The translations under genes and the position numbers were made by a program. Of a stretch of 64,000 nt of DNA, positions 1 through 64,000 are shown in pieces (position 1 is the first letter of the stretch; every line of letters starts with the position of its first letter). The DNA comes from Gammaproteobacteria bacterium. GTDB lineage: Bacteria; Pseudomonadota; Gammaproteobacteria; QZLD01. The notes under the pieces were generated by a model. That model was not told where the DNA came from. It saw nothing but the letters and a program-made list of their open reading frames with translations, and searched no databases. Where the stretch lies: positions 101,393 to 165,392 of the forward strand of contig JAWSVA010000014.1 of NCBI GenBank assembly GCA_033852155.1, given 5' to 3'.

Positions 1-897
1 ACGCCTGAAGATATTATTAAGTCTGCAGACTCTGCAATGTATAGAGCTAAAGAAGTTGGAAGGAATAATTACCAGTTCTATGATAGGAAAATGTATGAAA
101 AAGCTAGAGAAAGAGCCCATTTAGAAAATGAGCTAAAAGCAGCAACATTACGTAATGATTTTGTTCTATATTATCAACCTCAAGTATCTGCAGAAACAGG
201 ACAAATCTTCGGCCTTGAAGCACTGTTAAGATGGCCTCATTATGATTTTGGTATGGTTTCACCTGCGGTATTTATTCCAGCAGCTGAGAGCACAGGATTA
301 ATTACTTCGATAGGGGAGTGGGTACTTAGAACAGTATGTAAACAAACTGAAGAATGGTATGCATTAGGAATTACAAATATTGACCTTAGCGTTGCATTAA
401 ATGTTTCAACAAGGCAATTGCGTGATGGATCATTTTCACAAATGGTTAAAGAGGTCATAGATGCTTCAAACTTAGACCCAAAACAGATCGAGATAGAGAT
501 AACTGAAAGTACTATAATGGACGATCCTGAAACAGCTATAGCAGAGCTTGAAAAAATACACAGCCTTGGTGTTAGGATCGCAATGGATGACTTTGGAACA
601 GGCTTCTCATCGTTAAGCTACTTAAATATGCTTCCTATAGACACAATCAAAATTGACCAAAGTTTTGTAAAAGATATCGGCATAGATCCAAAAGATGAAG
701 CAATTGTGAAAGCTATAATAGGGCTTGCACACACATTAGGCCTTAAAGTTATTGCTGAAGGTGTGGAGGAGGAATATCAAGTTGAATTTCTACGGGCAAA
801 CAATTGTGATATTTTGCAAGGTTACTATTATAGCCGCCCAGTAGCGGTTGATGTTGTCACCGAATTGCTTATTGAAAATACAAAACAGCAGCCTTAA
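1..897 (+). CDS. GGDEF-EAL domain c-di-GMP signalling protein, 5'-truncated by the window edge (end of GGDEF domain plus complete EAL domain)
   Basis: Translation from nt 1 reads ...ADSAMYRAKEVGRNNYQFY (GGDEF C-terminal signature), followed by an EAL domain (ELLRWPHYDFGMVSPAVFIPAAE ... QGYYYSRP). The ORF is open to the window start. Confidence 0.85.
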   Translation, partial: TPEDIIKSADSAMYRAKEVGRNNYQFYDRKMYEKARERAHLENELKAATLRNDFVLYYQPQVSAETGQIFGLEALLRWPHYDFGMVSPAVFIPAAESTGLITSIGEWVLRTVCKQTEEWYALGITNIDLSVALNVSTRQLRDGSFSQMVKEVIDASNLDPKQIEIEITESTIMDDPETAIAELEKIHSLGVRIAMDDFGTGFSSLSYLNMLPIDTIKIDQSFVKDIGIDPKDEAIVKAIIGLAHTLGLKVIAEGVEEEYQVEFLRANNCDILQGYYYSRPVAVDVVTELLIENTKQQP

Positions 898-1365
898 TGA
901 ATTAAATCATACTTCCTATTAAAACCTTGATGATAACCAGGTAGAAGAGAATTACATAATTGAGTTCATACTATCTACAACCCTATTTAACATAATATAT
1001 ATTATGCGCAATTGGAAATAGTAAAGCTAGGGCTACCCAAGACCTTGGTATAAACGTAAAAACAGCTTAAAAACGAAATATGAAGCTCGATTAACCAGCT
1101 GTGCATACAGCAAGAGCGTCACTGCCTTTTAAAAGATATCTAAACAAAAAATAATAGTAACTAGGGTTTTTCCTAGAATTTATCAGGCCTGATATTGGTA
1201 TAATTTATAAACCATTTAACCAGGTCAAATTACCCATCGCGGATTCAATCTTCAAGTGCATAACACCTACGCAGCCTTTGCAGCCAAAATCAAGTTATGC
1301 ACTTATGAGTTGAATCTAGGCATTAATAAAAAATATAGGTTCATTTTAACTACAGGAACAAGGTT

Positions 1366-1833
1366 ATGGGAAACAACATGAAAGCACTAGTAATGACAGC
1401 AATGCTTATAATAAGCATTAACTCTAATGCTGACACAACTAATGTTAAAACATGGGTAGATAAAAATGGTGTGATGCACTTTAGCAATAAAAAAGATGTT
1501 CCGTACAACGCAATAAACAAAGAAATAGAACATGGTACAGGTAAAAAATATTACAAAAAAAACTATAAAAATAAGTCTAAGAGAACAACTAAAACAGTAA
1601 CAAATAACAACACTAATACGACTACGATTAATAACTACAGAAGAAAAGCCGGAACAAAGGTATCGGTATTATGCGAAAGATGGAATCAAGAAATTAAAAA
1701 CATCGATGCAAACCTTAGAGAAGGTCATTCAGCAAGTTACGGCGTAAGAATGGAAGAAAAACGCTGGAAAATTAAAAAGAAAAAAAACAAGTGGTGTTTT
1801 AAACCACAATTACAAAGTGAATATATTAAGTGA
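1366..1833 (+). CDS. Secreted DUF4124-like protein with a Lys/Asn/Thr-rich low-complexity tail
   Basis: N-terminal signal peptide (MKALVMTAMLIISINSNA). Motif VKTWVDKNGVMHFSNKKDVP resembles the DUF4124 W-x-D-x-NG-x-H-Y/F-S signature. The remainder is low complexity. Confidence 0.5.
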   Translation: MGNNMKALVMTAMLIISINSNADTTNVKTWVDKNGVMHFSNKKDVPYNAINKEIEHGTGKKYYKKNYKNKSKRTTKTVTNNNTNTTTINNYRRKAGTKVSVLCERWNQEIKNIDANLREGHSASYGVRMEEKRWKIKKKKNKWCFKPQLQSEYIK

Positions 1834-1974
1834 TGTAATATAATATTTGGCTATTATTCTTGATGATTATGCGAAACTAAGAGGAACATAAACACTCAAT
1901 ATAAATCTAAATATATATACGGATCTATTATCTACTTTTATGTTTTATGAAGTAAGGTTTAAATGGTGATGTAA

Positions 1975-2202
1975 ATGACATTAGATAATTTTGTTTACGA
2001 TAATACTGATGCGAATGCTGAACAGTGGAATATAAAAACTCACGGATACACTTTCCTGTGTAGCTATGATCCTGCAGATGACTGGATCGAAGTTTATTGC
2101 CCAGAAATTACAAGTACTCCTAAAGGTGCTCTTGCTAAACACTGTAAACATAATTTGATCTCGCAGTATCTTGCGAGTGAATTAATCCGTTATAATTTAT
2201 AG
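1975..2202 (+). CDS. Hypothetical small protein (75 aa)
   Basis: ORF only; no recognisable motif. Confidence 0.3.
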   Translation: MTLDNFVYDNTDANAEQWNIKTHGYTFLCSYDPADDWIEVYCPEITSTPKGALAKHCKHNLISQYLASELIRYNL

Positions 2203-2310
2203 CTACTTAAGAACGCTATTCACAATTATTATTTCTAATAAATACCAGCTCATAACTATAATCTTGAAATTAAGGCTCTATACTTAATAGAGTGTTCTTA
2301 GGAGGTATTT

Positions 2311-2679
2311 ATGACTGTAAAAGTCCTAATTGTTGATGATTCAAACATGCTGCGTAACTTGTTAATTAACTTATTACCTGAAGAATATGACTACGACATT
2401 GATGAAGCTAGAGATGGCGCTGAAGCAATCCAAAAATTCTCTAATGCGGACTATAAACTAATGTTCTTAGACCTTCACATGCCAAATGTTGATGGATTTG
2501 AGGTACTAAAAACTATTGGCAAAGACGCTAAAGATTGCAGCATTATAGCTACATCAGCAGATATCCAAGATGAAGCTCAAAATCGTGCTTTTGAGTATGG
2601 TATTTGCAGTTTTATTAAAAAGCCATTTGATTACAAAGATATTTCTAACGCTGTCAATGCAGTTCTTCAACAAGAATGA
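2311..2679 (+). CDS. Single-domain response regulator (CheY-like receiver)
   Basis: KVLIVDDS ... DLHMPNVDGFEVLKTI ... receiver-domain motifs with the phospho-acceptor Asp in 'FLDLHMP'. GGAGG ribosome-binding site at 2300-2304. Confidence 0.85.
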   Translation: MTVKVLIVDDSNMLRNLLINLLPEEYDYDIDEARDGAEAIQKFSNADYKLMFLDLHMPNVDGFEVLKTIGKDAKDCSIIATSADIQDEAQNRAFEYGICSFIKKPFDYKDISNAVNAVLQQE

Positions 2680-2682
2680 CCT

Positions 2683-3075
2683 TTATAATAAGCCAACGAC
2701 ACTCTTCGCATAGAGTGACTTAACATCAATTCCACTTTTACGTACGCTTCTAATATTAGTTTTTGCCAATTCTTTATAATCATCCACTACATCTTCACCT
2801 AATGATTTTAAATCATTATTCATTTTATACATAAGTGCATTTTGCATCTCAGTTTGATTTATCAAGTACGCTTTTAATGGTTCACTACCATCATTAAGCT
2901 GGGAAAGTTGACTAACTTGGTCAGAGCTATATTGATAGCACTCTCCCAATTTATTTGCATTATAATTGCCGCACTTTTCGAATGTGCCGGCTGCAAACTC
3001 TAAGGTAGACTTTACATTTGGAGAAGTAATATCAATGCAATTATCCACGGCTTTTTTTGAATTTTTTGGATCCAT
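2683..3075 (-). CDS. Hypothetical protein (130 aa)
   Basis: ORF convergent with the receiver gene; no recognisable domain. Confidence 0.4.
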   Translation of the reverse strand: MDPKNSKKAVDNCIDITSPNVKSTLEFAAGTFEKCGNYNANKLGECYQYSSDQVSQLSQLNDGSEPLKAYLINQTEMQNALMYKMNNDLKSLGEDVVDDYKELAKTNIRSVRKSGIDVKSLYAKSVVGLL

Positions 3076-3232
3076 AAATTAACTCCAAATAAATTATTAA
3101 ACAAATGCGGAAAATCCATTTAATCCTATATATCAATGACTTCAATTATCGCACCCCTTAATGCTGCAGCGCAATAGATATTTTATTTTTTACCTGCTTG
3201 TGCCAACTGGTTCACAAGCAGGTATGTAGCTT

Positions 3233-4099
3233 TTAACCAGTTCTCTGCTTTGATAATACAAACATCCCTAGTCCTAGAACAACAATTATCAACCCAATCC
3301 ATTGATGCATATGTACATGCTCATTATTCATATACACACCTAACAACATCGCAAAAACAGGAGTCATTAACGTGATTAACCCTACACTTACAATATTCAT
3401 TTTTTGCAAAAGATAGTAATATGCAATAAACCCTAACACTGATCCACATACAGCAAGATACCCTATTGCTATAAGATTTCTGTTATTTATCGTTTCTGGT
3501 AAATTACCATCGAGTACCAACCAAACTATAAAATATAGGGCTGAGGAAAAAAACAAGGTGCCTGTAGTTTGTCCTAGTGGATGCATCCCCTTCCCTGTTA
3601 CTTTCACGCATATAGTGCTTATATTAAATAGCATTACCGCCATTATTACTGCGCATACTCCCATTGCAATATGTTGTGATGCTGAGTTTGTATGAAAAAC
3701 AACACCTAGACCAAGAATAGATATAACAATTGCTACAAATTTTGCTGGAGTTAAAAACGATTCACGCAATATTATTGCAGCTAAAATTGCTGATATTATT
3801 GGAGTTAAGCCAAACATAATCGAAATCAAACCAGATGGTACATATTGGGCTCCCCAGTAAACACATAATAGCCCACCAAAGGCCCCAATAGCTCCAGATG
3901 CATAAGCTTTGATTGAGGCACCATCAAAAAGGATTTTTATATTAAATAATTTGCATATTAAAGCGGCAAATAGAGCTGAACCTACCATACGCAGTGTTAC
4001 AGCGGCAATGAATGTGACACTTCCTGAGCTATGTGATATTGCAAGAGGTGTAGTTGACCATATTATTATGACCAGAATATAGCAGGTTATAATTTGCAT
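3233..4099 (-). CDS. EamA/DMT-family (drug/metabolite transporter) membrane protein
   Basis: About 10 predicted hydrophobic helices in a duplicated 5+5 arrangement, 288 aa; typical EamA architecture. Confidence 0.8.
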   Translation of the reverse strand: MQIITCYILVIIIWSTTPLAISHSSGSVTFIAAVTLRMVGSALFAALICKLFNIKILFDGASIKAYASGAIGAFGGLLCVYWGAQYVPSGLISIMFGLTPIISAILAAIILRESFLTPAKFVAIVISILGLGVVFHTNSASQHIAMGVCAVIMAVMLFNISTICVKVTGKGMHPLGQTTGTLFFSSALYFIVWLVLDGNLPETINNRNLIAIGYLAVCGSVLGFIAYYYLLQKMNIVSVGLITLMTPVFAMLLGVYMNNEHVHMHQWIGLIIVVLGLGMFVLSKQRTG

Positions 4100-4147
4100 T
4101 AGGTTCTCCTTTTAAAGTGTTGCGCAAATAAAGCTGCTAAAAAAAAA

Positions 4148-4182
4148 CCGCAGCTTTTATGCTGCGGTTTTTAAGAATCTTT
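4148..4182 (-). terminator. Rho-independent terminator downstream of the protease gene
   Basis: Perfect hairpin AAAACCGCAGC-ttttat-GCTGCGGTTTT, followed on the minus strand by a T-run of 10. Confidence 0.6.
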
Positions 4183-4431
4183 TTTAGTAAACTTAGATTA
4201 TGTTTTACAACCGCAACAAACAAATTGACGTGCTCGCCATGCAATAAACATGACTGCCGTATGTGCTAATTGTTTTGCTGTGAGGTGTGTAGCGTTCATG
4301 AAAATCTCTAAGTTAACCTTTAATATACTAAGTCGATCGAAAGAATATAACAACTTATAAATGATTAAATAAAAAAATGGAGTGATCACTGATCACTCCA
4401 TATATATGACATTAGATAATAGCTTGAATAA

Positions 4432-7074
4432 TTAAGGGCAGCTATTAACCTCAATCCAGTAACCTTCGGTTTGTTCCTGCAAAGATGTTGATGTGCTATA
4501 CCATATTGATCCTGTTAACCCAAGAGAATCACCAGATCCAGTTGCATAAGAATAAGAGGTATACCAAACAACATCTTCATACGCCCTACCCTCAGCTACA
4601 TGGTCATAATTAGTAGCAGTAACACATGTTTCAGGTGGTGGAGTATCATCTATTGTTGCATTTAAAGGCCCTACTTGCTGACTATCCAAACCTGTTTTAT
4701 CTGTGGCTAGGATTGTAAAGCTATAGTTACCAGGAGCAAGATTACTGAAAGTACAATTATACTGTTCTGTACCAGTACATGTTATTGAAGTGTCGGTTGT
4801 TGTTTCTTCAACTATAACATAATCAAGATCGCCATTTGCATCACTAGCCGCACCAGAAATTACAACGCTGTTACCGTCAACAGATAATTGATAATTTGTG
4901 ATGACAGGAGCTACTGGGTTAGTAATTGGACAAGTACCAATTGCAAAGTAACCTCTTGGTCTTTCATTTAAAGTAACGACATCTGAGCTTGATGTTCCTA
5001 AATCCTCTTCTGATCCAGTCGCATACCATGTTGTAGTTGTCCACCACCAGCCTGTAGTTTCACTATACGCTCTTCCAGAAGATTTATGCTCACCGTTATT
5101 TGAAGTATATTCTTTACAGCTAAATACTAATTCAAAACTTTGTGCTTCCGATGCTGCACTTAACAAGCCGCCTTCATCAATAGCTCTAGCTCTGACAGAA
5201 TAGCTACCCTCTTCCATTTCAGCGCTATAAGTAAAATCATTTAGGCCTGATACACTAAACCAGTTGCCATCACCATTTAACTCAAGCTCAACTTGAACTA
5301 GATCATCATCAGGATCTGATGCGGTGCCTGACACAGTAAAGGTAAGTTCATTGGCAACAACATCAATTGAATCTATAGCTGGTGGATTGCGTGGCATTTC
5401 AGCTGAAATGAAGCAAACCTCATCTGACCATTCGCTTTGATTTGAAGCCATATCAATAGCAAATGCTTTTACACAATGCTCACCAGCTTCAAGAGTAATA
5501 TATTTGATTGCAAGTTCAACTTGGGCATTTTGACTAGATTGATCTGAGATGTCGGTTGTTGAATATTCTGCGTTATCAACATATAAGACAATCTCTTTTA
5601 AATCACTATCAGGATCAGATGCACCTAAGGTCACCGTTGCTTCTTTTTCAGCAGTAGAAATATCGATTGAATCGATAACCGGTGGGTGCGTAACTATATC
5701 CCCGATTGCTGCAAGTAAATCAATTCTACGTTTACTCTCATCACCGATAACTTCTACACCAGAATTTTGGTAAATTGAAACTAGTTCGTCTTGATCTTGA
5801 GCAAGGTCAGGTCGAACCTGCAACATTTGAGCCGTTATCCCAGCTGCTGCTGGAGTTGCTGATGATGTTCCACCTAAAGACCAAGTTCCGCCACCACATT
5901 TTGCGCAGATTACTTCTTCTGATGGAGCATATAGATCAAGAACTGGAGATTTATTTGAATAGCAGGTTCTTTCATTTACTAATCTATCATTATCAGAGCA
6001 GTTAGCAGGTGAGAATGGTTGATAATTTGTATCGTCTTGTTCCCAAACTGAACCAATAGAGATTATATTTGAAGAACAAGCTGGACTGGCAATTTTATTA
6101 GTAAATCCATCGTTACCTGATGCCGCGAAAACAATAATTCCATTCTCGCGAGCTAAACCTGCAGCCTCATGCATTACACCGGTATCACATGTGCTAAGAT
6201 ATTCGCCACCACCTAAAGACATGCTAATAATTTTGATCGCTGGACCACCATCAACACCATCTTTATTCTCGACTACCCAGTTGATTGCATTTGCAATCGT
6301 TGAATCGTAAGCATTAGGAAAAACTGTAAGTGCATAGATGCCAGAATCTGGAGCGTATCTTCTAGTTATGGATGCTGTACCTGTACCATGGTAACACTCA
6401 GAAAATTCCTGAGAATGTATGGGTTCACCAGGATCTGAAAAATTTTCACCTGCAAAAACAACACCATTTGGAAGTTGAATACTGCCACCTAATTCTGGAT
6501 GCAAAAGGTCAAAACTAGAATCAATAATTGCAACGCCGATATCATTTCCAGTATATCCACTGGCTGCTACTACATCACTACCAACAAGTTCACGTCCTTC
6601 AACAGTGAAAAGTTTATTCAGTTTATCTATCTCAATAGTCTCAACATCTGCTCTTGCAGCAATCATTTCAGCGATTTTTAAGGAAGGAACATAACCAGCT
6701 ATAGCATTTTGAAGCTTAAGATTAGTAATCGTTGAAAAACCATTGATGCTGGTATTGCCCAAACTGTTATATAGACCGCTTTGCTTTAATGAAATAACAA
6801 AGTTGTCCTGCATCTGTTTAATTGTTTGTAAATAGTTAGAAATATTATTTGAAGCCTTTAAGCTGAAAGCATTGCTAGGCTTTTTTAAACGAATGATAAC
6901 TCGAACTGAACCCTGATTTTGAACAGAGGCTGATCTCAAGGCAGCGCTCATAGTTTCAAAAGCATCATAAACGTTGCTATTAATTTTACCATTTAATGAT
7001 GAGCTGGTGCTAGAAATTGCGTTAAAAGACAACGTCAGCATAAATGCTGAAATAATAATAGATCTAAGTATCAT
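4432..7074 (-). CDS. Secreted subtilisin-like serine protease (peptidase S8) with three tandem ~95-aa Ig-like C-terminal repeats and a Trp/Thr-rich tail
   Basis: Signal peptide MILRSIIISAFMLTLSFNAISS. Catalytic triad motifs AIIDSS (Asp), HGTGTASI (His), GTSSATPAAAG (Ser). Repeats PPVIDSIDISTAEKEATVTLGASDPDSDL / PPAIDSIDVVANELTFTVSGTASDPDDDL / APVITNYQLSVDGNSVVISGAASDANGDL. Confidence 0.9.
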   Translation of the reverse strand: MILRSIIISAFMLTLSFNAISSTSSSLNGKINSNVYDAFETMSAALRSASVQNQGSVRVIIRLKKPSNAFSLKASNNISNYLQTIKQMQDNFVISLKQSGLYNSLGNTSINGFSTITNLKLQNAIAGYVPSLKIAEMIAARADVETIEIDKLNKLFTVEGRELVGSDVVAASGYTGNDIGVAIIDSSFDLLHPELGGSIQLPNGVVFAGENFSDPGEPIHSQEFSECYHGTGTASITRRYAPDSGIYALTVFPNAYDSTIANAINWVVENKDGVDGGPAIKIISMSLGGGEYLSTCDTGVMHEAAGLARENGIIVFAASGNDGFTNKIASPACSSNIISIGSVWEQDDTNYQPFSPANCSDNDRLVNERTCYSNKSPVLDLYAPSEEVICAKCGGGTWSLGGTSSATPAAAGITAQMLQVRPDLAQDQDELVSIYQNSGVEVIGDESKRRIDLLAAIGDIVTHPPVIDSIDISTAEKEATVTLGASDPDSDLKEIVLYVDNAEYSTTDISDQSSQNAQVELAIKYITLEAGEHCVKAFAIDMASNQSEWSDEVCFISAEMPRNPPAIDSIDVVANELTFTVSGTASDPDDDLVQVELELNGDGNWFSVSGLNDFTYSAEMEEGSYSVRARAIDEGGLLSAASEAQSFELVFSCKEYTSNNGEHKSSGRAYSETTGWWWTTTTWYATGSEEDLGTSSSDVVTLNERPRGYFAIGTCPITNPVAPVITNYQLSVDGNSVVISGAASDANGDLDYVIVEETTTDTSITCTGTEQYNCTFSNLAPGNYSFTILATDKTGLDSQQVGPLNATIDDTPPPETCVTATNYDHVAEGRAYEDVVWYTSYSYATGSGDSLGLTGSIWYSTSTSLQEQTEGYWIEVNSCP

Positions 7075-7301
7075 CTAGAACTCCATGTATTGTTAAAAAT
7101 TTTGACTTATGGTCGACATATAAATTATGTATAGGGACATAAATTTGATTCACTAATTGATCGAGTGAATTATATTCATATGTATTAATACACATATTGC
7201 TAACAAATGTCTATAGGAGTTTAATTTGTAAATATTATTTACAGCTTTTAGCACCCTTACCCATAGTAACTACCTAAGTCTATCTGCATATTTTATCCCT
7301 A

Positions 7302-7742
7302 TTAATTAGTAATATACAGGGAACTTGGTAGAGTTTGCACGAACTCTTTTATCTGGTCACGAACAACGCGATAGCAGTTAAGTTTCTTTTGCTCACCTTC
7401 AACTAATGCGGCTAGTTTTGGCGGGTCATCAAAGCTTATATTAACGATGTTTGCATTAGCAGGAAATACTGGACAGGTATCATGAGCGTTATCACAAACA
7501 GTAACGACATAGTCAAAGTTAAAATGTAGAAAGTCATCAATATGCTGTGATTTATGAGAAGTTATATCGATACCCTCTTCTTGCATCACTTTAATAGCAT
7601 TGGGATTTAACCCATGGGTTTCAATTCCAGCAGAATAAGCCTCAATCTCATCTGACTTTAGCGCGTTGGTCCAACCTTCTGCCATCTGACTGCGGCAAGA
7701 ATTGCCAGTGCATAGATACAGAAGTTTAATTTTATCGCCCAT
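7302..7742 (-). CDS. arsC: Arsenate reductase, LMW-PTPase family (thioredoxin-coupled ArsC)
   Basis: P-loop LCTGNSCRSQMAEGW near the N-terminus plus a downstream Cys pair (VCDNAHDTCP) in the pI258-ArsC arrangement. Confidence 0.8.
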   Translation of the reverse strand: MGDKIKLLYLCTGNSCRSQMAEGWTNALKSDEIEAYSAGIETHGLNPNAIKVMQEEGIDITSHKSQHIDDFLHFNFDYVVTVCDNAHDTCPVFPANANIVNISFDDPPKLAALVEGEQKKLNCYRVVRDQIKEFVQTLPSSLYITN

Positions 7743-7899
7743 TTAGATTTCCTTACAGTTTACAGACTCCTGATGTTAATTATTTATCACTAGCACCAAA
7801 TAATCTACTGCTTGTTAAAATTTATCTCAAACTCATAACTTTCGAGTTCCATAAGGCGTCGCATATTCATAAAAGGCTTTATCAAAAGGCAAAAAAATA

Positions 7900-9831
7900 T
7901 CACCTTTTTGGCTTAGGTATTAAACAACGCTTATCGTTCCCAACAAGGTTGTTTTTACCCATTTCATAAAGTGTTTTACGCAGAAGGTCCCAATTTTTAG
8001 GATCGTGGTAGCGTAAGAATGCTTTTTGCAGATGACGCTGGCGTCCTTTTTTGACATTTTTTATAGTGTCACTTTCGCGAGTTACGCGATTAGTTACATC
8101 AAGATCTGTGTGATACATCGCTGCGGCTTTGGTAAGCGGTGTAGGATAAAAATTCTGTACTTGATCGACCCTGAATTTATTCCGTTTTAACCAGATTGCC
8201 AGATCCAACATATCCTGATCTGATGTTCCTGGGTGCCCGGCTATAAAATAAGGGATGATATATTGCTCTTTGCCAGCTTCTTTGGAATATTGCATGAAGA
8301 GTTGAATGAAGCGTTCAAAAACATCAACTCCAGGTTTATACATCATGCGTAATACTGGTTTTTGTGTGTGTTCTGGAGCAATTTTTAAATAACCACCAAC
8401 ATGGTGTTGAACAAGCTCTCTGATATAAGGTTTTGATCTTAGAGCGAGATCATGCCTTATTCCTGAACCAATCAGTATTTTTTTAATGCCAGGAAGTTGG
8501 CGCGATTTCTGATATAGCTCAATAAGGGGTTTATGATTATCATCAAGATTGCTGCAGATCTCGGGGTATAAACATGATGGACGCTTGCATTTCTTACAAG
8601 CTTCAAAATTCTTCCCTTTCATCTTGTACATATTGGCACTTGGACCACCGACATCACTTATAATACCGGTAAAACCTGGCGCTGAGGATTCGATTTTGCT
8701 TATTTCTTCTAATACCGATTCTTCTGATCTTGATTGAATAAATTTCCCTTCATGAGCCCCTATAGAACAGAAACTACAGCCACCAAAGCACCCACGCATG
8801 ATGTTTACCGAGAATCGAATCATCTCATATGCAGGCATCTTATTTTTTGCATAATCAGGGTGAGGAATACGTTTAAAAGGAAGATCATAAACGTAATCGA
8901 TCTCCTCTGTTGATAAAGGCATAGGAGGAGGATTCTGCCAAACAACCCTCTTATCATGGATCTGCATCAAAGGGTGCGCGGAATAAGGGTTAAGATTCTG
9001 GTTAAAATGGTAACTGGCATGGGCATATAAGGTTGAATCCGTGCTTACTTCCTCATATGAGGGTACTAAAATGACACTTTCAGATTTGCTTTCAACTTTA
9101 TTCGATTTTTTAAGTTTTGATGGGATTTCAGTTTGATCATCTAGTACCACCCCTTCTGGAATAGCTGATAGAGAAACAACAGTGCCTGGAACAGAAGTTA
9201 TCTCAGATGCAATGGTGCCATTTGCTAGCTTGTACGCTATTTCGGCTAGTGGTCTTTCACCATTCCCATAGACAAGGATATCAGCCTTGGAATCGACTAA
9301 AATAGACCTGCGTACTTTGTCTGACCAGTAATCATAATGAGCCACCCTGCGCAAGCTTGCTTCAATGCCGCCGATTATAATAGGCACATCTTTATATGCC
9401 TCGCGACATCGCTGACTATATACGATCACAGATCTATCAGGACGTTTATTAGGAGCGCCATCAGGTGAATATGAATCATCACTTCTGATCTTTTTATCTG
9501 CGGTGTATCTATTGATCATAGAATCCATATTGCCGGAGGTAACGCCGTAAAAAAGATTAGGTTTACCCAAACGCATAAAATCTGTTTTGGAGTTCCAATC
9601 TGGTTGATCGATGATCCCAACTCGATAACCTAATGATTCAAGGTAGCGACCAATTATGGCCATTCCAAAGCTCGGATGATCGATATAGGCATCGCCAGTT
9701 ACCAAAACAACATCACAGCTGTCCCAACCAAGTTGATCCATTTCATCTTTTGATCTAGGCAGAAAATCGGATACGCCATAACACTCTGCCCAATATTTTG
9801 GGTAGTGAAGGATATTATTAAATGACAGCAC
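7900..9831 (-). CDS. ygiQ: YgiQ-family (UPF0313) radical SAM protein
   Basis: N-terminus [56 protein letters not shown] closely matches the conserved YgiQ N-terminal domain. Radical SAM Cys cluster ([11 protein letters not shown]). 643 aa. Confidence 0.9.
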
Positions 9832-10056
9832 TAAATAGAGAACTCCAAAGGAAGGGTTTTTGAATTATTTACCATTTTATAGATATAGGCTGCAAATTCA
9901 ATCACAGTATTGCAAACCCAGCTCTTTTCTTACTTGCATAAGCTGTATATTTTAACTAAATATTATATAAGAAGTTATTAAATGTATTTGCTTAATTATC
10001 CGTATAACAATAAAGATTATATTATGCGATGTGTATAAACCTTATGGGAGCTGTTA

Positions 10057-10875
10057 GTGCCTAAAGTTAATACTGGTGAAGTTGACCTTTACTATGAATA
10101 TGTCGGAGCCGGTGATGAATGCATTGTCTTACTCAACGGGGTGATGATGAGCACTGAAGCCTGGGGGCATCAAACTCCTGTACTTTCAAAGCATTACAAG
10201 GTGCTCCTGAATGATTTTCGTGGGCAGGGTCGATCTTCAAAACCAGATCATCCATACACCTTTGATATGCATGTAACGGATTTAAAATACCTTTTAGACG
10301 AGCTTGGAATAAAGAAAGCTCACTTTGTCGGAACATCTTATGGAGCTGAAGTGGGTATGCACTTCGCCATAAAACACCCCGAATATGTAAAAAGCCTTAT
10401 AACAGCAACAGCTGTAAGTGAATCAGATTATCTACTGAAGCAAAAAATCGAATCATGGTGTATTGCCGCAAGGCACGCATTAGAGTTAGGTAAAAGTGCA
10501 AAATATGATTTCTTTTTACTTTCTGCACCATATAATTTTTCAACATCATTTCTTGCTACCCACCCAACCTTCCTAGATGAGAAAGCAAAAGAAGTCGCAA
10601 AACTGCCTGATGAATGGTTTAGAGCATTTATACATCTATGCGAGTGCTTTAAAAGCCTGGATATAACTGACCAGTTACACAAAATCAAAGCAAAGACTTT
10701 AATCATTTCTGCGGAGAATGACACTCTAAAATCAGTGCGCTATTCTGCCATCATGGCTAAACAAATACCCGATAGTGAATCAGTTATTGTGATGGAAGCA
10801 GGCCACTCTATGGTAATAGAAAGCTCATCTGAGTTTCTCACCTGCTTAATGGGGTTTATTAATAAATTGGTATAG
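10057..10875 (+). CDS. Alpha/beta-fold hydrolase
   Basis: Nucleophile elbow GTSYG, 272 aa, HGxP-type N-terminal region (LLNGVMMST); typical alpha/beta hydrolase layout. Confidence 0.8.
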   Translation: MPKVNTGEVDLYYEYVGAGDECIVLLNGVMMSTEAWGHQTPVLSKHYKVLLNDFRGQGRSSKPDHPYTFDMHVTDLKYLLDELGIKKAHFVGTSYGAEVGMHFAIKHPEYVKSLITATAVSESDYLLKQKIESWCIAARHALELGKSAKYDFFLLSAPYNFSTSFLATHPTFLDEKAKEVAKLPDEWFRAFIHLCECFKSLDITDQLHKIKAKTLIISAENDTLKSVRYSAIMAKQIPDSESVIVMEAGHSMVIESSSEFLTCLMGFINKLV

Positions 10876-10905
10876 TTAATTGTTCATAAAGAATAATTAA
10901 CCTAC

Positions 10906-11400
10906 TCACATGCTGTATATTTTATCGAATCTATCAGCACTAAACCCCATCATTTTTTTCTTTCCAATAACTATTAGTGGGAATCCAGTTCCACCTAAGC
11001 GTTTAAACTCTTTTTCTTTGGCAGCATTCTTCTCAACATCATATTCAACAAAGGCAATATTATTATCTTTAAAATATTTTCGTGCTTTGGCGCAATATCC
11101 ACACCAAGATGTTGCATACATAACAACTTTTTTCTTTTTTAAACCTCTTCTTTTCGGCTTTTCATAGGTGAATTTAACACTCTTCTTTTTTGCTGAATGT
11201 GCAGCATTACCGCTTCCATTATCTAGTTTAATTTCAATACTTTCAGCTTGAATAGATTTTGGAGGAACATCTGAATAGTGCAGCCTGCCATTTGTATCTT
11301 TCCAGCTATATACCTCCGCATAACTAGTAATAGAAAAAAATGAAACTAAAATCAATATTATAATTTTTACCATTTCAATCCCCATAAATTTGAAATACAC
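10906..11400 (-). CDS. Periplasmic DUF4124 domain / glutaredoxin-fold fusion protein
   Basis: Signal peptide. VYSWKDTNGRLHYSDVPP (DUF4124 signature). C-terminal VVMYATSWCGYCAKARKYF (glutaredoxin CGYC active site). Confidence 0.75.
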   Translation of the reverse strand: MYFKFMGIEMVKIIILILVSFFSITSYAEVYSWKDTNGRLHYSDVPPKSIQAESIEIKLDNGSGNAAHSAKKKSVKFTYEKPKRRGLKKKKVVMYATSWCGYCAKARKYFKDNNIAFVEYDVEKNAAKEKEFKRLGGTGFPLIVIGKKKMMGFSADRFDKIYSM

Positions 11401-11439
11401 ACTGCATACTATGTAATACCGAACACCTTTTCAAACAAT

Positions 11440-12327
11440 TTAATTACTATGGCTATCCAAAAGTGCCTTTATAAGGTGAATGTTTCTTTCCTCTGCCAAT
11501 CCTTGCTTCTCAGAAAGTTCTATAGCTACCTCACCTAATGCTTTATAAATATTGAGTAACTTATTATCTGAATTGCTTTCGAATGCATCTATATGCTTTT
11601 GCACAGTAGAAACATCTCCTCTAGCGATTGGGCCGGTAAGAGCTTTAGATGGAGATGATGAAAAAATATTAGAAACAGTATCTTTAGCAATATCTTCAAG
11701 AATATGCATTGAAACTTCACGATCTATTCCAGCTTTTTCATATGTCTGCAAACCAAGTTCTATCAATACATTTAAATAGTTACAAGAAAGCACGGCTGCT
11801 GCATGATAGTGCGCTTTTCTCTCAGGGTTAATATCAAAGCAATTAGCTTTAAGATCTTTGAATATAGACTTTAATGTCGAAACTGCAGGTTTAGAACCTT
11901 CAAACCCACAGTATGTGCCAGCAAATGTCTTTACTGCACTCTCTGGGTCAGCAAAGCTTTTAACGGGGTGCACACATGCTGCAGAGCAGTCTGTAGGAAT
12001 TACATTCTGGATAATTGATGACGGCAATGCACCACTGCAATGAACAAAGATAGGTTTTTCATTAGAGTTAAGAACGGGAATAATCTCTTCGCATGTAGAA
12101 ACAATTAGATCATCAGGTGTAGTGATAAAGTAAATATCAGCTGATTTTAACTCACTTATAGCGGTAGTAAATCTATCTACTTTTACCATGTCATATATGC
12201 TAGAAAGCCTAGTTGAATCACAATCGCATATAGTATTAATTTTAATATGGTCTAATCTGGAGAAAAGCATTGCCAATGTTGCACCAGCCCTCCCTGCCCC
12301 TATGATATTTACTGCCAAAGTGTTCAT
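11440..12327 (-). CDS. Rossmann-fold NAD(P)-binding protein (DUF2520 / ProC-like reductase family)
   Basis: N-terminal dinucleotide-binding motif IIGAGRAGATLA. ~295 aa, the size and layout of DUF2520 / F420-dependent-oxidoreductase-like proteins. Confidence 0.55.
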   Translation of the reverse strand: MNTLAVNIIGAGRAGATLAMLFSRLDHIKINTICDCDSTRLSSIYDMVKVDRFTTAISELKSADIYFITTPDDLIVSTCEEIIPVLNSNEKPIFVHCSGALPSSIIQNVIPTDCSAACVHPVKSFADPESAVKTFAGTYCGFEGSKPAVSTLKSIFKDLKANCFDINPERKAHYHAAAVLSCNYLNVLIELGLQTYEKAGIDREVSMHILEDIAKDTVSNIFSSSPSKALTGPIARGDVSTVQKHIDAFESNSDNKLLNIYKALGEVAIELSEKQGLAEERNIHLIKALLDSHSN

Positions 12328-12445
12328 TTATCAAAACCACCGTAAATCGTAACTATATAAATAGATATGATCATATCAACTTGATGTGATGGGTAAAGCT
12401 CTTTAATATGTTTTCACTTCTTAATAAATTGAATATTATCCAGAT

Positions 12446-13441
12446 ATGAGCAGACAGCAATTTTTAGTAAAACGACATAAACTGCTAATAATGTACATGT
12501 CTTTAATTTTATTAATATTATTTTTATCCTCACTCTTTATTGGGCGAATTTCAACTCCATTAAATAGCCTATTTGATTCAAGCAATGCATTACTAATTAT
12601 ACGCGATATAAGGTTGCCACGAATTATTGCTGCAATTTTTATCGGCATTGGGCTTGCAGGGTCTGGCGCTGTTTACCAAGCACTATTTCGAAATCCATTA
12701 GTATCACCAGATATTTTAGGGGTAACATCTGGATGTACTTTAGGCGCCGCATTAGCAATGATTTTTTCTGCAGACTCATTTTTTCTGATTCAAATATCAT
12801 CATTTTCACTGGGATTAATTTCTGTTTTTATCGCATTATATATTTCTAAAATAATCGCACCTAATCAAATAGTTACACTTATTCTATCAGGAATAATAAT
12901 CTCTGCTATCTTTAGCTCACTTCTACTTTGTATCAAATATGCCGCTGACCCATACGATGAACTCCCAGCCATTATTTTTTGGATTATGGGTGGTTTGTAT
13001 AGAGTTGGATGGACAGAATCAATATTGATTAGCTCAAGTGTTTTACTGGGAGGGCTGATTATTTTCAAGCTACGCTTCCGCTTAAATGTGCTATCACTAG
13101 GGGAAACACAAGCTACATCTCTTGGGATTAATTTTGCTCTGAATAAAATATTATTCGTATTGTTAACATCAGTAATTATCAGCCTAATCGTTTCTAGCTG
13201 TGGTCAAATAGGTTGGATTGCACTTGTTGTTCCCCACCTTTCCCGCTCTTTAGTTGGGCCAGACCATAAAAAAATGATCCCTGTTGCAATGCTTGCCGGC
13301 GCAATTATGATGCTGATTTTTGATGACCTTGCGCGGTCATTAACAACTGCTGAGTTACCCATATCAATATTTACATCCCTGATTGGGGCTCCAATATTTG
13401 CGGTGATGTTAATTAAGAATAGGAGTTCTGGCTGGTCGTGA
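12446..13441 (+). CDS. FecCD-family iron-siderophore/cobalamin ABC transporter permease
   Basis: 331 aa, ~9 TM segments, FecCD-type hydrophobic profile. Translationally coupled (GTGA overlap) to the downstream ATPase. Confidence 0.8.
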   Translation: MSRQQFLVKRHKLLIMYMSLILLILFLSSLFIGRISTPLNSLFDSSNALLIIRDIRLPRIIAAIFIGIGLAGSGAVYQALFRNPLVSPDILGVTSGCTLGAALAMIFSADSFFLIQISSFSLGLISVFIALYISKIIAPNQIVTLILSGIIISAIFSSLLLCIKYAADPYDELPAIIFWIMGGLYRVGWTESILISSSVLLGGLIIFKLRFRLNVLSLGETQATSLGINFALNKILFVLLTSVIISLIVSSCGQIGWIALVVPHLSRSLVGPDHKKMIPVAMLAGAIMMLIFDDLARSLTTAELPISIFTSLIGAPIFAVMLIKNRSSGWS

Positions 13442-14205
13442 CAGTTCTTATAGATTCACTAGTTTTCTCTTATGCTGACAATCGAGTGCTTGACGGAATA
13501 TCTACAAGTATAAAGAAAGGTTCTATCTGTGCCATTCTTGGTGGCAATGGCTGCGGAAAAACTACTCTCCTAAATTGCATAAATAAATTATTATCAGCCA
13601 ACTCCGGCACTATAACTATCGATGATCATAGCGTAACCAATCTGACCGCCCAAGAGATTGCCAAACTCATTAGCTACGCTCCACAAGAACACGACAATAT
13701 ATTCCCTTATCCAGTTATTGAAGTTGTAGTTATGGGCAGGTCTCCATATCTTAGAATTGGGCAATGTCCTACTGATATTGATTATACCGAAGCCGAGAAA
13801 GCATTAGAGAAACTTGGTGCTAAACATATATCCAACCAATGCTTCAATAAAATTTCTGGTGGTGAGCGTCAAATAGCACTTATAGCAAGAGCTCTCGTGC
13901 AACAGAGCCCAATAATGATTCTTGATGAACCAACTAATCATCTAGATTTCAGCAAAAAATTTAGCTTAATGAAACTACTTAAAAAAATTAGTGCAGAAGA
14001 ACAAAAAACTATTATTACAACTACTCATGATCCTAATTTAATATATTCTATTGCTGATCAGGTGATTATGTTAAAAAATGGAAATGTGTTCACAGATGGG
14101 ACACCGGAAGAAACTCTTAATGAAAAAAATATCCTCGAGGTCTACGGTGTAAATACTAAAGCTTATCCAGTTGAAAATGACGGTGTGTTTTTCTTTGCCA
14201 GATGA
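13438..14205 (+). CDS. ABC transporter ATP-binding protein (iron/B12 FecE-like)
   Basis: Walker A GGNGCGKTT, ABC signature LSGGERQ, Walker B ILDEPTNHLD, H-loop. Confidence 0.9.
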   Translation: MTVLIDSLVFSYADNRVLDGISTSIKKGSICAILGGNGCGKTTLLNCINKLLSANSGTITIDDHSVTNLTAQEIAKLISYAPQEHDNIFPYPVIEVVVMGRSPYLRIGQCPTDIDYTEAEKALEKLGAKHISNQCFNKISGGERQIALIARALVQQSPIMILDEPTNHLDFSKKFSLMKLLKKISAEEQKTIITTTHDPNLIYSIADQVIMLKNGNVFTDGTPEETLNEKNILEVYGVNTKAYPVENDGVFFFAR

Positions 14206-14401
14206 GCTCTTATTTCACAGATGAAAATATTTCCCCTACTCCACTATACTCATAATCAATAAAACCAGGTATTTCAACTACGTTCAGGTTATAGCTATCA
14301 CTTTTCAGCATATGAATTTTGAGCACATGGAACTGCTAATAATTGCTAATACAATTATGAAACTGGATTTATTCGCTGTATTTTGTTTCATTTTATTACC
14401 A

Positions 14402-15013
14402 TTAGCTTTGAATATATGATTTTTTGTCAGGCCTGATGATAAAAAAGACAATCGCAGCAAATAGTGCGCCCACGGTATCAGCTAGCATATCCTTTTGCGC
14501 ATCCCAAATATCACCCTGAGATCCAAGAAACTCCATTCCGGCCTTTCCTCCTTCTGTTGCGGCATACCACCACTCAACAATTTCATAAGCTGCTGCGATA
14601 CTCATGATAAAAAAAACAGCGAAGAAACAGGCAAATACAGGACCACTCCACTTCTTTCTTAAAGCCAGTTCAAGCATAGGAAAAGCATAAAATCCAACTG
14701 AAAAATGACCAATGCGATCAAAATGGTTTCGCTCGGCCCCAATAAAATTTGTGACAAAATCAAAAGGAACATTAGCAAATGTGTAATGCCCGCCGATAGT
14801 GTGCCAAATCAACCAAAAAGCCATAAACAGATAAGATGTATTACTAAAACGAAATTTGTTATAAGTAAAAACCAATAAGGCAAATACTATAAGTACAGGT
14901 ATTATTTCAGCTATCCAAACTTCTCGCGAGACGGGTGCTATTCCAAATAAGATAAATACTAAAGCAAAAACGCCAGCTAGTAGATGAGGGGTATATTTTT
15001 TAGTAATTACCAT
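14402..15013 (-). CDS. Integral membrane protein (possibly DUF2238/YjdF-like)
   Basis: 203 aa, 5-6 hydrophobic helices; assignment to DUF2238 is from general resemblance only. Confidence 0.45.
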   Translation of the reverse strand: MVITKKYTPHLLAGVFALVFILFGIAPVSREVWIAEIIPVLIVFALLVFTYNKFRFSNTSYLFMAFWLIWHTIGGHYTFANVPFDFVTNFIGAERNHFDRIGHFSVGFYAFPMLELALRKKWSGPVFACFFAVFFIMSIAAAYEIVEWWYAATEGGKAGMEFLGSQGDIWDAQKDMLADTVGALFAAIVFFIIRPDKKSYIQS

Positions 15014-15219
15014 GATTTCCCTTAGTCAGTTATGTCGTCCGTACTAATATTATATACTTAATTCGTATAATTACTTGTTACAATCTTAATTATTATCATG
15101 CAATCAGATGAGCGCAAGTTATTGATTAAACGAGACTGTCGTATGTTTGACGTCTATATGACGTGGGCTTTTTTTTAAATCTAACCAACAATGGAAACTT
15201 CAACATTAAAGGAGCATTT

Positions 15220-15714
15220 ATGATAATTCGAAAACTTCGCCTAAACCGTAGCTGGTCGCAAGAGCATTTAGCTGAGGTTAGCGGTTTGAGTGTAAGAACT
15301 ATTCAGCGTATCGAACGAGGTCAGAAGCCAAGTCTGGAATCACTGAAATCACTTGCAGCAGTTTTCGAAATCAATGTCTCCGAACTATCTAAAACATTTG
15401 ATGTTAAAGAGGAGTTGCCAATGAAAAATGCGAAAGAAGAACTTGAAGTTTCACCAGCCGAAGCCGAAGCAATGGAATATGTTAAAGATATAAAAGGGTT
15501 TTATTCCCACCTAATTAAATATGTTGTGGTGATTACGATTCTGGCGATTATTGACATAGTTACAAGCCCAGATAAGTTCTGGTTTTATTGGCCAGCACTG
15601 GGTTGGGGAATTGGCCTATTTTTACATGGCATAAGTGTGTTTGAAATAATGAGCTTTTTTGGAGCTGGGTGGGAAAAGAAGCAAATAGAGAAGCGGATGA
15701 AAAAATCACGCTGA
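15220..15714 (+). CDS. XRE-family HTH transcriptional regulator with C-terminal 2TM membrane anchor
   Basis: MIIRKLRLNRSWSQEHLAEVSGLSVRTIQRIERGQ is a classic HTH_XRE. C-terminal two hydrophobic helices (2TM domain). AAGGAG ribosome-binding site 6 nt upstream of the ATG at 15220; the ORF-track start at 15163 is probably too early. Confidence 0.8.
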   Translation: MIIRKLRLNRSWSQEHLAEVSGLSVRTIQRIERGQKPSLESLKSLAAVFEINVSELSKTFDVKEELPMKNAKEELEVSPAEAEAMEYVKDIKGFYSHLIKYVVVITILAIIDIVTSPDKFWFYWPALGWGIGLFLHGISVFEIMSFFGAGWEKKQIEKRMKKSR

Positions 15715-15845
15715 TTATCAGAGATTGCCCATTCGCGAATGGACAATTGAGGAATAAAGTACGTTTTAAAAAAGCTTATCTTGCTCCATCGCAAGATAGG
15801 CTCGCTCTTCAATATTTGGGGTCCAATAATTGGTTCTTATTTCAA

Positions 15846-16115
15846 TTATTTCTCATAATGATATCTACATGAAATTACAGTGACTTTATCATCATCAACT
15901 GCATAAAGTATACGATTTGCCTCATCAATTCTTCGAGACCAAAAACCAGACAAATTTTCCCTTAAAGGCTCTGGCTTACCAATACCTTCAAATGGACTTC
16001 TCTTAATATCTGTTATCAATTTATTTATTCGTTTGAGTGTTTTCTTATCTTGGGCCTGCCAATATAGATAATCTGACCAAGACTCACTGGTCCAAGCTAA
16101 AATATCAACCATCAA
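15846..16115 (-). CDS. yoeB: Type II toxin YoeB/Txe family (mRNA interferase)
   Basis: WTSESWSDYLYWQAQDKKTLKRINKLITDIKRSPFEGIGKPEPLRENLSGFWSRRIDEANRILYAV matches YoeB almost residue-for-residue. Overlaps the upstream antitoxin gene. Confidence 0.9.
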   Translation of the reverse strand: MMVDILAWTSESWSDYLYWQAQDKKTLKRINKLITDIKRSPFEGIGKPEPLRENLSGFWSRRIDEANRILYAVDDDKVTVISCRYHYEK

Positions 16116-16359
16116 TCAAACCATGCTCTTCTGTCTTTCCAGAACGATACTGCTGTATTGATTTCTCCAAATGAGCAACATTGGCAGAGCTTCTTAGTAA
16201 ATGCACTGTTTCCATAAGACCATTAAACTGGTCCAAAGACATAACTACGGCATCTTCTGAATCACGCCTTGTTATAACAGTGTAATCAGCATCATCAACC
16301 ACCTGATCTAAAACACTTTTTAGATGATTTCTTGCTTCTGAAAAATTAACTACTCTCAT
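16105..16359 (-). CDS. yefM: Type II antitoxin YefM/Phd family
   Basis: MRVVNFSEARNHLKSVLDQVVDDADYTVITRRDSEDAVVMSLDQFNGLMETVHLLRSSANVAHLEKSI is a canonical YefM. 11-nt overlap with yoeB. Confidence 0.9.
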   Translation of the reverse strand: MRVVNFSEARNHLKSVLDQVVDDADYTVITRRDSEDAVVMSLDQFNGLMETVHLLRSSANVAHLEKSIQQYRSGKTEEHGLIDG

Positions 16360-16493
16360 ACATCACCACCCTTTCACTGATAAACATCAGTATAACATGG
16401 TCAATATACTGCACAAGTTAAAACATTAACATTTACGCACGTAAATCAAATGGTTGAATTTTAGGAGCCGAGCTAAACCCTTTCTGAATATTT

Positions 16494-16599
16494 GGGGTCA
16501 GAGTAAAAATAAGCACCTTCAAATGACCAACCTTCTACAGCTCAACAACTTGCAAGCCTTAATTTTACTCTGACCCCAATTATTCGACCCCAATTATTC
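16494..16599. repeat. 15-bp perfect inverted repeat (GGGGTCAGAGTAAAA / TTTTACTCTGACCCC) with a 54-bp spacer, immediately followed by a 14-bp tandem direct repeat (GACCCCAATTATTC x2)
   Basis: Read directly from the sequence, between the yefM start and the DUF2130 gene end. A possible operator, MITE-like or att remnant. Confidence 0.6.
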
Positions 16600-16679
16600 A
16601 AAGTTTGAATTCGAATACCTCAATAAACTGTTATAACACTCTGCCTAAGATGCTAATTTATGCGAAGCGATTTTCACTT

Positions 16680-18113
16680 TCAATCAGATCTCTGGTTTTC
16701 TAATTCATCGAATTTGGCCGCCATTGTAGGGTTTTTTCGTGTCAGCTTCTTGATCGTTACATCCTGTGCTTTGTTGTTTGCAAGGCGCAAGCTCCTATCC
16801 GTTCCAAGCAAGGCGTCCTTCGTTTTCTGCAAGTGGTCGATTGATTTATCAATCTCATCAATTGCTGTTTGAAATTTTCTCGAAGCAAGGTCATAGTTCT
16901 TACCGAATGCAGTTTTAAACATATCGAGGTCGTTTTCAAAGTTTGTTATGTCGACATTCTGCGCTTTTACGAGAGCAAGCTCTGTTTTATATTCTAGTGA
17001 CTTCATTGCTGCATTACGTAGTAGCGTTATGATAGGAAGAAAAAACTGCGGACGAACAATATACATCTTGGGGTAACGGTGGAATACATCTACGATTCCA
17101 GAGTTATATAGTTCGCTTTCTGGCTCTAGCAGAGAAACCAGTACCGCGTATTCACACCCCTTCTCATTGCGATCTTTATCGAGTTCTTTTAAAAATTCTT
17201 CATTCTTTTTCTTTGTTGCAGTCATATCATTTTCGTTCTTCATCTCAAACATGATTGAAACGATTTCTGTACCAGCTTCATCAGAGTCGCGAAAAATATA
17301 GTCGCCCTTACTACCCGTTCTTGCGTCATTATCCTTTTCGAAATAAGCTCTTGGAAACGCAGTTGAACGAATTCTATTGAACTCCGTCTCACAATGCTGC
17401 TCGAGAGTTTCTCCCACCATCTTTGTTGATAGTCGTGCCTTCATATCCCGAAGACGCTCTATCGCATCATCCCGATCCTTAATCTGTGTCTCGTATTTAT
17501 CCTTGAGTGACTTCTCAGACAACTGTTTTTCTAGCTCTGTTTGCTTGAGTCCATTTTTCAGCTCATCACGTTCCTTCTCTATCGCAGTCACCGCCTCAGT
17601 GATGGCTAGCTTCTGCGCGATTTCATTAATATTGAGTTTTGCTTTTAGCTCTTGAATTTCAACGTCTTTTTTTGCAGCAGTCTCCTGTATGTTTTTAGAG
17701 AGTTTTGTCTCAGAAAGTGCTGAAGCAGCTTGGCTTTCTTGCTGCGCTTTTTCTAACTCGTTAGTGAGTGCATCTCGTTCTTTTTCAACAACTCTGAGGG
17801 CTTCGGTGACGGCAAGTTTTTGTGCAACTTCACCTACATCCAATTTCGCTTTAAGCTCTTGAATTTCAGCTTCCTTGCTAGCGGTAGCTTTCTGCATTTC
17901 ACTACCAACTTGGCTTTTTGCTAGTTCAACAGCATTTTTCTTTTCTTCTTCGGCTAGCTTAAGCCGCTCGTGCAATTGTTGCTCAAAATCATTATCGCGA
18001 ACTTGCTTTAGAATATCTGCATAGCCAGTCTCGTCAATTTTGAATGCTTTATCGCAGTGTGGACAGATGATTTCATGCATGTATTTTATTCCTTTTACAG
18101 TATGGTGAGGCAT
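16680..18113 (-). CDS. DUF2130-family protein (N-terminal C4 zinc ribbon plus long coiled coil) with an internal ~50-aa tandem duplication
   Basis: N-terminus [28 protein letters not shown] is the DUF2130 signature. Duplicated unit [48 protein letters not shown] / [48 protein letters not shown]. Confidence 0.75.
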
Positions 18114-18169
18114 GGAGGCACGCTCTACAGGGCCTTGCTGGAGCTATATAGTGAAACTCTAGTCATTAT

Positions 18170-18309
18170 TGAACACTCTGTTTTCTCCAATTATCAACAG
18201 CACTAGACAATCTATCTTCAGGTACTGCATCCAGCCATTCATCCCAGTTACGCCATAGAGCATAGCGGTACTTTCTAAATTTTGAAAATTTAGCTGTGTT
18301 TTTCATATT
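18170..18309 (-). pseudogene. Possible truncated/frameshifted DUF1643-family gene remnant (46-codon ORF)
   Basis: MKNTAKFSKFRKYRYALWRNWDEW resembles the conserved DUF1643 N-terminus (x-C/S-x-K/RYRYsLsRiWDe) as I recall it, then diverges and stops. Not in the ORF track (<60 aa). Confidence 0.3.
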
Positions 18310-18336
18310 TCACCCATTAAAAAATGGTATTTGATA

Positions 18337-18699
18337 TCAGCAATTAAGCTTTCCTGACTTAGATAATACCCACGCTAACCTTTGATCCTCATCCCCCCAT
18401 GTACGATATTCAAGACTACCCCTATGTTTCGGAACTATCTTTGTATCCTTAGGGATTTCAAGAAGGTTTTCACAGCCGTTACTTTGTAGGTAAAGCTTTG
18501 TACAGTCAATACAAAACTCAGCTCTATATATTACTAACCCAATAATATTTTTGGTGAAATCTTTCCATTCTCTATCACTAAAACCAATGAGTGGATTTTG
18601 AATATCATACTGATTTGGATGGGAGCTTATCCACTGCCCATTATAAAGTAACCATTCGCTAGCCCCACAAAGCGTCAATATTAGCAATTTTGCTTGCAT
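18337..18699 (-). CDS. Hypothetical protein (120 aa)
   Basis: ORF with no recognisable motif; sits in the accessory block. Confidence 0.35.
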   Translation of the reverse strand: MQAKLLILTLCGASEWLLYNGQWISSHPNQYDIQNPLIGFSDREWKDFTKNIIGLVIYRAEFCIDCTKLYLQSNGCENLLEIPKDTKIVPKHRGSLEYRTWGDEDQRLAWVLSKSGKLNC

Positions 18700-18975
18700 A
18701 GTTATGTAGACGTTTTTTTAGTTAATCTTTATAGAATTCTTTAAAGTGGGTATCTGCATATAAGATGTTAAAACTATCACGACTTTTCAAAACCACTTAA
18801 ATACAAACCAAGGTCTGTTTTAAATATTACATTTATAGAAAAGTTTTCAGGGGGGCAAATCTTTTGAACTATTATGAAATAAACTTGACCCGTTTATTAT
18901 ATTGAACAGATATAATTATTTATATAATTTATTAACAGTAGGCTTTAGATAGTTGTCATTTAGAGTGTTTTTCAT

Positions 18976-21900
18976 TTAGATAGAGTGTTTTTCAGTCGAG
19001 AAAATTTCTGCCAAAGATTCACCTTGTGCTAACACTCTGTCTGCTTCCAGTTTTGCTAAATCTGGTGGATAACCATAACGCATTAATATTTTCTTTACAG
19101 TCAACCTTAACTTAGCTCGTACATCATCTCTTTTACTCCAATCGACAGTTGCATTTTTTCTGATGACATCCACTATTGTATGAATCAATTCTTTCATCTT
19201 ATTATCATCTAAAAAGCTTGTAGATTTATTTTCGCTTAACACACTATAGAAAGCGTACTCTGCTGATGTTAGCCCAAGTTCTTCAGATTTATGATCTTCC
19301 AAACGCATATCTTTGGCTATTTCTGAAAGTTCTGCTAATACTTGAGCAGAATCTATTTGATTGTTGTGATAACGCTTCACAACAGACTCCAGCATTTCAG
19401 AAAACTTTTTACCTTGCACTAAGTTCTTAGTTTTTCGAATACTAACTTCATCACTTAATAACTTTTTCAGTAATTCAAAAGCAACATGCTTTTGTTGCAT
19501 ATTTTTAACTTCCAATAAAAACTCATTAGATAAAATACTAACTGAAGGACTTTCAATTCCTGCGGCTTCAAATATGTCAATCACACCTTCACTTGAAAGC
19601 GCATCATCCACAATTTGTTTAATGGCAGTTTCTACTTCATAATCTGATTTTACTCCATTGCCTGTAAACTTATTTAGTCGTGCTTTTATCGCTTGAAAGA
19701 AGGATATTTCATCTTTTATTGCTTCTGCATCAGGACTTGGTATTGACATCGCAAAAAGTTTTGATAATAGGGTTACTTCTTTTAAGAAACGTTCCTTTAG
19801 TCTTATATCTGAAAGAATAAAATTTTGAGCACCTAATAGAACTTGTAATTTTTGAGCAGTATCAACGTTAAAGTAGGCTTTATAATCAAAACTGTTAAAC
19901 ATCTGTTCTATGATTTCAAACTTCTCTTTCATTCCTGCAATTGCTTCTTTAATATCTACAACTGGTTCTCCTTCACCACCACTTTGCAAATATGTTGCCA
20001 TTGCATTTCTAAGATCTTGACCAACGCCAAAATAATCAACTACTAATCCACCTGGTTTGTCTTTGTAAACTCTATTTACTCTTGCAATGGCTTGCATCAG
20101 ATTATGACCTTGCATTTTTTTATCTACATACATTGTATGTGTGCTTGGAGCATCAAAACCTGTGAGCCACATATCTCGAACAATTACTAATTTCAGATCG
20201 TCATTAGTATCTTTCATTCGAGTGGCTAAATCTTTCCTTTGTTGTTTGGTGGTATGATGAGGTTGAAATAATTCTGGGTCGTCAGACGAACTTGTCATTA
20301 TTACCTTTATCATTCCTTTATCTAAATCATCATTGTGCCATTCAGGCTTTAGAGCAATAATTTCATTGTATAATTTCACACAAATATTTCGTGTCATTCC
20401 TACAATCATTGCTTTACCTTCAAACACCTCTTGTCTTGCTTCAAAGTGCATTACAATATCTTTGGCAACATCTTTTAATCTGTCAGGATGCCCAACAACT
20501 GCATCAATAGTTGTTGTTTTCTTTTTTGCATTTTCTAGCTGCTCTTCTGTTGCATCAGCAATATTATTTATTTCATCGTCTAATGCTTTAGCTGTTTTTT
20601 CATTCAGTTTAATTTTTACTAAACGAGATTCATAACTAATAGGAACTGTTGCCCCATCATCTACAGCCTGTTTTATATCATAAACATCAATATAATTGCC
20701 AAAAACGGCAGGTGTAGATTTGTCTTCTTTTTCTATGGGTGTACCCGTGAAACCTATGTATGAAGCATTAGGCAAAGCGTCACGCAAATATTTTGCATTC
20801 CCATAGCGGGTTTCCATCCCCTTCTCTGTTTCTACCTCTCGAGCAGTAAAGCCATATTGACTGCGGTGGGCTTCATCTGCTACTACAACAATATTTGTTC
20901 GGTCTGATAAGGTTTCATAAACATTGCCTTCTGCTGGAGCAAATTTTTGAATGGTTGTAAATATTACACCACCGCCCGAAACTTTTAACAGTTCTTTTAT
21001 GTGTACTCTATTATTTGCTTGAACTGGTGTTTGGCGTAAAAGCCCAACACAATTTCCAAATATACCAAAAAGTTGGTCGTCTAAATCATTTCTATCAGTA
21101 AGCATTACAATGGTTGGGTTTCCCATCTGTGGATGCGTAATAATTTGTCCACTATAAAAAACCATTGATAAAGATTTACCCGAACCCTGCGTATGCCAAA
21201 TTACACCAATTTTACGGTCACCATCTTTTGAATGAGTTGCTCTTAAGGTTTGCTTAACTGCTTTTTGGACAGAATAGTATTGATGGTAGGCTGCAACTTT
21301 TTTAATTTTTACTTGTGAAATCAAACCTGTTTTTTCGTCTTTCTTTTCTTCTTGTTCAAATACAGTGCAATAGCGAATTAACTCTATCAATGTTTTTTTA
21401 TTGAGCAAATGTTCGGTTAGAATTTGTAATTCTGTTCTAACTTCTCCTTTTATATTTTCGGGAGATTTCCAAGAAAGGTATCGTGTAAAAGGGGAAGAAA
21501 CACTTGATGTTGATGCATCTATTCCGTCTGAAATTACACAAATAGCATTGTAGTAAAAAATACTTGGAACTGCCTTCTTATAATTTTGAATTTGTGTATA
21601 AGCCTTTCTTAGTGTGGCTTTTTCATCTGAGGCAGATTTAAGCTCAATAAAAACCAAAGGTAAGCCATTTATAAAAATGACCACATCAAATCTTTTCTCG
21701 TTGTTGTTTTCTTTTACTACCAATTGGTTAACTACCCAAAAACTGTTGTTTTCAGGATTTTCAATATCCAACAAGTTTACATTAATTCCTTTTGTCCTTC
21801 CGTCTTTGGTATATTCTACCGTTACACCATTGGTAAGTAATGTATGGAAACGTTCGTTGTTTTCCATTACATCTTCTGTACCGAGATTAATGACCTTTTG

Positions 21901-22113
21901 GTAGGCCTCTACTCGTGCAGATTCGGGGAGTGTGGAATTCAGTTTTTTAAGAGACTGTTTAAAATGGTTTTCTAAGATTATTGAAGATAAGTTTTCACGC
22001 TGTGGATTATCGCTAATTGGTGAAATATCTGTACCGTTAAAATACGTATAACCTTGACTAACTAATTGGACAATTAAAGATTGTTCTATGGTATTTTCGT
22101 TTAATGTATTCAT
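18976..22113 (-). CDS. hsdR: Type I restriction enzyme R subunit (HsdR)
   Basis: 1045 aa. HsdR N-terminal nuclease region, SF2 helicase motifs (GSGKS Walker A, DEAHRSQ motif II), C-terminal HsdR-C region. Last gene of the hsdM-hsdS-x-hsdR operon. Confidence 0.95.
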   Translation of the reverse strand: MNTLNENTIEQSLIVQLVSQGYTYFNGTDISPISDNPQRENLSSIILENHFKQSLKKLNSTLPESARVEAYQKVINLGTEDVMENNERFHTLLTNGVTVEYTKDGRTKGINVNLLDIENPENNSFWVVNQLVVKENNNEKRFDVVIFINGLPLVFIELKSASDEKATLRKAYTQIQNYKKAVPSIFYYNAICVISDGIDASTSSVSSPFTRYLSWKSPENIKGEVRTELQILTEHLLNKKTLIELIRYCTVFEQEEKKDEKTGLISQVKIKKVAAYHQYYSVQKAVKQTLRATHSKDGDRKIGVIWHTQGSGKSLSMVFYSGQIITHPQMGNPTIVMLTDRNDLDDQLFGIFGNCVGLLRQTPVQANNRVHIKELLKVSGGGVIFTTIQKFAPAEGNVYETLSDRTNIVVVADEAHRSQYGFTAREVETEKGMETRYGNAKYLRDALPNASYIGFTGTPIEKEDKSTPAVFGNYIDVYDIKQAVDDGATVPISYESRLVKIKLNEKTAKALDDEINNIADATEEQLENAKKKTTTIDAVVGHPDRLKDVAKDIVMHFEARQEVFEGKAMIVGMTRNICVKLYNEIIALKPEWHNDDLDKGMIKVIMTSSSDDPELFQPHHTTKQQRKDLATRMKDTNDDLKLVIVRDMWLTGFDAPSTHTMYVDKKMQGHNLMQAIARVNRVYKDKPGGLVVDYFGVGQDLRNAMATYLQSGGEGEPVVDIKEAIAGMKEKFEIIEQMFNSFDYKAYFNVDTAQKLQVLLGAQNFILSDIRLKERFLKEVTLLSKLFAMSIPSPDAEAIKDEISFFQAIKARLNKFTGNGVKSDYEVETAIKQIVDDALSSEGVIDIFEAAGIESPSVSILSNEFLLEVKNMQQKHVAFELLKKLLSDEVSIRKTKNLVQGKKFSEMLESVVKRYHNNQIDSAQVLAELSEIAKDMRLEDHKSEELGLTSAEYAFYSVLSENKSTSFLDDNKMKELIHTIVDVIRKNATVDWSKRDDVRAKLRLTVKKILMRYGYPPDLAKLEADRVLAQGESLAEIFSTEKHSI

Positions 22114-22118
22114 AGGCC

Positions 22119-23129
22119 TTATTCAAAATTATCCTTTAAAAAATCAGCAACATCATTCTCTACAAGTTCACTTTTTGCTTTATAGAGTGTGCCTATAAAT
22201 TCTTTTACATCTTCATCTTTAATAATCCACCTGATCATTGCATTTGAAAATGATGCATATAAAATTTTAAGAATTTCATCATCAGAAAAGTAATTGATAA
22301 AAGGTAATAATTGCTCAATTGCATTATGGGTAGAGTCAAAATTTCCTGAAATGATAAGTTGTTCGATATTTTTCAAATAAAGTTCAGGTTTTGAAGTGCT
22401 TATAATTTCACCAGAATCTACTTCAATAATATATTCTTCACCTTCAGTTTTGATAAGTACATTTTGATTGTCATCAATGTTATGCCAGTATTCAACAATA
22501 TTGTCTTTAGTGATAACTACATCAAGTTCAGCATTTACTTTTTCTATAAAATAATCATCAAAGAATTGTGACACGCTTTTTTGTTTAAATTGTTCGTAGG
22601 TTTCTATTACAATAATATTGTGATGATTATTTAAAGCTTCTTTTAACCGACCATCTTTTGCACAAACAAACACATTCTTATTTGGTATTTCTTGTAGATA
22701 TTCAAGAACAGAGAAATAAATTAAAGCATCTTTAAAGCCTTTGTCGGTATTGTCTCCACTTTCAAAAGGGGCTTTTTTGTTTAAAGCTAATTCTTTAATT
22801 TGAGGAAGAACATCATTGTTTTTTAAATCGATCACCTCAAAAGGAATAGATTCGTCATCAAATAGTTTTTGAATATAATCCTCAATACTAAAAGCTTTTG
22901 TATCATCTTCATTAACACCAATTAACCCATGAAATGGGTTTGTTAAAAATTTATCTTTATTACTCGATAATTTTATTATTTTTTGCCTTTTAATTTCTTG
23001 AATTACCGTTTCTGGTATTACAATATCAGCATCTTGTAGAAAGCGTTCTAACTCCACTCTGCCACCTAAAAAATTATTGGCATTAGTGTTATGTACAATA
23101 TTGGTATCAAAGATTACTTTTTCTTTCAT
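22119..23129 (-). CDS. PIN-like domain protein (DUF4935-like) embedded between hsdS and hsdR; candidate defence accessory gene
   Basis: N-terminus KVIFDTNIV (PIN Asp-1 motif), TVIQEIK, TDKGFKDALIYFS and CAKDGRL supply the remaining acidic residues in PIN-like spacing. The C-terminal ~170 aa is an unknown domain. Overlaps hsdS (ATGA) and lies 6 nt from hsdR. Confidence 0.6.
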   Translation of the reverse strand: MKEKVIFDTNIVHNTNANNFLGGRVELERFLQDADIVIPETVIQEIKRQKIIKLSSNKDKFLTNPFHGLIGVNEDDTKAFSIEDYIQKLFDDESIPFEVIDLKNNDVLPQIKELALNKKAPFESGDNTDKGFKDALIYFSVLEYLQEIPNKNVFVCAKDGRLKEALNNHHNIIVIETYEQFKQKSVSQFFDDYFIEKVNAELDVVITKDNIVEYWHNIDDNQNVLIKTEGEEYIIEVDSGEIISTSKPELYLKNIEQLIISGNFDSTHNAIEQLLPFINYFSDDEILKILYASFSNAMIRWIIKDEDVKEFIGTLYKAKSELVENDVADFLKDNFE

Positions 23130-24322
23130 ACTTCATTCTCTTTAAAATCATTAACACGTAATTTCCCACTCATTAATTTTGGTAATAATGTATCTCGTGC
23201 TTGTTTTAGGGTTTGGATTTGGGTTGCATTGTTAAATATTTTATTGAATATTGGTTTAACTAGTTCATCAAAGTTTTTCATTACTGACTCTGAAGGAATT
23301 AACGTTTCGTAGAATCTTAAAATATCTGTTTTCAAATTTACAAATACGCTTCCACTTCCTTGTTGAACTAACTTAGGTCTTATATCAAGAAACAGTAAGT
23401 AGAGGTATTCATTTGATACTTTTGAACTTGGGAAATGCATCCAACCATCATGGACACATGTATCAACAGCTAAAAATTTTGGCATTCCAGGTGTAGCACT
23501 ATTTGACAAAACTATATCGCCTTTCTTTTTAAGTATTGTTTTTCTTAAACCTTCAACTTTTATATGCTCCTTTATATCAAATATATAAGGAGAGCTAGTT
23601 GCTGTAGCATCAGAAATTTTCAACCATCTATATCCACAATCTGAGATAAACTCTTTTATAGGCCGTGGTGAACCACCACGTTTTATTTCTGTCAAATCAC
23701 CAATTTTCCCAACTCTCCATCCATCAGGAAATTCATCACCAATTTGGTATTTACCAAACCACTCTTTAAAAATAGTTTGTGCGGTGGTTTCTAGGGTTTT
23801 GTTTTGGGCTTGTAGGAGTTCTATCTTATCATCAAAAGATGTTAGTACGGCGGCTATGGCTTTTTGTTCTGGTAATGATGGAAGATTAATTTCAATATTC
23901 TCTAATTGATTTTTTGAAATATTTGGAAAAGTAGAACCTGTTGCTTCCGCTAATAAACCTTGTAATTTATAATCTAAAATACCTTTTATGTATTTTCTAA
24001 ATTCCACCCCTTCTTTGTGTCTAACACTTGCAAGTCCTCTACCAATAACATATTGTTGATTAGACCAATTCATTCTGCCTGTTGTAGAGCCTCTAACACA
24101 AAAAAGTAAATCGTTTATTTTGCTTATCTTTTTAGGAGCAGTGGTAAACTGTACAGGGATTGGTGATGTTACTCCAAATTCAGTAGGTCCATTCAATAGT
24201 GGTAATCCCGTTCCATTCTCATTACAAGTATCACCTTTGGGAGATTGTCCCATAATTATCTCAGAAACCTCTCCCAGGGTCGTTTTCACCCAACCATTTG
24301 GTATATTATTCGCAACATTCAT
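23126..24322 (-). CDS. hsdS: Type I restriction-modification specificity subunit (HsdS), two target-recognition domains
   Basis: 398 aa with duplicated TRD/conserved-region layout (LPSLPEQKAIAAVL central repeat, C-terminal LKQARDTLLPKLMSG); overlaps hsdM. Confidence 0.9.
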   Translation of the reverse strand: MNVANNIPNGWVKTTLGEVSEIIMGQSPKGDTCNENGTGLPLLNGPTEFGVTSPIPVQFTTAPKKISKINDLLFCVRGSTTGRMNWSNQQYVIGRGLASVRHKEGVEFRKYIKGILDYKLQGLLAEATGSTFPNISKNQLENIEINLPSLPEQKAIAAVLTSFDDKIELLQAQNKTLETTAQTIFKEWFGKYQIGDEFPDGWRVGKIGDLTEIKRGGSPRPIKEFISDCGYRWLKISDATATSSPYIFDIKEHIKVEGLRKTILKKKGDIVLSNSATPGMPKFLAVDTCVHDGWMHFPSSKVSNEYLYLLFLDIRPKLVQQGSGSVFVNLKTDILRFYETLIPSESVMKNFDELVKPIFNKIFNNATQIQTLKQARDTLLPKLMSGKLRVNDFKENEV

Positions 24323-25827
24323 AAACTAAACCCAATTTTAGAAAGTTGCGTTTCAATTTCTAGGTTAAGCTCTGTTTCTTTAGCTATTTGTTGTTTTAAA
24401 ATGGTTGTTAAATCCTTCATTTTGATCTCAAAATGTATTCCGTCATCTTCTTCATCAGGTATACCAACATATCGTCCAGGTGTTAAAATGTGAGAGTGCT
24501 TTTCGATGTCTTCAACTGTGGCGGATTTACAGAAGCCTTTAACGTTTTCGTAGTTTTCACCTGTACGCCAATTATGGTAAGTATCGGTGATTTTATTAAT
24601 ATCATCATCTGCTAAATCACGGTGTACACGGTCTTTCATAAAACCCATTTCAGAAGCATCAATAAATAACACCTCTTTGCTGTGGCTGTTTTTCTCTCTA
24701 CGCAAAAACCAAATACAAGCAGGAATACCTGTGTTGTAAAATAGTTGTTTTGGTAAAGCTACAATACATTCTATCAGATCATTTTCTACTAAATTTTTAC
24801 GAATATCGCCTTCACCAGATGTATTGGAACTTAAAGAACCATTAGACAAAACAGTAGCCATTACACCTTTTGGTGCTAAGTGATACAACATATGCTGCAT
24901 CCAACCAAAATTGGCGTTTCCGTTTGGTGGTGTGCCATATTTCCAACGTCCATCTTCTTGTAGAATATCAACGCCCCATTCTTTTTGGTTAAAAGGGGGA
25001 TTGGCTAAAATATAATCGGCTTTTAAATCTGGATGAGCATCTTTTAAGAAAGAACCTTCTGTATTCCAGGCCACAAATTTTGAGTTGATATTACGAATTG
25101 CCAAGTTCATTCTAGAAAGCTTCCAAGTAGTTTGGTTACTCTCTTGTCCGTAAACAGTAATATCTTTTATGCTACCGCTGTGTTCGGTTACAAACTTCTC
25201 ACTCATTACAAACATTCCACCACTACCACTTGCAGGATCATAAACTCTGCCTTTATATGGTTCTATCATTTCTACCATTAGCTTTACAATGGCTTTAGGT
25301 GTGTAGAATTGTCCGCCCTTTTTCCCTTCGGCATTGGCAAATTCGCCCAAGAAATATTCATATACGCGACCAAAAAGGTCTTTTGAGTTTTCGTTTTCTG
25401 CTTGGAGTTCAGTATTGGAGATTAGGTCGATAAGTTCGCCCAAAGAAGTTTTATCTAAGTTGGCTTTCCCATAAACCTGTGGTAGAACATTTTTAAGCTC
25501 TTTATTCTCTTTTTCTATGGCTTCCATTGCTTCATCAATGGATTGCCCGACAGTCGGCAGTTTTGCTTGAGAGTGGATATGGCTCCAACGCGCTAGTTTA
25601 GGTACAAAAAAGACATTCTCGGCTATGTATTCATCTCTATCTTCTGGGCTGCTCCATTCGTCAGCTTCCAATTTATTGTAGAGTTCGGTAAATGATTCAG
25701 AAATATATTTAAGAAATACCAAACCAAGTACTACGTGTTTGTATTCAGCAGCATCAATATTCTTTCTGAGTTTATCCGCTGCTTTAAATAGTTTTTGTTC
25801 AAAACTACTATTATCTATTTTTGCCAC
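24319..25827 (-). CDS. hsdM: Type I restriction-modification N6-adenine DNA methyltransferase subunit (HsdM)
   Basis: HsdM N-terminal domain. AdoMet motif I (VYDPASGSGGMF) and catalytic motif IV LANPPFN. Confidence 0.95.
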   Translation of the reverse strand: MAKIDNSSFEQKLFKAADKLRKNIDAAEYKHVVLGLVFLKYISESFTELYNKLEADEWSSPEDRDEYIAENVFFVPKLARWSHIHSQAKLPTVGQSIDEAMEAIEKENKELKNVLPQVYGKANLDKTSLGELIDLISNTELQAENENSKDLFGRVYEYFLGEFANAEGKKGGQFYTPKAIVKLMVEMIEPYKGRVYDPASGSGGMFVMSEKFVTEHSGSIKDITVYGQESNQTTWKLSRMNLAIRNINSKFVAWNTEGSFLKDAHPDLKADYILANPPFNQKEWGVDILQEDGRWKYGTPPNGNANFGWMQHMLYHLAPKGVMATVLSNGSLSSNTSGEGDIRKNLVENDLIECIVALPKQLFYNTGIPACIWFLRREKNSHSKEVLFIDASEMGFMKDRVHRDLADDDINKITDTYHNWRTGENYENVKGFCKSATVEDIEKHSHILTPGRYVGIPDEEDDGIHFEIKMKDLTTILKQQIAKETELNLEIETQLSKIGFSL

Positions 25828-26412
25828 TTATATTTCCTTTATCGTGCTTATTTTTTACTTTGCAACTATTGCAATATACAAACGGAAAACCGCTCTCAGC
25901 TTGGAGTCCAGTGCCGAAGGCATGATGGTTAACTGCATGAAACTAAGCCTATATGAGAGTTTACAACGGCTCTAGTGATTTTAAATACACGCTGCAACGA
26001 TATCCTTCTCTATATATGTAATCAGGAAAAGGTTCATTTTGAGTTTCTATGAATTCTGTGATGTTCTTACTCATGCTGCTTACTTATAACTAATATTTAG
26101 GGACGATAGTTAAGTCTTAAATCAAGAACAGCTCTACATTGAAGCTTGATTCAATCATCCATGATAATCGGTTTGTAGTATTACACATTTCTTAGTTATC
26201 GACTAGGATACTCTACCCGCTTGATAGCAGGTGTTGTTAGTTTTGCTAAAGAATATGCAGTTTCAATAACCTGATTCAAAAAACGTTGATTGTACAGACG
26301 ACAATAAATCTAGCTGGACGCTATTTTCAGTTTACACATTGATTTTAAAGGGAGGAATTGAATTTTACTGGAAGTGTTTAGAGTTGTTTGGAGGTATTTT
26401 TGGAGGTATTTA

Positions 26413-26500
26413 TGGCGGACAGGGAGGGATTCGAACCCTCGGTACGTTACCGTACACACACTTTCCAGGCGTGCTCTTTCGGCCACTCAGACACCTGTCC
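26413..26500 (-). tRNA. tRNA-Ser (anticodon GGA), class II with long variable arm, CCA encoded
   Basis: Reverse complement folds as GGACAGG-TG-...-CACGC-CU[GGA]AA-GUGUG-long variable arm (UGUACGGUAACGUACC)-GAGGG-TTCGAAT-CCCTC-CCTGTCC-G-CCA. Its 3' end faces the hsd block. Confidence 0.9.
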
Positions 26501-26762
26501 ACAAGGGGTGCAAGATTAAACCAGTTTGGTAATTGGTGCAATAGATATTAAGGGTTGATTGATTATTTTATGCGTGACTATTTTGATAAGCGGTTGCCTG
26601 AAAACATTTAGATACCACTCGTCCTGTTTTTATTACCGAACACTCAATATTGTAAATAACAAGTCTATTGGTCTATTGCGGATAAATTTTAAATTGAATA
26701 TGCTTGATTCAAATGGAGCACATTTTTAGAAAAGGGAACTGTATGCTGATGTAGGAGAGAAA

Positions 26763-27458
26763 ATGGTTCTTCAATATGATTGTTCATCAAATGATGTTAT
26801 TTCATTGATTGAAAATGCAAATAAGGATGAGAGATCTTGTTTGCTACGCTCATTAGGGATTGAAGAGGACATCACAAAGGATTTTAGTGAGACCATATTC
26901 AGCACACTAAGCAGGGAAGCTAGTCATTCTATAGGGAGGTTGGTGAGAAGGGGAAACGGAATTCCTTACTGGATGGTTGTTCATAACACAGCTAAATTTC
27001 TTAAAGCCAATTCCTATGAACGCGACGAAAGTTGGGTTCAGCGTAATTACCAAATTCTGGAGCGTAATATTTTTGATATGGTATTTCGCACTTTTTTATA
27101 CTCAATTCCAGAAGAAAAACGTGAAAAATTGGAAGATAGTTTATCAACAGTTGGCAACACTCTATTACGCTCCACGGATAAGAATAACTCCCAAGTTGCT
27201 GCTGTCTCATCTCTTGGGTTGGGCAGTACATCACTACTAGCGATTATCGGCAGTTCTATTGGTCCAACTATCGCACCTCTTTGGCTTTTAGCATTGAGTG
27301 CGCTCACGGTTAAAAGGTATAAGGCCTCTAAATATATAAAAATAATTCCATTTATATCTGTCATTGCATCAATACGCCAAAGGCTTGAATCAAATGGCAT
27401 GGTTGATAGCGACTACCACTTGGAACAAGAACAAATCCAAGTTAGATCTGGTTTTTGA
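26763..27458 (+). CDS. Hypothetical protein with C-terminal pair of TM helices (231 aa)
   Basis: Soluble N-terminal ~150 aa, then LGLGSTSLLAIIGSSIGPTIAPLWLLALSALTV (two hydrophobic helices). No recognisable family. Confidence 0.5.
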   Translation: MVLQYDCSSNDVISLIENANKDERSCLLRSLGIEEDITKDFSETIFSTLSREASHSIGRLVRRGNGIPYWMVVHNTAKFLKANSYERDESWVQRNYQILERNIFDMVFRTFLYSIPEEKREKLEDSLSTVGNTLLRSTDKNNSQVAAVSSLGLGSTSLLAIIGSSIGPTIAPLWLLALSALTVKRYKASKYIKIIPFISVIASIRQRLESNGMVDSDYHLEQEQIQVRSGF

Positions 27459-27470
27459 TTAAGGAATAAT

Positions 27471-28175
27471 ATGCAATTAGCAAACTTACGCGTCCCTAAA
27501 TTTAATAATGATTCAATTCGAGAAGAGTTACGCGGGGTATTACTTGAAAAAGCACCAATAATGATGCAGAACAGTAAAAATTTAGCGGATGAGTTGCTAG
27601 GATGTATTGGCGTAATGGTTGGTGCGGATGGAGAGCTATGTAATATAATTGCCCGCCAAATTAGAAGAAACTTTCATAAATCATGGTCACAACTATGTGC
27701 AGAAGAGTGGATGATGTTTGATGAATTACAGCCATCTTCATCTAAATATTTAAGGGATATAATAAAGGTAAATATTAAGAATAAATTTGCCAAGTTTTTT
27801 GTAGTTCAGGATAACTTCTATTCACCTATTAAGAATAACTTTTTATGCCACATAATCGATACCCTATGTGGAGCTGTAGGCAGCATAGAGACAAGATTTG
27901 GAGGGGATACCCCTCTGATTGAGACTATAAATTATATTAAAAATGGGGATATTCGCGAAGCGGTAAATCAGTTATTACTTGCGTATGATTTATATGGAGA
28001 GGTTTTAGAAACAGAGTGTTGCAAAGAGCAGCTCATCGACGAAATTGATTATCAAATCAAAGCAACAGATGAACTGCAGCAGCATGAATCAGTTTTCGCA
28101 CAGGGAGCTTCAGTGCGATATAGGAAGACCTTGAAGGATCTGAGGTCAAGACTTGAAGTCTTGCAGGGAAATTAA
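27471..28175 (+). CDS. Hypothetical protein (234 aa), operonic with the preceding gene
   Basis: 12-nt gap from the upstream ORF; no recognisable domain; several Cys (CAEEW, CHIIDTLCGAVG, ECCKEQ). Confidence 0.5.
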   Translation: MQLANLRVPKFNNDSIREELRGVLLEKAPIMMQNSKNLADELLGCIGVMVGADGELCNIIARQIRRNFHKSWSQLCAEEWMMFDELQPSSSKYLRDIIKVNIKNKFAKFFVVQDNFYSPIKNNFLCHIIDTLCGAVGSIETRFGGDTPLIETINYIKNGDIREAVNQLLLAYDLYGEVLETECCKEQLIDEIDYQIKATDELQQHESVFAQGASVRYRKTLKDLRSRLEVLQGN

Positions 28176-28227
28176 CCCGACTTAGTTTCGCATAATAAGT
28201 GAAATCTCAATCGGGGCTACAACAAAT

Positions 28228-28267
28228 ACGGCCTGTACTTACTCTTAAAGAGACTAGTGCAGGCCGT
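28228..28267. terminator. Hairpin between convergent genes (putative bidirectional terminator)
   Basis: ACGGCCTG ... CAGGCCGT 8-bp stem with an internal CTCTTaAAGAG sub-hairpin; T-rich flank. Confidence 0.4.
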
Positions 28268-28306
28268 TAATTATTTTCAGCCTCATTTACAGCGAAGTTA
28301 TATCAG

Positions 28307-28963
28307 TTAAAAAGAAAAGTTAACCAATCCATTGGTGAAAATATAGATTCCAAATACAATTAATATTCCGCCACTTATGCTATTAACAGCTATGGGATGC
28401 TTATTTATCACCTGAATCTTTTGACGGAAGAATTGGGTTGAGTATCCTGCAATTAGAATTGGGATAGAGAAACCAAGAGCGTAAATTGCCAACAGAATAA
28501 CCCCGTAGTATAAGCTCCCCTCTGCTGCTACTTTGGCAAATACACTAGATAACGTTGGTCCAACACATGGAATCCATATTATTCCTAAAGAGAGTCCTAG
28601 AAAAAAACCCGAGAAATACCCTGAGCTTTTTGTTTGTATATTTGATAAAAAACCCAATTTTATAAATGGATTTACCCCAATAATCATTAGAAAACCAAAT
28701 AAGCTAATTACTATACCGGAAGCTTTTTCTAAAAAAACAGTATTCCCCATCAATAGATGGAAAAAAACACTGCTAATAACCCCCATGATAATAAAACTAA
28801 TGGATAACCCAGCCACTATTAAAAGTGGGCGGTGTTTGCTGTCTTCACCTGTTCCTGTCGCGATTATAGGAAGAACAGGCAATACACAGGGAGAAGCTAC
28901 ACTCACCGCTCCAGCACCAAAAGCAAATAAAAGATCAATTATTTGAATACCCATTTTACTCAA
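28307..28963 (-). CDS. ccdA: CcdA/DsbD-family thiol:disulfide interchange membrane protein (cytochrome c biogenesis CcdA-like)
   Basis: Six TM helices with the two conserved membrane Cys motifs ASPCVLPVLP and WIPCVGPTLS. Confidence 0.85.
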   Translation of the reverse strand: MSKMGIQIIDLLFAFGAGAVSVASPCVLPVLPIIATGTGEDSKHRPLLIVAGLSISFIIMGVISSVFFHLLMGNTVFLEKASGIVISLFGFLMIIGVNPFIKLGFLSNIQTKSSGYFSGFFLGLSLGIIWIPCVGPTLSSVFAKVAAEGSLYYGVILLAIYALGFSIPILIAGYSTQFFRQKIQVINKHPIAVNSISGGILIVFGIYIFTNGLVNFSF

Positions 28964-28971
28964 TATCTCCT

Positions 28972-29394
28972 TTATAAGGATTTAAGAGCTGTAAGAATCT
29001 CATCTGCATCTCTTATTCCAGGAGGGAAAGATTTTGATATCTCACCGTTTGAATCAAGAAGGATTAAAGATGGTAATCTGCGAACACCATACCGATTAAA
29101 GGTAAACCTGCTCATAGCATCTGTTGTAGCAATATAGTTAACATCTGCCATATCTGAAATTGTAGCCATACTCTGCTTTATAATTTTATCCTGCTGTTGG
29201 CATGGAGATCCATTTGGGTTAAGGAAAAACAGCAGTGTACCCTTGCTTTGTTTTACTTCGCTAACTGCGGCCTGCTCTACTTTGGGCTGTGCTTCTTTAG
29301 CTGCTTTTGTAGTTGATTTATTATCATCTTGCGCAAATAAAGTAGTTGTAGTTAAGGCCAAAAACAATATGGCCAATATTCTTATAGCTTTCAT
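28972..29394 (-). CDS. Periplasmic thioredoxin-fold protein (non-canonical single-Cys SPC motif)
   Basis: Signal peptide MKAIRILAILFLALTTTTLFA. Thioredoxin-like length. Motif LLFFLNPNGSPCQQQ sits at the position of the CxxC motif. Located 9 nt downstream of ccdA. Confidence 0.5.
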   Translation of the reverse strand: MKAIRILAILFLALTTTTLFAQDDNKSTTKAAKEAQPKVEQAAVSEVKQSKGTLLFFLNPNGSPCQQQDKIIKQSMATISDMADVNYIATTDAMSRFTFNRYGVRRLPSLILLDSNGEISKSFPPGIRDADEILTALKSL

Positions 29395-29559
29395 AGGTTT
29401 CCTTCTTGTTTTTTAGTTTTATCAAGCAACATTATGTAACAATATCACTTATTAAAATTAATTTCTATAGCAAGTTAGTGGGTTATTAGGTTAATGGGGG
29501 AATAATCAAACCCTGTATCCCGCAAATGTATGTGGTTTCTCTCTAAACGTTAATCCAGA

Positions 29560-30396
29560 TTAAAGTGTAATTCTCATACCAGAAAAGCCAGGATTCACAA
29601 TCGATCCAAGTTCTTCTTGCAGCCTCCGCACCACTTCAAACCCTGTGCAATGACAAGGTACTATTTTATTAACTTTATATTTTCTAAATGCCTCGATTGT
29701 ATGATTCACTCTTTCATCTGAAGCTGCATTAAGGTGCAGCCCACCAATCACCATATAGATGTTTTTATCAAACAGTTGGCTTACATAATCAAGGGTATTA
29801 ATTACCCCTGAATGACAGCAGCCAGTTATTAACACTATTCCTAAGTCGGTTTTAATACAAAGAGATTGGTCATCAAAAATCAGATCTTTGTTTAACTTCT
29901 TATCATCAAGATAAAAAGGTCCGCCAGTATCTTCTAATCTATTTATTCGCGGAATCTCACCTGTGGTAAAAATATTGTCTGCAATTTCCATAGGTTGTTT
30001 CGATAGAAAGATCTGATCTTGTGATAACTTTTCAATTGCTCTTTTTTGGTCACAACTTATAGAGATATTCTTAGGAGATTTTCCTGCATGGATACTAAAA
30101 CGTTGCTGTACAATATCTGGATGAGCATAAACCATTATAGAGTCTGCTCCATTTACAATATCTTTTATTGACCCGGTATGGTCGTAATGACCATGACTTA
30201 ATACCAGTTTAGTTATCTGATTTAACGAAAGTCCAAGGCGGGACAAATTCTTTAAAAATATCTCACCTTGCCCGCAATCAAAGATAATGGTCTCATCATC
30301 ATTTTCGATACATGCAGAAAAACCATGTTCTGATTTAAAGCCCTCTGCAGCTTCATTATCAACAACAATACTGACCTTAAAATTATCTGCATTCAT
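29560..30396 (-). CDS. MBL-fold metallo-hydrolase
   Basis: HGHYDHTG metal-binding motif (HxHxDH), 278 aa. Confidence 0.8.
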   Translation of the reverse strand: MNADNFKVSIVVDNEAAEGFKSEHGFSACIENDDETIIFDCGQGEIFLKNLSRLGLSLNQITKLVLSHGHYDHTGSIKDIVNGADSIMVYAHPDIVQQRFSIHAGKSPKNISISCDQKRAIEKLSQDQIFLSKQPMEIADNIFTTGEIPRINRLEDTGGPFYLDDKKLNKDLIFDDQSLCIKTDLGIVLITGCCHSGVINTLDYVSQLFDKNIYMVIGGLHLNAASDERVNHTIEAFRKYKVNKIVPCHCTGFEVVRRLQEELGSIVNPGFSGMRITL

Positions 30397-30519
30397 TTTC
30401 TCAAGAACCTATGTTTCTTCACTGCTATCCGAGGAAATCCAAAAACAAGATGACTAAGCCTTTCGGCCTTGGTTTATCTTGAAAATTAAGTGTAATAATA
30501 ACTAAGCCTGTTAGTAATA

Positions 30520-30858
30520 CTAATGGTCACAACCATTAGCGCCAGATGTTAGCGTTTTATCCATAAGAGACTTGACTAAATTTTCTGGGGTTTTAATTGG
30601 TGCTCCAACAATAACATTGATATTTTTAGCCGAGAATAACTCCTGTGCCTTTTGACCCATTCCTCCGGCAATTATTGTATTAACATTTCTCTCTGCTAAC
30701 CAACGAGGAAGCAGTCCTGGTTCATGCGGTGGAGCATCAACCATTTGCTCATTAATTATTAGATCATTATCTGTATCTACTTCGATCAAGGCGAATTGCT
30801 TACAGTGACCAAAATGGATACTCAACTGCCCTTCATGTACTGGTATTGCTACTATCAT
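30520..30858 (-). CDS. NifB/NifX/NafY-like 'dinitrogenase iron-molybdenum cofactor' domain protein
   Basis: MIVAIPVHEGQLSIHFGHCKQFALIEV ... IIAGGMG is the canonical layout of this small domain family (PF02579-like). Confidence 0.75.
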   Translation of the reverse strand: MIVAIPVHEGQLSIHFGHCKQFALIEVDTDNDLIINEQMVDAPPHEPGLLPRWLAERNVNTIIAGGMGQKAQELFSAKNINVIVGAPIKTPENLVKSLMDKTLTSGANGCDH

Positions 30859-30891
30859 AATTATCTCCTATTTGATAATTCTCGGTTTCAA

Positions 30892-31761
30892 TTAATTAAT
30901 CCAGGTTGAAATGTGAAACCAAATATCCTCTATCTCTTTTTTGGCTTTACATTTTTTAAATTCAACTATGCTTTTTCCCGCCATTTGCGCTTGATTCATC
31001 TCCTCTGTAGTTGATATTTTCCCTACATATTTAGCATCTGATGCAAAACATATTTTCTTTATTACCGTAGTGTTATCTCGGTTTATATCAAAACGATTTA
31101 TTACAACAAATGTCAAAATCTTAAAATGGCTGGTTAGTTCTAAAACTCTCTTTAAATCATGTATTCCAGATACCGTTGGCTCTGTAATAACTACTACACA
31201 ATCAGAACCTGTAATTGACGCTATGACAGGACATCCTATTCCCGGCGGCCCATCAGCAAGGATAAGGTCAGCATTGGTTCGTTGTGCGGCTTTCTTGGCT
31301 TCGGATCTAACCAAAGTTACCAGTCGGCCTGAGTTTTCTGCAGCTATACCTAGCTTTGCATGCACCATTGGCCCAAATCTTGTTGATGATGAATACCACT
31401 CTCCACAGTTACGTGGATTAAATTTAATCGCATTATTTGGGCACACGTGCACACAAACTCCGCACCCTTCACATAATGCAGGATCTATTGCTAATCCATC
31501 ATCAGTTGTTTTTATTGCATTGAATTTACAGTGCTGTACGCACTTATTACATCCATTGCATTCATAAGGAACTATTAAGGCTAAATTGCCACTTACAAAT
31601 TGGGTTGTCTGCTGTATTTCAGGCTGCATAAGAATATGTAGATCTGATGCATCCACATCACAATCAACAAGCACAGAGTTTTTTGCAAGTGCAGCGAATG
31701 ATGCAGTTAAGCTGGTTTTACCTGTACCACCCTTACCGCTTAGTACTATTATTTCCTTCAT
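30892..31761 (-). CDS. MinD/ParA-superfamily P-loop ATPase with inserted 2x[4Fe-4S] ferredoxin domain (COG1149-type)
   Basis: Deviant Walker A LSGKGGTGKTS. Two CxxCxxCxxxCP clusters (CNGCNKCVQHC ... CEGCGVCVHVCP). Confidence 0.85.
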   Translation of the reverse strand: MKEIIVLSGKGGTGKTSLTASFAALAKNSVLVDCDVDASDLHILMQPEIQQTTQFVSGNLALIVPYECNGCNKCVQHCKFNAIKTTDDGLAIDPALCEGCGVCVHVCPNNAIKFNPRNCGEWYSSSTRFGPMVHAKLGIAAENSGRLVTLVRSEAKKAAQRTNADLILADGPPGIGCPVIASITGSDCVVVITEPTVSGIHDLKRVLELTSHFKILTFVVINRFDINRDNTTVIKKICFASDAKYVGKISTTEEMNQAQMAGKSIVEFKKCKAKKEIEDIWFHISTWIN

Positions 31762-32618
31762 TGGTTTGCACCATTTTGCATACAGATATGATGCAACACA
31801 CCTTTAAGGCCACTCTCAATCTCTGGAATTTCTGGCAGAATATTTTTCCCGATAGAATATTCTTTTGCTACTTCTGGCATTTGATTGATTTTCAGTAAAA
31901 CTTCGATTTTTTGTTGTTCACAATAATCAATAACACCGTTATCACCGCTGTCTGCCTTATTGATTATCACCCCAAAAGGCAGCTTAACTTCTCTTAAAGT
32001 AGCAACTGCAATTTTAAGATCATGCAGACCAAATGGTGTTGGCTCGGTAACTAAAATCACATAGTCTGCACCATCAACAGCTGTAATCATCGGGCACGAT
32101 GTACCGGGTGGACAATCAATAATATTTAACTTAAAGGTATCAATTCTATTTTTAACAGCTCGAATCAAAGGGGGAGCCATCGTTTGACCAACATCCAATA
32201 CCCCTGAAACTGTTAGTATTATTTTATAGGTATTGGATAAAACCACCCCTGTTTCTATCGAGCCAATTCTTTCCTTTTTATATGAGATTGCACCGTTAGG
32301 GCAAACTATCTGGCAGCCACCACAGCTATGACACATCTCATCCATAATCATAAGCTTTCCAGCCAAACTTAGCATTGCATTGAATTGACAAAACTCTTCA
32401 CATTTACCGCAGTTATTACACTTTGTTAAATCTATTTGTGGCACTTCTCTTGAGACAACACTATCTCCCACTTTTTCTGGATTAAGAAAAAGTTTTCCAT
32501 TTGGTTCCTCTACATCGCAATCAAGATAAGTGGTATTACCTTCTGCTATTAAAGCAAGCGCTGTAGAGATAGTTGTTTTTCCTGTACCACCTTTTCCTGA
32601 TGCTATTGCAATGTTCAA
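31758..32618 (-). CDS. Second MinD-type ATPase with ferredoxin insert (paralogue of the preceding gene)
   Basis: IASGKGGTGKTT Walker A. CNNCGKCEEFC ... CHSCGGCQIVCP clusters. ATGA overlap with the downstream paralogue. Confidence 0.85.
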   Translation of the reverse strand: MNIAIASGKGGTGKTTISTALALIAEGNTTYLDCDVEEPNGKLFLNPEKVGDSVVSREVPQIDLTKCNNCGKCEEFCQFNAMLSLAGKLMIMDEMCHSCGGCQIVCPNGAISYKKERIGSIETGVVLSNTYKIILTVSGVLDVGQTMAPPLIRAVKNRIDTFKLNIIDCPPGTSCPMITAVDGADYVILVTEPTPFGLHDLKIAVATLREVKLPFGVIINKADSGDNGVIDYCEQQKIEVLLKINQMPEVAKEYSIGKNILPEIPEIESGLKGVLHHICMQNGANQ

Positions 32619-32658
32619 TTTAAACCCCTAGTTAAACTTATCCGGCTTTTGCTGATTA

Positions 32659-33021
32659 CTATTCTTGCATCAACTGTAATTTTCCTGACTTATATGAAGA
32701 GATAACTTCTTTAATTGTTGCCTCTTCGCTATGAAAAACTTTTAGCGCAGATTCATTTAAAACCTTAAAAGCCTTAGGGCCACAGTGACCGGATATCAGC
32801 ACTTGAGCACCACTGTCTATTACAGTTTTTGCAGCTTGTATTCCTGCACCTTGGGCGAGGTTCAGATTGATACTGTTATCTACAGCATGAAAAACACCTT
32901 GCTGAAGATCATAAATAATAAACTTTTGAGCACGACCAAATCTTGGATCTAATTGTGAATCAAGGTTTTCACCACATGAGGTTATTGCTATGAGCATTTT
33001 GTTCTCCGTTTTCTTGAACAT
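32659..33021 (-). CDS. NifB/NifX-like FeMo-cofactor-binding-domain protein
   Basis: MLIAITSCGENLDSQLDPRFGRAQKFIIYDL ... VLISGHCGPKAFKVL matches the same small-domain family. Confidence 0.75.
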   Translation of the reverse strand: MFKKTENKMLIAITSCGENLDSQLDPRFGRAQKFIIYDLQQGVFHAVDNSINLNLAQGAGIQAAKTVIDSGAQVLISGHCGPKAFKVLNESALKVFHSEEATIKEVISSYKSGKLQLMQE

Positions 33022-33398
33022 CTGTTTGCCTGATTTATGTCTAACTGATTGCGCTTAGGACAAAGCTTTGCTGGCATAAAAAAACTTTCATCTTTTTCTA
33101 ATGAACCATTCAACCAAGCATTACTAACTTTATTAACATCTCCGCATATAGAAGGTACTACGCTGATATTAAACTCACTCGCTAATATCAATGCTTGATT
33201 TGATATGGCGCCGCAAATAATATGTGTAACTTCAAATTGCCGAATATTCTCAAATTTCATATCAAGCGTATCTGCCTCTATATCTATCGACTCTGTCTTC
33301 GTATGACCGCTTTCATACAACTCATATATACGAGCAATCTTTGCTACGTCGAAAACAGGTGAAATTCTAAGGTTCCATACTGGTATTAACATTTTCAT
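32988..33398 (-). CDS. NifX-like domain protein with Cys/basic C-terminal tail
   Basis: MLIPVWNLRISPVFDVAKIARIYEL has a family-like N-terminus. C-terminal CPKRNQLDINQANRCSRKRRTKCS. AAGGA ribosome-binding site. First gene of the cluster. Confidence 0.5.
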   Translation of the reverse strand: MKMLIPVWNLRISPVFDVAKIARIYELYESGHTKTESIDIEADTLDMKFENIRQFEVTHIICGAISNQALILASEFNISVVPSICGDVNKVSNAWLNGSLEKDESFFMPAKLCPKRNQLDINQANRCSRKRRTKCS

Positions 33399-33579
33399 AA
33401 TCTATTCCTTAATACATATATAACAACATTCATGCCACGTTTTGCAAACGTCGAAAAGCCAGCCATATATCTTTGATTGTTTTAGGAATTTAATGAATCA
33501 GATAAAGTGAGGTCGAGTTTTACATATAACGAATAATTGCAATACTGCAATCATTAACGCAATCAATTGATGCAACTAT

Positions 33580-33635
33580 GCAGTCATACAATCGTGCAGT
33601 CATACAATCGTGCAGTGTGTATGTGTGTGTATGTG
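33580..33635. repeat. Perfect 16-bp tandem direct repeat (GCAGTCATACAATCGT x2) followed by a (GTGTGTAT)-type simple repeat, in the activator/cluster intergenic region
   Basis: Read directly: gcagtcatacaatcgt gcagtcatacaatcgt gcagtgtgtatgtgtgtgtatgtg. Confidence 0.7.
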
Positions 33636-33702
33636 ATTTTAAAAGTTACAAAAGAGTTGTGAAAATAGAGTGATGAGAAATATTAGGCAAATAAGGGACT
33701 AG

Positions 33703-35073
33703 CTAAGAATCAATAGAATATTTAATCATCTTTCTATAAAGAGTTGTTTTATGAACTCCAAGGCTTTTAGCCGTTTTTGTACGGCTATAGTTATTAGCCT
33801 GTAAGGCTTGGATAATTAAAGCTTTTTCATTTAGTTCGACAGTAGATTTAATTCCAGAGCTTTGCGCATCCATATCACTATCACTGGTTTTTTGTTTATC
33901 TACAGATGCGAGCAAATCGGCAGGAAGCAGGGTTTTAGTAAACTCATTCGAAGTAGACAACACTGTTGCACGCTCAACTATGTTTTCCAGCTCTCTAATA
34001 TTTCCTTGCCAGTCATAATCAAGCAAAATCGAATACACTTCAGGCGCTATAGTTTTAATTTTCTTATTCTGAAGTTGATTATATTTTTTTAGGAAATGCT
34101 CCATAAGGTATGGGATATCTTCTTTTCTATCACGCAGTGGAGGCACCTCTAAAGAGATTACGTTAATCCTATAAAATAGATCTTGTCTGAATTGTCCATT
34201 AGCAACCATCTCACCAAGATCACGATGTGTTGCCGCAATAATCCGCGCATTTGATTTTTCTGTCTTAGTGGAACCAAGGGGTTCAAATGTCCCCTCTTGT
34301 AAAACCCTTAATAATCTTACTTGCATAGCAGGGCTAATCTCACCAATCTCATCTAAGAACAAAGTTCCCTTACCGGCAAGCGAGAATCTACCTAGCTTAT
34401 TATTATAAGCTCCTGTAAAAGCGCCTTTTTTATAACCAAAAAGTTCTGATTCAAGTAAGGTATCGGGCAAAGCTCCGCAGTTTATTGCCATAAAAGGTTC
34501 GGATGAATTAAGACTATTTTCATGGATAGATCTAGCTAGTAGCTCTTTTCCAGTACCTGTTTCACCTGTAATTAAGACCGTACTTGGGCTTACCGAAACC
34601 GCCTTCGCAGTATCAATCAAGCCTGACATTATTGGGCTGTGAGTAATGAAGCGACCAAAACTGTATGACTCTTTAAGCTCTGACTTTAAGCTTTCAACCT
34701 CACTAAGATCTCTGAATGTCTCTGCTCCACCGATTATCTCACCATCTTTATTACGCAAAACAGCAGTAGAAAGACTGATTGGTACCTTACTCCCAGCGGA
34801 GTTAATGATATATCCAGTTTTATTTATAATTGGTTTTTTTGATTTAAAGGTTTTTCGTAAAGCGCAGGATGATTCACACATGTCAGAGCAGAAGACTTCA
34901 GAACAAAGCCTTCCAATTGCATGTTCTTTAGGTATCCCGGTGATTGAAACAGCTGCACGATTAAAAGATGTAATCCTCCAGTCTTCATCGACTGTAAAAA
35001 CACCCTCAGAGATACTCTCCAGAATCGCTCCGGTAAATGTATCCAGATCATGCGCTAAATCAAAAGTTTTCAA
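33703..35073 (-). CDS. Sigma-54-dependent transcriptional activator (PAS sensor - AAA+ - Fis-type HTH)
   Basis: N-terminal PAS domain. GETGTGKELLARSIH Walker A, GAFTGA motif (KKGAFTGAY), R-finger region. C-terminal HTH (AKSLGVHKTTLYRKM). Confidence 0.9.
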   Translation of the reverse strand: MKTFDLAHDLDTFTGAILESISEGVFTVDEDWRITSFNRAAVSITGIPKEHAIGRLCSEVFCSDMCESSCALRKTFKSKKPIINKTGYIINSAGSKVPISLSTAVLRNKDGEIIGGAETFRDLSEVESLKSELKESYSFGRFITHSPIMSGLIDTAKAVSVSPSTVLITGETGTGKELLARSIHENSLNSSEPFMAINCGALPDTLLESELFGYKKGAFTGAYNNKLGRFSLAGKGTLFLDEIGEISPAMQVRLLRVLQEGTFEPLGSTKTEKSNARIIAATHRDLGEMVANGQFRQDLFYRINVISLEVPPLRDRKEDIPYLMEHFLKKYNQLQNKKIKTIAPEVYSILLDYDWQGNIRELENIVERATVLSTSNEFTKTLLPADLLASVDKQKTSDSDMDAQSSGIKSTVELNEKALIIQALQANNYSRTKTAKSLGVHKTTLYRKMIKYSIDS

Positions 35074-35362
35074 GACTCTGCCTTAGATTGAAACAATATC
35101 ACATATCATTTAATGATAATTAGCCAACATTTACAAGCTTCAAATCATGTACTCATTACGCTCTCATATAACCAAGACATTAAAAAAGGCGGTTAAACCG
35201 CCTTTTTTAAATCAGCTACTTAAAAAGTAATTTGAAAACGTCATGAGCGAAGATTAGTCAAGGCAAAAACTGATTAAAAAACGGAGCTTACTAGTAGTAA
35301 ATGAGTAATTTTAATCAGTTTTTAACGCCGAATAAGCAAGCGCAATAGTTTTCAAAACCTTT

Positions 35363-37747
35363 TTATTCAGCTTCTTGATTTGCTAAGTATAACCATGTCT
35401 CAACAACAGTATCTGGATTTAGAGAAACACTTTCGATCCCCTCTTCCATCAACCATTTAGCAAGATCAGGGTGATCTGAAGGTCCTTGACCACAGATTCC
35501 GATATACTTGTTTGCTTTTCTACACGCTTGAATAGCCATGTGCAGTAGCTTTTTAACAGCTGGGTTTCTTTCATCAAATAGATGAGCTATTAAGCCTGAA
35601 TCACGATCAAGACCAAGAGTAAGCTGGGTCAAATCGTTTGAGCCAATTGAGAAACCATCAAAGTATTCAAGGAACTCATCAGCCAAGATAGCGTTTGATG
35701 GTATTTCACACATCATCATAACTTTAAGGCCATCTTTACCACGCTCTAATCCGTTCTCTTTTAGCAACTCAATAACTTGCTGAGCTTCTTCAAGAGTTCT
35801 AACGAATGGAGCCATAATCCAGATATTCTTAAGGCCCATCTCATCACGAGCTTTACGCACTGCTTTACACTCAAGCTCAAAACAAGCACGGAAGCTGTCT
35901 GAAATATAGCGTGAAGCACCACGGAAACCAAGCATTGGGTTATCTTCTTCCGGCTCATATTTATCACCACCAATTAGGTTTGCATATTCGTTTGACTTAA
36001 AGTCAGACATGCGCACGATAACTGGTTTTGGTGAAAATGCGGCTGCTAGAGTAGATATACCTTCTGTAAGCTTTTCAACGTAGAAAGAAACAGGATCAGC
36101 ATACCCAGCCATTTGCTGGTCGATGATCGCTTTAGTTTCTGCAGGCTGTGTGTCGTAATTTAGAAGAGCTCTTGGGTGAACACCAATCATTTTAGCAATG
36201 ATAAACTCAAGTCTCGCAAGACCTACACCTTCATTTGGCAGTCTCTGGAAATCAAACGCTCTTTCTGGATTACCCACATTCATCATGATTTTAAATGCTA
36301 AATCTGGCATTGATTCAAGGTTGATTTGGTTCAATTCAAAATCGATCATACCGTTGTAGATATAACCTGTATCACCTTCTGCACAAGATACTGTTACATC
36401 AATTCCATCTTCAATCTTAGCTGTAGCATCGCCACAACCAACAACTGCTGGGATACCAAGCTCACGCGCGATAATCGCAGCATGACACGTTCTTCCACCA
36501 CGGTTAGTAACGATAGCTGAAGCTTTTTTCATCACTGGTTCCCAATCTGGGTCAGTCATGTCTGTTACTAGAACATCGCCAGCTTGAACCTTAGACATCT
36601 CCGAGATATCACTAACGATTCTTACTTTACCAGCACCAATTCTTTGACCAATACTTCTACCTGTTACTATCGCTTCGCCACCACTCTGCTTAAGAATGTA
36701 ACGTTCGATAACCTGGCCAGTTCTGCTCTGAACAGTCTCTGGACGTGCTTGTAAAATATATAGCTTGCCGTCATTACCATCTTTGCCCCACTCAATATCC
36801 ATTGGGCGGCCGTAATGTTTTTCGATAATAACTGCTTGTTTAGCTAACTCAGTAATTTCTGCATCTGAAAGTGAGAACACATTGCTCTCAGCAGGATCAA
36901 CATCAACAGTATCAACTGACTTACCGTGCTCTTTAGAGGCACCATAAACCATCTTGATAGCTTTACTACCGATGTTTCTTTGCAGGATTGCATGTTTACC
37001 TGCAGCCAAAGTTGGCTTGTGAACATAAAATTCGTCTGGGTTTACTGAGCCCTGTACAACTGTTTCACCAAGTCCGTAAGAAGATGTAATAAATACAACT
37101 TGATCAAATCCAGACTCTGTATCAATGGTAAACATAACACCAGCAGCGCCAATATCACTACGTACCATTCTTTGTACGCCAGCTGACAGAGCAACTAAGC
37201 TATGTTCGAAACCTTGGTGCACACGATAAGAGATAGCTCTATCGTTATATAGCGATGCAAATACATGTTTCATTGCGACAAATACATTGTCGATGCCACG
37301 TATATTAAGGAATGTTTCTTGCTGACCAGCAAATGATGCATCTGGAAGGTCTTCTGCTGTTGCTGAAGATCTTACTGCTACTGCCAAATCGCCACCTGCA
37401 TCTTTTTCCATCTTTTCAAATGCAGATCTGATATCTGCTTCAAAATCTGGAGTAAATGGTGTGTCGATAACTAGTTGTCTTATCTCTGCTCCAGCTTCAG
37501 CAAGTGCTGTTACATCGTCAGTATCAAGATTTTCTAGTCTTTGGTTTATCTTTTCACGTAAACCACTTTGATCCAAAAACTTCCAAAAGGCATCAGCTGT
37601 AGTAGCGAAACCTCCAGGGACTTGAACCCCTGCCTTGGATAGATGGCTAATCATCTCGCCAAGTGATGCGTTCTTTCCACCAACGCGTTCAACATCATCC
37701 ATCCCTAAATCTTCAAACCAAATTACATTGTCTAGCATAACTTGCAT
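35363..37747 (-). CDS. ppsA: Phosphoenolpyruvate synthase
   Basis: 794 aa. N-terminus [20 protein letters not shown]. Phosphohistidine domain ([14 protein letters not shown]). PEP-utilising C-terminal domain. Divergent from ppsR. Confidence 0.95.
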
Positions 37748-38098
37748 CCTCGTAACATTAATCGGAAATCGGAGCTCAATAAAAGGAAAGCGAATAATAC
37801 ACTAAATCATTTTTGAATGCTCGTTTCATAGCCTACATTCACACTAAATGTGATGTCAGCCCATATGCAAAGCCATTCTAGTATATTTTACACATACAAA
37901 ATATCACTACATTTCAGATGGTTATATGCGAATATTTTTTTATTAATTAACGCTATAATTGTATCAGGCAGATTGAATACCACACTATTTTAGTGCGATA
38001 TAACTTCAACTCTTTCTATCTTGTATGTGAGAAAAATGATTAATGCACCGTTTTGTGTTAAAAATAAACAGCTTTTTATATAAATAATGGATTGGTAA

Positions 38099-38929
38099 AT
38101 GACTAAATGTAAGCGTACGGTATTTTATGTTTCAGACGGAACCGGCATTACTGCTGAGACTTTGGGGCAAACACTTCTAACCCAGTTCCCTGATTATGAA
38201 TTTGAGCAAGTAAACCTGCCATTTGTAAATACCGTAGAAAAAGCTATTCATACTGTCCGTACCATTAATGAAAATGCTAAGGCTAACTGCGGCAAACCAT
38301 TTGTCTTTTGCACAATCATCTCAGACAAATTACGCGAGATATTAAAAGAGAGTAACTCACTATATTTCGATTTCTTCGAAAACTTTGTTACCCCAATGGA
38401 ACAGGAGCTTGGCGCAAAATCAGCGCATACAGTGGGTAGATCGCATGGCATGTCTGATTCAAAGGTATATCTAGATCGGATGAATGCTGTCAATTATGCT
38501 GTAGATAACGATGACGGCATTACCACCAGACACTACGGCAATGCAGATGTAATCATCATTGGTGTTTCAAGATCTGGAAAGACCCCTGTTAGTCTTTATT
38601 TGGCTCTCCAATATGGCATAAGAGCTGCGAACTACCCACTTACCGATGATGACCTAGACAACACTATTCTTCCGTCATCTCTTGAACCATATCGTGAAAA
38701 AATCTTCGGACTAGTTATTGATCCAATACGTTTACAAAAAATACGCTTTGAGCGTAGACCTAATAGCCAATACTCATCAATGCCACAATGTAATCAGGAA
38801 ATAATGGCTATTAAAAAAATTCTTAAGCGGGAAAGAATTAACCACGTTGATTCAACTGCAATGTCTATTGAAGAGATAGCTACAACAATTATTCAAAATG
38901 CTGGCTTAAAAAAATCCATAAGAAAATAG
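38099..38929 (+). CDS. ppsR: PEP synthase regulatory protein (bifunctional kinase/pyrophosphorylase, DUF299/YdiA)
   Basis: RTVFYVSDGTGITAETLGQ N-terminus and P-loop GVSRSGKTP; 276 aa. Conserved divergent ppsA-ppsR arrangement. Confidence 0.9.
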   Translation: MTKCKRTVFYVSDGTGITAETLGQTLLTQFPDYEFEQVNLPFVNTVEKAIHTVRTINENAKANCGKPFVFCTIISDKLREILKESNSLYFDFFENFVTPMEQELGAKSAHTVGRSHGMSDSKVYLDRMNAVNYAVDNDDGITTRHYGNADVIIIGVSRSGKTPVSLYLALQYGIRAANYPLTDDDLDNTILPSSLEPYREKIFGLVIDPIRLQKIRFERRPNSQYSSMPQCNQEIMAIKKILKRERINHVDSTAMSIEEIATTIIQNAGLKKSIRK

Positions 38930-39029
38930 TGTAATCGTCTGAATTGCTGTAATTTTTATTCCTATTGCAGCGATTCAACTTCATTTCAGAAAAAATCATG
39001 CGCTAATTCATACTTTAGAACATCAGTTA

Positions 39030-42000
39030 GTGCTGAAATTAAATGTTCCAGCTATATTTATATTGATTGCTACAACAATAAAAACCTACGCAAACAAGAT
39101 AATTATAAGCCCTATGAACAAGATACTAAGTGAAGATAACGAGAACATTAGAATTACTCCAGCAACCATAACTGGTTCTGTAGAAAAAACGCTCGAATCG
39201 CACCCTTCCCTGCTTAATCTATATCATAGTGACCCTACATTTTATGAAAGCATTATCGGTGTTAACTCTATCAATGAACTCCTTGATATAACTCTGAAAG
39301 AGTGCAAGAAAAAATGGGGATTTGAATATCTTGGTGCCCAACTAGTAGATAAGAAATCAAACACGATTAAATTTGCATCTGTACTGTGTACGCAAGTAAT
39401 CACCAAAGATGTACAAAATTTAATAACGCGTGAAATATGGATGGAATCAAAAGAATCTGTTTCAAGCTACGCAGCAATTAAAAAAACCTGGATTTATAAT
39501 GATATCGATAAGCTGCTAGCATCTGAAGATATTGCATTCATGGATAAAGAGCCGCTTGTTACTCTTGGCGTTAAAGAAACACTAATAATCCCAATTTTAA
39601 TCAAAGGGGAATCAATAGCGTTATTTAATCTAGGATCGATGACAAAGAAGCAAGGCTATGACACCGAAACCTTAGAGCAAATCGTCTGTTTTCTAAACTC
39701 TTTATCTACTTACATAAGAATATTTAAGCATCAACACGTCATTGAAGAACATACCCAAGAGCAAAAAGAGACTCTTAAGTTAGTAAGTAAAATCAGTAGC
39801 ACTATAAACTTCGATGAGATCATTGACCTGCTTCAGGCATCAATCAAATCCATCACTGATTATGATGGTTTGATTATTCATCTTTATGACGATGATACTC
39901 AAAAGCTTAAAATACAAGGGATTGATCTTCCTCTGAAGTATAAACCGGTTGAAAAACCGCTGTTAAATTTTGCTACTTCAATTAATGAACAAGAAGCAAT
40001 TGTAGATTGCTTTCAAAACAATCATGTTGTGGAAATAGACCTAAAAGACTTGGACTCTCAATCTATCTCTCTAAAAAATCAATTTATTGGCTGGGAGATA
40101 AAATCGGTAAAAATCATTCCATTAAGTATCTCTGACTTAGCCCCCTTAGGTACAATTTATGTATTTTGCTGTGATGAGAATAAGCAAATTACAGCCCCCA
40201 TGATTGAAAAAGTACGGCAGAAAATAATCCAGTTTTATAATCCAATTAAAAATTCATATAAATACATTAACCTAAAGAAAAGTGAGGCGGCGTTTAGGTG
40301 TGCTCAAGATGAACGCAGTAAACTAATAAAATTTATTAATCTGGTTAACAGTCTTAATTCAGCAGATAAAATCTATAAAACTATCTCGCAAGAGATTCTA
40401 AAGTTATACGATTTTGAAACTGCCCACATCATGATGGAGCAAAACTCAAAACTCATAGCCAAAGCATCAGAATCGAAGTTTGACAGGTATAACTCCATCT
40501 GTACTGAGTGGACTATGCTGATGCGTGAAGTTGATTATGATGTCAGCAAAGCCACTGGAGCCTACCCACTAACATTTGTTGGTAAAAAAGCGTTTTATTT
40601 TGGTAATTTAGATGACATTGTTGATATCAAAATGAGCGATAATGATGAAAAAATTATCGGTTCAATCTCGAAAATACATAACATTAAATCAATAATGAAT
40701 TTTCCGATAATTAACAATGGCGCTTCCATCGGAGTTATCAGTTTAATGAGCCTGAGTGCCCACGTAGAACTCTCCTCTGAAGATATATCTTTTCTTGAAC
40801 TTATCGGTGAGTTTTTTGGCTCTGCAATTACCAACGCCGGTTTATACACAACCATCGCCACTCATAAAAATGAAGTTGAAAGAACATTATTTGAACTAGA
40901 GTCTACCCAGAAAAAACTTATAGATACGGAGAGAAAGCGGGCTGAAGCACTTCTTATTGCAAAAGAGACGGCAGAGGCAACTGCAAAATCTAAAAGCCAA
41001 TTCCTTGCGAATATGAGCCACGAGATAAGAACCCCTATGAATGCGGTCATAGGGCTAACAAATCTTGCTCTTAGGAATGAACTCCCAGCAAAGGTAAAAA
41101 GTTATCTACATAAAATCGATACATCATCTAAAACACTGCTGCATCTAATCAATGATATTTTAGACTTCTCCAAGATTGAATCAGGTAAATTTACTATTGA
41201 AAAAACAACTTTCTCCTTAAGGGGAGTTCTGGACAATATATCTGATATTTTCACACCAAAACTTGCAGAAAACCCGGATGTAGACATCATTATCACGGCT
41301 GATGATGATATTTGCGACACTCTATGTGGTGACCCTAATCGCATAGGCCAAATTATTATTAATATTGTAAATAACGCCATAAAGTTCACCAATTCAGGTG
41401 AGGTAACCCTGAACATTCGTCAAAAAGGTAATTCACAAAAACCATATAAATTGGAGTTCTCAATATCTGATACAGGTATCGGAATTAAAGATGATGTGAT
41501 TGGGTCATTATTCGATTCTTTTACCCAGGCAGATGGCTCAATCTCAAGAAAATATGGCGGAACAGGACTCGGGCTGACTATCTGTAAAAGCCTGGTGGAG
41601 CTTATGGGCGGTAGAATATGGGTAGAAAGCGAAATAGGTAAAGGGAGTACATTCTACTTTATAATTAAGCTAGATAAAGTTGAATCCAAAAGTAGTGTTA
41701 ATATCCATATCCCAGATATTATCCGCAATAAAAAAATACTAGTTGTCGATGATAACCGTAACTTAAGAACTGAACTGTGTAATACATTAAAGTCATACGG
41801 GCTCTCTGCAGACGCAGTCTCTTCCGGAAGTGAGGCTATCAATAGATTAAACGCCGCACATAGCAGTCAACAACCGTATCAGCTAGCCATTATCGATATT
41901 CATATGCCAGTAATGGATGGGGTGCAAACAGCGCAAAACATCTACCTTGATGACAAGTTTAACAACCTTCCAATCATATCTTTAGGAACTCTAGGGCAAG

Positions 42001-42968
42001 AAGAGGCTATAAATAACATAAACAATATAGCCGCCATAGTATACAAGCCAGTAAAGCCAATTGAACTTATTGAATCTGTATTAACTGTTCTTGATGCAGA
42101 AAATGAAATCATCAATGAAATAGAATCTTCAATAAACACCGAAGATGATCTGGAACAAATAGCAAAAGAAAAACTAAATGGAAATAAAGTTCTGGTGATT
42201 GACGATAACAACTTGAATTTACAAGTTGCAGGCGAGCTTATGCAGATTATAGGGATAGATGTAGACACTTCTGCAAGCGCTACCGAAGGTATAGAAAAAA
42301 TTCGTGAAAATGAATACAGCCTGGTTTTCATGGATATTCAGATGCCAGAACTAAATGGCTATGATGCAGCTGAAATAATTCGCAAAGATCCGAACATAAA
42401 AAACAATATAGTTATAGCAATGACAGCAAATGCAATGGATGGAGATAAAAGCTCTTGTCTAAGAGCGGGAATGGATGACTATATCCCCAAACCTATCAAT
42501 ACAACATCGCTATACAAACTACTATTAAAGTGGCTGGATAAAGATTCAGACAAACAAAATGCAATTCAAGAGCTTTCCTCCCCACTTGAAAGGATTAAAA
42601 TTCGTGCCAATGCGATCAAACAAGAAAACCAAATAGATTTTAATCTAGCAATACAAAAGCTTGGAAATAATAAGTCTTTATTTGTAAAATTAGTAGATGA
42701 TTTCTGTACAAGCTTTGTTGGTCACCCTCAACAAATTTCTGCTGCTATAAAAGATAATAATATTGAGCTTGCTCATAGGCTTGCCCACACCGTAAAAGGT
42801 GTATCAGGAACGTTTGGCGCTAACTTCCTCTATGATTCGTCCCTACTTTTAGAAACCATGTTAAAACGTGGTGAAACTGAAAATCTTGAGCTCACCCAAT
42901 CTATGTTCAAAAAAGACTTTGAAAATTGTCATGCTCAACTAAATACATTTCTAAAAAGCATAAAATAG
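39030..42968 (+). CDS. Hybrid sensor histidine kinase (tandem GAF-like sensor region, HisKA, HATPase_c, two receiver domains, C-terminal HPt)
   Basis: H-box MSHEIRTPMNAVIGL. N-box/G-boxes (NAIKFT, DTGIGI, GGTGLGL). Receivers ILVVDDNRNLR...DIHMPVMDG and KVLVIDDNNLNL...DIQMPELNG. HPt motif HTVKGVSGTFGA. Exact start codon uncertain. Confidence 0.9.
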   Translation: MLKLNVPAIFILIATTIKTYANKIIISPMNKILSEDNENIRITPATITGSVEKTLESHPSLLNLYHSDPTFYESIIGVNSINELLDITLKECKKKWGFEYLGAQLVDKKSNTIKFASVLCTQVITKDVQNLITREIWMESKESVSSYAAIKKTWIYNDIDKLLASEDIAFMDKEPLVTLGVKETLIIPILIKGESIALFNLGSMTKKQGYDTETLEQIVCFLNSLSTYIRIFKHQHVIEEHTQEQKETLKLVSKISSTINFDEIIDLLQASIKSITDYDGLIIHLYDDDTQKLKIQGIDLPLKYKPVEKPLLNFATSINEQEAIVDCFQNNHVVEIDLKDLDSQSISLKNQFIGWEIKSVKIIPLSISDLAPLGTIYVFCCDENKQITAPMIEKVRQKIIQFYNPIKNSYKYINLKKSEAAFRCAQDERSKLIKFINLVNSLNSADKIYKTISQEILKLYDFETAHIMMEQNSKLIAKASESKFDRYNSICTEWTMLMREVDYDVSKATGAYPLTFVGKKAFYFGNLDDIVDIKMSDNDEKIIGSISKIHNIKSIMNFPIINNGASIGVISLMSLSAHVELSSEDISFLELIGEFFGSAITNAGLYTTIATHKNEVERTLFELESTQKKLIDTERKRAEALLIAKETAEATAKSKSQFLANMSHEIRTPMNAVIGLTNLALRNELPAKVKSYLHKIDTSSKTLLHLINDILDFSKIESGKFTIEKTTFSLRGVLDNISDIFTPKLAENPDVDIIITADDDICDTLCGDPNRIGQIIINIVNNAIKFTNSGEVTLNIRQKGNSQKPYKLEFSISDTGIGIKDDVIGSLFDSFTQADGSISRKYGGTGLGLTICKSLVELMGGRIWVESEIGKGSTFYFIIKLDKVESKSSVNIHIPDIIRNKKILVVDDNRNLRTELCNTLKSYGLSADAVSSGSEAINRLNAAHSSQQPYQLAIIDIHMPVMDGVQTAQNIYLDDKFNNLPIISLGTLGQEEAINNINNIAAIVYKPVKPIELIESVLTVLDAENEIINEIESSINTEDDLEQIAKEKLNGNKVLVIDDNNLNLQVAGELMQIIGIDVDTSASATEGIEKIRENEYSLVFMDIQMPELNGYDAAEIIRKDPNIKNNIVIAMTANAMDGDKSSCLRAGMDDYIPKPINTTSLYKLLLKWLDKDSDKQNAIQELSSPLERIKIRANAIKQENQIDFNLAIQKLGNNKSLFVKLVDDFCTSFVGHPQQISAAIKDNNIELAHRLAHTVKGVSGTFGANFLYDSSLLLETMLKRGETENLELTQSMFKKDFENCHAQLNTFLKSIK

Positions 42969-43124
42969 TTAAAGCCAAGCACGCTATTTGTCTAATGCCA
43001 CAATTCTGCCACAATTCATAATCGCTTTTACATGATATCCACCCTAAACTGCCCTGTAATTCATCTATAATTATTTTGATGGGCTTATTTGATGAGCATG
43101 GAATGGACTTATAGGAAGAAAATC

Positions 43125-46100
43125 ATGAGAAAGTTTTTGGCGTTAACAATACTTTTGGCGTTTACAATATTAATGTTACCACTAACATCATTTGCTGCGA
43201 GTAACGATTTTAATCTGATAAAGGCATCAGAAAAAATCATCAACAAAACACCAGTGCTTTATCTAGAATTTAATCATGAGTTGGATACTAGTATTAACAA
43301 CAACAACTCCTTTCAAGTCACTTCCACAGAGAACAACAAGGTACACAATATTCATGGTGGATGGGTTATAGATGACAATGAAAAAAACATCTATTTCTCC
43401 AATATACAGCCCAATAAAACCTACGATATATTGATAAGAAACCTTACTAGTCGCAGTAAAAATAAGCTGGAAAATAATATAACGGTTTCAGTAAAAACTA
43501 ATCATCTCTCCCCTCAATTTGGATTTGCAGCACAAGGTTCAATACTCCCTAAAAATACAAATGGAGGACTTCCGATAATGACAATCAATGTCGACGAAGT
43601 TGATATTGAATTCTTACATGTACTGCCTCATAAACTTAACTCATTCCTGCAGCGCTACTACCTTACAAAAGTCAGTCATAACTATGAGATGAGAGATCTG
43701 CATAATTATGCCGAACCTGTTCATCAAGGTAGATTTGTTATTAATGACAAAACAAAAAACAAGCGCATAACTTCAAATATCGATCTTGAACCGATTAAAG
43801 GCTTAAAAAAAGCGGGGATGTATATAGCTGTAATGAAGCGTCCTGGGGTCTATGAATATAGTTATAAAACAGCATATTTCTTCATTAGTGATATAGGTTT
43901 ACATACACGCAAATACCAAAATCACATCGATATTTATACCGCTTCATTACAAGATGGAAAGCCAATAAAAGATGTAGATCTTAAGCTATATAACTATAAC
44001 AATCTCGTTACAAGTGAAGGCAAAACAGATCAAAAAGGTTATGCATCGTTAAAGCTATCAATGCGCGAAAACACTGACTCCTTAATCATCGCCCAAAAAG
44101 ATTCAGAGATTTCATTTATTAAAATAAACACATCGGCTTTAGATTTATCAGAGTTCCCAATAGGTGGTGTTAACCAAAATCATCTCAATGGATTCATCTT
44201 TAGTAATCGCGATCTATACAGGCCAGGTGAAACCATTCCCCTATCAGTACTCTTACGCGATTATGATGGGAAACCGGTTGCCGAAAGACCTATATATCTC
44301 ACCGTTAGCGATCCTTCTGGCAGTAAATACAAACAATACACCTTGCGAAGCTCTAACAGTGGTTATTACGAAAAAAGCATCTGGATCCCCGAAAACTCAA
44401 AAACAGGAAAATGGACCGCAATAGTTCACACCAGCTCCAATCTAAGATCATCAATTGGTAAATTCAAATTTAATGTTGAAGAGTTTCTGCCAGAGAGAAT
44501 CAAACTTGAGCTAACATCTGCCGAAAAGATCTATCAAGCCAATCAATCAATCGATATTGAGTTACAAGCAGATTATCTATATGGAGCACCCGCTTCATCA
44601 AATAAGGCATCTGCAGTATCTATCATCAAATCCAACATCCACCCCAGCAAAAAGCATCAAAAATTCTTCTTTGGAAACCATATACAAAGCAAGCAGCCAA
44701 TACGCAACAATATTTTTGATGGAAAACTCGATAAAGATGGTAAAACAAAGATAGCTCTTAAAACCCCAGCAAAAGTTGATGCACCAATGCGAGCAACACT
44801 TATCGCAAGTGTATTTGAATCTGGTGGAAGAGCCATAAACAGATCTATCGATAGACAAGTTTGGCCAGCAGAAACTGTAATAGGAATAAGGCCAACATTT
44901 GATGGTGGCTATGCTCCACTTAATCAGGACTTGGTATTCGAGTTAATAAATATTGATTATAAAGACAACTTAAAAGCCGCAGAAAACCTAGAAATCAAAC
45001 TGATTTTTGAAGAGCGCGATCACCACTGGTATTACGATAATGATAATGGTTGGGAGGCAAAATATACTCAGCTAGATCATGAGAGACATAAGACCACAAT
45101 AAATATAAAAGAAAATGCTATCGGCAAAGTATCCCTCCCCGCACAAAATTGGGGAAGGTATAGAGTTGAAGTAAGAACCCAAGATAAAAAAGTTCTCACC
45201 AGTTACCGCTTTCGCATGGGGTGGTTCTCGGATGACTCAAATAGCAATCGTCCAAATAAAGTACAGTTAAGCCTTAACAAAGAAAAATACCAAGCTGGTG
45301 AAATTGCAAAACTAAAGATACAACCGCCACACGCAGGCAATGCCATAATAATGGTGGAATCGAACAAAAAACTATTCAGTAAGCGAATATTTGTCCCCGC
45401 AACAGGGATTGAAACAGATATTAAAATTGATCCTAAATGGGATAGTCAAAACATCTATATAAGCGCAGTTATTTTCCGCGAATCTAGCAAAAAAGAGATG
45501 ATAACCCCACAGAGAGCCATGGGAATAATTTATCTTCCACTTGAACGCGAACAGCGCAAACTTAATGTACAAATTGAATCGATAGAAAAAGCTATTCCCA
45601 ACCAAGAGCTCGAATTAAAGATTAAAATTGCTGGGGCGAAAAACAAGAAAGTATGGGTGAAATTCGCTGCTGTTGATGTTGGAATTTTAAATATTACTAA
45701 CTTTAAAACTCCAGACCCATTCTCCCATTTTTTTGCTAAAAGACGCTATGAAGTGGATAGTTACGATCTTTACAATAAAATAATCGAAAGCCAAAAAGGG
45801 AGGCTAACAAAACAAAGATTTGGTGGGGATGCGGACATGAGCGGCAAGAGGAAAAACCGCCTACCAAAAGCCAAAATAAAACTTGTTTCACTATCTAAAA
45901 AATTGGTGCAAACAGACGAATCAGGTAACGCAACAATCAAGTTTAAAGCCCCTGATTTCAACGGAAAACTTAAGCTGACCGCAATAGCATTTACAGATGA
46001 TAGTTTTGGATCTGGTGAGAGTGAAACTATTGTAGCCTCCCCTATTGTTGCAGAGATATCTACCCCAAAATTCCTATCCGATAATGATGCTGCAATGATC

Positions 46101-47930
46101 GCCTTAGACATTCAGAACCTAAGCGGTTCACAACAAGAGATAGAGTTTGAACTAACGACTGAAGCACCGCTAAAAATAAGTAGCTATAGCATAGTAGAAA
46201 ATATTTCGGATAAATCTAAAAAGAGCTACTTCTTTGAGATAAGTGCGGGGGCATCCTACGGTATCGGCAAGATTAAGCTTAAATTATCAACAGCTGATAA
46301 AATTCAACTTGAACGAGAATGGGAGTTAGCAATCAGGCCGGCTTATCCAAGCGAGATGCGAACATTCATGACTAAAATCGCTGGCGATGGAAAGTTCACC
46401 CTGAAGCAAGAGTGGGTAGATGGTCTTAATCCAGAAAGCACAACTATCGATATAGTTGCCTCAAATACACCACCATTTAATTTAAATAACATAGCAAAAG
46501 GTCTATTTGGTTATCCATACGGCTGTCTTGAGCAAACAACAAGCAAGGCATTTGCAAACCTCTTCATAGATGATAAAACAGCCAAGCTTCTCAACCGTAA
46601 GCCAATATCAACCGCAGAGAGAATTGATAAACATGAAAGAGCAATTTCAAGGTTGTCTGGTATGCAGCTTGCGAACGGTGCTTTTGGTTTATGGAGCAGT
46701 AATAGTCCAGAGGAACCTTGGCTAAGCGCATATGTAGCCGATTACCTTTTAACCGCCAAAGATAAAGGGTTTGATATTCCTGAGCTAATGCTTACCAAAC
46801 TACTCGCGCAATTAAAAAACAGAATAAATGGTCGTTCACTTTCTATAGTAAGCCGACTTTATAGCCAAGATAGAAACCACCTTGCCTTTGCATCGGATGC
46901 CTATGCCGCCTATGCATTGTCAAAGGTAAACATGGTAGAACTAAGTACCTTGCGCAATATGTATGAATATAAAAAATCACACGCTAAATCTGGTTTACCA
47001 CTGGTTCATCTTGGTCTTGCACTGATTAATTTAGGCGATAAACGCAAAGGGATGGATGCGATAAAAGATGGAATCAAAACTAAGCGCGCAAGAAAATATC
47101 TTGGCGATTATGGGACTGACTTGCGCGACTCAGCATTGGTGTTATCACTTCTTAAAAACCATGCTATCGAACTAGAAAACAATCTAATCCATGCGATATG
47201 GCAAGAATCTAAAGCCAAGCGTTATCTGAGTACACAAGAGCGAGTTTCAATTCTTAAAGCTGGATTCTCGACAATTGATGAAAGCAGTCCGTTCACTGTT
47301 GGTGTTATTCAAGACATGATTGAAGAGAGAATAGATGCCAAAAAATTCTTTAGTATGGAGTTCACCCATGATGATGTAACTACCGGGACTGATTTACAAT
47401 TCTTCAGCGATAAAGAGATGTTTGTTTATGCTGCAGTATCAGGATATCCAATAGCCCCACCAAAACCTAAAATGGATAATTTCGAGGTCACCAGAAACCT
47501 ATACTCCATGGATGGTAAGCCATTAGATAAGAGGGTATTTGAGAGTGGCGAAATGATTATTGCTCACCTTCAAATAAAAACTAATGAATATTATGACAAC
47601 GCTATGATAATTGACCTTATCCCTGCTGGATTAGAGATTGAAAACCTCAATCTAACTCAGGGTGATAGCCTAAATAACACGCGGTTAAGCGGAATTAATC
47701 CGGCCGCAGCTATGAAAAGTTATAATATAAAGCACATTGAATTTCGGGATGACAGATATGTTGCAGCACTAGCATTGTCTCCAGATAGAGTTACCCATCT
47801 ATTCTATATCCTACGAGCCGTTTCTCCAGGGGTATACATTGTTCCTCCAACTTATGTTGAGGATATGTATAGGCCACAACACAATGGGATAGGACTAACA
47901 CACAAACCTATTACAGTACAAAATAAGTGA
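43125..47930 (+). CDS. yfhM: Bacterial alpha-2-macroglobulin family protein (YfhM-like) with thioester motif
   Basis: Signal peptide MRKFLALTILLAFTILMLPLTSFAA. Thioester CLEQ (GYPYGCLEQTTSK). ~1600 aa. Paired with pbpC. AGGAAG ribosome-binding site before the ATG at 43125; ORF-track start 43089 is probably too early. Confidence 0.9.
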   Translation: MRKFLALTILLAFTILMLPLTSFAASNDFNLIKASEKIINKTPVLYLEFNHELDTSINNNNSFQVTSTENNKVHNIHGGWVIDDNEKNIYFSNIQPNKTYDILIRNLTSRSKNKLENNITVSVKTNHLSPQFGFAAQGSILPKNTNGGLPIMTINVDEVDIEFLHVLPHKLNSFLQRYYLTKVSHNYEMRDLHNYAEPVHQGRFVINDKTKNKRITSNIDLEPIKGLKKAGMYIAVMKRPGVYEYSYKTAYFFISDIGLHTRKYQNHIDIYTASLQDGKPIKDVDLKLYNYNNLVTSEGKTDQKGYASLKLSMRENTDSLIIAQKDSEISFIKINTSALDLSEFPIGGVNQNHLNGFIFSNRDLYRPGETIPLSVLLRDYDGKPVAERPIYLTVSDPSGSKYKQYTLRSSNSGYYEKSIWIPENSKTGKWTAIVHTSSNLRSSIGKFKFNVEEFLPERIKLELTSAEKIYQANQSIDIELQADYLYGAPASSNKASAVSIIKSNIHPSKKHQKFFFGNHIQSKQPIRNNIFDGKLDKDGKTKIALKTPAKVDAPMRATLIASVFESGGRAINRSIDRQVWPAETVIGIRPTFDGGYAPLNQDLVFELINIDYKDNLKAAENLEIKLIFEERDHHWYYDNDNGWEAKYTQLDHERHKTTINIKENAIGKVSLPAQNWGRYRVEVRTQDKKVLTSYRFRMGWFSDDSNSNRPNKVQLSLNKEKYQAGEIAKLKIQPPHAGNAIIMVESNKKLFSKRIFVPATGIETDIKIDPKWDSQNIYISAVIFRESSKKEMITPQRAMGIIYLPLEREQRKLNVQIESIEKAIPNQELELKIKIAGAKNKKVWVKFAAVDVGILNITNFKTPDPFSHFFAKRRYEVDSYDLYNKIIESQKGRLTKQRFGGDADMSGKRKNRLPKAKIKLVSLSKKLVQTDESGNATIKFKAPDFNGKLKLTAIAFTDDSFGSGESETIVASPIVAEISTPKFLSDNDAAMIALDIQNLSGSQQEIEFELTTEAPLKISSYSIVENISDKSKKSYFFEISAGASYGIGKIKLKLSTADKIQLEREWELAIRPAYPSEMRTFMTKIAGDGKFTLKQEWVDGLNPESTTIDIVASNTPPFNLNNIAKGLFGYPYGCLEQTTSKAFANLFIDDKTAKLLNRKPISTAERIDKHERAISRLSGMQLANGAFGLWSSNSPEEPWLSAYVADYLLTAKDKGFDIPELMLTKLLAQLKNRINGRSLSIVSRLYSQDRNHLAFASDAYAAYALSKVNMVELSTLRNMYEYKKSHAKSGLPLVHLGLALINLGDKRKGMDAIKDGIKTKRARKYLGDYGTDLRDSALVLSLLKNHAIELENNLIHAIWQESKAKRYLSTQERVSILKAGFSTIDESSPFTVGVIQDMIEERIDAKKFFSMEFTHDDVTTGTDLQFFSDKEMFVYAAVSGYPIAPPKPKMDNFEVTRNLYSMDGKPLDKRVFESGEMIIAHLQIKTNEYYDNAMIIDLIPAGLEIENLNLTQGDSLNNTRLSGINPAAAMKSYNIKHIEFRDDRYVAALALSPDRVTHLFYILRAVSPGVYIVPPTYVEDMYRPQHNGIGLTHKPITVQNK

Positions 47931-50308
47931 TATTAAATTATTTAAGATTCCTGAGCGTAGCTGAAGGATCAAGAAAAACCAAAAAGTTGGCAATAATATT
48001 TGTAATAGCCTCTTTAGTTTTATTCATAGCGTTCATTACAGCTGACTACATCGCCCCTCTGCCTGAATCACAGCATAAGTTCAGCACTGTGGTTCTAGCA
48101 GATGACAATACACCACTGAGGGCATTTCCTGATAAAAATGGGGTATGGCGCTACCCTATAACAGCTGCTGACGTATCTCCCAAATATATCCAAGCACTAA
48201 TGGGATATGAGGACAGATGGTTTTACTATCACCCGGGAGTAAATCCATTAGCTCTATGCCGTGCTTTTGGGCAGATGATTAGATATGGAAAACCCGTATC
48301 AGGCGGTTCAACCATAACCATGCAGGTGGCAAGGCTACTGGACCCACATAGTAAAACCCTGCAGGGCAAATTTAAACAGATGTTCCGTGCAGTGCAGCTG
48401 GAATGGCACATGAGTAAGGCTGAGATTCTGGATATATATCTTAATATTGCTCCATTTGGAGGCCCAATCGAAGGTGTGCAAGCTGCAAGCTTCACCTACT
48501 TGGGTAAACCTGCAAAGCAACTAACGTATGCAGAGGCGGCACTCTTAGCGGTATTACCACAATCCCCTAGCCGTTTCCGCCCAGATCGTCATCCACAACG
48601 TGCAAAAAAAGCCCGTGATAAAGTTCTTAAACGCTTAGAAAAATTTAACATCTGGCCAAAAATTGAGATTGAAGATGCATTTGCTGAAGATATTCCCATG
48701 CAGAATAATTCCCGCCCCAAAAAGGCAGCTTTATTGGCATACCGACTCTTAAGTAAACAAAATAATTATGCAGATAAAATTGAAACTACTATCGACTTTA
48801 ACCTGCAAACATCTCTGGAGGAACAGTTAAAAACGTATATATCACAACTACCAGCAAAGACATCTGCCGCAATTTTAGTTGTTGAGAATAAAACCATGCA
48901 AGCTCGTGCTTATATCGGGTCTGCCGATTACAGTGATGGTTCACGATTCGGCTATGTCGATATGATTAGAAGTATGCGTTCACCAGGTTCAACTTTAAAA
49001 CCATTCCTTTATGGTCTGGCAATGGATGAAGGGTTGATACACTCATCCAGCCTGTTGCAAGATGTCCCGCTTAGCTTTGATGGCTACAAACCACAAAACT
49101 TCCTCGGCGGCTATAATGGTGCCGTTACCGTAAGTTCAGCTTTGCAAAAATCACTTAACATCCCAGCAGTACAAGTTCTTAAACATTATGGTGAAAATAG
49201 ATTCATTGATAATCTAAGAAATTCCGGATTAAAACTAAAAATACCGGGCAATGGAAAACCCAATTTAGCGGTAATTCTCGGAGGTGTCGCTACCAACTTA
49301 GAAACGCTGGTTGGAACATATTCCTCATTAAATAATAATGGTTTAGCAGCAAAAGTTATTTTCCAAAAAAACCAACCAACAAAATCACGCAGAATTTTAA
49401 GTCCAGAATCAGCTTGGATAATAAAAAAGATATTAGAAGAGAATGAACGCCCAGGAATCAACGACTCAGTACTCTTCCGCACCAACTCAAGAAAAGTAGC
49501 CTGGAAAACCGGAACAAGCTATGGGCACCGCGACTCATGGGCTGTAGGGGTAACCAATCAATATACAATTGGCGTATGGGTTGGCAGACCAGATAGCACG
49601 CCGCAACCAGGGCAATATGGTGCAGTTACCGCCGCCCCACTCCTCTTTAATATTGTTGACGGACATAACCTTTCACCTTATTGGTCCGACAACAATTCAA
49701 CCCCAAAAGGAATCACCCAAACAACTACCTGCTGGCCACTCGGGGTAGAAAAAAATGGTACTCAAGATCCAAACTGTCATGTTGAACATCAAGCATGGGT
49801 TATCGATGGTATAACCCCAACAACATTACGTGAGAACAAAACTAAAATCACCGCCAATACAGTATCGATACTAATTGATAACAAGAACGGAAAACGGGTA
49901 AATCTCGCTTGCAGTAAAAACGCTACGACTCCAACCAAATTTGCTATCTGGCCAACACGAGTTTTACCTTGGCTTGCTCCCGAGGTTAGATCAAAAGCAA
50001 CACCACCAAAACCAGCCCCAAACTGCCTAGAGCTTCAACCACTGTTTGATAGTAAAATAAAAATCATTGGTATTAACGACAATACTATTATCAAACGTAT
50101 ACCAAATTCAAAAGATAACCCAACCATCTCACTCAGCGTAAGCGGCGCAGAATCAGATGTATACTGGCTAAAAGACCAACAACTAATTAGAAAATTATCA
50201 CCAAATCAAAACCTGCTTTATAAATTCAGCACCGAAGGTGAGCATAACTTTTTTGCGATTGATGAGGCGGGGAATATGGATAAAATAAGTGTGGTTTATA
50301 AGCTGTAG
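47927..50308 (+). CDS. pbpC: Penicillin-binding protein 1C (bifunctional transglycosylase/transpeptidase)
   Basis: GT51 motifs (EDRWFYYHPGVNP, RYGKPVSGGSTITMQ). Transpeptidase STLKP (SxxK) and KTGTS (KTG). ATGA overlap with the A2M gene. Confidence 0.9.
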   Translation: MILNYLRFLSVAEGSRKTKKLAIIFVIASLVLFIAFITADYIAPLPESQHKFSTVVLADDNTPLRAFPDKNGVWRYPITAADVSPKYIQALMGYEDRWFYYHPGVNPLALCRAFGQMIRYGKPVSGGSTITMQVARLLDPHSKTLQGKFKQMFRAVQLEWHMSKAEILDIYLNIAPFGGPIEGVQAASFTYLGKPAKQLTYAEAALLAVLPQSPSRFRPDRHPQRAKKARDKVLKRLEKFNIWPKIEIEDAFAEDIPMQNNSRPKKAALLAYRLLSKQNNYADKIETTIDFNLQTSLEEQLKTYISQLPAKTSAAILVVENKTMQARAYIGSADYSDGSRFGYVDMIRSMRSPGSTLKPFLYGLAMDEGLIHSSSLLQDVPLSFDGYKPQNFLGGYNGAVTVSSALQKSLNIPAVQVLKHYGENRFIDNLRNSGLKLKIPGNGKPNLAVILGGVATNLETLVGTYSSLNNNGLAAKVIFQKNQPTKSRRILSPESAWIIKKILEENERPGINDSVLFRTNSRKVAWKTGTSYGHRDSWAVGVTNQYTIGVWVGRPDSTPQPGQYGAVTAAPLLFNIVDGHNLSPYWSDNNSTPKGITQTTTCWPLGVEKNGTQDPNCHVEHQAWVIDGITPTTLRENKTKITANTVSILIDNKNGKRVNLACSKNATTPTKFAIWPTRVLPWLAPEVRSKATPPKPAPNCLELQPLFDSKIKIIGINDNTIIKRIPNSKDNPTISLSVSGAESDVYWLKDQQLIRKLSPNQNLLYKFSTEGEHNFFAIDEAGNMDKISVVYKL

Positions 50309-50344
50309 TGTTAATCAATAAGTGTCATTTTTATTCTTAAATAA

Positions 50345-50368
50345 ATTTTACATTCGCGAATGTAAAAT
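50345..50368. promoter_or_regulatory. Perfect 24-bp palindrome ATTTTACATTCG|CGAATGTAAAAT just downstream of pbpC
   Basis: Read directly. Zero-spacer dyad, AT-rich arms; either a weak terminator hairpin or a dimeric-regulator operator. Confidence 0.4.
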
Positions 50369-50859
50369 CTTAATCTGAGGCATTTTTGCCACTTTTTGCA
50401 ATTTTCAAAAAAGACAATCTATATATTTATCAAAAGATTAACATAATCAGTGAATTGTCCACTCGAGTGGACAATGTTTGCAAAAAGCACCTAAAAAAAC
50501 AAAAAACACTGCCGAAAAAGTTTGGGAATATTGGGATAGGAGAAAGAACTAATACTAACCTTGTAAGTTGGTGGTGAGCCCTTCGACTTAAGTTTATCTC
50601 GAGCCTTTCGGCTACGCTCAAGATAAACCAAGGCCGAGAGGTTCAGGATAAACCAAGGCGAACCCCAACATAACGTAAGCTAACTTAAAAGCAAACGCTG
50701 GGGCTCACTCTTCACCGTCACCCTACGCACCTCAAAAATAATATTTCAAAAGGCATAATATTACTCTGACGCAAATTAGTTTACAGCTACTTGAAGAAGC
50801 ACTAAGTGATTCTATACTGATATTAGCGAATAATACTTAACCACTAGCAGGGAGCTTTC

Positions 50860-52566
50860 ATGGCGAATAGTTATAATCAACTTAAATATGAAGTTGATGA
50901 AAAGCCAGATTTTAAAACCACACTTATTTTAGCCATACAGCACATCTCAATGGTTTATTCAGGAATTGTTTTGATGCCAATAATAATTGGCAGAGCTGTT
51001 GGTTTAGATGCAAGTACAATTAGCTATATGGTGTTCGTTACCGTCATTACCAGCGCAATTGCAACATACATTCAGATTTATAAGATCGGAAAAATCGGCT
51101 CTGGCATGGTCATGTTTATGGGAAGCAGCGGTGCTTACTGGGGGGCAACCTCAACCGCCTTGGCTGTTGGTGGAATACCGCTATTGATGACAATGAATAT
51201 TATTTCTGCCTTTTTGGAAATTATTGCCGCAAAATTCCTGGTACCTTTAAGAAAGATTTTTACGCCCGCAGTTGGCGGAACAGTGATAATGCTAATCCCA
51301 GTTTCTGTTCTTCCTGCAATTCTCAGTGCTTATTCAGGTGAGATAAAAGCTAGCGGACAAGTTTCAGAAAACATTATTATTGCTATTACCACCATGTCAG
51401 TATTGCTTGGGTGTTACATATTCGCCCCTAAAAAATATCAAACTCTTATGGTGCTAGCTGGTTTAATAGTGGGCAGTGTTTTAGCTACTGCCCTAGGAAT
51501 AATGGATTGGCAATCTGTTGCTGGAGCTTCAATTATTGGGCTTCCAGAAATGAAATGGCAACTCCCTGCTTTCGATTTTACCTGGCAACATTTTGCAATT
51601 TTACTAAGCTTTGTTATTGCTACTTTATCTAGCACCATTGAGACAATTGGCGATACCATGGTGTGCGAATCCATCTCTTATCGAAAATTTGTTAAACATG
51701 ATTTCAGCAAAATTAGTGGTGCACTTTATGCTGATGGGATTGGCAATATCCTTTCTGGATTGACAGGAGGAGTTGCTAATACAACCTATAGCACTAATAT
51801 TCCACTTATTAAAATCACGCAAGTATCTTCTCGAATTGTTGGTGGTGTTGGCGCCACCATACTCCTTATGCTGGCATTTTCCCCTGTCATCTCAGCAATA
51901 TTTTTAATTATTCCAAACGCTGTGTTAGTTCCAATTATTGCCTTTACATTTGCCTTGTTATTCGAAGCTGGTTTGTCTTTAGCAGGTAAAAACTCAGATA
52001 GACTTTCCCAATTAATAGTAGGGTTTTCATTTTTAATTGGGGTAGCTGGTGGTCAAAAACTATTATTAAATGAATATATGCCAGCAGTATTTCAGGAAAT
52101 TTTTGGCAACGCATTAACGACCGGTGGCCTCATAGCGATCATTTTATCCATAATTGCCAATATGGTTTTAAAGGGTAAAGTTGTGTTGCATGTTAAAACT
52201 CTAAAGACAAATATGGCTGAGTTTTTGGATGAACTAGAGAATAAGACTCAAGCAAGGTTCTCACTATCGGCTCGTGATTCATTCCGACTTCGCCTGTGTG
52301 CAGAAGAGCTTTTCGACTTTTTAACTGAACATAATATTGATGGTAATCTGACTGCCAAGTTTAGTGTTTATCGTCTTCCAAATGATATTTTGACTTGTGA
52401 TGTGATAACCGCATTTGATGTAAATGATGCAGATATTCTTACTGAAAATGCAGAAATTGGCGAACAATTGAATCTAGTTATTTTAAATAAATTGGCGAAT
52501 AAAGTTGAGCATGTACGCTCTGAATCAGCTGGATATATAACATTCGAATTGGCGCCTGAGGAATAA
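50860..52566 (+). CDS. NCS2-family nucleobase (xanthine/uracil-type) permease with ~130-aa C-terminal cytoplasmic extension resembling an RsbW-like GHKL domain
   Basis: N-terminal ~430 aa has the NCS2 profile (QHISMVYSGIVLMP ...). The C-terminal segment RLRLCAEELFDFLTEH...GNLTAKFSVYRLPNDILTCDVITAFDVNDADI...EIGEQLNLVILNKLA aligns by eye with the C-terminal GHKL domain of the 53271-55694 protein. Confidence 0.8.
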   Translation: MANSYNQLKYEVDEKPDFKTTLILAIQHISMVYSGIVLMPIIIGRAVGLDASTISYMVFVTVITSAIATYIQIYKIGKIGSGMVMFMGSSGAYWGATSTALAVGGIPLLMTMNIISAFLEIIAAKFLVPLRKIFTPAVGGTVIMLIPVSVLPAILSAYSGEIKASGQVSENIIIAITTMSVLLGCYIFAPKKYQTLMVLAGLIVGSVLATALGIMDWQSVAGASIIGLPEMKWQLPAFDFTWQHFAILLSFVIATLSSTIETIGDTMVCESISYRKFVKHDFSKISGALYADGIGNILSGLTGGVANTTYSTNIPLIKITQVSSRIVGGVGATILLMLAFSPVISAIFLIIPNAVLVPIIAFTFALLFEAGLSLAGKNSDRLSQLIVGFSFLIGVAGGQKLLLNEYMPAVFQEIFGNALTTGGLIAIILSIIANMVLKGKVVLHVKTLKTNMAEFLDELENKTQARFSLSARDSFRLRLCAEELFDFLTEHNIDGNLTAKFSVYRLPNDILTCDVITAFDVNDADILTENAEIGEQLNLVILNKLANKVEHVRSESAGYITFELAPEE

Positions 52567-52706
52567 TGTGTCCATTAATGGCATTATGGTAATTGCACTT
52601 ATTACTTGAAAGCGCGTTACCATAGTCTGTATTAACTGCATTTATTACTTTAATTCAGGTAATTTTACCCCAATTATTTCATACCTTTAGGCAGAATGAG
52701 TAAATT

Positions 52707-53099
52707 ATGGAAGAAACTGTTATACAACAAAAGCTCTGTGATGAGTTCCACATTTCTGAAAATTGTTATATTACCGAATTATCCAATACGGCTGACGATC
52801 CGGATGTTTCAATTGCCAAAGCGAGAGTTGAACCAGGAGTTACTACTCAATGGCATAGACTTGTAGGAACTACAGAACGATATTATATAATTAGCGGAAA
52901 AGGTATAGCGGAAATCGGAAAACTGCTACCTCAGGAAGTAAATGCCGGTGATATGCTACTTATCCCTCCAATGTGCCGCCAGCGTATTTCCAACATAGGC
53001 TCTGAAGATCTGATCTTTCTTGCAATCTGCACTCCCCGATTTTCCAATGATGCTTATGAAGATATTGAAGACGCTGTGAATTTATCTAGTACAAGTTAA
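52707..53099 (+). CDS. Cupin-domain protein
   Basis: 130 aa. Cupin_2 motifs G(x)5HxH-like (TTQWHRLVGTTERYYIISGKG) and GDMLLIPP. Confidence 0.7.
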   Translation: MEETVIQQKLCDEFHISENCYITELSNTADDPDVSIAKARVEPGVTTQWHRLVGTTERYYIISGKGIAEIGKLLPQEVNAGDMLLIPPMCRQRISNIGSEDLIFLAICTPRFSNDAYEDIEDAVNLSSTS

Positions 53100-53270
53100 A
53101 ACAAGCAAAAATCAATCTTGTAGCTAATATGAGTACCTCATACCCCCGACTAACTACATTGCTTGTATCGCTAAATTGCCCTCTAAAGATATTGTGCTAA
53201 GCTTTATGCACCAATGTGATTTTACTAATATAGATCAATCCTTTCCTGATAGACTACTTACAGGTTATTT

Positions 53271-55694
53271 ATGCGCTTTCACTCTCGTCTTATTCTACTC
53301 TTCTCAGTAACCATTTTAACTGCTGTTTTCCTCACCGCATCTTTGCTTGCATGGAGCTCCAGAAATTCAATGTATGAATCAACTCGCATTGATGGTGAGT
53401 TAGTTTCTTTACTTCTGGCAAGAAGTGCAGGATTCGCAAAACAGATACCTAAAGAGGTCGAAGATGCTCTCGGAGAACAAATGGTAGCCGCCGCAAACAT
53501 TGCAGCCGAATTTGTTGCCGCTGGTGAAAAAGCTGGCATGACCACCCCAGAGTTAACAACCCGACTTAAAGAGATCGTCAAACGCACTACCATTAATGAG
53601 ATTTGGGTTACCGATGAAAATGGGCATGCACTTCTTCATACCGAACCAGATGTTGATTTCACGTTCAGCCCAGACTCAACATTGCAACCTCAGGCATCCC
53701 AGTTTTGGCCACTGCTAACTAGAGAAAAAACAACCGTAATCCAGGATATGCGCAAAAGAGAAATTGATAATAAGTCATTCAAATACGTCGGCGTTACAGG
53801 GGTAGACAAACCAAGAATCGTTCAAATCGGTCTGGATGCATCAATGATAGAAAATCTTCGCCGCAGCATCGGTCTTGAATTTATGGTAGACAACCTGCTT
53901 GCCGGAGGCGATATTAATGCCATATGGGTTATCTCACCGGAGATGAAAACGATTGCCTACGGCTCAGTTTTTGGCAGCGACGTAAACCCTCAACCCACTC
54001 CTCGTGAAGCCAAAGCACTTCAAGAGGTTTTTGACCAACAAAAAACTCAAAGCATCCTAGAAAGCAATCAAATCACGATTATGACACCAGTGCCTAGTTC
54101 CACAGGAAAAACCATTGGCGTCTCACTAGTCCGTCTACCTCTTGACCACATGAACCAAACATTAAGAAACCAAATATATATTGCTATGATTATTGCTGCT
54201 GGATCGATATTAATTGGTATCTTAATCGCATTTGTAGCTGCCCGCAGAATTACAGATCCCGTTGAAACAATCACAGATGCAGCAAAGGCGATACAAGAAG
54301 GTAGCTTTACATCAGAGTGCCTGCTCAAGGTTTCCCAGAGATCCGATGAGATAGGCCAGTTAGCACAAGTAATTATCAAAATGGCGGAAGATGTATCAGC
54401 TCGCCAAGAATATCTCGATTGTTTGGTCACAGAACGTACGGCCGAACTCGAAATAAAAAATAAAGAAATAGAGCAAACCCACCAACAACTCCATAGTGAA
54501 TTAATGGTGGCACAATCGATGCAAATAGCCATCCTACCCACCGACTTTCCTGTGCATCCTAATTATGAAGTCTTTGGCAAAATGTTACCCGCCAAAGAGA
54601 TGGGAGGCGACTTCTACGATCTCTTCCAGATTGATGATGAGTGGTTGGGATTGGCGATTGCCGATGTCTCTGGTAAAGGGATGCCTGCTGCATTCTTTAT
54701 GGCAGTCTCCCGTACCGAGCTACAGTCAATTGCAGCCAGTGGTGGCGCCCCAGGTGAGGTACTCAGCCAAACCAATCAGAACTTGTGTTCTGAAAATCCA
54801 CTGGAACTATTTGTGACAGTTTTTTATGGGCTGGTAAATATCAAAACTGGACAGTTCATCTACTCCAATGGTGGTCATAACCCCCCTTATATATTGAGAG
54901 CTGATGGCAGCTGCGAAGCCTTACCATTAACTGGCGATATGGCCTTAGGTGTTATGCCCGACCTACTCTATCAAGACAACCAGGTCACCCTTCACACTGG
55001 GGATATGTTGGTGATGTTCACCGATGGTGTCACCGAATCATTTAATCCACAGGACGAAGAGTATGGCGAAGAGCGCCTTATTCAAACACTGAAAACAGCA
55101 AAAGGGGTTTCAGCAAAAGAACAGCTAGAAAATATCTATACCTCTGTTGACAATTTTGCCGACAATCGCGAACAATCAGATGACATAACCTGCCTTCTAT
55201 TCGATTTTCATCCAGAATCTGAATCTGAATCTGAATCTAAATCTGAATCTGGACGTATACCAACATCAGAAGTAATTGTTCTAACTAATGACCTTGCAGA
55301 ACTGGAAAAACTAGCCGGGGCAATTGAAAAATACTGTGACACACACGAGTTACCCCCAGCATGTTGTTTCCAGATAAATCTGGCTCTTGATGAGCTTATT
55401 ACCAACACAATAAGTTATAGTTTCGATGAAGGAGTGACTGGCAATATAACCATCCAGTTATCCTTAAATGCAGATATAGTAACAATATTATTAGTTGATG
55501 ATGGAAATCCATACAACCCTCTAGATACACCGCATCCTGACCTAGACGCTGAGATCGACGAGCGCGAAATTGGCGGCTTAGGCGTACATTTCGTGCGGGA
55601 ATATATGGATACCATAGACTACGAATATATGGATAATAAAAATCAACTAATATTGACCAAACAAACAACACCTCAGGATAACCAAGGAGAATAA
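53271..55694 (+). CDS. Membrane sensor fusion: periplasmic sensor domain - HAMP - PP2C (SpoIIE/RsbU-type) Ser phosphatase - (ESE)n linker - RsbW-like GHKL Ser kinase/anti-sigma domain
   Basis: Two TM helices flank a ~270-aa periplasmic region. HAMP after TM2. PP2C motifs GDFYDLF...AIADVSGKGMPAAFFMA...FTDGVTE. C-terminal LALDELITNTISYSF ... VDDGNPYNP ... GGLGVHFV (RsbW/SpoIIAB-like HATPase). Confidence 0.85.
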   Translation: MRFHSRLILLFSVTILTAVFLTASLLAWSSRNSMYESTRIDGELVSLLLARSAGFAKQIPKEVEDALGEQMVAAANIAAEFVAAGEKAGMTTPELTTRLKEIVKRTTINEIWVTDENGHALLHTEPDVDFTFSPDSTLQPQASQFWPLLTREKTTVIQDMRKREIDNKSFKYVGVTGVDKPRIVQIGLDASMIENLRRSIGLEFMVDNLLAGGDINAIWVISPEMKTIAYGSVFGSDVNPQPTPREAKALQEVFDQQKTQSILESNQITIMTPVPSSTGKTIGVSLVRLPLDHMNQTLRNQIYIAMIIAAGSILIGILIAFVAARRITDPVETITDAAKAIQEGSFTSECLLKVSQRSDEIGQLAQVIIKMAEDVSARQEYLDCLVTERTAELEIKNKEIEQTHQQLHSELMVAQSMQIAILPTDFPVHPNYEVFGKMLPAKEMGGDFYDLFQIDDEWLGLAIADVSGKGMPAAFFMAVSRTELQSIAASGGAPGEVLSQTNQNLCSENPLELFVTVFYGLVNIKTGQFIYSNGGHNPPYILRADGSCEALPLTGDMALGVMPDLLYQDNQVTLHTGDMLVMFTDGVTESFNPQDEEYGEERLIQTLKTAKGVSAKEQLENIYTSVDNFADNREQSDDITCLLFDFHPESESESESKSESGRIPTSEVIVLTNDLAELEKLAGAIEKYCDTHELPPACCFQINLALDELITNTISYSFDEGVTGNITIQLSLNADIVTILLVDDGNPYNPLDTPHPDLDAEIDEREIGGLGVHFVREYMDTIDYEYMDNKNQLILTKQTTPQDNQGE
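55215..55250. repeat. (GAATCT)n hexanucleotide microsatellite (5 perfect + 1 variant unit) encoding the ESESESESKSES linker
   Basis: gaatct gaatct gaatct gaatct aaatct gaatct, inside the 53271-55694 gene between the PP2C and GHKL domains. Confidence 0.85.
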
Positions 55695-55695
55695 T

Positions 55696-56034
55696 ATGAA
55701 TGTCAATTCTGAAACCGTAGGCGATATTAACATCGTCACCCCTAGTGGACGTCTAGATAGCATGACAGCCCCTAGTTTCGAATCTGAACTCCTGAGCCGT
55801 ACTGAAGAAAGCACAGACGGTGTGATCGTCGATTTTACTGACCTTGACTACGTATCCAGTGCAGGGCTAAGAATTATGCTCATGGCTGCTAAACGAATGA
55901 AAGCAGCATCTCGCAAGCTTATCATATGCGGACTAAGTGACTCTATACATGATGTGTTTAGAATCAGTGGTTTTCTGACTATTTTCACCATTGTCGGCAG
56001 CCGTGAAGAAGCGATCGAAAAGGCAAAAGAATAG
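55696..56034 (+). CDS. STAS-domain anti-sigma-factor antagonist (RsbV/SpoIIAA-like)
   Basis: 112 aa. Conserved phosphorylatable Ser region DLDYVSSAGLRIM. Start 2 nt after the stop of the upstream phosphatase/kinase gene. Confidence 0.85.
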   Translation: MNVNSETVGDINIVTPSGRLDSMTAPSFESELLSRTEESTDGVIVDFTDLDYVSSAGLRIMLMAAKRMKAASRKLIICGLSDSIHDVFRISGFLTIFTIVGSREEAIEKAKE

Positions 56035-56039
56035 AGGAA

Positions 56040-56906
56040 GTGACCAGCAAAATCCTGCCTAATAAAAACTATACAATCAGAATCGCGACGCTTACAGAAA
56101 TTGAAATTGCCATTGAATGGGCTGCCAAAGAGGGTTGGAATCCTGGCTTAAACGATATCGATTGTTACTATACAGCTGATGCAAACGGCTTCTTTATTGG
56201 GCTCCTCGACGATGAGCCTATTGCCACAATATCTGCAATTAAATATGGTAATACGTTTGGTTTCATTGGCTTCTATATTGTTAAGCCAGAATATCGCAAT
56301 AAGGGTTACGGCATACAAATTTGGAATGCTGCTTTAAAAAATTTACAGGGCCGAAATATTGGCCTTGATGGCGTAATTGCCCAACAAGATAATTACCAAA
56401 AATCCGGTTTCAACATGGCTTATAGCAATATACGCTATAAAGGAATCAGCGGTGGTAAACCACCTTATGACACAGAAATAATAGAACTATCCACCCTACC
56501 CTTTAAAACCATTGAGCTATACGAACGTCCATTCTTTCCTGAAGATCGGTCCCTATTTATCAAATCTTGGATAAATCAACCTGATTGCACTGCTCTGGGT
56601 ATAATGCGAAATGGAAAACTCCAAGGCTACGGTGTGATACGCGCGTGTCGTTCCGGATACAAGATAGGACCTCTTTTTGCGGAATGCCCAAAACAGGCCG
56701 AGTCTCTTTTTCTGGCGCTAAAATCCAGAGTTAAAGCAGGCGAACCAATTTATCTTGACGTACCAGAATCAAATCAAGCAGCAATATCATTAGCGAAGCG
56801 TAATAACATGCAGATAGTATTCGAGACGGCCAGAATGTATACGGGTGAAGAACCAGCTATACCACTGCATCGTGTCTTTGGAGTTACTTCTTTTGAAGTT
56901 GGATGA
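56040..56906 (+). CDS. GNAT-family N-acetyltransferase (tandem GNAT-like halves), GTG start
   Basis: 288 aa. Acetyl-CoA binding-type motif region (IVKPEYRNKGYGIQIWN). The 3' ~350 bp is duplicated downstream at 60172-60554. Confidence 0.7.
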   Translation: MTSKILPNKNYTIRIATLTEIEIAIEWAAKEGWNPGLNDIDCYYTADANGFFIGLLDDEPIATISAIKYGNTFGFIGFYIVKPEYRNKGYGIQIWNAALKNLQGRNIGLDGVIAQQDNYQKSGFNMAYSNIRYKGISGGKPPYDTEIIELSTLPFKTIELYERPFFPEDRSLFIKSWINQPDCTALGIMRNGKLQGYGVIRACRSGYKIGPLFAECPKQAESLFLALKSRVKAGEPIYLDVPESNQAAISLAKRNNMQIVFETARMYTGEEPAIPLHRVFGVTSFEVG

Positions 56907-56936
56907 ATAAATTAGCCAATGCATTTGAGATAGTTG
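56554..56936. repeat. Left copy of a 383-bp direct repeat (about 97% identical to 60172-60554)
   Basis: Aligned by eye: the same sequence from GTCCCTATTTATCAAATCTTGG through GCATTTGAGAT, with ~10 substitutions. Covers the GNAT 3' end plus 30 bp downstream. Confidence 0.85.
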
Positions 56937-56945
56937 ATTGCCATA

Positions 56946-58334
56946 CTAAGTCTCTTCAAGGTTTGATTTAACTCGAGGTGAGAGTTCAAATTGTGGGTGT
57001 TGTTTTATAGATTTTTCCGCCTTCAAAGACTGTAAAAACAGCCGAATACTTTCCTCAAGATAATCTTCGTGCTTTTCAAAGCAGCACCTTTGATCATAAT
57101 CCAAGCCTTTAAAATCTTTCAGATAACATCCTCCAAGACAAGACGGCAAGAACTTACAGTTCAAACATTTATATTCATCAAATGGAGACACAGAAAGCCA
57201 TTTATTACTTATCTGATTATTAATTATTTCTTGATCTAAATTTCCAACAACATGCTCGGGCTTACCCACCGTTTCCCAACATTTATATAATTTACCACCA
57301 GCATCAATGACGTAACTATTTTTACGCAATGCGCAACATGCTATTTTTTGAGGTTGAACTGGTTTATGCATTTTAAAGCCCAGTTCAATTGCATACTCCC
57401 AATATTCACTAAGCAATAAAGAAAATTCGGCCGGATTGTAGCATGATTTACATTGAGATCCTTTTTGGTCATCTGCAAAACTCTTATGCACCGGGCCAAA
57501 ACACAAACGTATTTTCCTTTGAAGATCTTCATCTGCAAGAAATTTAAGTAAAGGTTTTATATCAGATGAATTTGATGTATCTACTTTAATACCAAGACTA
57601 ATATCGATATCAGAAACAGCATGCAGATTTTTAATAATAGTGCTAAAAGAATCACCACCATCAATAGACTTTCTTCGCTCATTGTGAACTGTTTGTGTTC
57701 CATCTATTGTTACAGCAATAGTTTCTACCTTATATTTTTTTAATAATTTTGAACATGATGTCGTAAGTAAATACCCATTGCTTACAACAACTGCTGAATA
57801 AGTTATTCCTTTCGATTCTGCAAAATCAATCAGCTGTTCCGAAATGGCTGCAATCTGCTCCATTGCCAAAAGAGGCTCTCCACCAAACCAAACAATATTT
57901 ATATGTTTGCAATTTCCAGCTTTAATTTTGATAAAATCAACCAATTTGGCGATTGTTTCCACGCCCATATAGCTAGTTGATTTATCCTGAAAACAATAAG
58001 TGCAATTGAAATTACAATCCATTGTCGGTGCAATAGTAAAATCTACATATTGATCTGTATATCTATGGTATTCATGCTCAGCGTTAAGCAAACTTACTTC
58101 ATCAACATGCTTAGGAATAATCATTCCTGCGGAATATAAAGCATCATAGAGTCCTTCTGGAATATCTATAATATCGCTACTTTTTTTAGATTTATTATTA
58201 TTTAGCCAATTATAGTGTTCATCGCTTAATTGCACTAATGACCCAGTTAGGGTGCTAAAAGCATACGAGGTTGCTCCATCTTCTATCGGAAATATAAACT
58301 TTGATACCTTCATCCGTTCACTAACGACATACAA
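56946..58334 (-). CDS. Radical SAM/SPASM-domain peptide-modifying enzyme (RiPP maturase-like)
   Basis: CNFNCTYC (CxxxCxxC) about 105 aa from the N-terminus. C-terminal Cys-rich SPASM region (CKSCYNP ... CCALRKN ... YKCW ... CLNCKFLPSCLGGC ... CCF). 462 aa. The start overlaps the end of the upstream peptide ORF by 25 nt. Confidence 0.85.
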   Translation of the reverse strand: MYVVSERMKVSKFIFPIEDGATSYAFSTLTGSLVQLSDEHYNWLNNNKSKKSSDIIDIPEGLYDALYSAGMIIPKHVDEVSLLNAEHEYHRYTDQYVDFTIAPTMDCNFNCTYCFQDKSTSYMGVETIAKLVDFIKIKAGNCKHINIVWFGGEPLLAMEQIAAISEQLIDFAESKGITYSAVVVSNGYLLTTSCSKLLKKYKVETIAVTIDGTQTVHNERRKSIDGGDSFSTIIKNLHAVSDIDISLGIKVDTSNSSDIKPLLKFLADEDLQRKIRLCFGPVHKSFADDQKGSQCKSCYNPAEFSLLLSEYWEYAIELGFKMHKPVQPQKIACCALRKNSYVIDAGGKLYKCWETVGKPEHVVGNLDQEIINNQISNKWLSVSPFDEYKCLNCKFLPSCLGGCYLKDFKGLDYDQRCCFEKHEDYLEESIRLFLQSLKAEKSIKQHPQFELSPRVKSNLEET

Positions 58335-58528
58335 GGTTTTCCACCTGATTCATAATACGGACCACAAAGGCATGATAACTGCTCTTCAATTATCTTTTTC
58401 ATTATTTCAAAACGCTCATCACCAGCATTTTCAATATTTTTTAATTGCTCAGCTGTTAATTCAAAAATCAATCGTGTTTTATCCCTACTAGCATCAAGTA
58501 TTACCTTTGTTTCCTTATCATCACTCAT
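58310..58528 (-). CDS. Candidate RiPP precursor peptide (72 aa; acidic/helical leader plus Cys-rich C-terminal core SCLCGPYYESGGKPCMSLVNG)
   Basis: Strong ribosome-binding site (AGGAGAATTGT-ATG). Overlaps the maturase start (translational coupling). Leader is rich in K/E/D with an FELTAEQL motif. Core has 3 Cys, a GG and YY. Confidence 0.5.
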   Translation of the reverse strand: MSDDKETKVILDASRDKTRLIFELTAEQLKNIENAGDERFEIMKKIIEEQLSCLCGPYYESGGKPCMSLVNG

Positions 58529-58996
58529 ACAATTCTCCTTTGAATATATTAAATTAATATTAAACTCTCACATCAACTTCAATAGTTATTTGTAAAGTAA
58601 CTATCAATCATTTGACCTATGTACTTTACTTATACAATAACAACACTGTCAACTTATCTGAGCCTTGCGAATTCGTAATTAATACATTTACAATAAATCA
58701 TAGTATTTACTATAACCCGCAGGATTTTACTACTTTTAGAAGTCTTTGGTAGGGTGTGTTTTGATACCAGTTGCCGCCCCATCACCAAATTAAGAAGATC
58801 AACCCTCTTGTATATAAAGAGTCCGTTGACCTTTTTTATTTCTCAATATGATATTTTTTTAAAGGATGTCACTCAAACATATCAAACTGCACAGGATGAG
58901 ATGCAGCAAAATATTTTGATGTTTGTTCTTTTACTTTGTTTTCTGTCTTCTCTTTAAGTTTCTTTGCTTTATAAACAGCTGTTGCCTGTTCTTGGA

Positions 58997-60106
58997 TTAG
59001 CTCTTGTGTGGTACTTCATTCTTTTGAACATGAACATATAGATCCCTGCTAAGCCCTATTCCCTTAAACCAGCTCTGCTTAGCTTTAACCGCATATTCTT
59101 TAAGCTTTTCTGTTGCACCTGCAAGATGGTAATAGCGTGAACCAAAATATTTAACCGACTTAATCCAGTTTTTTTCTTGTACTCCAAGCTGTTCAAGAAT
59201 TGGTCTTATCTCAGGGGGGATATACCCACGTTTATCGTCTCGTATTGCTCTGCCTGTCCAATCTGCTAGTTCAAAGTAATCAAGTGGTGAGAAGCTTATT
59301 CCCTTATCATTTAAGTTATCGCTATTATCACAGGTTATCGACCCTGAAAATGGCAAAAGATCTTGTGGCTGAGCCATCTTCTTAACTGATTTTTTATTAT
59401 GTCTGCACTCTGTTGTAAGAGTTGGAACATCATTGGTTTTACGCTGTTTTCTTTTGTTCTCTTTCTGTGCAAAAACCTTGATGCGTTCTTCTATTGAAGT
59501 GAATTCTGAGCTTTGAATGGAATCACTTATCTTGGCTCTAATTGGATTTAAATCCACATAGATCATGCATGATAACAACGCTGTTTCATCTAATAGAGCT
59601 TGGCTTTTAAACCGTCCTTCCCAGAACCTGCCTTTACAGTTATCTTCTTTATTCGCCTGTCTTGCGATGGATTCATTCATGCAGCGCATTAACCAGGATA
59701 TATTGGTTAATCTATCACGCCATTCTGCAATTATCTCATCAACCTTTTCTAACTCAGCCTTACCAAGTTCATCACCAGTCATATAGCGATTAATCAAAAC
59801 ATTGCCTGCAAACAGCTGCACCCAGCGCTCGATAACTTCTTTGTTCGACCAGCTATCAGCCTTCTCTTTATCTACATGAAAAACAACATGATAGTGATTA
59901 CTCATTACCGCATAAGCACAGATATCTATCGCATAGATTGATGATAGCTGCTTAAGCTTATCTACAACCCATTTCTTACGGTGGTCAAAATTCTTTCCTG
60001 TTGAATAATCTTCCCCGCACAAGAAAGCACGGCGCACACAGCGAACCACACAATGGTAGTAGGGAGTATCTTCTAGGCTTACTTGATCTTTTCTGGCTTT
60101 TGTCAT
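58997..60106 (-). CDS. HUH-type Y1 transposase, IS200/RAYT-like (COG1943) long form (369 aa)
   Basis: YHCVVRCVRRAF (cf. YHVVWCPKYR), HUH motif SNHYHVVFHV, GRFWEGRF (cf. IWQPRFWEH of RAYT), catalytic-Tyr region MIYVDLNPIRA (cf. DYIYINPVKHG). Has an extra ~170-aa C-terminal region. Confidence 0.55.
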   Translation of the reverse strand: MTKARKDQVSLEDTPYYHCVVRCVRRAFLCGEDYSTGKNFDHRKKWVVDKLKQLSSIYAIDICAYAVMSNHYHVVFHVDKEKADSWSNKEVIERWVQLFAGNVLINRYMTGDELGKAELEKVDEIIAEWRDRLTNISWLMRCMNESIARQANKEDNCKGRFWEGRFKSQALLDETALLSCMIYVDLNPIRAKISDSIQSSEFTSIEERIKVFAQKENKRKQRKTNDVPTLTTECRHNKKSVKKMAQPQDLLPFSGSITCDNSDNLNDKGISFSPLDYFELADWTGRAIRDDKRGYIPPEIRPILEQLGVQEKNWIKSVKYFGSRYYHLAGATEKLKEYAVKAKQSWFKGIGLSRDLYVHVQKNEVPHKS

Positions 60107-60171
60107 GATTTGGTTATTCTACCCTGCTGATGCATAAACGTAAATCAAATTTTGGGTGTCCTTTATATTCA

Positions 60172-60554
60172 GTCCCTATTTATCAAATCTTGGATAAATC
60201 AACCTGATTGCACTGCTCTGGGTATAATGCGAAATGGAAAACTCCAAGGCTACGGTGTGATACGCGCGTGTCGTTCCGGATACAAGATAGGACCTCTTTT
60301 TGCGGAATGCCCAAAACAGGCCGAGTCTCTTTTTCTGGCGCTAAAATCCAGGGTTAAAGCAGGTGAACCAATTTATCTTGATGTACCAGAACCAAATCAA
60401 GCAGCAATATCATTAGCGAAGCTTAATAACATGCAGGTAGTATTCGAGACTGCCAGAATGTATACGGGTGAAGAACCAGCTATACCACTGCATCATGTCT
60501 TTGGAGTTACCTCTTTTGAAGTTGGATGAATAAATTGGCCAATGCATTTGAGAT
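60172..60554 (+). pseudogene. Right copy of the 383-bp repeat: orphan 3' fragment of the GNAT gene (ORF 60152-60529, 125 aa, with no N-terminal half)
   Basis: Encoded protein LFIKSWINQPDCTALGIMRNGKLQGYGVIRACRSGYKIGPLF...GVTSFEVG is about 96% identical to the C-terminus of the 56040-56906 product. Confidence 0.8.
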
Positions 60555-60613
60555 TACCAATAATTCATTATTTTAAGTCCTATATTTCATATACATGAAG
60601 TGTTTAGAATCAG

Positions 60614-62347
60614 TTATTTGGCAATGATGCGTCCTTCAATACTGCGTATTACAGGTGAATTGGTAGTGAATTCTTCGACCAACAGATCGATCCCAAGAAT
60701 ACCCGTATCACGACAATACGCGCCACTCGCACAAAGTTCCTGGAGCATCGTGTAACCGTCTCCACCACCAGCCATAAAACCATTGATAGCTATCCGGTAG
60801 GTCGTACTGGGATCGACAGGCTGATGATTGATAGTCAGTTTGGTCACCCGCCCCGCCGTCCTTAGTGCACCGACACAAGGCAATTGGGTGCAATAGGTCA
60901 AAGTCATGCCAGCTATTTGAGGAAAAGCGCCATCTCCTGCCTGAGACACCCCATAATCCAGCGCAGCAATCAGGGTATCACCATCAATTTCCATAGCTAC
61001 TAGCGTATTGCCAAATGGCAAAACTGCTAAAGCATCCTCAAACGTAATATCACCCTGGTTAAGATCAGCACGAATGCCGCCGCCATTTATAATTGCTGCA
61101 TCCACCTGATCTGAGTTAGCTGCCGATTCGAGGAAAACATCAGCAATCAGATTACCCTGTGGCATCTCTTGAGTACGCACGCCTGGGGCGCGCTGAGCAT
61201 CAAAGAACATACCGGCCTGACCTATAATTGTATTGGCGAAAATTTCTACGGGTTGACGATAGGCGGCTACCTTGGCCTTAATTACAGCGTTTTCCGCAGC
61301 AACCTGCTGCTGACACTCCACGGCGCCATTCGCAAATTCACAACCGCGCACAAAGACAGGCTGGCTTTGCCAGTTCTGAATCACGCCGAATTTATCAAAG
61401 CTGACATCGATTTGTCCCAGCCACCGCCCCGACTCGTTAGCGCTAACAATAAGCACCGGATTACCATCCTGCGCAGTCACCACGGTTGGATAGGGACCTT
61501 TGCTTAGTGCGCCCTGCCCGGGAGCGACTGCGTCGATAGTGGTCGGATCGCCCAAAAGAGCATGGTCGTGCCCCGAAATGATGAGATCAACCCCCCTCAG
61601 TTGTAGCGCTTTCTGCACATCGACCGTATAGCCGTAATGGGAGAGTAGAATGATTTTGTTGACGCCCTGTTCAGTCAGGCGATTAGCCTCCGCCTGGACA
61701 CTAGCGACGTAATCAAGAAAGCTTAGATTAGAACCAGGCTTAGAGACGGTAGGAACATCTTCAGTAACGATACCAAGAATGCCGAATTGCTCGCCACCGC
61801 GTTCCAGGATAACGCTGGTTGGGAGCAGGTCTGATAGCGCCGACTCGCGAGAAGTGTCGACATTGGTGGCGATCATAGGTGTCCGTAATGGTTCAGTTTC
61901 GTACACAGCGCTGGAGATGGCAACAGGTTCGCCACGTAAAGCCCGCCCCAGTTCTGCCGGTTCCATATCAAATTCATGGTTGCCCAGAGTGGTCGCATCG
62001 TAACCAAGGGCATTGAGCGCCATAACTTCGGCTGATCCTTTCCAGGCATTATAAAAAATTGTTCCTTGAAAGTTGTCACCGGAGTCTAGCAGGAGGGTGT
62101 GTGGTTTGATTGCGCGTATTTCATCAATAATTGTCTTGCGGCGAGCAATACCTCCCTGTTGTGGCCCAGGGTTGTTGGCAGACAGTTCGCTATCGCGGGG
62201 AAAAGGCTCCAGACGGCTATGGGTATCATTAGTATGGAGGATGGAGATAGTTATGGGCTGATGGTTCCAGCTGTCGCTATTACCACCACAAGCTGTCAGC
62301 AGCGATAATGAAAGGATCAGGAAAAGCAGATCTACGTGCATATTCAA
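60614..62347 (-). CDS. Lipoprotein bifunctional 5'-nucleotidase / metallophosphoesterase (UshA-like)
   Basis: Lipobox LLTAC|GG. Calcineurin-like phosphoesterase motifs (DTHSRLE, GDNFQG, GNHEFD, GHDH). C-terminal 5'-nucleotidase domain. Markedly GC-richer than the rest of the window. Confidence 0.85.
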   Translation of the reverse strand: MNMHVDLLFLILSLSLLTACGGNSDSWNHQPITISILHTNDTHSRLEPFPRDSELSANNPGPQQGGIARRKTIIDEIRAIKPHTLLLDSGDNFQGTIFYNAWKGSAEVMALNALGYDATTLGNHEFDMEPAELGRALRGEPVAISSAVYETEPLRTPMIATNVDTSRESALSDLLPTSVILERGGEQFGILGIVTEDVPTVSKPGSNLSFLDYVASVQAEANRLTEQGVNKIILLSHYGYTVDVQKALQLRGVDLIISGHDHALLGDPTTIDAVAPGQGALSKGPYPTVVTAQDGNPVLIVSANESGRWLGQIDVSFDKFGVIQNWQSQPVFVRGCEFANGAVECQQQVAAENAVIKAKVAAYRQPVEIFANTIIGQAGMFFDAQRAPGVRTQEMPQGNLIADVFLESAANSDQVDAAIINGGGIRADLNQGDITFEDALAVLPFGNTLVAMEIDGDTLIAALDYGVSQAGDGAFPQIAGMTLTYCTQLPCVGALRTAGRVTKLTINHQPVDPSTTYRIAINGFMAGGGDGYTMLQELCASGAYCRDTGILGIDLLVEEFTTNSPVIRSIEGRIIAK

Positions 62348-62675
62348 AACAACCTCATTTTACAAACAATCTCTTTTCGAAAAAAACTGTGTAAATTTAA
62401 CTCCTCTGATATTGGCATCTTATTTATTGGTTTTAGAACTAGCCGAATGCTATATAAGAATTATTTTTAATTTTAGTACATCTGAGTTTTAAAAAGCAGA
62501 AATAATCCACACATATAGGATGTTAATCGTATAAGGGCAAAGTAACTAGAAAATACTCACTATTCTCTGTAGCAGACGTAAGTAGAGTGCCACGAGTAAA
62601 AGACAGCGAACAAAATTGATTTCCTGTATATATAACCTATCCTTAATAGAGTTAAATCTGTTGGAATCTTAAAAA

Positions 62676-64000
62676 ATGGTAAATATTATCAAGCAGTTAT
62701 GGCTAATCTGCACTCTCATTGCGTTAGCTTCGCTTGCCCTGTTGTTATCCGATCTAGAACAACGTCCACATTATTCTCAAAGTGAACTAAAGACCTATCC
62801 CGCCATTGCGATCATGCAGATTACTTCCACTAACCTACTTGATAGTCATGTCAAAGGGGTTGTCGACCGTTTGCAGGAAGCAGGTTTTCTGGCACCGGAT
62901 AAGAAAAACCTGCATATTTTTAATCCACAGAGTGACATTTCCACGGCCAATGCCATTGCCAGTGAGCTTGCCAATGGTCCCTACGAAATTATAATCACCT
63001 CCAGCACCATTGCACTCCAGGTTTTTGCTAATGCCAACCGCACCAGCCAGAAAAAACATGTATTTGGAGCTGTAACCAATCCCTACACAACTGGGGTTGG
63101 AATCACTGGACCAGAGCCTACACAGCACCCCCCTTATCTGGCGGGGGTAGGCACCTTTCAGCCAGTCAAGGCCGCCGTTAGACTGGCGCATGAAATGAAT
63201 CCAGAATTACAACGATTGGGCGTGGTATGGAATTCTTCCGAACAATCTTCCGAAGCCTGTCTGATTGAGGCAAGAGCCATCACTGCCGAGCTGAATATCA
63301 ACCTGATTGAGGCCATCGCCACCAACACGTCGGAAGTTTACGAAGCCACACAATCCCTGATTGCCAAAAAAGTAGATGCCATTTGGATTGGAGGAGACGT
63401 GGTCGCGACTGCCTCCATAGATCTAATCATCAAACTGGCCACGCAGGCCGGAATTCCTGTCTTCACGAATGACCCTACCGATGCAGACAAAGGGGCAATC
63501 TTTGGTTTGGGTGCGGATTATGCAACCGTAGGCAAGCATACGGCGAATATCGCCATAGCCATCTTAAATGGAGCCTCCCCCGGCTCTTTCAGAATAGACA
63601 ATGACGTTCCTGAGCTTTTGAAAATCAATAACAATGCAATCAAAAAATTCCATTCAAAATGGAAAGTCACGGCTGGGGCTAAGGCCACTTTGACCAAGCA
63701 AAACGACCTATTCCTGCAAAACAACCGCCCAATCGCCCCGCCTGGAAAAAGTTGGCATATAGGGCTTTCCTATATTGTTCCCGCCCCAATTTTTGACTAC
63801 GCGATCCAAGGGTTCAAAGATGGATTGGCGGACCTGGGATTCATAGAAGGCAAAAATATCGAGATCACTATTCAACACGCCAACGGGGACCTTTCATTTT
63901 TACCTCAGGCAACAACGAACCTGGTTCAGCTAAAACCGGATCTATTGGTGGCTATGTCCACGCCAAGTCTGGGAAGTGCTATAGCGCATTCCAATGGAAT
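62676..64000 (+). CDS. ABC transporter substrate-binding protein, tandem-domain type (COG2984/PF04392-like), 3'-truncated by the window edge
   Basis: Self-translated ORF from the ATG at 62676 (MVNIIKQLWLICTLIALASLALL... signal/anchor). Two homologous halves (...AIAIMQITS...GVVWNSSEQSS... and ...HIGLSYIVPAPIFD...) typical of this SBP family. Not in the ORF track because it runs off the window. Confidence 0.6.
   Translation, partial: MVNIIKQLWLICTLIALASLALLLSDLEQRPHYSQSELKTYPAIAIMQITSTNLLDSHVKGVVDRLQEAGFLAPDKKNLHIFNPQSDISTANAIASELANGPYEIIITSSTIALQVFANANRTSQKKHVFGAVTNPYTTGVGITGPEPTQHPPYLAGVGTFQPVKAAVRLAHEMNPELQRLGVVWNSSEQSSEACLIEARAITAELNINLIEAIATNTSEVYEATQSLIAKKVDAIWIGGDVVATASIDLIIKLATQAGIPVFTNDPTDADKGAIFGLGADYATVGKHTANIAIAILNGASPGSFRIDNDVPELLKINNNAIKKFHSKWKVTAGAKATLTKQNDLFLQNNRPIAPPGKSWHIGLSYIVPAPIFDYAIQGFKDGLADLGFIEGKNIEITIQHANGDLSFLPQATTNLVQLKPDLLVAMSTPSLGSAIAHSNG

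Follow-up and report, generated by a model that had tools for sequence, protein, structure and literature searches.

The locus described here comprises a duplicated gene end, an insertion relative to a related genome that lacks the cargo, an intact host reading frame and a cargo of composite make-up, all situated in the window, which denotes the whole 64,000-nt stretch of DNA analysed (Table 1). The host gene encodes a two-domain GNAT acetyltransferase with Pfam matches to Acetyltransf_1 (4.8e-14) and Acetyltransf_18 (4.8e-32), and its reading frame, which includes the first repeat (copy A), is full-length and family-typical. The second repeat (copy B) is held by an orphan ORF at 60152-60529, which runs for 125 aa from a TTG start and matches Acetyltransf_18 at 2.9e-28; the public annotation lists this orphan fragment at 100 aa (P0242). 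The segment between the repeats is composed of a peptide-maturase cassette (to 58557), an AT-rich spacer and a transposase-family gene. The border of copy A with this cargo (56931|56932) is termed J1, and the border of the transposase side with copy B (60171|60172) is termed J2. Further downstream lie a 5'-nucleotidase gene, whose product has a lipoprotein-like N-terminus (LLTAC motif) and is present as the exact protein in six Logan runs, and a gene for a periplasmic binding protein (Pfam ABC_sub_bind, 1.4e-46), which starts at 62676 and continues past the window end.

Table 1. Features of the GNAT locus and of the DNA inserted there (window coordinates).
Feature	Coordinates	Strand	Details
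Intact two-domain GNAT acetyltransferase gene	56040..56906	+	288 codons, GTG start; 3' part is copy A
Repeat copy A	56549..56931	+	final 358 nt of GNAT ORF plus 25 nt 3'
Inserted segment between repeats	56932..60171		3,240 nt; absent from L083
Radical-SAM/SPASM peptide-maturase gene	56946..58313	-	455 aa, ATG at 58313; Pfam Radical_SAM 2.2e-12
Degenerate second copy of upstream block	56986..57008	-	20/24 positions; direct orientation
72-aa precursor-like peptide gene	58310..58528	-	C-terminus with Cys (..QLSCLCGPYYESGGKPCMSLVNG); from ORF list
AT-rich spacer	58529..58996		~31-33% GC
RAYT-like / DUF1568-type Y1 HUH transposase-family gene	58997..60106	-	369 aa; HUH (H71, H73) and Tyr183 (YVDLNP) intact
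Transposase upstream region	60107..60171	-	conserved block AAAGGACACCC..ATTTAC(-35)..TAGAAT(-10); upstream alignment of five homologues
Repeat copy B	60172..60554	+	orphan GNAT C-terminal fragment, 383 nt
Spacer	60555..60589		35 nt; no match elsewhere in window or in L083
STAS-gene patch	60590..60619	+	source 55944-55973 inside STAS gene; 24/25 identical, 27/30 overall
5'-nucleotidase/metallophosphatase gene	60614..62341	-	Pfam Metallophos and 5_nucleotid_C; ~52% GC; absent from L083
Synteny with L083 resumes	62611..64000	+	93.7% identity to L083 6499-7885

In the cassette, the TGA stop codon of the peptide gene overlaps the ATG of the maturase gene (ATGA). The maturase carries a SPASM domain (NCBIfam TIGR04085, 49.3 bits, cut-off 27), while its best full-length family, TIGR04463, gave 262 bits, under the cut-off of 525. 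Among 5.8 billion proteins searched, its closest homologue besides itself was 29-35% identical, and the 72-aa peptide found a sole relative, 96% identical, among 1.84 billion representatives. The cassette alone recurs in L101 with 94% nt identity and a different upstream neighbour, the homology stopping at 58557; there, the 96%-identical peptide again precedes the maturase with a 4-nt overlap. A dN/dS of 0.12 against L101 shows purifying selection on the cassette. Of the promoter-like sites in this region, the best one lies on the minus strand of the AT-rich spacer (58652-58623).

The transposase-family protein scored under the cut-offs of both Pfam Y1_Tnp (19.9 bits, cut-off 23) and NCBIfam REP_Tyr_transpos (43.7, cut-off 80). 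Its catalytic residues are invariant in 20 homologues, and a Foldseek search with its AlphaFold model placed RAYT 4ER8 and the TnpA proteins of IS200/IS608/ISDra2 at ranks 1-30, with target-normalised TM-scores up to ~0.57. This gene alone is also present, in another setting, in L081 and L082; the L081 copy shows 84% nt identity, and its DNA homology ends at 60164, 7 nt from J2. The conserved block in the upstream region ends 3-7 nt from the copy B boundary, and a promoter-like site is located at 60144-60116 of the same region. The degenerate second copy of this block is separated from the left junction by 54 nt and lies within the C-terminal tail of the maturase ORF, which is not conserved; it is only weakly significant (24 of 2000 shuffles reach its score, p ~0.01). 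Since the cassette and the transposase gene occur separately in other contexts (L101 and L081, respectively), these modules were brought to the GNAT locus.

The two repeats are 383 nt each and align collinearly without gaps over their whole length, with 10 mismatches (97.4% identity) and a start-to-start spacing of 3623. The BLAST match extends to 386 nt (97.15%) with E = 0, which excludes a chance origin of the repeat. An initial annotation of this DNA had reported ~97%-identical 383-bp direct repeats of the GNAT 3' end, a host gene that stays intact and a 125-aa orphan fragment in copy B, all of which is borne out by the alignment and by the complete 288-codon ORF; its coordinates were exact for copy B and displaced by +5 nt for copy A, which really starts at 56549.

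A syntenic relative, L083, matches the window from a permease gene through GNAT, yet it possesses a single GNAT gene (93% identical), none of the cargo, and the ABC_sub_bind gene directly downstream. The structure is therefore an insertion, and an ancestral tandem paralogue is rejected. Family-wide paralogy is likewise discounted, as a second GNAT fragment occurs in none of the ~85 other loci with a GNAT relative. The DNA that is extra relative to L083 spans 56923-62610, that is 5.7 kb rather than 3.2 kb, and encloses copy B; what follows copy B, namely the 35-nt spacer, the STAS patch (E = 2.7e-4 in the search space used), which adjoins the stop codon of the 5'-nucleotidase gene, and that gene itself, is unlike the L083 downstream sequence. 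Because the downstream sequence of L083 does not follow copy B, at least one further event must be assumed. The repeats thus do flank foreign-looking DNA, as first described, but they do not bracket the whole 5.7 kb. A rise in GC was also correctly noted from 60.6 kb (0.49-0.54 at 60.6-62.2 kb), but the supposedly continuous ~50% level is interrupted by values of 0.34-0.36 at 62.2-62.8 kb, with ~0.50 beyond 62.8 kb. The suggestion that 56.9-64.0 kb may all be acquired stands for 56923-62610 and fails for 62.6-64.0 kb, which is native since the syntenic ABC_sub_bind gene there is 93.7% identical and equally GC-rich in L083. Relative to L083, the window has a dS of 0.85 in the cupin and SpoIIE genes but of 0.22-0.27 across the interval that begins in the 3' half of the STAS gene and continues through GNAT and the ABC gene, the latter having a dS of 0.22, the same as GNAT. 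Judged by this drop, the GNAT locus has demonstrably undergone homologous exchange.

Profile searches with Pfam and NCBIfam revealed in the cargo none of the integrases or recombinases that usually serve integration, which bears directly on the idea that a phage- or island-type integrase inserted into GNAT site-specifically, with the element supplying a replacement 3' end. The architecture would fit, for the gene is rebuilt with one tail and a slightly different tail is displaced to the far end of the insert. Nevertheless, neither the 3.24-kb insert nor the 5.7 kb of extra DNA contains a tyrosine or serine recombinase gene, the phage-family matches are limited to generic radical-SAM and acetyltransferase families, and GNAT loci in ~85 other genomes are free of such insertions. 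Gene content effectively refutes this explanation, to which we assign almost no weight.

The 10 differences between the copies include the same four amino-acid changes that had been noted before (S/P, R/L, I/V, R/H), and divide into five synonymous, four non-synonymous (S244P, R254L, I259V and R278H) and one non-coding. All of them lie within the last 203 nt, while the first 180 nt of both copies are identical. Between L083 and copy A there are 6 differing sites within the first 180 nt and 27 in the remainder; at these rates, the probability of finding none of 10 differences in the first 180 nt is ~0.13, and the clustering is therefore not significant once rate heterogeneity is allowed for. 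When polarised on L083, five derived changes fall in copy B and four in copy A, with synonymous changes at 2 versus 2 and non-synonymous ones at 3 on the orphan copy B versus 1 on the intact copy A. R254L on copy B hits an Arg that is kept in 105 of 120 homologues, with Leu at that position in none. The dN/dS between the copies (0.24; dS 0.062, dN 0.015) is similar to that of functional GNAT orthologues (0.17), and the likelihood ratio of both copies being constrained versus one copy being neutral is only ~1.9. The substitutions had been taken to exclude a fresh in situ copy and to indicate a foreign donor. We do not follow this argument: divergence in place following a duplication of whatever kind would fit their pattern equally well, and the 2.6% divergence may pre-date integration or have built up afterwards.

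Divergence in place is what would be expected if the cargo had entered the chromosome without homology, by illegitimate or replicative repair, and the GNAT tail had been copied in the same step, for instance because breaks staggered by 383 nt were filled in or because a replication fork switched template. The nearly even split of derived changes agrees with such an origin, as does the larger number of amino-acid changes on the orphan, R254L at the conserved Arg among them, and the 25-30-nt templated-looking STAS patch and the 35 nt of filler resemble a template-switching or end-joining signature; purifying selection on the cassette could have retained the insert despite the repeats. On the other hand, insert-flanking duplications of hundreds of bases are no known product of bacterial end-joining or transposition, whereas the homology route has direct experimental precedent (PMC3240628). 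Convincing microhomology is found at neither junction, J2 offering at most 2 nt (TC), and 383-bp repeats 3.2 kb apart would have to persist for about one quarter of the GNAT-L083 divergence (dS 0.062 versus 0.23). We hold this origin to be unlikely.

J1 with A-type bases is also contained in an independent Logan contig (L085, run SRR26541448), and six Logan assemblies, likewise independent and matching the window at 100% identity, contain the right end of copy B with B-type bases; independent Logan assemblies cover copy B through to the ABC gene. J2 was found in no independent assembly; a single assembly underlies both this junction and the connection of the GNAT 5' part with A-type instead of B-type bases. 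The break points of the Logan contigs are set off by exactly 30 nt from the closest base that distinguishes the copies (56842 = 56872-30; 60465 = 60495-30), and for this reason the contigs provide no linkage across the repeat. These observations would accord with an assembly artefact, in which the chromosome carries a single B-tailed GNAT gene and the assembler pulled in, through the shared repeat sequence, a cargo plus A-type tail that belongs to a separate 3.6-kb circle or to a second strain; with the first 180 nt identical, k-mers of up to 180 nt do not distinguish the two topologies. However, the public contig of 179.7 kb passes through both copies, a paired-end assembler would normally emit the loop-free chromosome unless pairs supported the loop, and A-type and B-type contigs are found together in run SRR26541448. 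A separate circle would, moreover, still need the same two novel junctions, leaving the biology (cargo plus GNAT tail) unchanged. An artefact is accordingly considered very improbable.

The position of J2 within 3-7 nt of the outer edge of the family-conserved upstream block raises the question of whether the Y1 HUH (RAYT-like) protein itself made the mobile unit. It would have released a 3,623-nt circle of cargo and GNAT tail, starting at its own upstream end (60171), reading through past its normal far end in the donor and stopping at a surrogate end inside GNAT, 6 nt beyond a 7-bp hairpin; the circle would later have inserted into a GNAT gene, either through homology or at that same cut site, in analogy to one-ended, ISCR-like gene capture. 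The retained HUH motif and catalytic Tyr, the Y1 transposase fold of the AlphaFold model and the degenerate direct block copy near the other insert end are consistent with this route, as are the hairpin ATTTATC-N8-GATAAAT, 6 nt inside the left end of the repeat, and the direction of read-through, given that on the sense strand of the transposase gene the GNAT tail is 3' to the insert. Direct repeats also flank homologues in three sub-lineages (22 nt in L081, 37 nt in L086 and ~105 nt in L090). Against these points, the family behaves like a chromosomal gene that is stationary and low in copy number: synteny is preserved between L117 and L090 across species, two family copies in one genome are just 79% identical (nt), and only 15 of 72,556 plasmid records contain it, mostly very large replicons (14 of the 15 over 200 kb). 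The upstream block overlaps the promoter and may be merely regulatory, a search for terminal hairpins common to both ends found none, the window has a single copy of the gene with no REP-like array for it, and IS200/IS605-type insertion creates no duplication. Such self-mobilisation strikes us as doubtful and rather improbable.

The explanation we prefer, with a probability of roughly 0.5, is that cargo-bearing DNA with an adjoining GNAT 3' end integrated via homology to the GNAT tail, by Campbell-type or homology-facilitated illegitimate recombination. In the incoming molecule, the 3.24-kb cargo would already have been linked to a GNAT 3' segment at J1, 25 nt past the GNAT stop (56931|56932), and this molecule would then have recombined with the resident GNAT through the common sequence. 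If it was circular, a single crossover within the 383-nt homology would directly yield the present order of GNAT 5' part, copy A, cargo, copy B and downstream DNA; if linear, a homologous GNAT anchor combined with an illegitimate join of the far cargo end to GNAT position 56549 would give the same product. Either way, the GNAT ORF would be rebuilt and one 3' end left orphaned. Also in favour of this reading are the lack of integrative enzymes in the cargo, the separate occurrence of its two modules elsewhere, the homologous exchange seen in the dS values and the dN/dS between the copies, which is close to that of the orthologues. We infer the homology-dependent step from this arrangement, and J1 would have pre-existed in a donor chromosome, possibly that of a sister strain or a sister chromosome copy. 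The Campbell model of the initial annotation thus agrees with the collinear repeats, the insertion, the intact GNAT gene and laboratory precedent, but its donor and circle did not surface: the donor arrangement (GNAT-J1-cargo followed by non-GNAT DNA), a circular form and an empty site with a B-type tail were absent from all collections searched. The structure is a real insertion scar of an ordinary, familiar kind and represents no new type of mobile element.

Among known systems, e14 and phage 21 insert at icd by means of an integrase and supply a replacement 3' end. As at the present locus, the supplied tail keeps the gene intact and the displaced orphan tail bears scattered substitutions, whereas the insert here is only 3.2 kb and lacks an integrase as well as phage or island genes. 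The IS200/IS605 and RAYT enzymes share the fold, the HUH motif and the catalytic Tyr; RAYTs are likewise single- or low-copy and chromosomal, and direct repeats lie on either side of the gene in several relatives of the one found here. By contrast, the present protein does not reach the curated cut-off of either family and is twice as long, at 369 aa including a conserved C-terminal extension; neither REP palindromes nor terminal hairpins were detected at this locus, and the chemistry of these enzymes does not produce a 383-nt flanking duplication.

ISCR1-linked (complex) class 1 integrons have a 3'-CS duplicated on either side of ISCR1 and captured genes (PMC3575428; Toleman et al. 2006, cited therein). 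The resemblance comprises an HUH-enzyme gene with passengers between two copies of an adjacent host segment, the lack of a transposase-type target-site duplication, and a proposed one-ended mobilisation of flanking DNA followed by homologous recombination. ISCR enzymes are nevertheless IS91-family Y2 proteins (Pfam Y2_Tnp), while the protein here is Y1 and RAYT-like with no Y2_Tnp match, its locus has no recognisable oriIS or terIS, and its family looks largely stationary.

Homology-facilitated illegitimate recombination resembles the locus in having one junction made seamless by GNAT homology and the other, 60171|60172, as a putative illegitimate join; classical events usually delete recipient DNA, however, and a duplication requires the illegitimate join to lie upstream of the anchor end. 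In Campbell-type integration of the suicide-vector kind, as at GNAT, direct repeats of the target gene a few hundred bases long flank the insert, one of them still continuous with the remainder of the gene, and the process does without a dedicated recombinase. The present case differs in being a natural event for which neither donor nor circle was found, in the 2.6% difference between its copies and in a right copy that is not adjoined by the downstream DNA of the relative. Its repeat size falls within the 109-950-bp range of the flanking duplications that were formed in 56 of 60 E. coli recombinants when a circular molecule with truncated homology integrated by single crossover (PMC3240628).

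The repeats that enclose the cargo are direct copies of the 3′ end of a GNAT gene, each of 383 nt with a start spacing of 3,623 nt, which align without gaps and with 10 mismatches (97.4% identity), and chance is ruled out as the cause of their similarity because the BLAST E value of the match is 0. Copy A comprises the final 358 nt of the intact GNAT gene and 25 nt beyond it, and the 100-125-aa "GNAT" reading frame of copy B is a relic rather than a gene. The initial annotation had placed copy B exactly but copy A 5 nt too high. An in-register 7-nt CTACCCT match to the left of the repeat was dismissed as a coincidence, since it is accounted for by the transposase gene's conserved -10 region on one side and a run of conserved codons in GNAT on the other. 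Elsewhere in the window, a dispersed 22-nt intergenic repeat, AAGATAAACCAAGGCCGARAGG, of which no occurrence is expected by chance, includes a short GC stem and may represent a REP-like element, and a 28-nt inverted repeat (93% complementary, 44-nt loop), which overlaps the short tandem motif GACCCCAATTATT, is located just downstream of a DUF2130 gene and beside a type I restriction-modification cluster (18976-25827).

Features of the insertion locus and repeats (window positions unless another contig is named)
Feature	Position	Strand	Remarks
GNAT gene, intact	56040-56906		288 codons; Pfam Acetyltransf_1 and Acetyltransf_18
Copy A	56549-56931
Cargo	56932-60171		3,240 nt, three genes
Radical-SAM/SPASM peptide maturase	56946-58313	minus	Radical_SAM 2.2e-12; SPASM TIGR04085 49.3 bits (cut-off 27)
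72-aa peptide	58310-58528	minus	TGA stop overlaps maturase ATG (ATGA)
AT-rich spacer			468 nt, between peptide and 369-aa gene
369-aa transposase-family gene	58997-60106	minus
Orphan ORF holding copy B	60152-60529		Acetyltransf_18 match 2.9e-28
Copy B	60172-60554
STAS patch	60590-60619		25-30 nt; source 55944-55973
5′-nucleotidase gene	60614-62341		~52% GC; lipoprotein-like N-terminus
Upstream-block/direct-repeat sites, window	60145-60168; 56986-57008
Upstream-block/direct-repeat sites, L081	7938-7959; 9094-9114
Upstream-block/direct-repeat sites, L086	3849-3885; 5189-5225
Upstream-block/direct-repeat sites, L090	886-988; 2635-2743
22-nt repeat AAGATAAACCAAGGCCGARAGG	30459-30480	minus
22-nt repeat AAGATAAACCAAGGCCGARAGG	50620-50641	plus
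22-nt repeat AAGATAAACCAAGGCCGARAGG	37522-37552		weaker copy
Inverted repeat	16486-16598

The closest GNAT protein (P0121, 93% identity) is encoded on a 9-kb contig, L083 (GCA_041156785.1), which shares with the window the order of permease, cupin, SpoIIE-type phosphatase, STAS and GNAT genes. On this contig the GNAT gene is single-copy and free of cargo, and an ABC_sub_bind gene that is 93.7% identical to window 62611-63996 starts 173 nt after it. The comparison with a related genome without the inserted segment, which had been proposed at the outset, shows the duplication together with the cargo to be an insertion, because on L083 a lone GNAT gene stands without any cargo. No second GNAT fragment accompanied the GNAT relatives at about 85 other loci either, and an ancestral tandem paralogue is ruled out by these loci and L083. 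Among species-representative genomes, the GNAT protein matched best at 76% amino-acid identity, in that case with no synteny. Relative to L083 the window carries 5.7 kb of extra DNA (56923-62610), with copy B inside; the suggestion that the whole stretch from 56.9 to 64.0 kb might be a mosaic acquisition is only partly right, as the GC-rich gene that begins the stretch beyond 62.6 kb belongs to the native sequence.

The synonymous divergence between the window and L083 is uneven, with dS values of 0.42 for the permease, 0.85 for the cupin, 0.86 for SpoIIE and 0.62 for the 5′ half of STAS, against 0.27 for the 3′ half of STAS, 0.23 for GNAT and 0.22 for the ABC gene. This dS mosaic extends over window 50860-56906 and 62676-64000, with a breakpoint inside STAS at about 55870-55940. 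Judged from these sequences, the tract from within STAS through GNAT into the ABC gene appears to have been exchanged between lineages later than its left neighbours, and the low dS of the tract thus indicates that homologous DNA of relatives enters this locus. The order found on L083, with GNAT directly beside the ABC gene, is likely the ancestral state of the tract.

The arrangement was also examined in contigs of independent Logan assemblies. One contig (L085, run SRR26541448) corresponds to window 56842-59128 with one mismatch and crosses J1, the junction of copy A and cargo at 56931/56932, with A-type bases, and a further six (L095-L100), each from a different run, match stretches of the window between 60452 and 63914 at 100% identity; with B-type bases, they reach from the right end of copy B across the spacer, the patch and the 5′-nucleotidase gene into the ABC gene. 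J2, the junction of cargo and copy B at 60171/60172, appeared in none of these independent assemblies and is read, like the joining of the 5′ portion of GNAT to copy A rather than B, from the public contig. The two copies start with an identical block of 180 nt. A chromosome with a B-type GNAT gene accompanied by a free circle of 3,623 nt would therefore be indistinguishable in k-mer content and could in principle have been misassembled into the present order; the public 179.7-kb contig nevertheless runs through both copies, and such an artefact is regarded as highly improbable. The Logan contigs break inside the repeats, ending at 56842 (56872 - 30) in L085 and at 60465 (60495 - 30) in L095 and L099, as expected of a k = 31 graph when both copies are present in the sample. 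The concealment of linkage by a 180-nt identical block is a caution for assembly checking. The insertion as such is confirmed.

The cargo consists of a peptide-maturase pair and a transposase-family gene. The best full-length family of the maturase is TIGR04463, with 262 bits against a cut-off of 525, and no specific equivalog cut-off was reached. The 72-aa peptide carries three Cys residues in its C-terminus, which reads ..CLCGPYYESGGKPCMSLVNG. As in radical-SAM/SPASM RiPP maturases with an adjacent precursor, a Radical SAM core and a SPASM domain are thus combined with a small, upstream, co-translated peptide that has a Cys-rich C-terminus. The pair (56946-58557) has the appearance of an orphan RiPP-like cassette, and neither a protease nor an exporter gene accompanies it at the window locus. 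Among 5.8 billion proteins and metagenome contigs, the maturase had no relative above 35% identity other than itself, and its top match in the metagenome contigs was only 32% identical. The peptide search, in turn, disclosed a 96%-identical peptide on a contig from another sample (L101, run SRR26541460). This contig holds, at 90-1488, a partial copy of the peptide-maturase pair with 94% nucleotide identity, a dS of 0.24 and a dN of 0.028, and the pair is under purifying selection (dN/dS 0.12). Upstream of the peptide on L101 stands another gene, ending 25 nt away, and the shared sequence begins at window position 58557. The nearest relative of the transposase-family gene (86% amino-acid identity, L081/L082) is situated amid RHS and toxin-antitoxin genes, with DNA homology limited to window 59034-60164. 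From this separate recurrence of the cassette and of the transposase-family gene it follows that the cargo is a composite of two clade-resident modules found elsewhere in relatives. No integrase was found in the cargo, and the PHROGs matches were confined to generic radical-SAM and acetyltransferase families; an integrase-borne island or prophage with 3′-end replacement was rejected, as there is no tyrosine or serine recombinase gene within 56.9-62.6 kb.

Integration by homology, from a circular or a linear molecule, is the best available explanation of the insertion and a plausible one, to which we assign a probability of about 0.5. Two junctions at the locus are new. At J1, the sequence flanking GNAT on its 3′ side passes, 25 nt after the stop codon, into the end of the maturase gene; at J2, the upstream region of the transposase gene meets GNAT position 56549 with its outer edge. 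The most economical route through known chemistry would have two steps. In the first, the cargo would have come to lie beside GNAT at J1 in some chromosome, and in the second a molecule bearing the GNAT tail and the cargo would have recombined with a cargo-less GNAT gene. This molecule could be either a circle closed at J2, entering by a single crossover within the 383-nt homology and most easily within the 180-nt identical block, or a linear fragment ending at 60171, which would use a homologous anchor and one illegitimate join; both routes would yield the observed gene order and an intact reading frame. For the circular route there is a direct precedent from experiment: in E. coli, 56 of 60 recombinants obtained with a circular molecule carrying truncated homology arose by single crossover, and duplications of 109-950 bp flanked the insert in the 14 that were sequenced (PMC3240628). 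Tandem-array histories for the head-to-tail order of GNAT tail and STAS were dropped, each of them needing at least three extra events.

The ten differences between the copies comprise five synonymous, four non-synonymous and one non-coding change, and the non-synonymous ones are S244P, R254L, I259V and R278H, in agreement with the initial annotation. With L083 as the outgroup, five changes are derived in B (two synonymous, R254L, I259V and R278H) and four in A (two synonymous, P244S and one non-coding), and one further change is ambiguous. Arg254, which is changed to Leu on the orphan, is kept in 105 of 120 homologues and replaced by Leu in none. Between A and B, dS is 0.062 and dN 0.015 (ratio 0.24), compared with 0.173 and 0.030 for A and L083. 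At the level of sequence, the substitutions would fit two functional tails that diverged in separate lineages, and divergence in place, with one copy constrained and the other decaying, would fit almost equally well, the likelihood ratio between the two scenarios being about 1.9 for nine coding changes. With so few changes and such a ratio, dN/dS was uninformative for separating a pre-diverged donor copy from in-place decay. The argument originally drawn from these substitutions is accordingly right that the duplication is not fresh, but a foreign donor does not follow from the data; the Campbell-type reading built upon it is retained as plausible and best available, with its foreign-donor argument only partly right.

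All ten differences are confined to the 3′ 203 nt of the repeat. The clustering is not significant (P ~0.13), because the 5′ 180 nt evolve slowly in the outgroup too, with six sites differing between L083 and A in this part and 27 in the rest; a gene-conversion or crossover boundary was therefore rejected. The 5′ 180 nt (56549-56729 and 60172-60352) display unusual nucleotide conservation, even against L083, with a dS of 0.07 compared with 0.30 in the 3′ half.

To the right, copy B is followed by 35 nt without a match in the window or L083 and then by the STAS patch, which is identical to its source at 24 of 25 positions and abuts the stop codon of the 5′-nucleotidase gene. This gene, with about 52% GC against a genome GC of about 37%, is absent at the same position in L083, and its best matches among plasmid records are only 35-37% identical. 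It may have arrived separately through an ABC-gene homology anchor and an illegitimate left join, in which case the donor would have had the 5′-nucleotidase gene beside a truncated STAS; alternatively, the STAS patch is templated filler DNA at an illegitimate junction. On both readings of the patch, the intergenic spot behind GNAT has been struck at least twice.

The 369-aa protein scores below threshold with Pfam Y1_Tnp (19.9 bits, cut-off 23) and with NCBIfam REP_Tyr_transpos (NF047646; 43.7 bits, cut-off 80), the latter match being limited to residues 134-198. The HUH residues H71 and H73 and the tyrosine Y183 (YVDLNP) are invariant in 20 homologues. Sequence and profile searches of the PDB gave nothing useful, and the fold search alone was informative, in which Foldseek ranks 1-30 for the N-terminal domain of the AlphaFold model were RAYT (4ER8), IS200, IS608 and ISDra2 transposases. 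The DUF1568/RAYT-like family is generally regarded as domesticated. The upstream block AAAGGACACCC(A/G)TAAT was observed in members of this family, often in two copies.

If this Y1 HUH protein were still able to mobilise DNA, it might itself have made a single circle: read-through past the far end would have brought the RiPP cassette and 383 nt of the host gene into a 3.6-kb circle, which would then re-enter the same GNAT gene and regenerate it. J2 is 3-7 nt away from where the family-conserved upstream block AAAGGACACCC..ATTTAC..TAGAAT has its outer edge, although this block overlaps a promoter. A degenerate direct copy of the block (20/24), with a score reached by 24 of 2000 shuffles, is found at a distance of 54 nt from J1, where the maturase reading frame ends in a non-conserved tail. 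Direct repeats on both sides of the gene also occur in homologues of three sub-lineages, measuring by local alignment 22 nt in L081, 37 nt in L086 and about 105 nt with gaps in L090; flanking duplications of at least 40 nt were found in none of five homologue loci at the first search settings. A 7-bp hairpin is positioned 6 nt inside the left end of the repeat, but terminal hairpins shared by both ends were not found, and REP-like palindromes, terminal hairpins and terminators around the insert yielded nothing convincing. Seen along the sense strand of the transposase gene, the GNAT tail comes 3′ of the insert, the side from which one-ended read-through would take it up, a process proposed for ISCR1 and the duplicated 3′-CS of complex class 1 integrons (PMC3575428). 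Against such activity, the family occurs in few copies and keeps a syntenic position across species (L117, L090), its same-genome paralogues are only 79% identical, and it is almost missing from true plasmids. An origin of the circle by this protein is consequently considered unlikely, and integration by homology remains the preferred reading.

The locus provides a clean natural example of a small accessory cassette, here an orphan peptide-maturase pair, that was placed behind a gene without inactivating it, with the duplicated gene tail as the scar. Different DNA has repeatedly entered the spot between STAS/GNAT and the ABC-binding-protein gene in one lineage, and recombination between the flanking repeats is predicted to remove the cassette easily. 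A greater significance would arise only if the adjacent Y1 HUH gene were the agent and not a bystander, in which case the locus would represent the Y1 counterpart of ISCR-type gene capture.

In comparison with known systems, the 369-aa protein resembles the IS200/IS605 transposases in having an HUH motif and one catalytic Tyr, albeit with a sub-threshold Pfam score. These elements are expected to have related, direct subterminal hairpins; near both ends here a 24-nt block recurs, which forms no hairpin and overlaps the promoter. They are also expected to insert without target duplication and to occur in several near-identical copies, whereas here the duplication is 383 nt long and there is one copy in the 64-kb window. 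As regards RAYT with REP/REPIN, the NF047646 cut-off is missed, no palindromic repeats flank the gene, and the upstream block occurs once in the window. ISCR/IS91 elements possess a Y2 HUH transposase, oriIS and terIS, and since no protein of the region matches Y2_Tnp, the likeness is one of architecture only. A Campbell-type product is marked by a segment that stands in two direct copies where insert-free genomes have it once, which is the situation found here. It is also expected to continue into native downstream DNA after the distal copy. Copy B leads through 35 nt and the STAS patch into the 5′-nucleotidase gene. On L083, GNAT is followed by 91 unrelated nt and then the ABC gene, and with dS values of 0.2-0.9 that contig is too diverged to serve as a true empty site. 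The scar left behind GNAT is a further case of an already known type.

Follow-up and report, generated by a model that had tools for sequence, protein, structure and literature searches.

A strain-specific insert in a probable gammaproteobacterium carries a cysteine-bearing peptide gene overlapping a radical SAM/SPASM gene, a candidate RiPP module

A small gene that overlaps the start of a radical SAM/SPASM gene, lying beside an HUH/Y1 gene and between two copies of the end of a host gene, raises the question of whether this locus encodes a RiPP module and, if so, whether the pair moves with the HUH/Y1 gene and how it came to this site. We analysed the surrounding stretch of 64,000 nucleotides (the window), in which the insert is delimited by the following features.

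56040..56906, plus strand: host GNAT acetyltransferase gene, intact, 288 aa (Pfam Acetyltransf_18 and Acetyltransf_1)
56546..56932, no strand: left direct-repeat copy, 387 nt
56933..60168, minus strand (3 genes): insert, 3,236 bp, absent from the syntenic relative L152
60169..60555, no strand: right direct-repeat copy, GNAT codons 170-288 plus 26 nt, 5'-truncated

The insert has a GC content of 35.5%, compared with 37.7% for the window, and is filled by minus-strand genes for a 72-aa peptide, a radical SAM/SPASM protein and a 369-aa HUH/Y1 protein. It is lineage- or strain-specific: in the related genome L152, synteny extends to 56922 and resumes at 62611, with window positions 56923-62610 missing. 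The left repeat copy comprises the last 361 nt of the GNAT gene and 26 nt beyond it; this gene is full length against its orthologues and syntenic in L152, and the right copy is a GNAT pseudogene remnant. The copies are identical at 375 of 387 nt (97%), and their differences are unevenly distributed, with none in 56549-56728 and 11 in the 204 nt of 56729-56932. An independent assembly from another run (L001) crosses the junction 56932|56933 and ends exactly at the final 31-mer unique to the left copy, which indicates that both repeat variants exist in the sample behind L001. Neither a circular form nor a true empty site of the same species was seen. The earlier note on this DNA had described a cassette at 56937-60171 between ~97% identical, 383-bp repeats of the GNAT 3' end; the insert, the repeats and their identity are upheld, whereas the bounds move to 56933-60168 and the repeat length to 387 nt.

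The pair itself and its upstream region contain the following features.

56946..58313, minus strand: radical SAM/SPASM peptide-maturase gene, 455 aa (motifs, family profiles, AF2 model)
58310..58528, minus strand: candidate precursor peptide gene, 72 aa (AAGGAG ribosome-binding site, ATGA overlap, kept in the allele L002)
58535..58540, minus strand: ribosome-binding site AAGGAG, 6 nt ahead of the peptide ATG, kept in L002
58529..58996, minus strand: spacer separating the transposase-like and peptide genes, AT-rich (31% GC)

ATG 58313 is the most probable start of the maturase gene; the database protein begins there, and the family profiles support it. The 462-aa enzyme with a 25-nt overlap reported earlier corresponds to a mechanical ORF beginning at TTG; the revised start gives 455 aa, and the peptide stop overlaps it by 4 nt (ATGA). 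This overlap suggests that translation of the two genes is probably coupled. The protein carries CNFNCTYC (CxxxCxxC; C100/C104/C107) and seven SPASM cysteines (C326-x13-G-x4-C345, C383-x2-C386-x5-C392-x3-C396 and C410), all invariant among 61 homologues. The spacing fits the SPASM consensus CX9-15GX4C, CX2CX5CX3C, C, in which seven cysteines serve two auxiliary clusters. It belongs to the radical SAM superfamily (PF04055, 47.9 bits; threshold 29.5) and contains an NCBIfam SPASM domain (TIGR04085, 49.3 bits; cut-off 27), with a weak match to Pfam SPASM (12.5 bits). In the AF2 model (pLDDT 90.3), residues ~1-88 form a beta3-alpha3 peptide-recognition-like domain (strands 7-12, 15-20 and 26-29; helices 31-40, 55-61 and 72-85; mostly high confidence), and Pfam gave no PqqD-type recognition domain at the N-terminus. 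About 95 N-terminal residues are extra relative to anSME, with alignments beginning at query residue 97. Recognition elements of RiPP maturases are PqqD-like beta3-alpha3 winged-helix domains that bind the leader. CteB, which has such a domain, was the best Foldseek match, with an alignment spanning the whole protein (E = 9e-21); TigE, anSME and SuiB came next, and ChlB was also among the structural neighbours. The motif and the complete SPASM domain that had been proposed are corroborated, and the N-terminal region is recognition-like in its predicted fold.

The small ORF with its strong ribosome-binding site was likewise confirmed. Its product includes KVILDASRD in the N-terminal part, has a conserved GPYYESGG segment in the core and ends in SCLCGPYYESGGKPCMSLVNG; with three cysteines (C53, C55 and C66) in 72 residues, the former label "Cys-rich" was an overstatement. 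The stretch at residues 23-36, ELTAEQLKNIENAG, looks like the final part of a double-Gly/NHLP-type leader and is similar to ELSDDDLENVAGG, the end of an NHLP-type precursor that adjoins a homologous maturase at L089. Double-glycine/NHLP leaders have ELxxxxLxxV/I-x-GG/AG at the leader end and usually occur with a C39-peptidase ABC exporter. The leader model NF033456 (E 0.035-0.15, 12-14 bits; cut-off 24) and the CCRG-2 leader (E = 0.15) matched the peptide weakly. No NCBIfam model, curated precursor families included, matched it at E <= 0.01, in line with the claim that the core matches none of the SCIFF, PqqA, MftA or streptide signatures. Also as claimed, a scan of 22 window ORFs (the neighbours of the insert and 17 of the larger ORFs) revealed neither an exporter nor a leader protease. 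Within the spacer, a promoter scan placed the best minus-strand promoter-like site, TTGACA-18-TAAAGT, at 58652-58623, and an Rfam search of 58529-58996 gave no match.

Comparison with other genomes bears on whether the small ORF is a genuine partner of the enzyme. Among 5.8 billion proteins searched, the only close homologue of the maturase was a 94% identical allele (L002), all others being at <=35% identity, and the peptide had no relative besides the one encoded by the same allele. That peptide differs by three conservative substitutions in the leader and is identical in the core, while the maturase codons show 44 synonymous and 23 non-synonymous changes. The longest difference-free tract between the alleles, 158 nt, spans peptide codons 28-72, and the peptide core is the most conserved tract of the locus. 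Five of the six distant maturase homologues examined (29-35% identity) adjoin a Cys-bearing small ORF; at the sixth, L091, none was identified. The ATGA overlap, the retention of the peptide in L002 and the matches to maturases of Cys-bearing peptides described below all favour the proposal that the pair is a RiPP module, which we consider likely. The peptide is its putative substrate, and the leader boundary is likewise predicted.

The whole-protein NCBIfam scores of the maturase were highest for TIGR04463 (263 bits; cut-off 525), Clo7bot (CtpM, TIGR04334; 237, cut-off 600), CefB (NF038107; 230, cut-off 600), geopeptide (184) and PapB (NF047865; 126, cut-off 340). All five are maturases paired with Cys-bearing peptides, and none of the four equivalog cut-offs given here was reached. 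The earlier note had named a low-scoring best hit in such a search as a sign of novelty. No literature was found for the four best-matching families. Identity as an anaerobic sulfatase maturase was rejected (TIGR03942, 73.7 bits vs 349; PRK13758, 49 vs 441), as was identity as a SCIFF maturase (TIGR03974, 86 bits vs 425; no NCBIfam match for the peptide). The pair is a sequence orphan within a class of peptide natural-product systems that is itself well known.

Among known systems, CteB (PDB 5WGG/5WHY) and the PapB family share with this protein a radical SAM CxxxCxxC motif followed by a seven-Cys SPASM domain; the recognition domain that precedes these has a predicted recognition-like counterpart here. 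CteB is also the top match by sequence (2e-18), yet it is only ~19% identical. In these ranthipeptide and sactipeptide systems a small Cys-containing precursor gene lies directly upstream of the maturase gene, as it does here, but the present precursor has three Cys and lacks both CxxxD/N repeats and a SCIFF signature. TIGR04463, Clo7bot and CefB, which are also paired with small Cys-bearing peptides, align with the maturase end to end, although its scores are at or below about half of their curated cut-offs. Clo7bot leaders, MKFIKKPARKFEEG, are loosely similar to KVILDASRDKTRLIFE of our peptide; Clo7bot loci, however, are found on a Firmicute plasmid and combine an ABC transporter with several peptides that are very rich in Cys. 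Ours encodes only one peptide, of 72 aa, whose leader is long and helical; it has no transporter and comes from a probable gammaproteobacterial host. The SCIFF system, in which ScfA is a six-Cys precursor and ScfB the radical SAM/SPASM maturase, has the same minimal set of two genes and likewise lacks a protease or exporter of its own. SCIFF is conserved chromosomal equipment of Clostridia, in contrast to the strain-specific insert described here.

Family resemblance makes thioether formation about an even prospect. The main alternative is a RiPP module with another product, such as C-C or C-O cross-links on Tyr-Tyr-Glu, cyclopropylglycine or epimerisation, in which the cysteines would be incidental or form disulfides. 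This reading draws on the position of the maturase below every curated family cut-off, on a core in which just three Cys accompany the conserved GPYYESGG, and on structural neighbours with other chemistry: TigE, which forms cyclopropylglycine rather than thioethers (PMC9062424), SuiB, which makes a Lys-Trp C-C bond, and ChlB. Moreover, StsB is most similar over its full length to MftC and yet is a sactisynthase (PMC10288494), so full-length similarity may mislead on chemistry. Against it stand the pairing of all five top families with Cys-bearing peptides, the Cys-bearing small ORFs beside five of six distant homologues, and seven SPASM cysteines as complete as those of CteB; we regard a non-thioether product as rather unlikely.

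With thioethers retained as the leading expectation for the product, the next question is whether the third gene of the insert mobilises the pair. The features relevant to this are as follows.

58997..60106, minus strand: HUH/Y1 RAYT-like gene, intact, 369 aa (H71-Y-H73; Y183-x3-NP, Y183VDLNP)
60107..60168, minus strand: conserved 5' unit of the transposase-like gene, with the motif ATATAAAGGACACCCAAAATTTGA (60168-60145) and then promoter-like TTTACG-17-TAGAAT (60144-60116)
56986..57009, minus strand: degenerate, putative second motif copy TATAAAACAACACCCACAATTTGA, 21/24 match, oriented like the copy at 60145-60168

The HUH/Y1 protein is best assigned to TnpAY1 subclass 2.3 (RAYT-like), to which its motifs, spacing, extension and fold conform. 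The HuH-to-Y spacing is 110-112 residues (subclass median 110; PMC6006769), Y-x3-NP and a long two-part C-terminal extension are shared, the length is 369 aa against a median of 325, and the gammaproteobacterial distribution is also the same. By fold, its best match in the PDB is E. coli TnpAREP (4ER8, E = 6e-4), and the NCBIfam RAYT model matches partially (43.7 bits vs 80). An IS200/IS605 TnpA (subclass 1.1) was rejected: PF01797 scored 19.9 bits vs 23, the protein has 369 rather than ~130-150 aa, neither end has a hairpin, the window holds a single copy, and homologues elsewhere are 74-86% identical rather than near-identical. Subclass 2.3 proteins are viewed as domesticated or as lacking a known function. 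Neither autonomous mobility nor flanking REP-like structures have been reported for the subclass, the former not having been demonstrated (Quentin et al. 2018, PMC6006769). Of the "Y1 HUH transposase" originally named, the HUH/Y1 motifs stand, and the word transposase is overstated. Unlike in the reported subclass, the gene is flanked, at this locus and at the majority of homologous ones, by a conserved [AG]GACACCCA motif that in some cases forms tandem and inverted arrays. Among 30 other loci tabulated, most have the motif 52-136 nt ahead of the gene, and the copy upstream of the present gene scores E = 0.0005 against the family profile. The outer edge of the 5' unit coincides with the insert/repeat junction, which is also where homology to six loci in other genomic contexts (L087, L088 and L092-L095) begins (60164-60169).

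These features would fit a single transposon in which the 24-nt motif at 60168-60145 and 57009-56986 is the recognition site of the HUH/Y1 enzyme, which excises a circle with the pair as cargo. The exact 12-mer ACACCCAHAATT occurs just twice in 64 kb, both times on the minus strand and at the two ends of the insert; the ends match at 21 of 24 positions, the family motif is often repeated beside homologous genes, and one motif edge is a junction. The second copy, however, lies within the last ~21 codons of the maturase gene, 53 nt inside the junction rather than at it. Although a family profile from which the window had been left out ranks it second among the matches in the window, its E is 2.2, and other window tiles give similar alignment scores. 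Hairpins are absent from both ends, and mobility is undemonstrated for subclass 2.3. Homology to L002 stops at 58557, 29 nt upstream of the peptide ATG, where a different gene ends, so that this allele lacks the transposase spacer. The closest HUH/Y1 homologues (86%, 74% and 74% identical) have no radical SAM gene beside them, and RiPP genes were absent next to the homologues at all four of the different contexts inspected (L087, L088, L092 and L093). The statement in the earlier note that the pair travels with the transposase is therefore supported neither by the second allele nor by the homologous loci in other genomes; the association is seen only at this locus. A single transposon is accordingly improbable. 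Still less probable is the fuller version, an active cargo element in which a subclass 2.3 HUH/Y1 protein recognises the 24-nt [AG]GACACCCA ends, the pair is a passenger, a 3.6-kb circle enters by homologous recombination, and the product is an undescribed RiPP scaffold, possibly with a new cross-link type.

We tentatively propose that the insert arrived by circle integration, to which we give somewhat less than an even chance. A DNA circle of 3.6 kb, with 387 nt homologous to GNAT, would have recombined with the intact GNAT gene by a single crossover, from which the observed order of full GNAT gene, insert and GNAT 3' fragment is expected. The uneven repeat differences are not predicted by a plain single crossover, so later gene conversion would have to be added. 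The repeats might instead reflect an assembly chimera of two co-occurring strains with the insert at positions 387 nt apart and no duplication within a genome. The source is apparently a metagenome-type sample with divergent alleles (the 94% allele in L002), the repeat copies differ by 3%, and L001 breaks within the repeat. Such a chimera, however, requires two independent insertions of one 3.2-kb unit less than 400 nt apart, the assembly runs through the region in a 179,736-bp contig, L001 confirms the junction 56932|56933, and the repeat copies agree with each other at 375/387 positions but with L152 at only 354 and 351; we consider it very unlikely. Least credible of all is that the small ORF is not a substrate and the enzyme is a non-RiPP SPASM protein (sulfatase or cofactor maturase) with its target encoded elsewhere, since the lack of an adjoining exporter or protease and of a peptide family is set against the sulfatase maturase score already given, the recognition-like N-terminal domain with its full-length CteB match, and an ORF that has a ribosome-binding site and ATGA overlap and is kept in a second allele with its core as the most conserved tract.

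Taken as a whole, the reading that combines a RiPP module, thioethers and circle integration is reasonably likely. The 72-aa peptide would be translated from its own strong ribosome-binding site, with maturase translation coupled via ATGA. The maturase, a predicted three-cluster radical SAM/SPASM enzyme, would bind the N-terminal leader through its N-terminal domain and use a 5'-deoxyadenosyl radical to cross-link the C-terminal part of the peptide. The most likely links would be thioethers of the sactionine or ranthionine type, between the thiols of C53, C55 and C66 and carbons belonging to other residues. A leader protease and exporter may be encoded elsewhere, or the product may stay in the cell, as with SCIFF systems.

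Our current understanding of RiPP biosynthesis is unchanged by this locus, and thousands of comparable predicted radical SAM peptide clusters have already been catalogued (PMC10288494). If the enzyme modifies the peptide, the pair, with only two genes and small enough for direct expression, would give compact access to a novel cross-linked peptide scaffold, in a probable sulfur-bacterium-like gammaproteobacterial lineage where this enzyme clade is rare. The 24-nt end motif offers a concrete DNA substrate for testing the activity of subclass 2.3 HUH/Y1 proteins on DNA. The locus also provides a dated, strain-level case of the gain of a RiPP pair, absent in L152 and present as two alleles with different upstream contexts.

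The insert at 56933-60168 holds three minus-strand genes, lies downstream of a GNAT gene and is bracketed by two copies of a direct repeat. This anatomy had been described in an earlier note and was seen again in the ORF list, the repeat search and direct reading. The repeat measures 387 nt rather than the 383 nt first given, and its right copy is a GNAT fragment truncated at the 5′ side. The features of the locus are as follows.

56040-56906, plus strand: GNAT gene, intact (ORF list, direct reading)
56546-56932 and 60169-60555: direct repeat of 387 nt, copies identical at 375/387 positions
56933-60168: insert of 3,236 bp, bracketed by the repeat copies
Starting at ATG 58313, minus strand: radical SAM gene, 455 aa, downstream of the GNAT gene
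58310-58528, minus strand: small ORF, 72 aa (ORF list, direct reading)
58997-60106, minus strand: HUH/Y1 ORF, 369 aa (ORF list, direct reading)

The enzyme had been taken to be 462 aa long, the length of a mechanical ORF starting at TTG; family profiles and the database protein start at ATG 58313, and the stop of the peptide gene and the start of the enzyme gene therefore overlap as ATGA. AAGGAG is located 6 nt ahead of the peptide ATG. The peptide, previously termed Cys-rich, has just three cysteines (C53, C55 and C66). Rfam gave no match in 56400-60700, a terminator scan found none, and no hairpin of the kind typical of IS200/IS605 or REP elements scored better at the ends of the insert than in shuffled sequences.

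In the enzyme, Radical_SAM was found by Pfam and the SPASM domain scored above the NCBIfam cut-off. Its top whole-protein matches were Cys-peptide maturase families, each aligned end to end and each scoring below its cut-off.

Profile scores of the enzyme and the cut-off of each family
TIGR04463: 263 bits, cut-off 525
Clo7bot: 237 bits, cut-off 600
CefB: 230 bits, cut-off 600
Geopeptide: 184 bits, cut-off 400
PapB: 126 bits, cut-off 340
Anaerobic sulfatase maturase: 74 bits, cut-off 349

Identity with an anaerobic sulfatase maturase, PqqE, MftC, QhpD or SCIFF maturase was rejected, as every score was far under the cut-off. Across an alignment of 61 sequences, neither the CxxxCxxC motif nor the seven SPASM cysteines vary. 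In the AlphaFold model (pLDDT 90.3), a three-strand, three-helix N-terminal domain precedes the radical SAM core; Pfam PqqD did not match within the N-terminal 88 residues. The best Foldseek matches in the PDB were CteB (9e-21, full length), TigE, anSME and SuiB, in agreement with a PDB sequence search. Family scores, invariant cysteines, the N-terminal domain and the Foldseek and PDB matches therefore place the enzyme among the radical SAM/SPASM peptide maturases with a probable N-terminal recognition domain, nearest to ranthipeptide-type families and in no curated family. Among 5.8 billion clustered proteins its only close relative was itself, and the next-best homologues were 29-35% identical and came mostly from anaerobes. 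No papers were found on the TIGR04463, Clo7bot, CefB and geopeptide families.

Searches for relatives of the peptide (word-indexed and exhaustive HMMER, 1.84 billion representatives) returned none beyond a 96%-identical variant, P0121; two long repeat proteins that also matched were judged spurious, and only a weak leader match came from NCBIfam and Pfam (E <= 10). P0121 is encoded on L002, a 1.5-kb contig of another run, SRR26541460; the DNA of L002 is 94% identical to the window. The variant differs by three conservative substitutions, all towards the N-terminus; its last 45 residues are unchanged. Codon differences in the enzyme gene comprise 44 synonymous versus 23 non-synonymous changes between the two alleles, which indicates purifying selection on the enzyme. 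The longest stretch on which the alleles agree throughout is 158 nt (58448-58290; peptide codons 28-72 and the enzyme start), compared with ~74 nt expected as the longest gap between differences for 94%-identical alleles. This tract spans the C-terminal two-thirds of the peptide and the gene overlap, where even synonymous changes are absent, and hints at RNA constraint or a recent recombination tract. KVILDASRD occurs near the N-terminus of the window peptide, and residues 23-36 are ELTAEQLKNIENAG. The match to a RiPP leader model is sub-threshold (E 0.035-0.15), and we infer a leader/core boundary after G36. None of the 22 window ORFs scanned, which were the neighbours of the insert plus 17 of the larger window ORFs, was an exporter or leader protease.

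The earlier RiPP reading stands up to the refuting conditions that the note itself had set, given the retention of the small ORF in the L002 allele, the low anaerobic sulfatase maturase score of the enzyme and the distant maturase homologues, which are adjoined by a small Cys-bearing ORF in 5 of the 6 neighbourhoods read (none was identified in the remaining one, L091). Several of the homologue-linked peptides have short leaders of the YLVEPMD, WLIEPSD or WIEKPSQ type, and one precursor is NHLP-like, with a ELSDDDLENVAGG end followed by a short Cys core; a Clo7bot locus on a Paraclostridium plasmid encodes several peptides starting MKFIKKPARKFEEG. The closest named maturase homologue, on an Aminicenantes-type contig (L084 1705-6385, L085 1336-6016), lies within a larger cluster. 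Besides an additional radical SAM gene and Cys-rich peptides of 48-50 aa, this cluster contains, beside an ABC2 membrane protein, four tandem peptides of 62-64 aa whose lanthipeptide-type leaders end in GG.

The history of the insert was traced through L152, a locus from a related genome to which a protein clustering with the GNAT protein had led. Synteny of L152 with the window extends over 50804-56922 (84-89% identical) and 62611-63996 (93.7%), and L152 has 91 nt only in place of the window's 5.7 kb; the insert, the GNAT fragment and a 5′-nucleotidase gene are therefore all lineage-specific. A same-species empty site was not found among genome contigs, where the best GNAT match was 76%. The 5′-nucleotidase/NadN-like gene (60614-62347, minus strand; flanks 60556-62610) encodes Metallophos and 5_nucleotid_C domains, is not SoxB and has a GC content of 50.7% versus 37.7% for the window. 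Its absence from L152 suggests that this gene was acquired horizontally in an event of its own, before the insert, at the same intergenic hot spot between the GNAT and substrate-binding-protein genes.

The repeat copies have 10 nt in common past the end of L152 homology and are mutually closer than either is to L152 (354 and 351 of 387), and the duplication therefore arose within the lineage, at a time when the nucleotidase-type junction was already present. If a 3.6-kb circle with 387 nt of GNAT homology recombined with an intact GNAT gene by a single crossover, the outcome would be a full GNAT gene, the insert and then a 3′ fragment, as laid out here. A later conversion tract would have to be added, because differences between the copies are unevenly spread: there are none from 56549 to 56728 and 11 in the 204 nt that follow. 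The direct-repeat architecture could alternatively reflect chimeric assembly, but this is less parsimonious, and L001, a contig from another run, independently confirms one junction.

Homology between L002 and the window stops 29 nt ahead of the start codon of the peptide gene, where another gene ends, and the pair therefore occurs without the window's spacer and transposase immediately upstream. The end of that other ORF (AGYTQSSDSGFKAKVLVAKLRWAADTIFYR) had no family match and was ruled out as a transposase C-terminus. Taken together, the pair's absence from L152 and its context in L002 indicate that the pair is mobile, meaning that both its presence and its placement vary.

The 369-aa HUH/Y1 protein contains the motifs H71-Y-H73 and Y183-x3-NP and scores under threshold for Pfam Y1_Tnp and the NCBIfam RAYT model. 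It has >8,000 homologues, with RayT or DUF1568 among their names, and its AF2 model (pLDDT 86) best matches E. coli TnpAREP (4ER8). A HuH-Y spacing of ~110 residues, a long C-terminal extension and a gammaproteobacterial distribution are common to this protein and TnpAY1 subclass 2.3, a subclass that it would fit and for which REP flanks are not known and mobility is not demonstrated (Quentin et al. 2018; PMC6006769). Its nearest homologues (86%, 74% and 74% identical) lie in unrelated contexts, with RHS and toxin-antitoxin genes, type II secretion and PIN genes, and a lipoprotein gene, with no radical SAM gene or peptide next to any of them. The earlier note had described a mobile cassette in which peptide and maturase travel with the transposase. 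That reading is supported both for the entire insert and for the pair considered as a module, whereas the putative partnership with the HUH/Y1 protein, whose class is one of undemonstrated activity, rests on one instance: the association is documented in the window only, the nearest homologues occur without the pair, and L002 has a different upstream gene.

DNA homology with six transposase loci (L087, L088, L092-L095) begins at 60164-60169, the insert/repeat junction, and stops within the 3′ end of the HUH/Y1 gene. The conserved 5′ unit of this gene comprises a promoter-like TTTACG-17-TAGAAT and the motif ATATAAAGGACACCCAAAATTTGA. The 12-mer ACACCCAHAATT has exactly two copies in the window, both on the minus strand, at 60159 (in the 5′ unit) and 57000 (in the maturase gene, within its final ~21 codons), and the two sites match at 21/24. 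In most of 30 other transposase loci (27 from a metagenome scan plus L087, L088 and L092), [AG]GACACCCA is found 52-136 nt upstream of the gene, often as 2-5 tandem units, and seven loci also carry inverted copies 200-370 nt downstream. With a motif profile made from other transposase loci, the window left out, 57000 was the window's second-best site at E = 2.2 only; similar alignment scores were reached by other window tiles, and neither motif end has a hairpin. The site at 57000 was accordingly rejected as a statistically secure second end, and for these reasons the motif bracket around the insert is suggestive rather than established.

HUH/Y1 homologues are flanked by a ~25-nt conserved unit, TATATA-[AG]GACACCCA-TAWATTGA. 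Upstream it often forms tandem arrays, and some loci carry it in inverted orientation 200-370 nt downstream or in dispersed clusters. PMC6006769 reports no such REP- or iteron-like organisation for TnpAY1 subclass 2.3. Sites of the unit at homologue loci are as follows.

L102: 3872-3930
L104: 3741-3932
L110: 1136-1182 and 2534-2675
L123/L124: many
L126: 2559-3929

The peptide-maturase pair is flanked by a 24-nt imperfect inverted repeat (56966-56989 and 58560-58583; 79% complementary, with the core TTRAACTCTCAC): one arm lies 3 nt beyond the end of L002 homology and the other abuts the second end motif. Chance may explain this repeat, because 10 kb of sequence contains ten pairs of the kind.

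Elsewhere in the window, a complete type I restriction-modification system (18976-25827) comprises HsdR, HsdS and HsdM with a 336-aa ORF between HsdR and HsdS. The window's only tRNA gene, tRNA-Ser GGA (26413-26500), lies ~600 nt away, and the system may be an island integrated there. At 43089-50308, the gene for a bacterial alpha-2-macroglobulin (1613 aa) comes immediately before one for a PBP1C-type penicillin-binding protein. A YgiQ radical SAM gene (7900-9831) and a HAMP-SpoIIE-kinase and STAS partner-switching pair (53271-56034) are among the other ordinary chromosomal genes nearby.

Thioether chemistry is the most likely predicted activity of the maturase. With ~3,400 predicted sacti- and ranthipeptide clusters listed in PMC10288494, the peptide-maturase pair, a probable RiPP module, is a new, sequence-orphan member of a well-populated kind.
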